The notes under the pieces were generated by a model. The model was not told the origin of the DNA. It was given only the letters and a program-made list of their open reading frames with translations, and searched no databases. DNA of 64,000 nt, from assembly GCA_028826165.1 (NCBI GenBank), contig JAPDFW010000011.1:186001-250000 (forward strand), written 5' to 3'. The translations under genes were made by a program, and so were the position numbers. Every line of letters begins with the position of its first letter. The first letter of the stretch is position 1. Positions 1 through 64,000 of this stretch are shown here, piece by piece. This DNA comes from Anaeramoeba ignava BMAN. Its lineage: Eukaryota; Protista; Anaeramoebae.

Positions 1-46
1 ATAAACTAAAAACAAAACAAAACAAAACAAAACAAAACAAAACAAG

Positions 47-243
47 AAAAAATGAAATGAAAAATTGGATTTTGGAAATTTCAACTCAATCAGGATCAAA
101 TAAAAATTCTTTTAGTCAATTTATTGGAATTGGATTTTGGTTTACAAAAGAAAAGAAAAAAAATGGAATTTTATTTGGAAATACAAATAATTTTGAAGGA
201 ATTGGTATTCTTTTATCAGTATTTGATTTTATTTTCAGAAAAC

Positions 244-274
<31 letters not shown>

Positions 275-1442
275 AGAGAAAGAAAATGTTTATTTTTGAT
301 ATAATTTCATATTACTTTATTGTATTAGGAAAAAATTGAAGTTATTTATCAATATAATTCAAATGACAATCTAAAACAAAAAACTATTTTACAATTTCCA
401 ATTTCTTATTTTGGTTTGAAAGAAATTACTAAATTAAGAGTTATTTATATTGATAATAAGTTGATTGTATTTCATTTCTTTTCCAAAAATCAAACCAAAT
501 TTTATTAATTTTTTTTTTTGGAAAAAATAATAATTAAAGGTTCAACTTGATTTAAAATCAATAGGAGTATGGAATTTAATTGGAACAGAATCTATTGATT
601 TACCAACAGATTATTTCTTTGGAATTACATCTTCACATTTTGAATCAGAAAGTTATTTTTTTAAAGAATGAAAAAAAAATATTTTAACAAAATCAATTAA
701 TTTAACAATTTATTTTTGTTTTAAAATGAAATGGAACTTTTCAATAACAATATTTTAGTCTATCATTATATTTATTCTTTTAAAATTTATGAAATTCCAG
801 ATTCTAAATCAAGAAATATCATTTCTTTAAGGAATGAAAAAGAAAAACAACAAAAAAGAGTTGAATCTTATAAATTTCAAGCTAGTTTAGATTTATTAAA
901 AAAATTAGAAAATAATTTTGAAGATGGAGAAAAAGAAGAAGAGGAAGTTTTAATAATTGAAAGATTGATGAAAAAATATTCCATAGATTTATTCGCAGAG
1001 AAAATTGTTAATTTGATTGAGGAAATTATTAAAATTGATTTGTAAAAATTTTATAATATTTATTTTTAATATTTTAATTTAATATTTATTTTAATTTAAA
1101 AGAGAAGCAAAAAAAAATTATCAAAAAACGAAAAATTTGGAAATTACATATTCAAGAATCCAAAATTCATTTTTAGAACAAGTAAATCTAAATATAAAAT
1201 ATATTGAACAAGCAACTACAGATGTAATAGATCAAGTAAAAGATATTCGAAAATCTTCTGAATTTCTTAATAATAGATTTGACCAAATAATTTTTCAAAG
1301 ACAAACTAAACAAAATTTAATTGCAATTAATAAGAAAAGTTCTTCATATTTTTGGGTTTTTTTTATTATTTTTGAAATTGTCTTCTTTATTTTTATTTTA
1401 AATTGGGCAACAATCCAAAGAAATATTTACAAACTTTTTTAA
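47..1442 (+). CDS. ERGIC-53/Emp47/VIP36-type L-type lectin-fold cargo receptor, 5'-partial; exons 47-218, 329-466, 540-651, 759-1041, 1103-1442
   Basis: GT-AG splicing keeps frame: NWILEIS..GIGFWFT..GILFG..FEGIGILL..KLRVIYIDNKLIVQLD..W....IDLPTDYFFGITSS (legume-like lectin fold), coiled-coil stalk, C-terminal TM (YFWVFFIIFEIVFFIFILNW) and short tail ending KLF. Confidence 0.75.
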
Positions 1443-1609
1443 TTTAAAATAATAAAATTAAAACAAAATAATTTTTCATTTTTTTTCTTTTTCATTTTTT
1501 TTTAATTTTTCTTTTTAATTTTTTTTTTTAATTTTGATTGTGATATTTTCTTTCTTTTTTAAAATTTTTTTTTAATCAATAAATATCAAAAAAAAAACAA
1601 TTACAAAAA

Positions 1610-4600
1610 ATGTTTCGAAAAAAAAAGAAAAGACCAAATTTTGCAATTACAATTGAAATACCAAGTCAAAAAGATGATGTACAAATGTAAAAAGAAAAAA
1701 ACACATTTAAACAACATTTTCAACAATTTAATTCTTACTTTAAATTTAATAAAATTAAATATAAAATTAAATATAAAATTATTTATAAAATTAAATATAA
1801 AATTATTTATAAAATTATTTATTAAATTATTTATAAAATTATTTATAAAATTATTTATAAAATTATTTATAAAATTATTTATAAAATTATTTATAAAATT
1901 ATTTATAAAATTATTTATAAAATTAATTATAAAATTATTTATAAAATTAAATATAAAATTATTTATAAAATTACTTATAAAAAATTATTTATAAAATTAA
2001 ATATAAAATTAAATATAAAATTATTTTATAAAATTATTTATAAAATTATTTATAAAATTATTTATAAAATTATTTATAAAATTATTTATAAAATTATTTA
2101 TAAAATTATTTATAAAATTATTTATAAAATTATTTATAAAATTATTTATAAAATTATTTATAAAATTATTTATAAAATTATTTATAAAATTAATTATAAA
2201 ATTATTTATAAAATTAATTATAAAATTATTTATAAAAATTAAATATAAAATTATTTATAAAATTAAAATATAAAATTATATATAAAATTAATTATAAAAT
2301 TAAAAATATAAAATTAAATATAAAATTAAATATAAAATTAAATATAAAATTAAATATAAAATTAATTATAAAATTATTTATAAAATTTAAATATAAAATT
2401 AATTATAAAATTATTTATTAAATTATTTATAAAATTATTTATAAAATTATTTATTAAATTATTTATAAAATTATTTATAAAATTTATTTATAAAATTATT
2501 TATAAAATTATTTATAAAATTATTTATAAAATTATTTATAAAATTTATTTATAAAATTATTTATAAAATTATTTATAAATTTATTTTATAAATTTATTTA
2601 TTAAATTATTTATAAAATTAAATATAAAATTATTTATAAAATTATTTATAAAATTATTTATAAAATTATTTATAAAATTATTTATAAAATTATTTATTAA
2701 ATTAAATATAAAATTATTTATAAAATTAAATATAAAATTATTTATAAAATTAAATATAAAATTATTTATAAAATTAATTATAAAATTAATTATAAAATTA
2801 TTTATAAAATTAATTATAAAATTAATTATAAAATTATTTATAAAATTATTTATAAAATTATTTATAAAATTATTAATAAAATTATTATTAAAATTATAAA
2901 AGAACTGATACTGGAACAATTAATTATGGTGATTTAAAAATAAATAAGCAAGGATTACAAATATTAAGTAAAGCTATAGAAACACAAACACAAGAATTTA
3001 GTCAAATTTCACCCTCTCAGAAAAGTCCACAATTTGCAGTTTTAGAAGAAGCAAAAAACAAAGAGAAAACAAATAAAAACAAAAACAAAAACAAAAACAA
3101 AAACAAAAACAAAAACAAAAACGAAAAGGAAAAAAATAAAACGGAAAATGATCAAAAAGAAATACCAGTTCTACTGAAGGATCTTGAAGTGATAAGACAA
3201 CTTGGAAGTGGAGCAGGAGGTCAGGTTGAAGAAGTATTACATGTTCCAACTCAAACAACTTTTGCATTAAAAACAATCAAATTTGATACATCGGATTTAA
3301 TGAGCAAGCAAATTCTCAATGAAATTCGAACCTGTTTCTCGGCAAAATCACCTTATATTGTTGGTTCCTATTCCGCTTTCTTTGTCGAGGGACATATTCA
3401 TATTGTTCTTGAATATATGGATGCAACACTTGCTGATGCAATTAAAAAATTAGGAAAAATTCCTGAAAAAATAATTGGAAAAATTGCTTTTCAAGTTCTT
3501 AAAGGATTGAATTATCTTCATAAACAACATCATCTAATTCACAGGGATATCAAGCCTTCCAATTTACTTCTCAGTCGGAAGGGCATCTGTAAGATATCTG
3601 ACTTTGGTGTCAGTAGTCAACAACTTGATAATTCACTTTATCAAGCAAAAACTTGGGTTGGAACTGTTACTTATATGTCTCCAGAGAGAATTCAAGGTTT
3701 TCCTTACTCTTTTAATAGTGATATTTATTCTTTAGGTCTTACTTTGTTTGAATGTTGCACTGGAAAATATCCTTATTCTATTGATTCAAAAGATTCACCT
3801 AAATTTCAAAAAAATCAAATTAGTGAAATGGGTGATTAATAATTAAATCAAATTAAATTAAATCAAATCAAATTAAATTAAATCAAATCAAATTAAATCA
3901 AATCAAAATTAAATCAAATTCAAATTAAATTAAATTAAATTCAAATTAAATTAAATCTAAATCAAATCAAATCAAATTTAATTAAATTAAATCAAATCAA
4001 ATTTAAATTAAATTAAATTAAATTAAATCAAATCTAAATTAAATTAAATTAAATTAAATTAAATTTAAATTAAATATTCAAATTAAATTAAATTAAATTA
4101 AATTAAATTAAATTAAATTAAATTAAATTAAATCAAATTTAAATTAAATTCAAATCAAATTTAAATTAAATTAAATTTAAATCAAATCAAATCAAATATT
4201 TAAATTAAATCAAATTTTAAATTAAATTAAATTAAATCAAATCAAATTTAAATCTAAATTTAAATTAAATCAAATCAAATCAAATCAAATTAAATCAAAT
4301 CAAATTAAATCAAATCCAAATCAAATCAAATCAAAATTAAATTAAATTAAATCAAATTAAATTAAATTAAATCAAATCAAAATTAAATTAAATCAAATCA
4401 AAATTAAATTAAATTAAATTAAATTTAAATCTAAATTAAATTAAATTAAATTAAATTAAATTAAATTAAATTCCAAATTAAATTAAATTAAAAAATTAAA
4501 TTAAATTAAATTAAATTAAATCAAATCAAAATTAAATCAAAATTAAATTAAATTTAAATTAAATTAAATCAAATTAAATTAAATTAAATCAAATATTCAA

Positions 4601-5885
4601 ATTAAATCCAAATTAAATTTAAATTAAATTAAATTAAATTTAAATCAAAATTAAATCAAAATTAAATCAAATCAAAATTCAAATCAAAATTAAATCAAAT
4701 TAAATCAAATTAAATTAAATTAAATTTAAATCAAATTAAATTAAATTAAATTAAATTAAATCAAATTAAATTAAATTCAAATCAAATTAAATTAAATTAA
4801 ATTAAATTAAATTAAATCAAATTAAATTAAATTAAATTCAAATTAAATTAAATTAAATTAAATTAAATTAAATCTAAATCAAATTAAATTAAATTAAATT
4901 AAATTAAATCAAATTAAATTAAATTAAATTCAAATTAAATTAAATTAAATTAAATTAAATTAAATCAAATTAAATCAAATTAAATTAAATTAAATTAAAT
5001 TAAATTAAATTAAATTAAATTAAATTAAATTAAATTAAATTAAATCAAATCAAATCAAATCAAATCAAATCAAATTAAATTAAATTAAATTAAATCAAAT
5101 TAAATTAAATTAAATTAAATCTAAATTCAAATTAAATCCAAATTAAATTAAAATTAAATTAAATCAAATCAAAATCAAATCAAATTAAATTAAATTTAAA
5201 TCAAATCAAATTAAATAAAATCAAATCAAATTAAATCAAATTAAATTAAATTAAATATTCAAATTAAATTAAATTAAATTAAATTAAAACTAAATTAAAT
5301 TTAAATTAAATTAAAACTAAATCAAATTCAAATTCAAATTAAATTAAATCTAAATCAAATCAAATCAAATCAAATTAAATTAAATTCAATCAAATTAAAT
5401 TAAATTAAATATTCAAATTAAATCCAAATTAAATTAAATTAAATCCAAATTAAATCTAAATCAAATATTTAAATTAAATCAAATTAAATCAATTTAAATT
5501 AAATTAAATTAAAATTAAATCAAATTAAATTCAAATCAAATTAAATTAAATTAAATTAAATTAAATTAAATTAAATTCAAATCAAATTAAATTAAATTAA
5601 ATTAAATTAAATTTAAATATTTAAATTTAAATCGTTTTATTAGATAAACCAAAACAAACAAATACTTTCTGGGATTTAATGAATAATATCGTTGAAAAAC
5701 CTTCTCCAAAATTAGATCCAAAAAAATTTTCAAAAGAATTTTGTGATTTTATTGATGAATGTCTTCAAAAAGATCCAAATTCTAGACCAACTTCTTCAGA
5801 TCTTTTATTACATCCTTTTGTAAAAAAGCATGAATCCCTTGAAAAAGATACAACATTAAGAAATTGGATCAAAAAACTTAAATGA
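1610..5885 (+). CDS. MAP kinase kinase (STE7/MEK family), 415 aa; exons 1610-1686, 2903-3831, 5644-5885
   Basis: Basic D-site-like N-terminus MFRKKKKRPNFAITI; GSGAGG, FALK, HRDIKPSN, DFG, VGTVTYMSPERI (MAP2K signature), FWDLMNNIV..P.P..FS.EFCDFI..CLQKDP..RP. Exon phases sum to a multiple of 3. Confidence 0.93.
1745..2885. repeat. 12-bp tandem array (ATAAAATTATTT)n filling MAP2K intron 1
   Basis: Directly visible; gives the spurious KLFI/NFIN ORFs. Confidence 0.95.
3840..5620. repeat. 5-bp satellite (AAATT/AAATC)n filling MAP2K intron 2
   Basis: About 1.8 kb of pentamers, essentially G-free on the sense strand. Confidence 0.95.
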
Positions 5886-6095
5886 AAAATTTATTTTTCT
5901 TTTTTAGAATAATAATGATTACTTAATTCAAAAACAAAAAATTATCAAATTTTTTTTTATTAAAATTTCAGTTAATAAAATGAAAGGGTTTAATAATAAA
6001 AATAATTATAAAATTTTATATTGAATTTATATTGAATTTAAACATTTATTATTTTTTATTAAAAAAAAAGAGAAAAAACTTCTTTTCTTCTTTCA

Positions 6096-9000
6096 TTAAT
6101 TCTTCTTGAAATTTTCTTGTAAATTTAAAACAGCTTTAAAATCAATCTTGATTCCACATTTTTCTTGTAAACTATTTAACAAATTTATTGTTGAAACCAT
6201 TTCTTGATTAATTTTATCTCTTTTACTTTTTGGAAAAACTGAAATATCAATTTTAGAAAAACATTTAGTAAATTCTTGAACAAAAAAAGCTTGAATTTGC
6301 TTGAAAACCTCTTTCAATTCATGTTCGAAAATAATCTTATTCAAACTGTTATATAACTTGAGAGTATCTTGAGAAAGTGAATCAAAAAAAACTTGTTGAG
6401 TTTCTACTACTAAAGGTTTCTTTTTTGGTGATTTATCTTTTTTGGATGGATTTGAAACAGGGAAAAAATAATCATTAAAAATATCAATTTGTCTTTGTAG
6501 TTTTTTTGTGATCATTGATTTGAGTTTCTCAAAAATTTCGTGCTTGTGATTCTGCACATCTTCAAATACTTTATCAAATCCTGATACTAAATTTTGATCA
6601 TTTTTTGAGAAAATATGAACAAATATACTCTTCAATTTTGTGCTCAATTCCATTATTAAATTCAATGATTGTGAAGCAAGTGCTAAATTTCTTGTTGTGA
6701 TTCTCTTCAATCCTGCAACATGAATTGCTCCTGCTCCAAGCACTAATTGGCATATTTTTGAATTGAAAAGATTCAAAATGGAAATGATTTGATGCATGAT
6801 TTCTTGTCGTGCAAATTTTGGGAATATTCTTGCAAAATCGATATAATCTTCTATCACTTTCAAAAGCATCAATAAACTCCCAACAACATAAATTCTTTTT
6901 TCTTTTGATTCGTCTACAATTAAATAATTTACTGTTCGTATTTTCTTTTCTTGATCCTGTTCATCATTATTATTATTATTTTCATTATTTTCATTGTTTT
7001 CATTATTATTTCCATTTTTCCAATATTCATGACTTTTCTCCGAAGAAATGGAAATTTTATCAAATATTTCTTGAAATTCAAATGAAACTCGTTGCTTTTT
7101 CCAACTTTCATTATTCAATATTTCTTCCAAATGCGCTGATTTGTTTTGATGTAACGATCCTAAAAAATCCTTCATCAAATCAACAAACTCTAGTTTTAAT
7201 TGAGTAAATTTAGATTTGGCAAGTTCCTGAATAATTTTCACAAAGTTTTTCGTTTCTTTATAAATTTGTATAATCTCTTTTGATGTTTGGCTAAGAAGCG
7301 CAGAGTTGTATTTTTGTGTGATGTTTTCTTTCCAAATATGAATGATTTTTTTCATCTTATTTTGTGCAATTTCACAAGCTCTTTTGATCGTATTCTTTGA
7401 ATCCTTTTTTGTTTGCTCAATCAAATGCTGTGGAATGGATTGCACATTCGCAATATTTTTTTGCTTTTCTTGATCCAAATATTCTTCCCAAATTTCTTTT
7501 GCTTTCATGATTTTTTTTTCTTTAATTTGAGCTTTCTCTTGTTTTTCTTCCAAAGATTGCGGTATTTTCTGCAAAATTATCTCCAAATCTTTATCAATTT
7601 CGACGGAGTTTTGAATAACTTTAATAATTTCATAATAAATTTTCTTTAAAGCAACACGGAATTCTTTTGGATGAATTTTGCTGATTTTTTCTTTTCTTTC
7701 ATCATTAATTATATATGAATTGTCAGTCAACAAGGATTGCTTATCGCTAAACAATCTTTCTGGATGACTAATTAACTTTCCAAACTCCATTTTGATTGAT
7801 TTTTCTGGGAATAGCAAATGTTCCAACTCAAAATTAATTGTGACTTCAATTTTTTTGCCAAGTAATTGGCTATAATTAAAAAAAGAATCCTCAACACATT
7901 CCATTATAATCATGCTTTGAATGATTTTTTCTAGACGATCATCAGGATTTTTTTCATTAGTTTGATTTTGATAATTTTCATCTTCCAGACTTTCATTAAA
8001 ACAAATTTCAGAAAATCGAATTATTAGCAAATCTTTCATTTTGGTTTTTTCTTCTTCAATTTTCTTCTTCATTGTTTTTACACAATCCAATCCCTTCAAT
8101 TCTCTATTAAAAAGAGCATTTGAAGCTGCTATTTGAGCAAGAGCATTGATAAAATCTTTTTTGAGTATAAATTGGTTGATCATAATAATTGATTCCTGAG
8201 CACATTTTAAAAGCTCAGAAATTTTCAATAATTTTAATATATTTGATTGTTGCGTCTTGTATTTAATCACAGTTAATGGGTCTTCAACTGATTTTTCATC
8301 AAGTTTATGTAGATTGATTCTTGTTGAACTGATTTGATTTAGTGATATTCCCACTGTTTGTTTTAAATTTGATAAATCAACCATTGATGTGAATATTGAG
8401 TTTGTTTTACTGGAAACTTCATATAAAAGTTTTTTTTCAACAAGACTAAGAAATCCATCCTAAATTTATATTTATATATAAAATAATAATAATAATTTCA
8501 AGAAAAATGGAAATTTGAATGAAAATTATTGAGTTGAAAAAAATTCTTTTCTTTTTTATACTTGTTTTTCAAGAACTTTTTGTAAATTTTCGGATTGAGG
8601 ATAAATAGTTTCAAATAAATCATTGTTTGAAAGGTCGAATTTGTCAGAAAAATAAATTTGAGGAACAATTTGATGAATATATTCAATTGTAATTGAAGAA
8701 GGATCATCCAAATTTATATTATTGTTATTATTATTATTATTATTTTCATTATTTTGAATATTTTTTGGAATTTCATTTCTTTCTTTTCGTTTTTCTTCTG
8801 ATAATTTTTTCCTTTTTTGATTTTGTTGAAATATTCGGTCTAATTGTTTCATTTCTTGGAAATGAGTTTTCAATCTTAAATTTAAAGATTTTTCATATTT
8901 TTCTGATATTTTAGGGAAAATTGTCATATAATTTGGTGCTTCAATTACTTTTCCTAACATCCAATGATTTAAATTTGACTAAAAACATTTTACATATTAA

Positions 9001-9242
9001 TATTTATTTAAATATTTATATTTATATTATTTATTATTATTTATATTTATTATTATTTATCAAACCTGTTTTGGATCATTTAAAATTGAAACAAAATTTT
9101 GTCCTTGATTAAAATCATGAATTTTTTTTGAAACAATTTGATTTAAATTTTCTTCATTTTTTGAATTTTGTTTTTTTTTTTGTTTTTGTTTCTTTTGTTG
9201 TTTCTTTTGTTGTTTTGAATTTGTTTTTTGATTAACACTCAT
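6096..9242 (-). CDS. VPS54: GARP complex subunit Vps54, 985 aa; exons 9242-9066, 8978-8562, 8459-6096
   Basis: QNFVSILNDP, LSLVEKKLLYEVSSKTNSIF, LEEILNNESWK, VVGSLLMLL, and the Vps54 signature LFNSKICQLVLGAGAIHVAGLKRITTRNLALASQSL; GT-AG introns in phase. Confidence 0.92.
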
Positions 9243-9332
9243 TTTAATCAATTAAAGAAAAAGAAAAAGAAAAAGAAAAAAAATGAATTTTTTCAAGTTA
9301 AATGAAAAAAAATTTTTTTTATTGTATTTTAT

Positions 9333-12300
9333 TCATTTTTTTCTTTTTGTTTTATTTTTTGATTTATGTTTTTTTGGATTTTTTCTTGATTTTTTCTTTT
9401 CTTTTTTAGATTTAGATTTAGATTTAGATTTAGATTTTGATTTTGATTCATTTTTTGATTTTGATTCATTTTTTGATTTTGATTTTCTTTTTTTCTTTCT
9501 TTTTTGAGATTTTGATTCACTTTCACTTTGATATTCACTTTCATATTCACTTTGATTTTGAATTTTATTTTGAATTTTATTTTGATTTATTTTTTCATTT
9601 TCACTTTGATATTCGCTTTGATATTCGCTTTGATATTCATTTTGATATTCACTTTGATATTCACTTTGATATTCACTTTGATATTCACTTTGATATTCAC
9701 TTTGATTTTGATTTTGATTTTGATTTTCAATTTCATTTTCATTTTCATTTTCAATTTCATCTGATTTTTTTAAATTTTTATTAGAAAACCAAATATGTTC
9801 AAGAGCTTTTTCTGGTGTTATTCGAGAATTTGGATCAACAACTAAAAATCTTTTAATTAAATCAATTCCTAAACAAAACAAATTTAAAATTTTTTAATTT
9901 GAATTTGAAAAACCAAATGATTTTTTTTGATTTTGAATTTGATTTTGATTTTGATTTTGGATTTTAATTTTAAAAAATTTTTAATTTTAAATTCAATTTT
10001 GAATTTGAATTTGAAAACAATTTTAAAATTTGATTTATTTTGATTTTGATTTTGAATTTGAATTTGAATTTGAATTTTGAATTTGAATTTGAATTTGATT
10101 TTGATTTTGATTTTGATTTTGATTTTGATTTTGATTTTGAATTTGATTTTGATTTTGAATTTGATTTTGATTTTGATTTTGATTTTGATTTTGATTTTGA
10201 TTTTGAATTTGAATTTGAATTTGATTTTGAATTTGATTTTGATTTTGATTTTGAATTTGATTTTGATTTTGATTTTGATTTTGATTTTGATTTAAATTCT
10301 TGTACCTTGTTGTGAAACATCTTTAAAATAATCAAAAGGAAAATTATAATCACCTTCAATAATTTGTTGATGTAAAGCTTTTTCTTCTCTTGTTTCAGTA
10401 AAAGGAATAATTCCGGATAATCTTTAAGAATTTAAGAAAATAAAAGAATAAATTTCTTAATTTAAAATAAAAGAATATAATTCATTTGAATAAATTTACA
10501 AAAAATATAATATAACACCACAAGACCATAAATCACATTCTTTTCCATAACCTCCAGAAACTTCATTTAGTAAAACTTCAGGTGCTAAAAATGCTCTTGT
10601 TCCTGCAATTGTTGATAATTCTCCACTTTCTGGTAATACTCTTGCAACTCCAAAATCTGTTACTTTAATTAAAGTTGTTGAATCTTTTGAAGCAAGTAAA
10701 ATATTTTCAGGCTTTTTTTTTGATTTGAAATTGAAATTAAAATTAAAATTAAAATTAAAATTGAATTTAAAATTAAAATTAAATTAAAATTGAATTTCTA
10801 AATCTACTTTTAAATCTCGATGAACTATTCCTTTTTCATGTAAATATTTTATAACTGATAAAAGTTGTTTAAGAATTTTTTTGGCATCTTCTTCAGAATA
10901 CTTTCCATTATGAGTTACTTGAGTATGTAAATCACCACCTCTTGCACTAATAATAACAACAATAATAAAAATAATACCAACAATAATAATAAAAATAAAA
11001 ATTTGTTTATCAGAAAACAAATCTAATTTATTTTTAAATATATATTTTTTACAGTTCTAAAACAATATATATATGAGTTTCTGTTTGAAAAAGATCTTTG
11101 AATGAAATAATATTTTCATGTTGAATTTTCTTTAGAACATCAACTTCAGTCATTAATTTTTCTTCATTATTTGATTGTCCCTTTTGAATTTAAATATTTA
11201 TTTTTGATTTGAAATATTTATTTAATTGGAATATTTATTTTTGATTTGGAATATTTATTTTTGAATTTGAATATTTATTATTGATTTGAAATATTTATTA
11301 TTTGATTTTAAATATTTATTTTTGGTTTTAAATATTTATTTTTGATTTTGAAATATTTATTTTTGATTTGGAATATTGATTTTTGATTTGAATATTTATT
11401 TTTGATTTTGAATATTTATTATTGATTTTAAATATTTATTTTTGATTTGAATATTGATTTTTGATTTTGAATATTTATTATTGATTTTAAATATTTATTT
11501 TTGATTTTAAATATTTAATTTTGATTTTAAATATTTAATTTTGATTTTAAATATTTAATTTTGATTTTAAATATTTAATTTTGATTTGGAATATTTATTT
11601 TTGATTTGGAATATTTATTTTTGATTTGGTTTAAATATTTATTATTGGATTAGAATATTTATTATTGATTTGGAATATTTATTATTGATTTTAAATATTT
11701 ATTATTGATTTTGAATATTTATATTTGAATTTTGAATATTGATTTTTGATTTTGAATATTTATATTTGATTTGGAATATTTATATTTGAATTTGAATATT
11801 TATTTTTGATTTGGAATATTGATTTTTGATTTGAAATATTTATTTTTGATTTGGAATATTTATTTTTGATTTTAGAATATTTATTATTGGATTTGGAATA
11901 TTGATTTTTGATTTGGAATATTTATTATTGATTTTAAATATTTATTTTTGAATTTGGAATATTTATTTTTGAATTTGGAATATTTATTATTGATTTGGAA
12001 TATTTATTTTTGATTTTAAATATTTATTTTTGATTTTAAATATTTATTATTGAATTTAAATATTTATTATTGATTTGGAATATTTATTATTGATTTTAAA
12101 TATTTATTTTTGATTTTGAATATTTATTTTTGAATTTTGAATATTTATTTTTGATTTGGAATATTTATTTTTAAATTTGGAATATTTATTTTTGATTTGG
12201 AATATTTATTTTTGAATATGTGTTGAATTTTTCAGTTTTAATACAGTTAATATAAATTTATTTTTATCAATAATTTTAATTGCATATTGTTTTCCTGTTG

Positions 12301-13352
12301 ATTTTTCTGTTCCTTCTTTTACTGTTGCAAATTGTCCACTGATATTTAGAGAATTATTAATTTAAAAAACAAAATTTATTATTCCAAAAAAAAAAGTGGA
12401 ATAAAAAATAATATTTTTTTTATTACATTCCAAGAATTTTATCTCTAATATCATAAAATTGATGAATTCCACTCTAAAATAAAATAAAATAATATAATAT
12501 AAAATAAAATAAAATAATATAATATAAAATAAAATAATATAATATAATATAAAGTTATTTCGAAAAAAATTTTTTAATTCAAATTTTTTAATTTACTTGT
12601 TCGATTGGTTTTTTTTTTTCAAGAAAATTACGAAAAGCATAAGTTACAACTAAAACATTATAATTTAAATTATTATTTCCATTTTTATTTTTAGAATATA
12701 AATTGAAATTATTTATTTAATACCTGGTGGAATATGAGAACCTGAAAAAGATCCAAGAGAAATCTGATCTGAATCATATAAAACTGTTTGTTGTCCTTTT
12801 TTTAGTTTCTATTAAAATTCATTTATAAAATTAAAATTAAAATTGAAATTCATTTATAAAATTGAAATTAAAATTCAAATTCATTTATAAAATTAAAATT
12901 AAAATTGAAATTCATTTATGAAATTAAAATTAAAATTGAAATTAAAGCTACATTATTATTAATAAATGTTCCATTTGTTGATGTATCTTTAATATAAATT
13001 AAAATATGATTTGGGTTGTTTGGTTCAGGTTTTTTAAAAATTGAACAATGATTTGTGCTAATTCTTCTATCAGTAAAAACACGAGAACAATTTAAATTTC
13101 TTCCAATAGTAACTTTAAAATAATTTTTATTAATAATATTATTATTAATAATAAGTTTGTTTTTTTTTGTGTTTTTTTGAAGAATTCTTTTAAAGAAAAA
13201 AATTTACTTGGTTCTTCTCCAATTAAATCAATAACTTCAAATGAACGATCATAAGGAATTAATTTCCCCCAAATTCCATTCATTTCATTTTGAGATTGTG
13301 AACTATTTAATCCATTATCATTTTCAATAAGTGTTTCTGCAATATCTGCCAT
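9333..13352 (-). CDS. FHA-domain CaMK-group Ser/Thr kinase (Chk2/Rad53/Dun1/Fhk-like), 571 aa, 11 exons: 13352-13208, 13112-12952, 12808-12724, 12649-12597, 12473-12427, 12338-12245, 11180-11053, 10946-10808, 10711-10500, 10421-10306, 9868-9333
   Basis: FHA motifs [19 protein letters not shown]; kinase [61 protein letters not shown]. All 10 introns are GT-AG and phase-consistent. Confidence 0.92.
11190..12215. repeat. ~20-bp minisatellite (TTTGATTTGGAATATTTATT-like) filling kinase intron 6
   Basis: Directly visible degenerate tandem units. Confidence 0.9.
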
Positions 13353-13654
13353 ATTTAAAAATAAAATATAATAAAGAAAATTAATAAAGAAAATTGGAAG
13401 AAAAAGAAGAAGAAAGAAAAATTGAAAAATGAAAAAATTTTTTTTTTATAATTTTTTATTTTGAAAAAAAGAAAATTTGAAAAGAGAAATTTGAAAAAGA
13501 AAAAAAAAGAAATTTCCAGTAAAAAAAATTTTCAAAAAGAAATTTGAAAAGGAAATTGGTTGTTTCAAAAAAAAAATTTTTGTTCCTCTTTTTGAAAAAA
13601 AAAAAACTGGAATTGTTTTGAAAAGAAAAAAGAAATTTTGAAAAGAAATTTGAA

Positions 13655-16600
13655 TTAGAAAATGATTGAAAAAAGTAAGAAATTAAGAAGTAAAATAGAC
13701 CAAAAAAGATGAGAAGAAGAAGAAATGTAAGGAGTTGGAGAAGGTGTTGGAGTTGGAGTTGGAGTTGGTGTTGGAGTTGGTGTTGGAGTTGGAGTTGGAG
13801 TTGGTGTTGGAGTTGGTGTTGGAGTTGGAGTTGGTGTTGGAGTTGGAGTTGGTGTTGGTGTTGGAGTTGGAGTTGGAGTTGGTGTTGGTGTTGGTGTTGG
13901 TGTTGGTGTTGGTGTTGGTGTTGGTGTTGGTGTTGGTGTTGGTACAACAGTTGTTGGGATTACTAATTGAACTGATGAAAAACCAATTATTGGAAAGAAG
14001 CATTGATCATCAAAATTAATTGTTAATGTTTCATCTTCTGTTATATAATATCCACTTAATGCTGGAATTCTAATCAATACACTTCTTAAATCTTCTGAAA
14101 TGTTTAATGTTGTATTGAAATCTGTTTTAAGTGAAGGTGCAACAATATCAATCCATCCAGTTGATATAGATAAATCAGATGAAAAAGAATCAATAAACAT
14201 GTTTGAAATAGTTTCTTCAAAACTAATTGTTTCATCAAAAACAATATCTCCTTCTGAAAGTGTAAAGTTAATCCAAGCATTTCCTGATCGAATTTTTTCA
14301 TCATTAATATCAGAATAAATTGAAATAGTAGGTTTTATTAAATCAACAAATTTAAAATAAGGATTATCTTGAGATGAAGGAATGATGTTGAAATACAAAA
14401 TATCATCAAAAATAACTCCTCTTGAAGATAATGATTCAGCTGTGATAACCAAATCAGAGTTTTCAGAAGAAGTTGATACCCAATCTGTGTATTCAATAAT
14501 TAAAGAATCATTCAAAGCAAGGAAAACAGTTAAAGTTTCTGTCATATTCTCAATTTTCAAAACCATTCCATTTGATAAAAATGGAGGAGTCATCATAACA
14601 AATCTTTCTGTGTTTAAAAAGGAAGTAAAATACATCCAACCTTTGTATTTAGCAGGGAAAAATTCAGCAACATTAATTTGATAAACAGAATAAGGACGAC
14701 CTGTTGTTCGATAAATTGAAAAGTAAACAGTTGTTTCATATGGAGCTGAGAAGCTCATTGATGTTCCTTCCATATTTCCTGTTTGCATCTGATCATATGA
14801 AGATGGACCTGGATACGAAGTTGATAATGAAGCATAGATAATGTATGTTGCAGTATCTTCAAAATCAGTTGTGTTTTTTTGCAAATTAATCTTCACTTGT
14901 GAATTAACAAAATCATCTCGAGAAACTACTTTGTAATAGAAATATTGAATTTCATTATCATTGTTTGTTTCTCTTTGAATTGTTTCATAAGATGTTATTT
15001 GAGCCCAAGAGTTAAAAGTAGCTGTGAAAGTTCCATCATAAGGTTCTGAGAAATAAATTGCAGCATAAGCATCACCAAAATTAGAGAATGTAATAAAATT
15101 AGAAACATTGAAGGAATAAAGGAAATTTGTTGGAGATGGGAAAATATGACTATCTGTAGAATTAACAATTTTGGAACAAAGATAAACAGAAGCAACAAAA
15201 TTTGCAGGAAGAGTTTGATCAGAAGTAATCTGTAAACCAAGAATATCAGATTCATCAGGAATCATCATTTCAAGAAGAATAAGTGAGTTATTAACTGATG
15301 TTAAAGTTGTTTCTTTTCCAGGAATCAAATTCCAATAAGGTCCTAAAGATAAAGAATATTGAACTGATGTTTGATAAGCAAAAATATCGATTGACATTTG
15401 ATAAGTTCCAGGAATTTGAGTATTCCAAGACCAAATCCAATCACATACTGAAGGAGCATTTGTACAGCTATATCCAGCAATTAGAAGTTCTTCATCTACT
15501 AAACTTGTGATTGAATAAGAAGCCCATTTATTGTTGTTATAATCCCAAACAAAAAGATCAGGATTACCTGTTTTTCCATCTTCCAAAGAATTTGTTGATA
15601 CATAAATAAACATTCCATGAGCATATGCACTTGTTGGATCAACATCAATATCATAAAATTCAACAGCTCCAGCAGTTAATGTTCCTTGTGATTTTCCTTT
15701 AAAATTTGAATATCTCTGTAAATAAACAAGAACAGGAGTTGTGATTCCATTTCCACGTAATCCCCAAATAACTGTTCCATTTGGAGGATTAGGTGTATAG
15801 TAATGAGTATATCCAGTGTTAGAGTAAGATGGAGTATCACAAACTGAAGTAACTGAACTTGTATTTAACCAAAGATAAAAATAGAGAGATGAAGAATATA
15901 TATAATAATTTAGTCTTCTTACTCCTTCTGGGATTTGCATATCAAAGAAATAATACACCGAATCATTAAATTGAATTGATTCAGAAGGTTTTCCAAAAAT
16001 TGTGGATTGAGTTCCTTTAAAAACTCCCATAGTAATATTTGTAGGAGAAGCATCAGGAATATCATAAGTTACATCACATCTTGTTGAATTACAAGTTCCC
16101 AAATTGTAACTAAGAGTTGATCCAATTTGTTCATCTGACCATATAGCTACATCTTTCCAAGCTTGAATTGCAAAATTAGTATCATCATCAAGATTTGAAT
16201 AACAAAATAATTGATCCCAAAATGGATTTGCTCCAGTCAAATGAGTTGTCTCTAAGAGAGCATATCCAGTTCGTTGAAATTTCAAATAATATGTTTCAGA
16301 ACTAGATGGGAAATTTTTTCCTGAAACAAAATGAAGAACTCCATCATAAATGTTAGTACTAACATTTACATAAATTGTTCCAGAACTTGGATTATCATCT
16401 CTTGATAATTGAATAGTTGTATTTGAGCAACCATCAGGAAGACAATCTGAAACATTAAGAGAACCTGATCCAATATAATCATCAATATTTCCAGTATCTT
16501 CATCATAAACATCAAAGGTTATGTTCAATGTAGGATCAAAATTAGTGAATTTCATTGGATAACTATTCCAATTAGGATCTTGACCAGATGCAGAAGGAGA

Positions 16601-18220
16601 TCTAACACTAGTTGAATCTAAAGTAGCAATAACATAAGGACTAATTTCACCCCACCAATCATAAGCATCAAGTTTTTTACCATTAAGTAAATGAACAATG
16701 ATTCTACTGTCTGGATTTGTGAAATAATCACCAGGATCATAGCTTCCATCATATCTAGTAAAGTCTTGATCTCCCAAACAACCTGAACATACTGAACAAG
16801 TTAATTCAGTTTTGCCAAAAATTGTGAAATCCCAAAATTTTGGAAGAAATTTACTGATTATATCTGAAAATACAGGAAGTTCAATTTCAGGAAATCCAAT
16901 TTTTCCAATAATCTCAAAAAAAGTGTTGTATCCAAAAACTCCCTGTTGGCAATGTTTATTGTCAACACTGAAATTTGTTGTGATAGTTGGCTCAACTGAA
17001 AATTCTAATTTCGCTGCAGAATAAAGAGATATACCTATTTTGGGAATCAAAGCAACTCCAAGAAGAATTTCCAAATCAGTGCTATCACAAGAAGAGGAAG
17101 TTGTGAGGAGTTTATGTTCTAAAGATGATTGTTTATACCATCCTTGAGAAGGTTCATAAAAAACACCTAAGAATCCACGAGCAACAAATTTCTTCCCATA
17201 TTTCAACATATTTTGTAAATGAACTTCAGCTGTAAATTTTGTACTTAATCCTCCATATAAAGCAAGATTAACTGGAACTGGACCCATCAAAAAAAGTTTT
17301 GAAAAAAGTTCTATTTCTGAAATAATTTCTACTTCTTTTTCTCCATTCCAATCTACATCTCCAAGTGACACTTCTGCACTTGCTTCAAAAGTTGGACTAA
17401 TTGAAAACTCAACTTTTTTCAATGACCACCAAGAAATTGAGACTTGAAATTTGAATTGAATGTTTAAGTTTACGTAACAATTTGAACAAGTAACTAAATT
17501 CCCATAAACTGGGATAACATCTTTAGCTTTTCCATCTTCATAATTAAATCCAACATTCCAATTCTTTGTATACGAAGGACCCCAACCAAGACCTGAATCA
17601 AGATGATTTTCCATATTTGGATCATAAGGAGGATGTCCAGTTATTGTTGTTTCTACTGTATGAGCTACTTCTTCTAAATTGATTTTCTTGAGTTTGATTT
17701 TCATTATTTTTCTTCCATCTTTCATATCAACTTCTACTTCTTCAGGAAATTCCAAAGGTTCATAGAAAGGATAATCACAATTTCCACAAACAATAGCATC
17801 TTCTTTTTTCCATTTTTTTGTGATTTTAAGTGATTCTTCTGAGTTTCTTATTCTCATAAACAAAGTTGAAGAATTATCAAGTGAATTTTCTAAGAATTGG
17901 AAATCTTCAATATGTTCTTCAAAATCAATATTTGTGATTTCTCTTGAATGTTCAACATGATATCTCATTCTGATCATTTCTCCATTTTCTCTGTAATAAT
18001 CCTTAAAAGCTGCATGTTTTTTGATTCCTTTTTCTTTTGCTTTTTTATATTCTTCTTGTGTGAATCCTATTGTTTCTAAAACTTGTTTAGATAATCCAAT
18101 TTCATGTCTATTCTTTAAGTTCTCAACTACTTCTTTTTCTTCATAAGTAAGTTTGTTTTCTTTGATTGTTTCACCTAAAAAGAACAAAGTAAAAATTATT
18201 AAAAAAAAGAGGATTTTCAT
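13655..18220 (-). CDS. Large intronless secreted, predicted GPI-anchored surface protein (copy A, ~1521 aa): signal peptide, beta-rich N-region, two C2-like domains, beta-sandwich modules, (PT)n stalk
   Basis: Likely start [16 protein letters not shown] at 18220; C2 motifs [25 protein letters not shown] and NPFWD..FAIQAW.D...D.QIG; long PT repeat; SSSS plus hydrophobic C-terminus with no cytosolic tail. Confidence 0.85.
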
Positions 18221-18769
18221 TTCAAAAATATTTTTTTTATTATTTTTTAGCAATAAAAAATAAAGCTAAAAGTAAAAAAATGAATAAAAAAATTTTTTTT
18301 TCTTTTTTAAATTCAAATTGTCTACTTTTTTTGATCGTTGAAAACAAAAAAAAATTAAATTAATTTAATTAAAATAACAAAAGATAAATTAAAAAAAAGA
18401 ATGAAAAAGAGTTAAATTTCTTTTTTGATCATTCTTTTATTTTAAAACTTTGAATTTATGAAATTATGTAATTGTTTTCTTGTTTAAATTTTTTGTTTAT
18501 GGGGGCAAATGTAGACAAAATTTCTTTTAAGAGAAAAATGAAGAAAACAAATTAAATTGAAGCCAAATTCAAACTAATTTCAAGACAAAAAAAAAAGGAA
18601 TTTGAATTTTAATTTGATTTGAATTAGAATTAAAAAGAAAAAGGAATTTAAATTTAAATTTAAATTGGAATTTTAATTAAAAAGAAAAAGGAATTTAAAT
18701 TTAATTGGAATTTTACAAGTGGAATTTAAATTTAAATTTCAAAATAAAAAAAAGGAATTTGAATTTTAA

Positions 18770-19280
18770 TTTAATTTGATTTAATTTGATTTAATTTTAA
18801 TTTAATTTTGATTTAATTTTGATTTAATTTTGATTTATTTTTGATTTATTTTTGATTTAATTTTGATTTAATTTTGATTTAATTTTGATTTGATTTTAAT
18901 TTGATTTTAATTTAATTTAATTTTAATTTAATTTTAATTTAATTTTAATTTAATTTTGATTTAAATTTAATTTAATTTTGATTTAATTTTAATTTAATTT
19001 TAATTTAATTTTGATTTAATTTTGATTTAATTTTGATTTAATTTTGATTTAATTTTAATTTAATTTTGATTTGATTTTAATTTAATTTTAATTTAATTTT
19101 GATTTAATTTTGATTTAAATTTAATTTAATTTTGATTTAATTTTGATTTAATTTTAATTTAATTTTGATTTAAATTTAAATTTGATTTAATTTAATTTGA
19201 TTTTAATTTAATTTTGATTTAATTTTGATTTAATTTTAATTTAATTTTGATTTGATTTTGATTTAATTTTAATTTAATTT
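18770..19280. repeat. 11-bp array (TTTAATTTTGA/TTTAATTTTAA)n at the duplication junction
   Basis: The same array recurs at 26300-26990. Confidence 0.9.
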
Positions 19281-20724
19281 TGGTTCACTTTCATATTCAT
19301 ATTCACTTTGATATTGAATTTGATTTTGAATTTGATTTTGATTTTGATTTTGATTTTCAATTTCATTTTCATTTTCAATTACATCTAATTTTTTTAAATT
19401 TTTATTAGAAAACCAAATATGTTCAAGAGCTTTTTCTTGCGTTATTCGAGAATTTGGATCAACAACTAAAAATCTTTTAATTAAGTCAATTACTAAACAA
19501 AACAAATCTAAAATTTGATTTAATTTTGATTTTGAATTGGAATATTTATATTTGGTTTGAGTATTTATTTTTGATTTGGAATATTTATTTTTGAATATGT
19601 GTTGAATTTTTCAGTTTTAATACAGTTAATATAAATTTATTTTTATCAATAATTTTAATTGCATATTGTTTTCCTGTTGATTTTTCTGTTCCTTCTTTTA
19701 CTGTTGCAAATTGTCCACTGATATTTAGAGAATTATTAATTTAAAAAACAAAATTTATTATTCCAAAAAAAAAAGTGGATTAAAAAATAATATTTTTTTT
19801 ATTACATTCCAAGAATTTTATCTCTAATATCATAAAATTGATGAATTCCACTCTAATATAAAATAAAATAATATAATATAAAATAAAATAATATAATATA
19901 ATATAAAATAATATAAAATAAAATAAAGTTATTTCGAAAAAAATTTTTTAATTCAAATTTTTAATTTACTTGTTCGATTGGTTTTTTTTTTTCAAGAAAA
20001 TTACGAAAAGCATAAGTTACAACTAAAACATTATAATTTAAATTATTATTTCCATTTTTATTTTTAGAATATAAATTGAAATTATTTATTTAATACCTGG
20101 TGGAATATGAGAACCTGAAAAAGATCCAAGAGAAATCTGATCTGAATCATATAAAACTGTTTGTTGTCCTTTTTTTAGTTTCTATTAAAATTCATTTATA
20201 AAATTAAAATTAAAATTGAAATTCATTTATAAAATTAAAATTAAAATTCAAATTCATTTATAAAATTAAAATTAAAATTGAAATTCATTTATAAAATTAA
20301 AATTGAAATTAAAATTAAAGCTACATTATTATTAATAAATGTTCCATTTGTTGATGTATCTTTAATATAAATTAAAATATGATTTGGGTTGTTTGGTTCA
20401 GGTTTTTTAAAAATTGAACAATGATTTGTGCTAATTCTTCTATCAGTAAAAACACGAGAACAATTTAAATTTCTTCCAATAGTAACTTTAAAATAATTTT
20501 TATTAATAATATTATTATTAATAATAAGTTTGTTTTTTTTTTGTGTTTTTGAGGAATTCTTTTAAAGAAAAAAATTTACTTGGTTCTTCTCCAATTAAAT
20601 CAATAACTTCAAATGAACGATCATAAGGAATTAATTTCCCCCAAATTCCATTCATTTCATTTTGAGATTGTGAACTATTTAATCCATTATCATTTTCAAT
20701 AAGTGTTTCTGCAATATCTGCCAT
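19269..20724 (-). pseudogene. Duplicate of the FHA kinase lacking exons 7-10 (pseudogene, or a 195-aa FHA-only product)
   Basis: Exons 1-6 match copy 1; intron 6 is fused to intron 10 near 19510-19545; exon 11 remnant at 19492-19280 is out of frame. Confidence 0.85.
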
Positions 20725-23700
20725 ATTTAAAAATAAATATAATAAAGAAAATTAATAAAGAAAATTGGAAGAAAAAGAAGAAGAAAGAAAAATTGAAAAA
20801 TGAAAAATTTTTTTTATAATTTTTATTTTGAAAAAAGAAATTTGAAAAGAAATTTGAAAAAGAAAAAAAATTTCCAGTAAAAAAAATTTTCAAAAAGAAA
20901 TTTGAAAAGGAAATTGGTTGTTTCAAAAAAAAAATTTTTGTTCCTCTTTTTGAAAAAAAAAAAACTGGAATTGTTTTGAAAAGAAAAAAGAAATTTTGAA
21001 AAGAAATTTGAATTAGAAAATGATTGAAAAAAGTAAGAAATTAAGAAGTAAAATAGACCAAAAAAGATGAGAAGAAGAAGAAACGTAAGGAGTTGGAGAA
21101 GGTGTTGGTGTTGGTGTTGGAGTTGGTGTTGGTGTTGGTGTTGGTGTTGGTGTTGGTGTTGGAGTTGGAGTTGGTGTTGGAGTTGGTGTTGGAGTTGGTG
21201 TTGGAGTTGGAGTTGGAGTTGGTGTTGGTGTTGGTGTTGGTGTTGGTGTTGGAGTTGGAGTTGGAGTTGGTGTTGGAGTTGGAGTTGGAGTTGGAGTTGG
21301 AGTTGGAGTTGGTGTTGGTGTTGGTGTTGGTGTTGGTGTTGGTACAACAGTTGTTGGGATTACTAATTGAACTGATGAAAAACCAATTATTGGAAAGAAG
21401 CATTGTTCATCAAAACTAATTGTTAATGTTTCATCTTCTGTTATATAATATCCACTTAATGCTGGAATTCTAATCAATACACTTCTTAAATCTTCTGAAA
21501 TGTTTAATGTTGTATTGAAATCTGTTTTAAGTGAAGGTGCAACAATATCAATCCATCCAGTTGATATAGATAAATCAGATGAAAAAGAATCAATAAACAT
21601 GTTTGAAATAGTTTCTTCAAAACTAATTGTTTCATCAAAAACAATATCTCCTTCTGAAAGAGTAAAGTTAATCCAAGCATTTCCTGATCGAATTTTTTCA
21701 TCATCAATATCAGAATAAATTGAAATAGTAGGTTTTATCAAATCAACAAATTTAAAATAAGGATAATCTTGAGATGAAGTTATTATGTTGAAATACAAAG
21801 TATCACTAACAATAACTCCTCTTGAAGATAATGATTCAGCTGTGATAACCAAATCAGAGTTTTCAGAAGAAGTTGATACCCAATCTGTGTATTCAATAAT
21901 TAAAGAATCATTCAAAGCAAGGAAAACAGTTAAAGTTTCTGTCATATTCTCAATTTTCAAAACCATTCCATTTGATAAAAATGGAGGAGTCATCATAACA
22001 AATCTTTCTGTGTTTAAAAAGGAAGTATAATAGAACCAACCTTTAACTTGAGCAGGGAAAAATTCAGCAACATTAATTTGATAAACAGAATAAGGACGAC
22101 CTGTTGTTCGATAAATTGAAAAGTAAACAGTTGTTTCATATGGAGCTGAGAAGCTCATTGATGTTCCTTCCATATTTCCTGTTTGCATCTGATCATATGA
22201 AGATGGACCTGGATACGAAGTTGATAATGAAGCATAGATAATGTATGTTGCAGTATCTTCAAAATCAGTTGTGTTTTTTTGCAAATTAATCTTCACTTGT
22301 GAATTAACAAAATCATCTCGAGAAACTACTTTGTAATAGAAATATTGAATTTCATTATCATTGTTTGTTTCTCTTTGAATTGTTTCATAAGATTTTATTT
22401 GAGTTCGGGAGTTAAAAGTAGCTGTGAAAGTTCCATCATAAGGTTCTGAGAAATAAATTGCAGCATAAGCATCACCAAAATTAGAGAATGTAATAGAATC
22501 AGAAACATTGAAGGAATAAAGGAAATTTGTTGGAGATGGGAAAATATGACTATCTGTAGAATTAACAATTTTGGAACAAAGATAAACAGAAGCAATAAAA
22601 TTTGCAGGAAGAGTTTGATCAGCAGTAATCTGTAAACCAAGAATATCAGATTCATCAGGAATCATCATTTCAAGAAGAATAAGTGAGTTATTAACTGATG
22701 TTAAAGTTGTTTCTTTTCCAGGAATCAAATTCCAATAAGGTCCTAAAGATAAAGAATATTGAACTGATGTTTGATAAGCAAAAACAGCAATTGACATTTG
22801 ATAAATTTCAGGAATTTGAGTATTCCAAGACCAAATCCAATCACATACTGAAGGAGCATTTGTACAGCTATATCCAGCAATTAGAAGTTCTTCATCTACT
22901 AAATTTGTGATTGAATAAGAAGCCCATTTATTGTTGTTATAATCCCAAACAAAAAGATCAGGATTACCTGTTTTTCCATCTTCCAAAGAATTTGTTGATA
23001 CATAAATAAACATTCCATGAGCATATGCACTTGTTGGATCAACATCAATATCATAAAATTCAACAGCTCCAGCAGTTAATGTTCCTTGTGATTTCCCTTC
23101 AAAATTTGAATATCTCTGTAAATAAACAAGAACAGGGGTTGTGATTCCATTTCCACGTAATCCCCAAATAACTGTTCCATTTGGAGGATTAGGTGTATAG
23201 TAACTAGTATATCCAGTGTTAGAGTAATTAGCCGCAGAGCAAACTGAAGTAACTGAACTTGTATTTAACCAGAGATAAAAATAGAGAGATGAAGAATATA
23301 TATAATAATTTAGTCTTCTTACTCCTTCTGGGATTTGCATATCAAAGAAATAATATACCCAGTCATTAAATTGAATTGATTCGGAAGGTTTTCCAAAAAT
23401 TGTGGATTGAGTTCCTTTAAAAACTCCCATAGTAATATAAGTAGGATAAGCATCAGGAATATCATAACTTACATCACATCTTGTTGAATTACAAATTCCC
23501 AAATTGTAATTAAGAGTTGATCCAATTTGTGTATCGAAAATTAAATCTTCCCAAGCTTTAATTGCAAAATTAGTATCATCATCAAGATTTGAATAACAAG
23601 ATAATTTATCCCAAAATGGATTTGCTCCAGTCAAATGAGATGTCTCTAAGGGATCATATCCAGGTCGTTGATATTCCAAATAATATGTTTCAGAACTAGA

Positions 23701-26700
23701 TGGGAAATCACTTCCTGAAACAAAATGAAGAACTCCATCATAACTGTTAGTATTAACATCTACATAAATTGTTCCAGAATTTGGATTATCATCTCTTGAT
23801 AATTGAATAGTTTGAGTTGAGCAACCATCAGGAAGACAACCTGAAACATAAAGAGAACCTGATCCAATATAATCATCAATATTTCCAGTATCTTCATCAT
23901 AAACATCAAAGATTATCTGTGAGAGAGGATCAAAATTAGTGAATTTCATTGGATAACTATTCCAATTAGGATCTTGACCAGATGCAGAAGGAGATCTAAC
24001 ACTAGTTGAATCTAAAGTAGCAATAACATAAGGATTAATATCTCCAAATATGTCATAGGCATCAAGATTTTCACCATTAAGTAAATGAACAGTGATTCTA
24101 CTGTCTGAATTTGATGAATAATCACCAGGATCATAGCTTCCATCATCTCTAGTAAAGTTTTGATCTCCCAAACAACCTGAACATACTGAACAAGTTAATT
24201 CAGTTTTGCCAAAAATTGTGAAATCCCAATCCTTTGGAAGAAATTTATTGATTACATCTGAAAATACAGGAAGTTCAATTTCAGGAATTGTGAATCTCCC
24301 AATAACCTCAAAAAAAGTGTTGTATCCAAAAACTCCAGGTTGGCAATGCTCATTTCCAATACTGAAATTAGTTGTGATAGTTGGCTCAACTGAAAATTCT
24401 ACTTTCGCTGTAGAATAAAGAGAAACACCTATTTTGGGAATCAAAGCAACTCCAAGAAGAATTTCCAAATCAGTGATGGTATCGAAAGAAGAGTTACTTG
24501 TGAGGAATTCATGTTCTAAAGATGATTGTTTATACCATCCTTGAGAAGGTTCATAAAAAACACCTAAGAATCCATTAGCCTTAAATACTTTCCCATATTT
24601 CAACATATTTTGTAAACTAACTTCAGCTGTAAATTTTGTACTTAATCCTCCATATAAAGCAAGATTAACTGGAACATATCCCATCAAAAAAAGTTTTGAA
24701 AAAAGTTCTTTTTCTGAAATAATTTCTACTTCTTTTTCTCCATTCCAATCTACATCTCCAAGTGACACTTCTGCACTTGCTTCAAAAGTTGGAGTAATTG
24801 AAAACTCAACTTTTTTCAATGACCACCAAGAAATTGAGATTTGAAATTTGAATTGAATGTTTAAGTTTACGTAACAATTTGAACAATTAACTAAATTCTC
24901 ATAAATTGGGATAACATCTTTAGCTTTTCCATCTTCATAATTAAATCCAACATTCCATTTCTTAGTATACGAAGGACCCCAACCAAGACCTGAATCAAGA
25001 TGATTTTTCATATTTGGATCATAAGGAGGATGCCCAGTTATTGTTGCTTCTACTGTATGAGCTACTTCTTCTAAATTGATTTTCTTGAGTTTGATTTTCA
25101 TTATTTTTCTTCCATCTTTCATATCAACTTCTACTTCTTCAGGAAATTCTAAAGGTTCATAGAAAGGATAATCACAATTTCCACAAACAATAGCATCTTC
25201 TTTTTTCCATTTTTTTGTGATTTTAAGTGATTCTTCTGAGTTTCTTATTCTCATAAACAAAGTTGAAGAATTATCAAGTGAATTTTCTAAGAATTGGAAA
25301 TCTTCAATATGTTCTTCAAAATCAATATTTGTGATTTCTCTTGAATGTTCAACATGATATCTCATTCTGATCATTTCTCCATTTTCTCTGTAGTAATCCT
25401 TAAAAGCTGCATGTTTTTTGATTCCTTTTTCTTTTGCTTTTTTATATTCTTCTTGTGTGAATCCTATTGATTCTAAAACTTGTTTAGATAATCCAGTTTC
25501 ATGTCTATTCTTTAAGTTCTCAACTACTTCTTTTTCTTCATAAGTAAGTTTGTTTTCTTTGATTGTTTCACCTAAAAAGAACAAAGTAAAAATTATTAAA
25601 AAAAAGAGGATTTTCATTTCAAAAATATTATTTTTATTATTTTTTAGCAATAAAAAATAAAGCTAAAAGTAAAAAAATGAATAAAAAAAAATTTTTTTTT
25701 TCTTTTAATTCAAATTGTCTACTTTTTTTGATCGTTGAAAACAAAAAAAAATTAAATTAATTTAATTAAAATAGCAAAAGATAAATATTGAAATAACAAA
25801 AGATAAATTAAAAAAAAGAATGAAAAAGAGTTAAATTTCTTTTTTGATCATTCTTTTATTTTAAAACTTTGAATTTATAAAATTATGTAATTGTTTGCTT
25901 GTTTAAATTTTTTGTTTATGGGGGCAAATGTAGACAAAATTTCTTTTAAGAGAAAAATGAAGAAAACAAATTAAATTGAAGCCAAATTCAAACTAATTTC
26001 AAGACAAAAAAAAAAGGAATTTGAATTTGAATTTGAATTAGAATTAAAAAGAAAAAGGAATTTGAATTTAATTGGAATTTTACAAGTGGAATTTAAATTT
26101 TAATTTCAAAATAAAAAAAAGGAATTTGAATTTTGATTTAAATTAGAATTAAAATTAAAAAAGAAAAAGGAATTTGAATTTGAATTTGAATTAGAATTAA
26201 AATTAAAAAAAGAAAAAGGAATTTAAATTTAATTGGAATTTTACAAGTGGAATTTAAATTTTAATTTCAAAATAAAAAAAAGGAATTTGAATTTTGATTT
26301 AATTTAAATTTAATTTTGATTTAATTTTAATTTAATTTTGATTTAATTTTGATTTAATTTTAATTTTAATTTTAATTTAATTTTGATTTAATTTTGATTT
26401 AATTTTGATTTAATTTTAATTTAATTTTGATTTAATTTTGATTTAATTTTAATTTAATTTTAATTTAATTTTGATTTAATTTTGATTTAATTTTTAATTT
26501 AATTTTAATTTAATTTTAATTTAATTTTAATTTAATTTTAATTTAATTTTAATTTAATTTTAATTTAATTTTAATTTAATTTTGATTTAATTTTGATTTA
26601 ATTTTGATTTAATTTTGATTTAATTTTAATTTAATTTAAATTTAATTTTAATTTAATTTTAATTTAATTTTGATTTGATTTTAATTTAATTTTAATTTAA

Positions 26701-26990
26701 ATTAGAATTAATTTTGATTTAATTTTAATTTAATTTTGATTTAATTTTGATTTAATTTTGATTTAATTTTGATTTAATTTTGATTTAATTTTGATTTAAT
26801 TTTGATTTAATTTTGATTTAATTTTAATTTAATTTTAATTTAATTTTGATTTAATTTTGATTTAATTTTGATTTAATTTTGATTTAATTTTGATTTAATT
26901 TTGATTTAATTTTAATTTAATTTTAATTTAATTTTAATTTAATTTTGATTTAATTTTAATTTAATTTTAATTTAATTTTAATTTAATTTT
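19281..26990. repeat. Tandem segmental duplication of ~9510-19280 carrying a ~2.3-kb internal deletion
   Basis: Near-identical kinase exons and introns, intergenic DNA, surface-protein gene, upstream region and trailing 11-bp array. Confidence 0.9.
21013..25617 (-). CDS. Large predicted GPI-anchored C2/PT-stalk surface protein, copy B (~1534 aa)
   Basis: Paralog of 13655-18220 with the same signal peptide and tail, a longer PT stalk and a diverged central region. Confidence 0.85.
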
Positions 26991-27480
26991 AAAAGTGGAA
27001 TTTAAATTGAATTAAAAAGAAAAAGGAATTTAAATTGAATTTTTATTTTCTTGTTTTGAGATCAAAAAAAAATTCCTAAAATTTTTAATAAGAAAGAAAA
27101 CTTTATTTGAAAAATTAAATTTAAAATTGTTTATAAAATAAAAAAAATAAAAAGAATTATTTTTGGAAAATTGGAAAAAGATCAAATAATTCATCTTTTT
27201 TTTTTTTTAATTTTGATTTAATTTTGATGTTTTTTTTTTTAATTTTTTTTTTATTTTTAAAAGTTGGTTAATTTGACTTTTGTTTTTAAAAAAAGAAAGA
27301 AAGAAAATTAAATTAAAATTAAAATTTAAAATAAAAAAATAAGGAAAAAATAATACTTTCCGGCAAATAAACCAAAAGAAAATCATTTTAAAAAAATAAA
27401 CAAATCAAAAATCATTTTTCATTTTTTTATTTTTATTTTTATTTTCTTTTTATTTTTTTATTTTAATCTTAATTTACAAA

Positions 27481-30400
27481 ATGAAAAATTATTCAAGAAT
27501 TCATTTTGATCAATTTGATTCTTCATTAAAATCATTAAACAGTTTACCAAAAAGCAGAAGAGGAAAATCAAGTCAATTTCAAACACAAAAAATTAAATTT
27601 TCGAAATTAACGAAATATTTTCTTACAAAAGATATTAACCAATATACAGAAGATACACCATTTTCTTTTCGAGATAAATCTATTGAAGAATGTAAAAAAC
27701 AAATTTAACCAAATTTACTTTATTAAAATACAAATTAAATTATAAAAAATATAAATAAAATTATAAATAAAATTATAAATAAAATTATAAATTAAAATTA
27801 TAAATAAAATTATAAATAAAATTATAAATAAAAATATAAATAAAATTATAAATTAAATTATAAATAAAATTATAAATAAAATATAAATAAAATTATAAAT
27901 TAAATTATAAATAAATTAAATTATAAATAAAATTATAAATAAAATTATAAATTAAAAATATAAATAAAATTATTAAAATAAAATTATAAATTAAATTATA
28001 AATAAAATTATAAATAAAATTATAAATAAAATTATAAATAAAAATTATAAATAAAATTATAAATAAAATTATAAATTAAATTATAAATTAAATTATAAAT
28101 TAAATTATAAATTAAATTATAAATAAAATTATAAATAAAAATTATAAATAAAAATATAAATAAAAATTATAAATTAAATTATAAATTAAATTATAAATAA
28201 TTTATAAATTAAATTATAAATAAAATTATAAATAAAAATATAAATAAAATTATAAATAAAATTATAAATAAAATTATAAATTAAATTATAAATAAAATTA
28301 TAAATAAAATTATAAAATAAAATTATAAATAAAATTATAAATAAAATATATAAATTAAATTAAATTTAAAAAAAAAATATAAATTAAAATTATAAATTAA
28401 AAATATAAATTAAATTATAAATTAAATTATAAATTAAAAATATAAATTAAATTATAAATTAAAATATAAATTAAATTATAAATTAAATTATAAATTAAAT
28501 TAAATTATAAATTAAATTATAAATTAAATTATAAATTAAAATTATAAATAAAATTATAAATAAAATTATAAAATTAAATTATAAAATAAAATTATAAATT
28601 AAATTATAAATAAAATATAAATAAAATTATAAATTAAATTATAAATAAAATTATAAATAATTATAAATAAAATTATAAATTAAATTATAAATTAAAATTA
28701 TAAATAAAATTATAAATAAAATTATAAATTAAATTATAAATTAAATTATAAATAAAATTATAAATTAAATTATAAATAAAATTATAAATAAAATTATAAA
28801 TTAAATTATAAATTAAATTATAAATTAAATTATAAATTAAAATTATAAATAAAATTATAAATAAAATTATAAATTAAATTATAAATAAATTTATAAATAA
28901 AATTATAAATAAAATTATAAATAAAATTATAAATTAAATTATAAAATAAAATTATAAATAAATTTATAAATTAAATTATAAATTAAATTATAAATTAAAT
29001 TAAATTATAAATAAATTTATAAATAAATTTATAAATTAAATTATAAATAAAATTATAAATAAAAATTATAAATTAAAATTATAAATAAATTTATAAATAA
29101 ATTTAAAATAAAATAATTTATAAATATAAATTAAATTATAAACAAAATTATAAATAAAATTATAAATAAAATTATAAATTAAATTATAAATTAAATTATA
29201 AATAAAATTATAAATAAAATTATAAATAAAATTAAATTATAAATAAAATTATAAATAAAATTATAAATAAAAATTATAAATTAAATTATAAATTAAAATT
29301 ATAAATTAAATTATAAATTAAATTATAAATAAAATTATAAATTAAATTATAAATTAAATTATAAATAAAATTATAAATTAAATTATTAATAAAATTATAA
29401 ATTAAATTATAAATAAAATTATAAATAAAAATATAAATAAAATTATAAATAAAATTATAAATTAAATTATAAATAAAATTATAAATAAAATTATAAATTA
29501 AAATATAAATAAAAAAAAATAGCTTTAGAACCAGTTTATAATATATCATTCAATGATGAAATCCCATTTATAGAAGAACCATTATATGGATTTGAACCAC
29601 CAGGATTTAATCTAAAAGAATATTTCAAAGAAAGAAAATCAAGAAATTTTGTACGATTCACTCCACATATATTTGGAAAAAAATTATCACCATTAAGATT
29701 ACCATCACAAATCCCAAAAGACGAACAACTTTTAAATCCAAAACATTTGAAAAAAGCGAAAAGATCACATACAGCATTGATATCATTCACAGGATTAAAT
29801 CTGAACAAGAAAACATTTCCAATATTCATCTCACAAATTTCAAGTTTCAAATTTGTGGAAGTATTAATTTTGATTGGATGCAAATTATCAACAGTAGCAG
29901 GTATTGAACTGCCACGACTTCGAATATGCGATTTGCGGAATAATTTAATCAAAACCAAGAAAGGATTACAAACATTTTTCCGAACATCTCCAAATATTGA
30001 AATTCTTGATTTAAAAGGAAATCCTATTTGCGAAGATCCAAATTTCAGAAGTATTACTATTGCCCAATTACCAAGGTTGTCACTTTTAAACGGACAAGAA
30101 GTTGGAATTGATGAGAAAATTGATGCGATTAAAAAATATGCACCGAAAAATATTCAGAAGAAAATTGGAGATATAAAATGGGATTTAGTTATATGTTCAA
30201 TTCCTGAGATTCGAACTATGCCTGGATGGTATCCACAGAATATTGTTAATTTGGTTCTTCCCAATCAAGGAATATCTAGTTTTCATGTTGGAACTTTTGT
30301 CTCTCTTCAATTGCTTGATTTGAGTGGGAATGAAATTGTCACTTTGCAAGGAACTGGGCTTGAGCAGTGTGATAAATTGCTTTCTCTTTCTATGCAAAAT

Positions 30401-33400
30401 AACAAGATTGGTGATTTATCGAATGCAGTTTTGAGTGTGTTACCTTTTTGTCCTTCTTTGCAACATGTGAATTTATCACAGAATTTGATTAAGGATTATC
30501 GGTCACAAGTGATTTATGCGTGTAGGAATTTAAGAGGAACGAATCGGCAACCTGGGTTATCAACGATAGATGATAAAGGTGTTACAAGTGAAGAATATAT
30601 ACAGAGTCTTTATCAAGCTGTAAAAATATAAATAAAATATAAATAAAATATTTAAAATATATTTAAATAAAATATTTAAAAAATATTTAAAAAATATAAA
30701 TAAAATATAAATAAAATATAAATAAAATATTTAAATAAAATAGGGCGCAATGAACCAACTAGAAATCGAAAAAACAAAATGGATGCTTTTGGAATTCCAA
30801 CAATTTGGTCATTTCCAATTAAGAGGAATAGACAAATTCACTAAATATATTAAAGCTATATCTTTCCCATCAAGTAATCTCGGTTACTCTTCAGTTAATA
30901 AATTCAACCAAATCGAAGTTCTTGTTCTTCAAAACAATAACCTAACAGAAGTTAAAGGAATCCGCAAACTCAAAAAATTACGATGGCTTGATTTATCAAA
31001 AAACCCAAACTTAAACATTATAAAAACATTGCAAAGTTTAAAAGAAATAACAACACTAGAAATTGCAGCATTTGCATCAGATATATCAACAGACATTGTA
31101 TCAGATGGTTTGAAACCCAAAATTCTCAAAACAACATTTTCTCAATCAAACCAGAATGAAAAAACAAGTTTATCAGCATCAAACACACAATATCGAGGAA
31201 GAGTATTGAGTTCGTTAGTTCCAAATAACACAAAATTAACAACTATTGATACATATGCAATTACAGTTATTGAAAGAGCAGATGCATATTTGACACAAGG
31301 AATGGATTCCAAAATGGTTGAGAAATATCGTTTTTATCTTGCAGTAACATTGAATGCAACAAAGGATTTAAAACAAATTGATGAAATTGATGAAAATGAA
31401 GATGAAAATGAAAATGAAAATGAAAATCAAAATCAAAATGAAAATCAAGATGAAAATGAAAATCAATTTGAAAATCAATTTGGTGAATATGAAAATAATG
31501 AAAATGACGAAAAAATCAAAAAACAACAATCAAGTGTGAGAAGTCTTCAAGATATTGATGATGATTTTCTTGAAATTCTTGGACAATCACCAACAATTCG
31601 ATTTCCAACAAACACATGGATTGAAGAAATCAACTTTTCACCTTCAGAAGTTGAACCAGGAAAACAATATGAAATTAGCAAAGTGATTAGTTTAAAGCAT
31701 TTATGTAGGTTGCAATTAAAATATGCGAATTTTGACGGATTTGAAAACTTAGAAAAATTAAATCTCTCAAATAATCAATTGGAAAATATTGAAACACTTG
31801 GATTGGTGAATCTACCAAAACTTCAGGAATTGGATCTGAGTTACAATAAGATTGGAAATAAAGTGAGTGAACTTTCTGCTCTATTCGACAAATTAGGAGT
31901 GCTTGAAATGGTGGCATTGCGAGGAAATCCATGCATGAAGGATTCAAATTCAAGACAAAGCATTCTCAACGGAATGACATCAATCCGGCAGATGAAAAGT
32001 CGGTTGAGAGTTATTGATAGTGAAATTACAATTGGAGAGCGTGTAAATGCGTGGAAGGCACAGGGTGTGTCTGAGAAACAGTGCGAGGAGTTAAGATTCC
32101 AAGCGGTTATTTTTGTGCGGTTTAAAAACAAGAGCGAACTCGATCTTTCGAATTGCGAACTAAGTGAGATTGATTTAAGTGATGAACAATTCAAGGATTT
32201 AGAAAAATTAAATTTGCAAACGAACTTGTTTGTGTCATTGAAGAAAATAAAGGGATTAGCAGGTTTAACTCAACTGAAAGTACTTGATTTGCGAAATAAC
32301 AAACTTAAAAAATTAGATCGAGTTTTGGAATTGATAGGCAATTTCCCATCGTTACTTTCGGTTGGATTTTCTGGGAACAAATTTGAGGATTATTCTGCGA
32401 AAAATATCATTTCACGAATATATCAACTGAGAGATCCGAATTACACATTGCAATATTTAGATTCCAAAGAGATCAGTGCTGAGGATATTATCCAATTGAT
32501 CAACAAAACGAGTCTGAAAGAGCATAAAAAAAAGAAGAGCATGAAAAACCTGAAAATTGGAGGTGAGACTTATCATATGGAGATGGACGACGACAAGTTC
32601 CGTTTCCAGCTCAATTTCAACAGAAGATTTCGCCAGTATGGAGTGAATGTGCCAAAGAGCGAAATGCTTGAATTGGATCTTTCGAATTGCGATCTACGCA
32701 AAATTGATCTCCAAGAATTCAAATCGCTCAAGAAACTTTCTTTGCAGAACAATCACATTACAGACGAAAGTTTCCAGAACTCGAACATTCTGCAAATTGC
32801 ACAATTGGAGGAGCTTGATATCAGCGGGAATAAATTGAAGGATGCGAATAAATTTTCGCAAGTTATCAATATTCTTTATAATTTGAAGTCGCTTTTTATC
32901 GCGAATAATCCAATGTTTGGCAAAGACACCCCAAACGAAAGAAGCAAATTTTTGGGCAAAATTCCCAATGTTTTTCAACGACCCACACTTGCATTTCTTA
33001 ACGGAAAAAAAATAACAATCCGAGAACTTACGCAGGCATTAACGCTGCAGAATAACGAGAGTGCGGAGCGTATGCGGATCAATATGATTGCCCACAGATT
33101 GGAATTGGAGCCTTCTGGATACACGCAATTAAGACTTGTTGATTATGAAATTAAGATTTTTTACGATGTTCGAATGTTTGAGGATCTCACTCATCTCTCG
33201 CTTGGCTATAATAAAATCACGAATCTTAACGGCCAAGGATTGGAATATCTCCACAAACTTCGTGTGCTTGATCTGCGAAACAATCAAATCTCAGTTTTTG
33301 CGGATGCGATCCAAATCATCCAGGAAATAAGCACATTGCGACGACTTTACTTGCAAAATTGCACAGGTCGTTCGGACACACAGAAACCCGAGGCGTACAT

Positions 33401-36101
33401 CAAGGATGTGTGCATGACGCTTCGCGGATTGGAAATGCTTGATGGGATATCGAATCCCTATCCTCTCCAGCCCGAGCATTGGGAAGAACTCTCCAAGCTC
33501 ATGAAAATCACCAACGGAAAGATCGGCAATCCGCATAAAATAACGGTTCTTGATCTTTCAAACAAAAAATTTGCTTCCAATCTTTTTGAGCCCGTTCTTT
33601 CTTCTCTCTCCGTTCTTCCCATCAAGGATCTCATCATGAAGGACAATCCTTGGGAAAATGTTCCGCATTATTGGTTCAAGATTGTGTATGCAATCAAGTC
33701 CCTACAGAGTCTGGACGGCGTTGCGATCAGTATTGCTCAACGCGATAACGCAATCAATCATCTTGCAAGATTGAACCTGATCCCCAAAAAACCGAGAACA
33801 ACCCAAAACGTTCCAAATGCGAAAAATCCAGAAAATTCGCAAAATGTCACAAATCAAGAAAATGCCGGAAAGGTGAAGTTTGAAGATCAAAATAACGGAA
33901 AAAAAAAGGGAGACGAATTGCTAGATAATCGGGACTTTGTTGATAAGAACATGAACAAGATTGTATCGGGAGCAGGAGTAGTAACGGGAGCGATGGTAAC
34001 GGACACTGGAGATATTGATCTTGATCCGAACCGGTACAATTCAGGCGCGCAAGAAGGAATTGACCTTTTTCAGCAGGGACAAGAAGAAGTGAAAACAGGG
34101 ATGGCACGGTTTGACAGTTCTATTGGGACTTTCGATGGGATTCCTGGACGATTTCTAACGAAAGGAGAGATTGTCATTTCATATCTCCAGATTTTGGGCG
34201 TGTTGATCACCCTGATAAACCCTGATCTCTGGCCTGATGTATTTCTGCGGTTCTCATGGATCACGTTTCCGTTCTCAATTGATATTGATTTCCTTGTTGT
34301 TGCATTTGACATCCACGTTCCCTTCCAATTTGAGTATGCGAAATTTGTGGTTTTCATGGCGCTTCCGATAGCGCTTTATCTTGTGTTTCTGATCCAATTC
34401 AATCGCGAGCGGTGGAAACGGTGGTACCACTTCAACTGGAAGTCCACAAGAGCGAAAATCTGGATCTCATTGGTGATTCTTATTGCGATAACTGTTATTG
34501 TTGGGATTTTCATTGATTGGAATGATTTCCGGGATAACGACTACAAAATGACAGCAACTCAAAACGGATTTATTCTTGTTTTTTCGGGCGTGTTTATTCT
34601 CTTGTATTTCCTGAGCTATCTCGTCATCCGCAACTTCCGCAAGCATTGGGACGACGATCGCCACTGGTTCCGTTACCAAAAACACAAGGACCGTTTCATT
34701 CTTTTTGCGCTTGCAGTTCTTTATCTTCCGTTGGCAAGAGTGATTTTATACAATTTCAAGTGCGACAGCACACAATCTCATCTTCTTCCGTTCCCCTCTT
34801 ATCCCTGTCCAAGATCAATCGGCGATTTCAAGGCTCTTCAATGGATCTCTATTGTCTTCGGTCTGCTTTATATCTTTGGAATGCCTTTTTTCTTCCTGTA
34901 TTTGATCAGAAAATCAATCAAAGAAATTGACACTATTTATCGAGTGACAGAAGATCTGAAAGAAATCAAAGAACTCAAGAAAAAAGAGCTCAAAACCGAA
35001 GAGCATAAGAAACTCATCAAGCAAAAAAAACGGAAATTCAAGATCAGATATTCGCGCGTTGTCAAGGATTACAAATGCTTCCAAGCGTATTTGTACAACT
35101 CTTACAAAAGAAGCACTTGCTATTACAAGCCGCTTCAAATGCTTGAGAAATTCCTTTTGATTCTGATGACAGTTGCCTTCACTTCCGAGAAGATTCTTGT
35201 TGCCGTTGTTTGTGGATTGATGGCGGTTTTCACTCTGATTGATTTGGTTGTGAGTCCGTTATCGAATAGTCTCGAGTCGATCATGGAAACAAGTGCTCGA
35301 ATAAGCAACACAGTCAATGTTTTTATGGGCGTTCTTCTTGCATACTCGCTTTGGGGAATCAATAACGCTTCATCCGGAACTGTTCTTCTTTTGAGTGTTT
35401 TGATTTGTCTTGCTATTGTCTTGTTAATATTTATTTTTGAGCCAATTTTGCGTTGTTGTAAAAAGAAACCATCAAAAACGTTATCTCTTGATGATTCAGA
35501 AAACCGAGATGAAAAACCGTTGAAACCAATTATTCAAAAGGAAGATTCAGAAGATGATCTTGATAAAATTGACGATGATAATAATAATAATAAAATTGAT
35601 TATCAAAAAATTGATAATAATAAAATTGATAATATTAATGACAATAATGATGAAATGATGGATCTTGATGATCTTGATATCCAAGATGATTCAAGAGCGC
35701 ACAATCAAGGGCAATCTTTCTTTATTGAGGATGATTTCATTCAACTTGAAAATTTTGATGATTTCCAAGATCTTGATGATTTAGATCAAGATGAAAATCA
35801 AATTGAAAATCAAAATCAAAATCAAAATCAAGATGAAAATTTATATGATTTTTTGGAAAATGATGATACTCAACAAGATTCTGCTCCTAAACTTAATATT
35901 CCAAAGCATATTAAAAAACAACTTTCTTATTCAGGTACTTTATCTCTTAATCGCAAACAAGTTATTTCGACTGATTTTAATGTTGAAACTTTGAGAATGA
36001 GACAAAATTTGAAACATGATCTTGAAAAAACAATTACGAAAAGTCAAGTTGATCAATATCTTTTTGATGAATTAAGACTTGAATCTAGTGATGATAATTG
36101 A
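27481..36101 (+). CDS. Giant leucine-rich-repeat protein with C-terminal polytopic membrane domain, 2221 aa; exons 27481-27691, 29523-30619, 30744-36101
   Basis: Exons total 6666 nt in frame. Many LxxLxLxxNxI repeats with LRRcap-like YR..VI..L..L..ID ends; about 10-11 hydrophobic segments starting at EIVISYLQILG..WP; acidic tail. Confidence 0.88.
27735..29510. repeat. 12-bp A/T array (ATAAATAAAATT/ATAAATTAAATT)n filling LRR-gene intron 1
   Basis: Directly visible. Confidence 0.95.
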
Positions 36102-36582
36102 ACAATTTCTTTTTTTTTTTTCTTTTCATTTTTAATTTTGATTTTTAATTCAATTTTTTATTTCTTTTCTTTTTAATTTTTTTATTAATGAAAAACCCAA
36201 AAATGATCCACTTTTTTGATTTTAAATTTGATTTTAATTTTAATTTTAATTTTAATTTTAATTTAAATTTTAATTTTAATTTTAATTTTAAATTTAATTT
36301 TGATTTTAATTTTAATTTAATTTTGATTTTAATTTTAATTTTAAATTTTCTTTTTAATTTTAATTTTAATTTTAATTTTGATTTTAATTTTGATTTTAAT
36401 TTTAATTTTAAATTTTCTTTTTTAAAAAATTAAAATGAATTAAAGTAATGAAGAATGAAAAAAAAATCTTTTTTTTTTTGGGAAAGAAAGAAAGAAAAGT
36501 ATCAAAAATTGTTATGAAAAAAAAAAAGAAGAAAACGAAATGATTTGGCAAAAAAAGAAGAAGAAAGAAGAAAAAAAAAAAA

Positions 36583-39568
<2,986 letters not shown>

Positions 39569-40639
39569 TTCAACTGTAATTATAAAACATTTTTTTATGT
39601 TAATTTGTTGTAATTTCAATTATAATTTTAATTATAATTTTAATTTCAATTTCAATTTTAATTTTTATTTTAATTTCAATTTCAATTTGAATTTTAATTT
39701 TAATTTTAATTTTAATTTCAAATTTAATTTGAATTTTAATTTTAATTTCAATTATGAATTTATTATTGGAAAAAAAAAGCAGAAATTTTCTTTATAATTT
39801 TATTTATAATTTTATTTATAATTTTATTTATATTTTTGTTTATATTTTTATTTATAATTTTATTTATATTTTTGTTTATAATTTTATTTATAATTTTGTT
39901 TATATTTTTATTTATATTTTTGTTTATATTTTTTTGTTTATAATTTTATTTATAATTTTATTTATATTTTTATTTATAATTTTATTTATAATTTTATTTA
40001 TAATTTTGTTTATAATTTTATTTATAATTTTATTTATATTTTTTTATATTTTGATAAAAGAACAAAAATGAAATTGATTTGAAATTTAAAATTTTTTTTA
40101 ATTAATTTTTGCTTTTTTTTTGCCCACAATAAATAAAATAATTAAAATTTAAAATTTTATTTTTCTCCTTTTTTTTTTTTTTCCTTTTTAAATTAAAAAT
40201 TAATTAAATTTATTAAAAAGTGGAATTGTTTTGATTTTATTATTAAATTAATTATTAAATTTATTAAAAAGTGGAATTGTTTTTATTATTAAATTTAAAA
40301 TTAAATTGATTATTATTAAAAATTAAATTTATTATTAAAATTCTAATTCAAAAAAATTTTGATTATTAAATTTATTATTTTTAATTATTTTAATTAGGAG
40401 CTTAAATTGATTATTAAATTAATTAAAATTGATTAAAATTAATTAAAATAAAAATTTATTTTTCTGATTATTAAATTATTTATTCCTTTTTAAATTTATT
40501 ATTAAATTAATATTAAATTTATTAAAAAGTGGAATTGTTTTAATTATTAAATTAATTATTAAATTGATTATTAAATTTATTAAAAAGTGGAATTGTTTTA
40601 ATTATTAAATTTATTAAAAAGTGGAATTGTTTTTAATTA

Positions 40640-41520
40640 TTAAATTTATTATTAAATTGATTATTAAATTTATTATTAAATTTATTATTGATTATTAAAT
40701 TGATTATTAAATTGATTATTAAATTAATTATTAAATTGATTATTAAATTGATTATTAAATTAATTATTAAATTGATTATTGATTATTAAATTATTATAAA
40801 AATTGAATTGTTTTAATTATTAAATTTATTAAAAATGGAATTATTAAATGATTATTAAATTTATTAAATTATTATTAAATTATTATTATTAAATTAATTA
40901 TTAAATTTATTATTAAATTTATTATTAAATTTATTATTAAATTTATTATTAAATTTATTAAATTTAAATTATTAAATTAATTATTAAATTGATTATTTAA
41001 ATTTTTATTCAAAAATTAAATTAATTATTAAATTTGATTATTAAATTAATTATTAAATTAATTATTAAATTGATTATTAAATTGATTATTAAATTGATTA
41101 TTAAATTTATTATTAAATTGATTATTAAATTAATTATTAAATTGATTATTAAATTAATTATTAAATTGATTATTAAATTTATTATTAAATTGATTATTAA
41201 ATTAATTATTAAATTGATTATTAAATTAATTATTAAATTTATTATTAAATTGATTATTAAATTTATTATTAAATTGATTATTAAATTGATTATTAAATTG
41301 ATTATTAAATTGATTATTAAATTAATTATTAAATTAATTATTAAATTTAATTATTAAATTAATTATTAAATTTATTATTAAATTTATTATTAAATTTATT
41401 ATTAAATTTATTATTAAATTAATTATTAAATTGATTATTAAATTGATTACTAAATTGATTATTAAATTAATTATTAAATTAATTATTAAATTAATTAAAA
41501 ATTTTATTAAAAATTAAATT
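40640..41520. repeat. Intergenic 12-bp array (ATTATTAAATTG/A/T)n
   Basis: Gives the spurious IIKL ORF. Confidence 0.9.
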
Positions 41521-41543
41521 TATTATTAAATTGATTGTTAAAT

Positions 41544-43614
41544 TTATTCAAAAAAAATCATCGCCAGAAATAGAATAATTAAAATTATTGAAAAATTAAC
41601 TTCTTGATTCGATAAAGAAATTTCTGTAGAAGAAATTTGATAAAATGGAACTGGATAAGCATTTCTTGATGAAATATAAAGATTGTGTCTTGTTCCATCA
41701 TACTTCGAAATATCAACTTCAAATCCTAAATCAAGTATTATATTTCCAACAAACTCATTTGAACTCGTTTTAACTTCAGAAGCTTTAATCAGAAAATAAT
41801 TCACTGTTTCGTCATAAATATAACTGAAAAAAAAAGCATAAGTATCACTTGATTCAATAAATGAACTCGTAAATTCTATAGTTCCTTCAATTTCATAACA
41901 TGGAAGAAACCTCATATCTGTTGATGAAATCCCACAAATATATCCATATTCTTCATTAGCTTCAGTCCCAATATAAATTCTTTCATGTTTTGAATCAACA
42001 ACCATTGTATCAACCCGAAAATCTTCTAAAGTCATAGAACCAATTTGCTTGAAAGTTGATAATCTAATTTTAATAATTGAATAAATCGCTCCTTGTGAAT
42101 TCTGGATTAATGAATAAAGATAACCTCTTGAGCTATCAATCTTTAAAAAGTAAATAGCTACATTTGTTGATAAATTGAAAGAATCAACAACTACCAAATC
42201 TGGACAACTCAATTTATAAATTACTGGAGTATCAAAATTATCGGTCAATCCAACATAAAGAAAATGATTATTTGAATCAAATGCAACTGATTTACATATA
42301 CCAGATGCTAAATAATTTTGATCTTGTATTGTAAAATCTGATAATCTAACCTTCATATATCTCGTGCTAAAAAAAAAGAAATAAGCAAATCCATTGAACA
42401 AATCAATCGCTCCGTCTTGGATTTTATCTTCAAAATGATCTGATGTTAAATATCCATTAATTTCAAATGTTGAGAGATCTATTTTAGCAACTAAACCAAA
42501 GGGATCACTAAATCCAACATAAGCCTTCTGATTCACTTCATCTATCAGGATCAAACGCATCTGCAAATAATTCTGAATAAAAACAGTTTCTTCTATGGCT
42601 AATGTTTCTAAATCAATTCTGGAGATCCGAGAACTCAAAGAGGGAACAAATGCAAGTTGATTTTTGAGATCGAGATTCATTGTTTCACAATTTCCAAAAG
42701 CCAAAAGAGTAAGATTTACTATTGAGAAATCTGATAGATTGAGTTTTAAAATTGCTGTATGACCCAAAAAATAAACGAATCCATTTTCTTCATCGATTCC
42801 TGAATCACTAAAGCATTGATCTTGGCCAGAAAGCAATGATTCAACTTTTGTGAAATTACTCAAATCAATTTTGATAATAGTTACTGGAAGATTGCAAGTC
42901 CCTATATATAGAAAATGAGAAAGTGAATCAATCACTCCAGTTGCAGGATCCAAATCTGTTGTTGAATTCAAATCAAGAGTAGCAATTATGGAGTAATTAG
43001 ATAAATCAAATTTCAGGATTTTTGGATATGTTTGATCTCCAAAAAGATAAAGTACTTGATTTGGGACATCAATTACTGTTCCAGTACAAAAAGAGGCTTC
43101 AACAGTGAAATTGTTTTCAACTGAGAAACTTTCCAAATCAATTTGAGTAATCAAAGAAAAACTTGGATTTTCGCAATCAGAAATGAAATAAAGCTTTTGA
43201 TTTAAGGTATCAATTTGAGGATATCCCAAAGTGCTAGGAGTGATTAAAGAAATTATCTCATCAACAGCAAAAACTTGTTAAATTGAATCGGATTATTTGT
43301 GGATTTGCAGAATTATCTGTTGCTAAATAAGCCATTTTCTTCTCAATATCTACAACTCCTTTTTTGATTTGAGAAGTTTCTGTATCAAGTACATCTAAAA
43401 CTTTCAATGTTTCCAATTCTAGTTTGAAAATTCTTGAATTAGATTGGCTTCCATAATCAACAACATAAAAGAATCCTGTTTCAAAATCAATAAATGAAAC
43501 TGAAGGATTGTTAATTCCAATTGGAAAAAGCAAATGTTTATTTGGAGTTAATTGCGAATTAATTGAGAGTATTAAAAAGAAAGAAGAAAAAAGAAAAGAA
43601 AGCAAATATTTCAT
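41544..43614 (-). CDS. Secreted, membrane- or GPI-anchored beta-propeller repeat protein (~689 aa), interrupted by one extra T in a T5 run at 43273-43269
   Basis: Signal peptide MKYLLSFLFSSFFLILSINS; ~42-aa blades D....(F/L)Y.G.....I.K(I/L)DL..F; hydrophobic C-terminus. Removing one T joins ..NLTSF to AVDEIISLITPSTLGYPQID. Confidence 0.75.
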
Positions 43615-43800
43615 TTTGTTTTTTAAAAAAAAAGTGAAAGGAAAAAAATGAAAAAATAGAAAGAAAAAAATTTGTTTTTGAATAAGCAAAAAAAAAATTA
43701 TTTAAAAAAAAAAAGTTTTTTTTCGAATTTCTTTTTGTTTTTTAATTTTCTTTTTAAAAAAAAGTGGAAAAAAAAAATTTTTTTTTAATCTTTTTTTTTT

Positions 43801-46800
43801 TTAATCTGCTCTTCTTGGTCTTTTAGGTGTATTAGTTGAATTTTGTTTTTGAGAATTTGGATCAGAAGTTTTTTCAGATTTATTAGAAAATATGAAGAAT
43901 TGCAAAACTAAAATTCCATTAAGAACCACACTTGTCACAGTAGAAATGATAAGTAGTTGATCTTTAACATCTTGAATAACAGTGAAAAGGCGAACAATAG
44001 TTCCCAAAAATGCAAGGAGTGTTGATATCAAAGATAGTTTTCCTGTGCTTTTGTTTTTGAAATTTAGATATATTTGGGGTGCTCTTGAAAGAATTATAAG
44101 TGGTGTTGATAAGAGTTGAAGTTTTTGAAGGATGAAGATATCAATTTGACCAAATGCAGAAGCAGCAATGAATCCAGATGTATATTCAAGAAAAAAAAAA
44201 TAAATAGCAAATCAAGGTTTAAACTTTAAATTTCAAATCTGATTTTAATTTTAATTTTAATTTTAATTTCAAATCTAATTTTGATATTAATTTTGAATTT
44301 AATTTTAATTTTAATTTCAAATCTAATTTTGAATTTAATTTTGAATTTAATTTTAATTTTGATTTTAATTTTAATTTTGATTTTAATTTTAATTTTAATT
44401 TTAATTTTAATTTTAATTTCAAATTTAATTTTAATTTTTATTTCAAATTTAATTTTAATTTTAATTTTAATTTTAATTTTAATTTTAATTTTAATTTTAA
44501 ATTTAATTTTAATTTTAATTTTAATTTTAATTTTAATTTTAATTTTAATTTTAATTTTGATTTTAATTTTGATTTAAAAAAGTAGCATTAATAAAAGGAT
44601 ATATAACTCCAAATGGAATAAAAAATAAGATAGTTTTTTTTGAAAATAAAAAAATCAGAAAAACAATAAGCAAATTTTGAATCAACAAAAAAGCATTTTC
44701 ACCATAAGTTGTTAAAGGAAATTTGCTAAGATAACCATAAACCAACGGAATAGCAACACTTTAAAAGAATAAAATATTATTTTGAAATAAAATATAAATT
44801 TGAAATAAAATATTAATTTGAAATAAAATATTAATTTGAAATAAAATATTATTTGAAATAAAATATTATTTTGAAATAAAATATTATTTTGAAATAAAAT
44901 ATTATATTGAAATAAAATATTAATTTTGAAATAAAATATTATTTTGGAATAAAATATTATTTTGAAATAAAATATTATTTTGAAATAAAATATTATTTTG
45001 GAATAAAATATTTAATTTTATTTGAAATAAAAATATTAATTTGAAATAAAATATTAATTTTTAAAATATTAATTTGAAATAAAAATTAATTTGAAATAAA
45101 ATATTAATTTGAAATAAAAATATTAATTTGAAATAAAAATATAAAATTGAATTTGAAATAAAATATTAATTTGAAATAAAATATTATATTGAAAATTTGG
45201 AATAATAAAAAATATTAATTTGAAATAAAATATTATTTTTGAAATAAAATAAATTTAAAAAATTATTTTTGAAATAAAAAATATTAATTTGAAAATTTTT
45301 GAAATAAAATAAAATATTATTTTGAAATAAAATAAAATATTAATTTGAAATAAAATATTAATTTGAAATAAAATATTATTTTGAAATAAAATATTATTTT
45401 GAAATAAAATATTATTTTGAAATAAAATATTATTTTGAAATAAAATATTATTTTGAAATAAAATATTATTTTGAAATAAAATATTATTTTGAAATAAAAT
45501 AAATTTGAAATAAAATATTATTTTGAAATAAAAATTATTTTGAAAAATATTTTTGAATAAAATATTAATTTGAAATAAAAAATATTAATTTGAAAAAATA
45601 AAATTTATTATTTTGAAATAAAATATTATTTTGAAATAAAATATTATTTTGAAATAAAATATTAATTTGAAATAAAATATTATTTTGAAATAAAATATTA
45701 ATTTGAAATAAAATATTATATTTGAAATAAAATATTATTTTGAAATAAAAAAATATTATTTTGAAATAAAATATTAATTTGAAATAAAATATTATTAATT
45801 TTGGAATAAAATATTTTTGGAATAAAATATTATTTTGAAATAAAATATTTGAATAAAATATTATTTTGAAATAAAATATTATTTTGAAAAAAAAATTTTG
45901 AAATTATTTTTTAAAATAAAATATTATTTTGAAATAAAAATTATTTTGAATAAAATATTAATTTGAAAAAAAATATTAATTTGAAATAAAAATAAAATTT
46001 TGAATAAAAAAATATTAATTTGAAATAAAAATTAATTTGAAATAAAATATTATTTTTGAAATAAAAATTATTAATTTTGAAATAAAATATTAATTTGAAA
46101 TAAAAATAAAAAATAAAAATATTAATTTGAAATAAAAATATTTTGAAATAAAATATTATTTTTGAAATAAAAATTATTTTGAAATAAAATATTAATTTTG
46201 AAATAAAAATTAATTTGAAATAAAATATTATTTGAATAAAATATTATTTTGAAATAAAATATTAATTTGAATAAAATATTATTTTTGAAATAAAATAAAT
46301 GAAAAAATATTAATTTGAAATAAAAAATTTTGAAATAAAAATTAAAAAATAAAAATTAATTTGAAAAAATATTAAAAATAAAATTATTTTGAAATAAAAA
46401 ATATTATTTTGAAATAAAATATAGTAATTTGAAATAAAAATATTAATTTGAAATAAAATATTATTTTGAAATAAAAAATATTATTTTGAATTTTGAAATA
46501 AAATATTATTTTGAAATAAAAAAAATTTGGAAATAAAATATTTTTGAAAATAAATTTTGAAAATATTATTTTGGAATAAAATATTATTTTGAAATAAAAT
46601 ATTATTTTGAAATAAAATATTTATTTGAAATAAAATAAAATTTGAAATAAAATATATTTTGATTAAAAAATAAATATTATTTGAAATAAAATATTATTTT
46701 GAAATAAAATATTAATTTGAAATAAAATATAAATTTTGAAATAAAATATTAATTTGAAATAAAATATTGAAATAAAATATTAATTTTGAAATAAAATATT

Positions 46801-47467
46801 AATTTATTTTGAAATAAAAATATTAATTTGAAAAAAAATATAAATTTGAAATAAAATATTATTTTGGAAAAAAAAATATTATTTTGGAATAAAATATTTA
46901 ATTTGAAATAAAATAAAATTATTATTTTGAAATAAAATATTAATTTTGAAATAAAATATTATTTTATTTTAAAATAAAATAATTTTGAAATAAAATATTA
47001 ATTTGGAGTTGAATAACCAATTATTTTGGAATAAAATATTATATTGAAATAAATAAAAATATTATAAAAATAAATGAAATATTATTTTGAATAAAAATAT
47101 AATAAAAATTTTGAATAAAAATAAAATTCTGACATCAAAGAATTAATTTAAAATAAAAATAAACATCATTACATTTTGAATAAAAAGTCCTTGAAATAAA
47201 ATTTTTCTTTTGAAATATTTTAATAATTTGTGGTACTTTAAGAATTACTGAAAAAACAACTATTCCAAGTCCAAGTAATTTGGATATTATTTGTTTCAAA
47301 CAATTTGTATCCATAATTTTTTGTTCTAAAAGAATTTCATAACATTCTTGACTTATTAAACCAAAGAATTTTTCTATAAAAATAAGTTATAAAAATAAAT
47401 AATATTTTTGATTTTTATTAATTTGAAAAAATTTTTTTTATTATGTTTTTTTACGAGTTGCATTCAT
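43801..47467 (-). CDS. MPDU1: Mannose-P-dolichol utilization defect 1 (MPDU1/Lec35, PQ-loop); exons 47467-47455, 47373-~47165 (end garbled), 44758-44603, 44179-43801
   Basis: CLKQIISKLLGLGIV..LKVPQIIKI, VYGY..FPLTTYGENAFLLIQN, SRAPQIYLNFKNKSTGKLSLIS..GTIVRLFTVIQDVKD..VVLNGILVLQ. Confidence 0.9.
44180..44602 (-). other. U12-type (minor spliceosomal) AT-AC intron, 423 nt, phase 2, in MPDU1
   Basis: 5' end ATATCCTTTT at 44602; CCTTGAT at 44217-44211 matches the CCTTRAY branch consensus; 3' end TATAC at 44180. Splicing gives in-frame FGV-I-SGFIAA. The last upstream AG gives TTT AAA CCT TGA (stop) in the required phase. Confidence 0.9.
44770..47120. repeat. ~19-20-bp minisatellite (TTTGAAATAAAATATTATT)n filling MPDU1 intron 2
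   Basis: Directly visible; irregular homopolymer lengths suggest lower consensus quality. Confidence 0.9.
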
Positions 47468-47943
47468 TTTTAATTTAATTGGAATGAAATTTAATTTAAA
47501 AATGAAAAATGAAAAATGAAAAATGAAAAAAAAATTTTTTTTATTATTTTTTGAAAAGAAAAAAAAGAAAGAAAATGAATTTAAACTTGATTTCTATTTC
47601 AGATTTGATTTTAGATTTAAATTTGATTTCTATTTTTGAATTTGATTTCTATTTTAAATTTGATTTCTATTTTAAATTTGATTTCTATTTTGATTTTGAT
47701 TTTGATTTTGATTTTGATTTTGAATTTGAATCTGATTTCGATTTTTGATTTTAAATTTGAATTTGATTTCTATTTTTGATTTTAAATTTGAATTTGATTT
47801 CTATTTTGAATTTAATTTCTATTTTGATTTTGATTTTGAATTTGAATCTAAATTTGATTTCTATTTTAAATTTAATTTCTATTTTTGATTTGATTTGATT
47901 TCTATTTCTATTTCTATTTCTATTTCAATTTTGATTATTTGCT

Positions 47944-49872
47944 TTACGTTTTTCTATTTTTGATTTCTATTTTTATTTTGAAATTTCTTTTTATTTCCAT
48001 TTTGATTTCTATTTTTATTTTGATTTCTATTTTTATTTTGGAATTTCTTTTTATTTTTATTTTTATTTTGATTTTGATTTTTATTTTCATTTTGATTTTC
48101 ATTTTCATTTTCATTTTCATTTTCATTTTGATTTTGATTTTCATCTTCATTTTCATTTTCATCTTGATTTTCATCTTGATTTTCATCTTGATTTTTATTT
48201 TCATTTTCATTTTCATTTTCATTTTCATTTTCATTTTCATTTTCATTTCATTTTCATTTTGATTTTCATTTTCATTTTCATTTTCATTTTCATCATTATC
48301 ATCATCAAAATCAAAATCATCAAAAATTTCATTTTCATTTTCATCCAAATCAATGGAAACATTTGGAATTTTATTACTCAACTTTTTGAGTTTAGCGATA
48401 AAAAAGCCATCCATATTCAATTTATGAGGATAAATTCTTCTAGCGAGTTTAAGACTAGAATTGAACCTTCTTTCTCTAAATTTAGTAAGACCAGGATCAC
48501 CGAATTCGATCCCAGTACTAACAAGTTTAACATGCCTTTTCCTTAACGCGTAATCAATAACCCACTCATTCTCCTCAATAGTAACAGAGCAGGTTGAGTA
48601 TACAATATAACCTCCAGTTTTAGAGTTTGCATTTACTGAATCGATAGCGGAAAGAATAAGTTCTTTTTGAAGATGAGTTGATCGTCTGACATCTTTGATG
48701 CCTTTAGTAAGCTTTATAGAATTATCCCTAGAAACGACACCCAAGCCAGTGCACGGAGCATCCAAGAGAACTCTATCGAAGCCACCAAGAACCTTTGGGA
48801 AATCGCGACCGTCATGCATTGTAACAAGAGTATTTTTGACACCGAGTCGATGAATATTCGAAATCAAAGATTTGATTCGATCTTGATTTGGATCATTAGC
48901 GACCAAAATACCGGTATTCTTCATAAGACTTGCAATATGAGTAGTTTTGCCACCGGGAGCCGCAGACATATCGAGTATTCTTTCATGCTCCTGCGGGGCT
49001 AGTGCCATCACAGGGAGGAAACTGGCGGCGGATTGAAGCATGTAATATCCGGCTAAATATTCTGGAGTAGCACCAAGTGGCACTTGTGATTCGTACACTA
49101 CGAGCCCCACATTACTCCACTTGGCAAGAGGATCGAGGTTAACTCCTCGATGGATTAAGATCTGCGCTAAGTCTCTTCTTCGCGTTTTCAAAGTGTTTGT
49201 TCGGATAGTCACTGGTCTAGGTGCTTCGTTTGCCTCAAGAAACTCAATTAATTCTGACACTGAAAAAAGTTGGGAAAATTTCTGAATGATGAACCGATTG
49301 TATCCGTAATACTCAGACAAATTATTATATAGTTTTTTCAAGTACCATTTTCGACTTCGATTTCCTTCGCGATTTTTTTGGTAATCAGACAAAACATATA
49401 CTATGTCCCCAATTCGTTGCTTCAGAAGCGCTAAATCCGCCCCTTCGTTTAATGGCTTGCTGATTTGTTGTCCTGATTCAAATACTATCGTTTGTTGTTC
49501 CGCTATGTTCGTTTGAAGCTCTTCTGCTCCATCTTCAATCTCTTTTTTTCTTTCTTTTTCAATTTGTTTTGATTCTTCTATCAGTTTGCTCATTTCGTCT
49601 TCGTCTTCGTCTTCGTAATCTTCTTCTTTTTGTGGTGTTTTTTCTAGTTTGAGTTTGATTTTTTGGGGTTCTTTTTCTTATAATAAATAAAATACAATTT
49701 GAATTAAATTAAAATTATGAATTAAAAAATTTCAATTAAATTAAATGATTTATTTACTTTCTTCCTTCATTTCAATTACTTTCGTTTGAATTGGCTTCTT
49801 AGATTTATTTACTTTTCTTTTTTTAGGTTCATTTATACCTATATCTTCTTCTTCAAATTTAATTCTTGACAT
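47944..49872 (-). CDS. NOP2: Large-subunit rRNA m5C methyltransferase Nop2/NSUN1; exons 49872-49758, 49676-47944; tail probably frameshifted
   Basis: RTNTLKTRRRDLAQILIHRGVNLDP, GATPEYLAGYYMLQ, ILDMSAAPGGKT, FDRVLLDAPCTG, YSTCSVTIEENE, MDGFFIAKL. Confidence 0.96.
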
Positions 49873-49934
49873 TTTAAAAAGAAATGAAAAAAATGAAAAA
49901 AAATGAAAAAAATGAAAAAAAATTTTTTATTGGA

Positions 49935-51950
49935 TTTTATTTTAAATTTTATTTTAAATTTTATTTTAGATTTCATTTTAGATTTCATTTTAAATTTCAT
50001 TTTAAATTGTATTTTAAATTGTATTTTAAATTTCATTTTAAATTTTATTTTAGATTTCATTTTAAATTGTATTTTAAGTTTCATTTTAAATTGTATTTTA
50101 AATTTCATTTTAAATTTCATTTTAAATTTCATTTTAAATTTCATTTTAAATTTCATTTTAGATTTTATTTTAGATTTCATTTTAGATTTCATTTTAAATT
50201 TCATTTTAAATTGTATTTTGAATTTCATTTTAGATTTCATTTTAAATTTCATTTTAAATTTCATTTTAAATTTCATTTTAAATTTCATTTTAAATTTCAT
50301 TTTAGATTTCATTTTAGATTTCATTTTAAATTGTATTTTAAATTTCATTTTAAATTTCATTTTAAATTTCATTGTAGATTTCATTTTAGATTTCATTTTA
50401 GATTTCATTTTAGATTTCATTTTAAATTTCATTTTAAATTGTATTGTAAATTTCATTGTAGATTTCATTTTAAATTGTATTTTAGATTGTATTTTAGATT
50501 TCATTGTAAATTTCATTTTAGATTTCATTGTAAATTTCATTTTAGATTTCATTTTAAATTTCATTTTAGATTTCATTTTAGATTTCATTTTAAATTTCAT
50601 TGTAGATTTCATTATAAATTTTATTTTAGATTTCATTTTAAATTTCATTGTAAATTTTATTTTAAATTTTATTTTAAATTGTATTTTAGATTTCATTTTA
50701 GATTTCATTTTAAATTTCATTTTAAATTTCATTTTAAATTTCATTTTAAATTTCATTTTAAATTTCATTTTAGATTTCATTTTAGATTTCATTTTAAATT
50801 TCATTGTAGATTTCATTATAAATTTTATTTTAGATTTCATTTTAAATTTCATTGTAAATTTTATTTTAAATTTTATTTTAAATTGTATTTTAAGTTTCAT
50901 TTTAAATTTCATTTTAAATTTCATTTTAAATTTCATTTTAAATTTCATTTTAGATTTCATTTTAAATTTTATTTTAAATTTTATTTTAAATTGTATTTTA
51001 AGTTTCATTTTAGATTTCATTTTAGATTGTATTTTAAATTGTATTTTAGATTGTATTTTAGATTGTATTTTAAATTTCATTTTAAATTTTATTTTAAATT
51101 TTATTTTAAATTTCATTTTAAATTTCATTTTAAATTTTATTTTGAATTTCATTTTAAATTGTATTGTAAATTTCATTGTAGATTTCATTTTAAATTGTAT
51201 TTTAGATTGTATTTTAGATTGTATTTTAGATTTCATTTTAAATTTCATTTTAAATTTTATTTTAAATTTCATTGTAAATTTTATTTTAGATTTTATTTTA
51301 AATTTTATTTTAAATTTTATTTTAAATTTCATTTTAAATTGTATTTTAGATTTCATTTTAAATTTTATTTTAAATTTCATTTTAAATTTTATTTTAAATT
51401 TCATTTTAAATTTTATTTTAAATTTTATTTTAAATTTCATTTTAAATTTCATTTTAAATTTCATTGTAAATTTTATTTTAAATTGTATTTTAAATTGTAT
51501 TTTAAATTGTATTTTAGATTTTATTTTAGATTGTATTTTAAATTTCATTTTAAATTTCATTTTAGATTTCATTTTAAATTTTATTTTAAATTGTATTTTA
51601 AATTGTATTTTAAATTGTATTTTAAATTTCATTGTAAATTTTATTTTAGATTTTATTTTGAATTTCATTGTAAATTTTATTGTAGATTTCATTTTAGATT
51701 TCATTTTAAATTCCATTTTAAATTTCATTTTAAATTCCATTTTAAATTTCATTTTAAATTTCATTTTAAATTGTATTTTAAATTTTATTTTAAATTTTAT
51801 TTTAAATTTTATTTTAAATTTCATTTTAAATTTCATTTTAAGTTTCATTTTAGATTTCATTTTGAATTGTATTTTAAATTTCATTTTAAATTTCATTTTA
51901 AGTTTCATTTTAGATTTTATTTTGAATTGTATTTTAAATTGTATTTTAGA
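49935..51950. repeat. 2-kb intergenic 12-bp array (TTTTA[A/G]ATT[TC/TT/GT]A)n with higher-order block duplication
   Basis: Lies between the NOP2 start and the DUF1648-gene stop; produces three ~700-codon spurious ORFs. Confidence 0.95.
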
Positions 51951-51957
51951 TTTTCAA

Positions 51958-52512
51958 TTAAAAACGATCACTTGGATCATCATTATGGTTTAACCAAATT
52001 GCATTTTTAGGTTTTTTAAATCTCAAAAGAAGTTTCACAATTACGAATATAAAGAATAGAATAAAAACAATAAAATCAACAATAAAAATCCAAGCATAAG
52101 GAGGTTTTTCATGAGGATCTCTAACATTAGCAGCAAAAATAACAGCAAAAAGAATAATCAAAAACAACTGAATAACAATTCCCATTGAAAACAAATAAGA
52201 ACTCAAAACACGAAATGTTCTTGATTTTCTACTTGGCGATAACCAGTATTCCTTATTTGGCATATTAATTGAACTTTCGGGACAAACCCTAATACAAAAT
52301 GGAAGTGAAAAAAAAAGCAATCCAATTAATGTCCCTGCAACCCAATAAACAGCTATTAAGGTCCATTTGCCGGAATATCCGGTTGGTTTTCCATCAAAAG
52401 AATAATGTGATGCACATTCATCAGGTAAATATTTCGAATAAATTCCTCCATGTATCCAAACTACTAAAATTAACCCTAAAATTGTAAGCATAGATAAACT
52501 GTATGAATTCAT
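51958..52512 (-). CDS. DUF1648-like (SdpI/YhfL-related) 4-TM membrane protein, intronless, 184 aa
   Basis: TM-LPDECASHYSFDGKPTGYSGK-TM matches the DUF1648 LP..vp.Hf...G.pd....K pattern; INMPNKEYWLSP motif recalled from bacterial members. Confidence 0.7.
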   Translation of the reverse strand: MNSYSLSMLTILGLILVVWIHGGIYSKYLPDECASHYSFDGKPTGYSGKWTLIAVYWVAGTLIGLLFFSLPFCIRVCPESSINMPNKEYWLSPSRKSRTFRVLSSYLFSMGIVIQLFLIILFAVIFAANVRDPHEKPPYAWIFIVDFIVFILFFIFVIVKLLLRFKKPKNAIWLNHNDDPSDRF

Positions 52513-52673
52513 CTTATTATTATTATTTAAAAAAGAAAATGAAAAAAATGGAAAAATAAAAAAAGAAAATATCAAAAAAAAAAGGCGAAAAAAAATTAAA
52601 TAAAATTATTTCTTAATTCATTTTTTTTATTTCTTTCCAAATTAAAAATAAAAGAAAAAGCAAAAAAAAAATA

Positions 52674-55251
52674 ATGAAACCAATTTTACTTAAAAAAGGT
52701 CACAAACAATTTATTCCTTTTCAAATCAAAAATCAATTACTTTATAAATTTGCTTCTTCTATTACTCCTGATAAAGATATTATCAAAGAAAATGTTGTTG
52801 TTGTTCTTGGAACTCAATGGGGAGATGAGGGAAAAGGCAAATTAATTGACCAAATTTCCAATCAATTTGATTTTGTTGCTCGTGTACAAGGTGGTTCTAA
52901 TGCTGGTAACTTTTAAAATTATTATTAAAATTGTTATTAAATTTGTTCTCAATTGATTATTAAATTTATTATTAAATTTATTATTAAAATTATTATTAAA
53001 ATTATTATTAAAATTTATTATTAAATTTATTATTAAAATTATTATTAATATTATTATTAAATTTATTATTAAAATTATTATTAATATTATTATTAAATTT
53101 ATTATTAAATTATTATTTAAATTATTATTTAAATTATTATTAAAATTATTATTTAAATTTATTATTAAAATTATTATTAAAATTATTATTAAAATTATTA
53201 TTAAAATTATTATTAAATTTATTATTAAAATTATTATTAAATTTATTATTAAAATTATTATTAAAATTATTATTAAATTTATTATTTAATTGATAAAATA
53301 AAAAGGTCACACAATCAAAAGTGGAAATCATAAATTTGCGATGCATTTAGTACCAAGTGGAATTTTAAATCCAAAATCACAATGTGTTGTTGGAAATGGA
53401 GTTGTTGTTCATCTTCCAACAATGTTTGATGAAATTAAATCCTTAGAAGCTGGTGGAATTCATTGGGCTAAAAAGAATTTAAAGGTTAGTGACAGAGCTC
53501 ATATTTTATTTGATTTTCATCAACAAGTTGATGGAATGCAAGAAGGTCAACGTGCAGAAAAAGATCAAATTGGAACAACTAAAAAAGGAATTGGCCCGTA
53601 AAATTAAAATTTAAATTCAAATTTAAATTCAAATCCAAAATCAAATCCAAATTAAATTAAAATTCAAATTCAAAATTCAAAATTCAAAAATCAAAATTAA
53701 AATTTAAATTTAAATCCAAAATTTAAATCAAATTCAAATTTAAATTCAAATTAAAATTAAAATTCAAAATTAAAATTAAATTAAATTTAAATCAAATTCA
53801 AAAATTAAATTAAATGAAATTTAAATCAAATTAAATTCAAATTTAAAATTCAAAATTAAATTTAAATTCAAATTTAAATTTAAATTCAAATTAAATTCAA
53901 ATCAAATTCAAAATTAAATCCAAATCAAATTCAAAATTAAAATTCAAATTAAAAATTCAAAAAGATGTTATTCTTCCAAAATGAATCGAGAAAATCTTCG
54001 TTTTTGTGATCTTGTTGATATTCACAAAGATCCAAAAAAAAGAGAAGATTTCTTTGCAAAATTCAAATTGATTGCTGGAAATCATATGACAAGATTCCCT
54101 CTTTTAAAAGTCAATTTACAAGAAGAATTAGAAAAATATATGAATTTTTCAAGAATTATGTCTGAGAATAACATGATTTCAAACACAGTTCATTTAATAA
54201 ATGAAGCTATTGACACAAAACAAAAGGTTTTAATTGAATGTGCAAATGCAACAATGCTTTCAATTGATTTTGGAACGTAAATAATTTTTAATTTTTGATT
54301 TTAATTTTAATTTTAATTTTAATATTAATTTTAATTTTAATTTTAATTTTAATTTTAATTTTAATTTTAATTTTAATTTTAATTTTAATTTTAATTATGA
54401 TTTTAATTTTAATTTTAATTTTAATTTTAGATTTCATTTTAGATTTCATTTTAATTTTGATTTTGATTTTAATTTTAATTTTAATTTTAATTTTAATTTT
54501 AATATTGAATTTTAATATTTAATTTTAATTTTAATTTTAATTTTGATTTTAATTTTAATTTTATTTTGATTTTAATTTTAATATTGAATTTTAATTTTGA
54601 ATTTCAATATTGAATTTTAATTTTATAAATGATTTTAAATTTTAATAAAAAAAAAGTTATCCATTTGTAACAAGCTCAAATTGTGATATTGGAGGAGTTT
54701 GCACAGGATTAGGAGTTTCACCAAAATGTTTCAAAGATTCATTCGTAATTGGAGTAACAAAATGCTATTGCACTCGAGTAGGATCAGGACCTTTCCCAAC
54801 AGAGCTCTTTGACGAAACAGGAGAACAACTACGCAAAGCAGGACATGAATTCGGAACAACAACAGGAAGACCAAGAAGATGTGGTTGGATTGATACAGTT
54901 GCTCTTAATTATGCTGTAATGATCAACAGAATTGACGCTTTTATTCTTACAAAATTGGATGTTTTGACAGGAATGAAAGAAATCAAAATTGGATACAAGT
55001 ATATATATCCAGATGGTTCAGAATCAACAGTGGATTTCCCTGCAGATCTTCGCAAACTTGAAAACGTTAAAGTTGCTTACAAAACTTTCAAAGGTTGGAA
55101 TCAAGATATTTCAAAATGCAAAACTTTCGATTCCCTTCCAAAAGAAGCTCAAGATTTAGTTCTCGAAATTGAAAAACTTACTCGCTGCTTCATTAAATAT
55201 ATCGGTGTTGGTCCTGACCGTTCAGAAATTATTATCAGAGAAAAGAATTAA
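52674..55251 (+). CDS. ADSS: Adenylosuccinate synthetase with N-terminal extension, 476 aa; exons 52674-52905, 53306-53597, 53965-54276, 54657-55251
   Basis: [87 protein letters not shown]. Confidence 0.97.
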
Positions 55252-55369
55252 TTCAAATCAAAAACAAAAAAAAATTTTTTTTCTTTCAGATTCCACTTTT
55301 TTTTTTGCTTTTTTTTTTGAATTTTTTGCTTTTTTTTTTTTTTCAATTTTTCTTTAATAAAATGGAAAA

Positions 55370-56580
55370 AATTCAATTTAATTTTATTTAAATAATTTAA
55401 TTAAATTTTATTCCAATTTTTTGATTTAAAATAGATTTAATTTTATTTAAATAATTTAATTAAAATTTATTCCAATTTTTTTGATTTAAAATTAATTTAA
55501 TTTTATTTAAATAATTTAATTAAAATTTATTCCACTTTTTTTATTTAATAGATTTAATTTTATTTAATTAAAATTTATTCCAATTTTTTGAATTAAAATT
55601 AATTTAATTTTATTTAAATAATTTAATTAAAATTTATTCCACTTTTTTGATTTAAAATAGATTTAATTTTATTTAAATAATTTAATTAAAATTTATTCCA
55701 CTTTTTTGATTTAAAATTGATTTAATTTTATTAAAATAATTTAATTAAAATTTATTCCAATTTTTGATTAAAAATAGATTTAATTTTATTTAAATAATTT
55801 AATTAAAATTTATTCCAATTTTTAATTAAAATTAATTTAATTTTATTTAATTAAAATTTATTCCAATTTTTGAATTAAAATTGATTTAATTTTATTTAAA
55901 ATAATTTAATTAAAATTTATTCCACTTTTTGATTTAAAATTGATTTAATTTTATTTAAATAATTTAATTAAAATTTATTCCAATTTTTATTTAATAGATT
56001 TAATTTTATTTAAAATAATTTTATTAAAATTTATTCCACTTTTTGATTTTAAAATAGATTTAATTTTATTTAAATAATTTAATTAAAATTTATTCCAATT
56101 TTTATTTAATAGATTTAATTTTATTTAAAATAATTTTATTAAAATTTATTCCACTTTTTATTTAATTTATTTAATTTTATTTTGAATAATTTAATTATAA
56201 TTTATTCCAATTTTTGATTAAATAGATTTAATTTTATTTAAATAATTTTATTAAAATTTATTCCAATTTTTTTGATTTAAAATTAGATTTAATTTTATTT
56301 AAATAATTTAATTAAAATTTATTCCACTTTTTTGATTTAATAGATTTAATTTTATTTAAATAATTTAATTAAAATTTATTCCAATTTTTTGATTTAAAAT
56401 TAATTTAATTTTATTTAAATAATTTAATTAAAATTTATTCAATTTTTGAATTAAAATTGATTTAATTCTATTTAAATAATTTTATTAAAATTTATTCCAC
56501 TTTTTTGATTTAAAATTGATTTAATTTTATTTAAATAATTTAATTAAAATTTATTCCACTTTTTTGATTTAATAGATTTA
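55370..56580. repeat. ~57-60-bp minisatellite (~20 copies) with core AAAATTTATTCCA(C/A)TTTTT
   Basis: Unit approximately AATAGATTTAATTTTATTTAAATAATTTAATTAAAATTTATTCCACTTTTTTGATTTAA. Confidence 0.9.
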
Positions 56581-56711
56581 AAAATGGAAATGAAAAAATT
56601 TTTTTTTTGTAAATTAAAAAGAAGAAAAAGAAAAAAATTTTTTCATTTTTTTTCTTTTTTTTTTTTATTTTAATTTTTTTTTTCTTTTTAATTGTTTTTA
56701 ATTTAAAAATA

Positions 56712-56909
56712 ATGAAAAATCGATTAAAGAATTTGATAAAGAAAATTAAACTCAGATATTATCAATATGAATTATTAACAGGAGCTTGCTTTTTAAATCC
56801 ATGCGAGAAGGTTTTTTTCAATCTTGTATTGATAATAGTTCTTTTAATTATTTTTAGAAGTCTTTGGAAATTATTTTTCAGAAGTGCATCTTTTTTTTCA
56901 ATGAAATAA
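56712..56909 (+). CDS. SPTSSA: Serine palmitoyltransferase small subunit (ssSPT), 65 aa
   Basis: YYQYELLTGACFLNPCEKVFFN matches ssSPT YYQY...T..YMLEPWE...FN, followed by one TM. Confidence 0.8.
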   Translation: MKNRLKNLIKKIKLRYYQYELLTGACFLNPCEKVFFNLVLIIVLLIIFRSLWKLFFRSASFFSMK

Positions 56910-57130
56910 ATAAAATTTAAAATTTAAAATTAAAAATTAAAATTAAAATTAAAAAATTAAAAAGAATTTTGATTAAATTCGAATTTGTTTCTTTATTTTT
57001 TTATTAGAAATTGAATTTCAAAATTTAACGAAGAACTCAAATAAAATTTTAAATCAAAAATTCAAATCAAAAATTTAAATAAAATTTAAATAAAATTTCA
57101 AATTAAAAATTTTTTTTACAAAATTTTAAT

Positions 57131-57745
57131 TTAATTTTTTTTGGTTGATTCAATTAAATCATTAACAATTGAAGAAAGATTTTTTGTTTGAGAATTTTGA
57201 GATCTGATCAATTCATTAATTCTTTCTTGAATTTTTAAATCAAATTTGAATTTATGAGATTCAAAACAACTTAAAACAAAAAAAATAATTGATAAACTTG
57301 ATTGAATAATATTTTCATTTTCAGAAAATAAACATTCCAGAATTAAACTTGGACCATCTTCCTTTTCAATAATAATTAAATTATAAGGATCTATGCAGCA
57401 ATTACAAATTGAACCAATTCCAAGTTCAATTAATTTTTGATTAGATTCTTTTAAAGATTGGACAAAAACTTCAATTGCTTTTACTTTTCTAAGAAAGTTA
57501 TAATTAACAGGATCATAAGCAAAATTTCCCAATTTCGCTAATGATTCAATTTTTGATTCTGTTTATTTGTTGTAAATTTACTTAGTTATTTTTGTTTTAT
57601 TGTTGAAAAAAAAAATTGTTTTAATTTTTTTACTTTCTGATTTAGTTTCTTTATATTCTTTAACAAGTTGCTTTAAAAATTCAAGTCTATTTAAGCCTTC
57701 TCCTGATTGATTTCTTTTTCTGATTTTACTAATAGAAGAAAACAT
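57131..57745 (-). CDS. ARMC7: Armadillo repeat-containing protein 7, 179 aa; exons 57745-57634, 57558-57131
   Basis: MFSS......R....G.NRLEFLKQLVKEY, LGNFAYDPVNYNFLR, LIELGIGSICNCCID are the diagnostic ARMC7 motifs. Confidence 0.9.
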
Positions 57746-58053
57746 TTTTAATTTTATTTATTGAAGAAAAAATGAAAAAATAAAAATGAAAAAATAAATT
57801 TTTGTTCCACTTTTTTTTAATTTATTTTAATTTATTTTAATTTTAATTTTTTTTAATTTGAATTTAATTTTGTTTATTGAAAAAAATAATGAAAAAATAA
57901 ATTTTTTTTGTTCCACTTTTTTTTAATTAATTTTTTTTAATTAATTTGAATTTAATTTTAATTTAATTTTAATTTTTTTTAATTAATTTGAATTTGAATT
58001 GAATTTTAATTTAATTTTAATTCGTTTTAAAAAAAATTAAAATAATATAAATT

Positions 58054-60325
58054 TCATTTTTGTTTTGAATTTTTTCCTTTTCTTTTTCTGATATTTGGAT
58101 TAATTTTTTGTTTTTTGGATTTATTTTGATCTAAAGGAATAGAATCTTGAGGTTTTGGAACTTTGTATTCTTGTTGAAGAGAAGAAATATCATCATTTAA
58201 ATCAAAATTACCAGTTCCTTCAGTTTTAGCAGCAACAATACCAATTAAAGAAGCAAGAAAAATTGTAAGAAAATTCCAAAAAATGAAAAAGAGGAAAATT
58301 TCTCGACAAAATTTTGTTGTAAAAAATTGAGAAATAAAATAATGAACTTGTTGAAATGATCTGAATTGATCTCCAAGATCGAATTCAATTTCATTTTCAT
58401 TTTCAATTGGTTGATTTTTATGAGGAAGCAATCCAAAGTTAAATCCACCAGATAAATGAACGAAAATGATTAAAAATAAATTTAGGATTGTTGGAACAAG
58501 GATTTGAATAGAAAAATACCAAATTCTTGTTATAATAAAAGCTGTCTTAAATTTTTAATGAATTTTAATTTTAATTTTTATAATTTTTTAGTTTTCAATA
58601 TAAATTTTAAATGAATTTTAAATTGAATTCTACTTTCAAAATGGCAGTTTTTGCAGTTGATTCAGTTCGATAAATAATAAATTTTTTTAATGAAGCAATT
58701 GCTGAGAAAAGTATTGATTGAATTTCATTACGATAAGAAAAAAGCTTTAATATGCAAACAAAATAAATGAACATAACTCGAAATGTAGCAAATTGTTCTT
58801 GCGAAAAACTAAATAATAAATGGTTTCAAATGAGTTCTTTGCAATTAAATGGTTTGCTTATTAAAATTAATTTACATTTGAGTTTTGGAAATGAGATGAA
58901 GAATTTTTGGATTAATTTTAACTCTATTGCTTTTATTTTCTTGGTTTTCCATTTCTAATATTTCTTCTTCAAATAAAACATCATCTCGATCAAAACTAAA
59001 TTCTATTTCTTGTTCTTGATCTTGATTTTGATTTTGATTTTGATTTTGTTGGATATTTTGTTGAATAAGAGGTTGTTTAACAAAGATAAAAGAACTAAAA
59101 AAATGGAATGATTGAAAAAAAAAATTTTTTTTTTTCGACTTTTTTTTTTGACATTTTTTTTTTGCTTTTTTTTTTGTTAAATAAATAAAACAAACGTTGT
59201 TTGCGTATAAAGAATAACAACAATAAGAGGAAGGAAAAAATTGATATATGATCTCAAACGAGCAAAACGAGAAAAACGAGTTTTTGTGTTGACGACATAA
59301 TAATGGGCTTTTGTGGATTGCAAAATAGCAAAAAGAGCAAGAGCAGAATAAACAGTAGAAATAAAAGCAATCGAAATTTTAAAGGAATTCCAAGAAATCA
59401 ATTTGTCTGAAGTGTATCCAAGAGAAGCAACAGCGTTTTTAACACTATCTTCAAAGGCATCACGAACATGCAAATCAAAATGCTGATTATCGCTTGAAAT
59501 AATGACAAAAGAAATGGCAAAAGAAATGAGACTAAAACCCAACATCATCCAAAAATCAACGCGTGTCCGAATTTTAGTTATCACAAGTTTGATAAAGAAA
59601 TATCTACAAAGATAATGGAGAGAAAAGTTATTCAATAAATTGATGCAATAGCATTTCATAGAAACCCAGAAATTAATATGTTGATTTAAATGGTTTCTTA
59701 ATAAATTATATTGATTTACAGTGAAATGACGATTGCAAAAAAATTGATTAAAACAGGAAGTGTGGAATAAAATTGAGGTTTAAAAAACTGCAGAACTTCG
59801 GATATCAAAGTAAAAGCAAGAGATAAAAACACCCAAAACAGAAGAGATTCAAGTGAATTATAATGAAGATCTCGAAGATGCTCAAGAACTTGACTTGTTA
59901 GCTAAACAAATGGATTCCATGATTTTTATAAATAAAAAAATGTACCAAAATTACAAAGTTTTTGAAAATTATAATTAGATTATTTTTTCGCTAATTAATA
60001 ATAAATCAAAATTGTTTTCTTTCTTGAGATTTTTTTATACAGGTGCTTCGATAATTTTCAAATGTGATTGAGTTTGGCTTCAATTTTTAAACAAAAAGAA
60101 GATGGTTTTGTTTCAATATTTTGTTTCTACTAATTTTGCTGGTTTTGTTTTTTTTTCTACTTACCTGTTTTTCTCTTTTAGAATTTCTTCTACTCGATCT
60201 TTTTGTGGAGGAACAAAAAATCTTAAACCTTTAACTAAAAACTCAACAATTGAGAAAAATAAAGTCAAAAATGAAACTAGAATTATAAGCAAAATCAAAA
60301 TCCAAAATTGGGGACTTAATAACAT
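58054..60325 (-). CDS. TMEM161: TMEM161-like multi-pass membrane protein, 557 aa; exons 60325-60165, 60077-60041, 59901-59720, 59603-59196, 59094-58876, 58808-58634, 58545-58054
   Basis: GLRFFVPP, LKIIEAPLT..VL, FDLHVRDAF, INFFLPLIVVILY, FATFRV..R.EIQSIL, FSIQILVP, FLFFIFWN; all introns GT-AG and in phase. Confidence 0.65.
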
Positions 60326-60469
60326 TTTAAGAATATTAGAAATTGAAAAATGAAAGAAAAAAATGAAAAAAAAAAATTAAAAAAAATTTTTTTCTTCTTT
60401 TTTTTTTTCATTTTTTTCTTCATTTTTTTTTCATTTTTTAAAAACAAATAATTATAATAAATTATCAAA

Positions 60470-61906
60470 ATGGTAGATAATCAACCATCTATGACTTTAA
60501 AAGTGGGATTACTTGGAGATTCTTATACAGGAAAAACGTCTCTTATGGTAAAATATGTTGAGAATATTTTTGAAAAAGATTATTTAGCAACACTTGGTAA
60601 ATTTTATTTTGAAATATTCGTTTTGTTTCTTTAATAAAAATTTTTACATTTAAAATCCCTTATAAATTTCAAATGAACAAATTCTTATTGTTTTATTTTT
60701 CCGTTATTTTAGGTGTGAATTTTATGGAAAAAATTGTAAAAGTTAGTGAAAAAGAAATAACTTTTAGTATTTGGGATCTTGGTGGTGAAGAGCAATTCCA
60801 GAATATGATGCCTATTGTCTGTATTGATGCAGTTGCTCTTCTTTATCTTTTTGATTTAACTCGAATTGATACTTTGAGTAATGTTAAATCTTGGATTCAA
60901 AAAGCACATAAATTGAATCCGGTAAATATACAATTCATTTATAAAATTAAATTAAATATAAAATTCATTTATAAAATTAAATATAAAATTAAATATAAAA
61001 TATAATATTAAAATTCATTTATAATATTAAATATAAAATTAAATATAAAATTAAATATAAAATTAAATATAAAATTAAATATAAAATTCAATATAAAATT
61101 CATTTATAAAATTAAATATAATATTAAATATAAAATTAAATATAATATTAAATATAAAATTAAAATTAAATATAAAATTAAAATTAAATATAAAATTAAA
61201 TATAAATATAAATATAAAATTCATTTATAAAATTAAATATAAAATTAATAAAATTAAAATTAAAAATTAAATATAATATTAAATATAAAATTAAATATAA
61301 AATTAAATATAAAATTAAAATTAAATATAAAATTAAATATAAAAATTAAAAATATAATATTAAATATAAAATTAAATATAAAATTAAATATAAAATTAAA
61401 TATAAAATTAAAATTAAATATAATATAAAATTCATTTATAAAATTAAATTTATATTTAATATTATATTTAATTATAAAATTAATTATAAATATAAAATTC
61501 ATTTATAAAATTCATTTATAAAATTAAATATAAATTTAAAATTAAATATAATATTAAATATAATATTAAAATTAAAATTAAAATTAAATATAAATTAGAC
61601 AGCAATTCCACTTTTAATCGGAACAAAATATGATCTTTATGCAGTAAAATCAGAAGCTGAACAAAAAGAAATGACAGATACAGTAATTTTAAAAATTTAA
61701 AAATTTAAAATTAAAAATTAAAAAATTAAAAAATTAAAAAGGCAAGAAAATTCGCAAAAGCAATGGATTGTCCTTTAATTTACTGTTCTTCTTCTCATTC
61801 AATTAATATTCAAAAAATATTCAAAGTGATTTTATCTAAAGTTTTCAGTTTGGAAATTGCTATTCCAAAAATTTCAGGAGATGGTGATCCAATTCTTGAA
61901 TATTAA
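60470..61906 (+). CDS. SPG1: Spg1/Tem1 family small GTPase (SIN/MEN), 194 aa; exons 60470-60596, 60713-60921, 61599-61682, 61742-61906
   Basis: [83 protein letters not shown]. Confidence 0.93.
60935..61595. repeat. 12-bp array (AAATATAAAATT)n in Spg1 intron 2
   Basis: Directly visible. Confidence 0.9.
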
Positions 61907-62105
61907 AATACAATTAAAACCAAAAAAAAAAAGCAAAAAAACTTTTTTCTCTTCTTCTTCTTTTTTTACTCATAAATTCAAAAAAAAAAAATGTTAATTT
62001 GATTTTGACAAATTTTAAGAAAATGAAAAACTCAAAAACTTTCCTTAATTTTTTTGAATTCATTTTTTTTCATTTTTTTTTCATTTTTTTTCTTTTAAAT
62101 AAAAA

Positions 62106-64000
62106 ATGATTTTAATTCTAATTATTGCATCAATTATTTTTATTATATTTGGAGTGATTGTTTTAATGTAAATTAATAATAAAATTTAATTTAAAAAATT
62201 AAATGATAAAATTTAAAAAAAAAATTTTTTTAAAAAAATTAAAAATAAAAAGCACTTTTTCAAAAATGAAAAACAAAATTAAAACAACAAATAATGAAAT
62301 GATTAAATTAAAAGAAAATTATGATAAATTAAGTTTGGAAAAAGAAAAAGCAGAAAAACAACTTGAAAATTTTTCACAAAATATTTCTCAAGTTAATAAT
62401 TTAGAATCAAATGAATTTCAAAAACAAATTGAACAACTTCAAACAAAAACTCAAAAACTCAAAACCAAAAAAAATGGTTTACAACAAAAATTATCTGAAA
62501 AATACCAAGAATTAAGTCAAGAAAATGAAAAAAATCATGGATTACTTCAATCAATTGAAGAAATGAAAGAAAATCAATTAAAAGAAACAGATTCAATTAA
62601 ATCAAAGTTTGAAGAAAAAATTCAAAATCTTCAATTTAGTCTTTCAAACTCTCAAAAATTACTTGATCAAAACAAAGAAAATGAAGATAAATCTTCCAAT
62701 TATCAAACTAGAATTGAAGAATTGGAAATAGAAAAGGAACAATTACAACTAAAAATAACCAAAACAAAAAATAAAAGAAATGATTTAAAGCAAGAATACC
62801 AAAATCTTGATCAACAAAAAAAGCAAATTGAAAATGAATACAATGAAAAATTAACAGATTCACAACAAAAAATACATTTAAAAGAAAGTGAATTAGGGAA
62901 AATAACGGAAGAATTGGATAATAAAAAAGAAGAAATATCAAATATTCAAATTCAATTTGAAGAATATAAAAAGGATAGTGAAATTTTGGAAGATAAAATC
63001 AAGGACAAAGATGTTGAAATAATGAAATTGAAAAAGGAAGTTGAAGAAAAAGAAGAATTGGAACAAGAACTTAAAGATTTGAAGGAAAAAATGATTCAAG
63101 TCAAAGAAAAAAAATCGAATGTTAAAAAGGCATTTCAAGCTTTTCAACATCAATCAAAAATGATGGTTATGAAACTACTTTATTAAAAACAAGAAATTGA
63201 AAGTTTAAAAGAGTAAATTATCAACAAAAGATTTAGAGATGCAAAGACTTAAAGAAGAAGAAAAAAAAAGAACAAATGAAAATTTAATTAATTTGAAGCA
63301 ATCACAAATGGAAAGTAATTTATCTAAAGAAAATGTTAACAGATTGCAACAAAATATTACAGAAAAAGAAGATATTATTCAAAATAATAAAGAAGAGATT
63401 CGCAAACTTTATGAATCTAATAATTTACTTCAAAATCAAAATCAAAAATTCAAAGAAAAGGAAATTCAACTTCAATCTGAATTGGATTCATTAAAGCAAG
63501 AAATTCAACATGAAAAGAATACAAAAGAATTCTTGCAACAATCAATATTAGAATCTGATAAATCAACAGAACAAAATGCACTTTTTGAAGATGAAACATC
63601 ATTTCAAAGAAGTGAAAATTATGAAGAAAATAATTCGTTATCTAATCCTCAAAAAGAAGAAATACAAGAAGAAATACAAGAAGAATATGATCCATTATCC
63701 CAAACAAAACCAAAAGAGAAAAAACAGAAATCACCAAGAAAGAAAGATAATTTAATTAAAGAAACAAAACCAAAAGATAAAACAAAAGATAAAACAAAAG
63801 ATAAAACAAAAGATAAAACAAAAGAAGAAAATCCATTAATTGATGAAACAAAACCAAAAGAAAATGAAGACTTATTTGCAGAAACAAAACCAAAAGATAA
63901 AAAAGATAAATCACCAAAAAAGAAAGATAATTTAATTAATGAAAATCCATTAATTGAAGATTCAAAACCAAAAGAAAATGAAGATTTATTTGGAGAAACA
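62106..64000 (+). CDS. N-terminally membrane-anchored long coiled-coil protein (kinectin/golgin-like architecture), 3'-partial; exons 62106-62167, 62253-63165, 63212->64000
   Basis: MILILIIASIIFIIFGVIVLI signal-anchor, then heptad-rich E/K/Q sequence. A 46-nt GT-AG intron (63166-63211) restores a frame open to the window end with ETKPK repeats. Confidence 0.6.

What the first reader, a model, noticed from the sequence alone, without database searches (positions are those of the whole stretch)
44180..44602. AT-AC U12-type intron in MPDU1: evidence of an active minor spliceosome
Seen: on the minus strand exon 3 ends ..GGA GTT AT, the intron begins ATATCCTTTT (perfect U12 donor), carries CCTTGAT about 32 nt from its end (CCTTRAY branch consensus) and ends TATAC. 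Joining gives GV-I-SGFIAA, in frame with the second PQ loop. The last AG upstream of exon 4 yields an immediate TGA in the required phase, so I found no GT-AG alternative. Every other intron I resolved is GT-AG with a highly degenerate donor, so a 10-nt perfect match is hard to explain by chance. Phase 2 fits the known phase-0 depletion of minor introns. Established: U12 splicing has been lost in many protist lineages, including well-studied metamonads such as Giardia and Trichomonas. Inference: if the host is an Anaeramoeba-like metamonad, it retains a minor spliceosome where one may not be expected, and GT-AG-only annotation would miss it.
Basis: partly seen in the sequence, partly recalled or inferred. 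Interest (0 to 1): 0.92.

Follow-up and report, generated by a model that had tools for sequence, protein, structure and literature searches.

The report
Real minor intron in Anaeramoeba MPDU1
A gene of the anaerobic amoeba Anaeramoeba ignava carries a real intron of the rare 'minor' type, and the genome encodes much of the second splicing machine that removes it; the genome paper's supplement already suspected this, so the new parts are the machinery itself, a branch signal the paper said was missing, and an intron position shared with plants.

Summary
Confirmed. The 423-nt intron (44602-44180, minus strand) begins ATATCCTTTT, has CCTTGAT 32 nt from its end and ends TAC. A public transcriptome protein of Anaeramoeba ignava reads GVISG across it, so it is spliced there. 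The genome holds U6atac, a probable U11, and ARMC7 (in this window), PDCD7, SNRNP25 and CENATAC. U12 was not found and U4atac is unresolved. The headline is not new: the supplement of the genome paper (PMC11550330) counted 33 AT-AC introns and inferred a minor spliceosome. This scan also noted such introns on other contigs of this genome. What I did not find in the papers searched: (1) the snRNA and protein machinery; (2) a U12-like branch motif (TYYTTGAY) in 11 AT-AC introns, 12-42 nt from the 3' end, where the paper saw none and 10-20 nt is the textbook range; (3) two plant MPDU1 genes have a U12 intron in the same phase within one codon, so the intron is probably ancient; (4) the deposited gene model misses it. 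New member of a known kind; interest 0.45.

The parts
44180..44602 (-). U12-type AT-AC intron, 423 nt, phase 2, splitting codon Ile129 of MPDU1
   Evidence: junction peptide in transcript protein P0121
44593..44602 (-). U12-type 5' splice site ATATCCTTTT; +4 to +9 can pair with AAAGGA in the U11 candidate and in U6atac
   Evidence: pairing read by hand
44211..44217 (-). Predicted branch site CCTTGAT, branch A at 44212, 32 nt from the 3' end; no AG or AC between it and the acceptor
   Evidence: branch use inferred, not mapped
44180..44182 (-). 3' splice site TAC
44232..44580 (-). AAAATT-type simple repeat filling most of the intron
   Evidence: flagged as repeat
44603..44758 (-). MPDU1 exon before the minor intron (residues 78-129); preceded by an AG at 44760-44759
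43801..44179 (-). MPDU1 last exon (residues 129-254, second PQ loop, stop TAA)
47455..47467 (-). MPDU1 exon 1, followed by an 81-nt GT-AG intron (47454-47374)
47216..47373 (-). MPDU1 exon 2, matching residues 5-57; its continuation (residues 58-77, about 47215-47130) is garbled in the assembly
57131..57745 (-). ARMC7, a minor-spliceosome-specific factor; two exons, GT-AG intron 57633-57559
   Evidence: best solved-structure match ARMC7 (7dvq_K), E 2.4e-17, next best 4e-7

Best explanation
This is a U12-type intron removed by a retained minor spliceosome. Shown: the boundaries, the spliced product at protein level, and genes for U6atac, ARMC7, PDCD7, SNRNP25 and CENATAC. Inferred from the known mechanism: U11 pairs with UCCUUU at the 5' end; U12 pairs with the CCUUGAU site and bulges A44212; U6atac replaces U11 through its AAGGAGA box and forms the catalytic core; the lariat forms at A44212 and the exons join at the first AC downstream, 32 nt away. 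The intron is probably inherited from an early eukaryote, since two plant MPDU1 genes have a U12 intron in the same phase at the same or the neighbouring codon.
For: Junction peptide in a transcriptome ORF. U6atac over the full model, 29.9 bits, genome E 2.7e-4, with AAGGAGA box, AGC triad and a changed but paired internal stem-loop with the two-base bulge; major U6 is a separate locus. U11 candidate with 5' AAAGGA, four-way junction and AUCAA loop. The same TCCATAAT element ends 59-61 nt upstream of U6atac, U11 and U4; its background is about 3e-4 per 5-nt window. Pfam hits over cut-off: CCDC84/CENATAC (67), PDCD7, Ubiquitin_4/SNRNP25; ARMC7. Ten more frame-preserving AT-AC introns with the same signals. 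Plant position match. Published count of 27 AT-AC introns with the U12 donor.
Against: U12 snRNA was not found in six searches. U4atac is unresolved. U6atac and U11 score below Rfam gathering thresholds; U11 alone is E 0.2 with an atypical Sm site and a folding z-score of only -1.3. No hits for zf-U11-48K, zf-SCNM1, CRIPT, and only one DIM1 gene, though short models split by introns are easily missed. No reads could be laid. The branch distance exceeds the 10-20 nt described for minor introns.
Confidence: 0.93

Rival explanations
1. The intron is real but is removed by the major spliceosome (a U2-type AT-AC intron), and the minor components are relics.
For: U12 not found; the long, pyrimidine-rich spacer after the branch site (74% pyrimidine) resembles a major intron 3' end; the paper saw no U12 branch consensus.
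Against: The donor is the full U12 consensus, not a U1-type one; U6atac keeps its donor-pairing box and catalytic elements; four minor-specific proteins have intact matches; the motif recurs in 11 introns.
Confidence: 0.04
2. Minor spliceosome, but the CCTTGAT at -32 is not the branch; a nearer or degenerate site is used and spacing is ordinary.
For: A second TTCTTGA lies next to the acceptor (its A is 6 nt from the end); the distal site lacks the upstream pyrimidines the others have; branch sites were not mapped; my intron set was partly chosen on the motif.
Against: Six nt is below the described range; in the other ten introns the motif is single and clear, against a 2% background before AT-rich YAC sites, and six of them also exceed 20 nt.
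Confidence: 0.2
3. The splice signals are chance matches or assembly errors in AT-rich repeat DNA.
For: The donor 10-mer occurs 834 times; the same gene is garbled in the assembly at residues 58-77; no reads confirm the letters.
Against: An independent transcript protein matches both flanking exons exactly and joins them at this point; plants have a U12 intron there.
Confidence: 0.02

Closest known systems
U12-type (minor) spliceosomal introns, AT-AC subtype
   Same: Donor ATATCCTTT, CCTTRAY-like branch site, YAC acceptor, phase 2; host genes of a kind I recall as typical (POLE2, DCP2, ORC3, GPR107/108-like; from memory, not checked).
   Different: Branch site always has G before the branch A (TYYTTGAY); branch-to-acceptor distance 12-42 nt, median 25 in ten introns, against 10-20 nt in the review read (PMC8199999).
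AT-AC / U12-motif introns of A. ignava BMAN (PMC11550330, Supplementary Note 1, Table S3B)
   Same: Same genome and class: 33 AT-AC introns, 32 with (G/A)TATCCTTT, minor spliceosome inferred.
   Different: That text found no conserved branch point and names no minor snRNA or protein; this intron is absent from the deposited model KAJ5080252.1.
U12-type GT-AG intron in plant MPDU1 (Populus, Ancistrocladus)
   Same: Phase 2, U12 donor GTATCCT, same or neighbouring codon.
   Different: GT-AG subtype, 80-86 nt; plants have a second U12 intron near residue 202 that A. ignava lacks; three animal genes and a ciliate gene have no intron at this place.
Blastocystis minor introns (PMC10639083)
   Same: Strong AT-AC enrichment (77% there; 27 of 32 in A. 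ignava).
   Different: Blastocystis favours phase 0 (49%); the 11 introns here are 3/3/5 in phases 0/1/2.

Membership tests
U12-type intron | 5' splice site RTATCCTT | tested here: met
   ATATCCTTTT at 44602
U12-type intron | Branch site like TCCTTRAY | tested here: met
   CCTTGAT 44217-44211; sequence match only
U12-type intron | Acceptor YAC or YAG used in the mRNA | tested here: met
   TAC; transcript protein joins here; protein-level evidence
U12-type intron | Branch point 10-20 nt from the 3' end (typical, not defining) | tested here: inconclusive
   Predicted branch is 32 nt away; not mapped
U12-type intron | Excision depends on U11/U12/U6atac | not testable with these tools
   needs knock-down or in vitro splicing
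Minor spliceosome | U6atac snRNA | tested here: met
   C71:58882-58994, full model, E 2.7e-4, functional motifs kept, below gathering score; U6 separate (108)
Minor spliceosome | U11 snRNA | tested here: inconclusive
   C1:50977-, E 0.2; right architecture, donor-pairing 5' end and shared promoter element; atypical Sm site; probable
Minor spliceosome | U12 snRNA | tested here: inconclusive
   not found; only a small share of candidates is scored by the tool; pattern searches blank (23, 65, 76, 78)
Minor spliceosome | U4atac snRNA | tested here: inconclusive
   Rfam hit is major U4; two promoter-linked loci start with an 11-mer complementary to U6atac, one lacks K-turn and Sm site, the other could not be fetched
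Minor spliceosome | Minor-specific proteins | tested here: met
   ARMC7, PDCD7, SNRNP25, CENATAC found; 48K, SCNM1, CRIPT, TXNL4B not detected; RNPC3, ZCRB1, 35K, ZRSR2 not tested; ZMAT5 not resolved (115)
MPDU1 (PQ-loop) | Two PQ loops and full-length similarity to named MPDU1 proteins | tested here: met

The most novel reading that the evidence does not exclude
A. ignava runs an AT-AC-dominated minor spliceosome with a G-containing branch motif and relaxed spacing: the acceptor is simply the first usable AC after the branch, 12 to over 40 nt away, unlike the tight 10-20 nt rule of animal and plant minor introns. This would explain why the branch motif was missed, and the true number of minor introns would be well above the 32 published.
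Probability: 0.5. Interest if true: 0.62.

Novelty: new member of a known kind. Interest (0 to 1): 0.45.

Why it matters
A 2023 reconstruction lists Metamonada among lineages that lost the minor spliceosome completely (PMC9887622 supplement). A retained system in Anaeramoeba, the sister group of parabasalids, means the metamonad ancestor had both spliceosomes and lost one several times. It also gives a same-clade reference for the open question of why Giardia snRNAs look like major/minor hybrids (PMC6679479). [quoted passage not shown]

Tried and rejected
Genome-wide excess of RTATCCTTTT over its reversed control (834 against 101) first suggested hundreds of minor introns; inspection showed most sites are ordinary coding or intergenic DNA, so the excess was rejected as evidence. 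The U4atac Rfam hit L003 is major U4. The U12-like hit L046 (E 1.5) has a good 5' end and Sm site but lies antisense inside a 303-aa ankyrin/membrane ORF, has no promoter element, lacks the GG that pairs with the branch site and folds poorly; rejected as probable chance. L034 as U4atac: two stems with U6atac, better than 99.5% of matched controls, but noticed after the fact and without K-turn or Sm site; left open. Main-text searches for Anaeramoeba with minor spliceosome or U12 were empty; the prior report sits in a supplement.

Full report
Observation. On the minus strand the exon ends GGA GTT AT at 44603, the intron opens ATATCCTTTT at 44602, carries CCTTGAT at 44217-44211 and closes TATAC at 44180. 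It is 423 nt long, in phase 2, and mostly an AAAATT repeat. Joining gives GVISGFIAA; of the cut registers that give this peptide only AT-AC is a known splice pair. The four AGs inside the intron all precede a TGA in frame with the last exon. The case rests on the combination of signals and on the transcript.

Host and transcript. A search with the last exon returned a 254-aa protein identical over that exon. It is an Anaeramoeba ignava transcriptome ORF in EukProt and reads FGVISGFIAA across the junction. That is independent, protein-level evidence that the AT-AC junction is used. The deposited NCBI model (KAJ5080252.1, 139 aa, on a contig of the same 844,100-nt length as C2) skips residues 51-173, so it lacks the intron. 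The assembly also fails to encode residues 58-77 cleanly, probably a consensus fault in repeat DNA, which may contribute to the bad model. The protein has two PQ loops and matches named MPDU1 proteins over its length.

Machinery. U6atac matches the whole Rfam model at C71:58882-58994 (29.9 bits, E 2.7e-4), keeps the AAGGAGA box and AGC triad, and has a re-lettered but paired internal stem-loop; major U6 is elsewhere. A U11 candidate at C1:50977 is weak by score (E 0.2) but has a 5' AAAGGA that pairs with donor positions +4 to +9, a four-way junction and the AUCAA loop. U6atac, this candidate and U4 share TCCATAAT ending 59-61 nt upstream, an element with a background near 3e-4 per 5-nt window; I read it as the snRNA promoter element. 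U12 was not found and U4atac is open. Proteins over Pfam cut-off: CENATAC, PDCD7, SNRNP25. ARMC7 lies in this window at 57131-57745. All four are listed as minor-specific in PMC9887622. The 48K finger, SCNM1, CRIPT and a second DIM1 were not detected, which is weak evidence given short models and introns.

Other introns and the branch site. In fetched loci I found ten more AT-AC introns that keep the reading frame, eight with a Pfam match on a flanking exon: two Per1 paralogues sharing one position, DCP2, importin-5, PKD2, a BRCT-repeat gene, a DHHC enzyme and ORC3; two more look like POLE2 and GPR107/108 by eye only. All have TYYTTGAY (the MPDU1 one ACCTTGAT), against 2% of AT-rich YAC sites in general. 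In ten measured, the branch A lies 12-42 nt from the end, median 25, seven above 20; no AG intervenes, and the acceptor is the first AC in nine. A genome-wide pattern for short introns of this form gave 34 matches (28 distinct donors, about half intron-like by eye) against 5 in the reversed control. Caveats: the set was partly chosen on the motif, branch sites are predicted, and only the MPDU1 junction has transcript support here. Three clear introns in 40 unselected donor sites would scale to about 60 in the genome (roughly 20-165), so an undercount beyond this one gene is likely but not proven.

Age. Populus and Ancistrocladus MPDU1 have a U12-type GT-AG intron in phase 2 at residue 125. It is the same codon as the A. 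ignava intron counted from the conserved upstream Gln, and one codon off in the MAFFT alignments; a one-residue indel nearby makes the difference unresolvable. Two rare-class introns of equal phase within one codon are unlikely by chance (about 1% by a rough count), so common descent is the better reading (inference). Three animal genes, a ciliate gene and three fungal genes have no intron there.

Mechanism. Shown: boundaries, product, component genes. Inferred from the established pathway: U11/U12 recognise donor and branch, U6atac takes over the donor and catalyses branching at A44212, and the exons join at the first AC downstream. Confidence 0.93 for minor-spliceosome excision; about 0.75 for this branch position.

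Prior knowledge. So the headline is published, though only in a supplement, while a 2023 reconstruction still lists Metamonada as a complete loss. The scan index holds 32 first-reader notes with these words in this genome; they are not independent support.

Verdict. A real U12-type AT-AC intron: a new member of a known class in a genome where the class was already reported. The added value is the machinery, the overlooked branch motif with long spacing, the plant-shared position and the broken annotation. Interest 0.45.

Noticed in passing
window 57131-57745 (-): ARMC7 gene, a minor-spliceosome factor, 12.5 kb from the minor intron; the proximity is probably chance.
   Followed up: yes
window about 47215-47130 (-): Assembly does not encode MPDU1 residues 58-77 in one frame; only fragments appear in shifting frames beside a long AT repeat. 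Likely a consensus error.
   Followed up: partly
L001 1433-1440, L002 1431-1438, L003 1441-1448: TCCATAAT about 60 nt upstream of U6atac, U11 candidate and U4: a candidate snRNA promoter element shared by genes that are normally read by different polymerases.
   Followed up: partly
L034 1568-1640 (C24:478290+) and G000:C95:193500-193588 (+): Two unrelated loci have the promoter element followed about 60 nt later by the same 11-mer, complementary to U6atac; possible U4atac genes or relics.
   Followed up: partly
L003 1508-1648 (C95:129934+): Major U4 snRNA gene; major U6 at C70:323239-323347 (-).
   Followed up: partly
L018 and L086: Two Per1/PGAP3-like paralogues carry AT-AC introns at the same position and phase, so the intron predates their duplication.
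   Followed up: partly
L096 1701 (-) (C2:52021): Possible GT-AG minor intron: GTATCCTTTT at a sharp coding-to-AT-rich boundary, no clear branch motif.
   Followed up: no
L102, L107 near residue 202: Plant MPDU1 has a second U12-type intron (phase 1) that A. ignava lacks.
   Followed up: partly
window 13655-18253 and 21013-25650 (-): Two tandem ORFs of about 1540 aa, each with a C2 domain near residue 517.
   Followed up: no
window 30750-36101 (+): 1783-aa leucine-rich-repeat ORF in the most GC-rich part of the window.
   Followed up: no
window 49839-52010: About 2 kb of TTTAAAATGAAA-type repeat giving stop-free ORFs on both strands; no Pfam match, probably not coding.
   Followed up: no
G000:C132:27132-27222 (-): Promoter element, AT-only spacer and an RYAAGR at U12-like distance; unverified U12 lead.
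   Followed up: no
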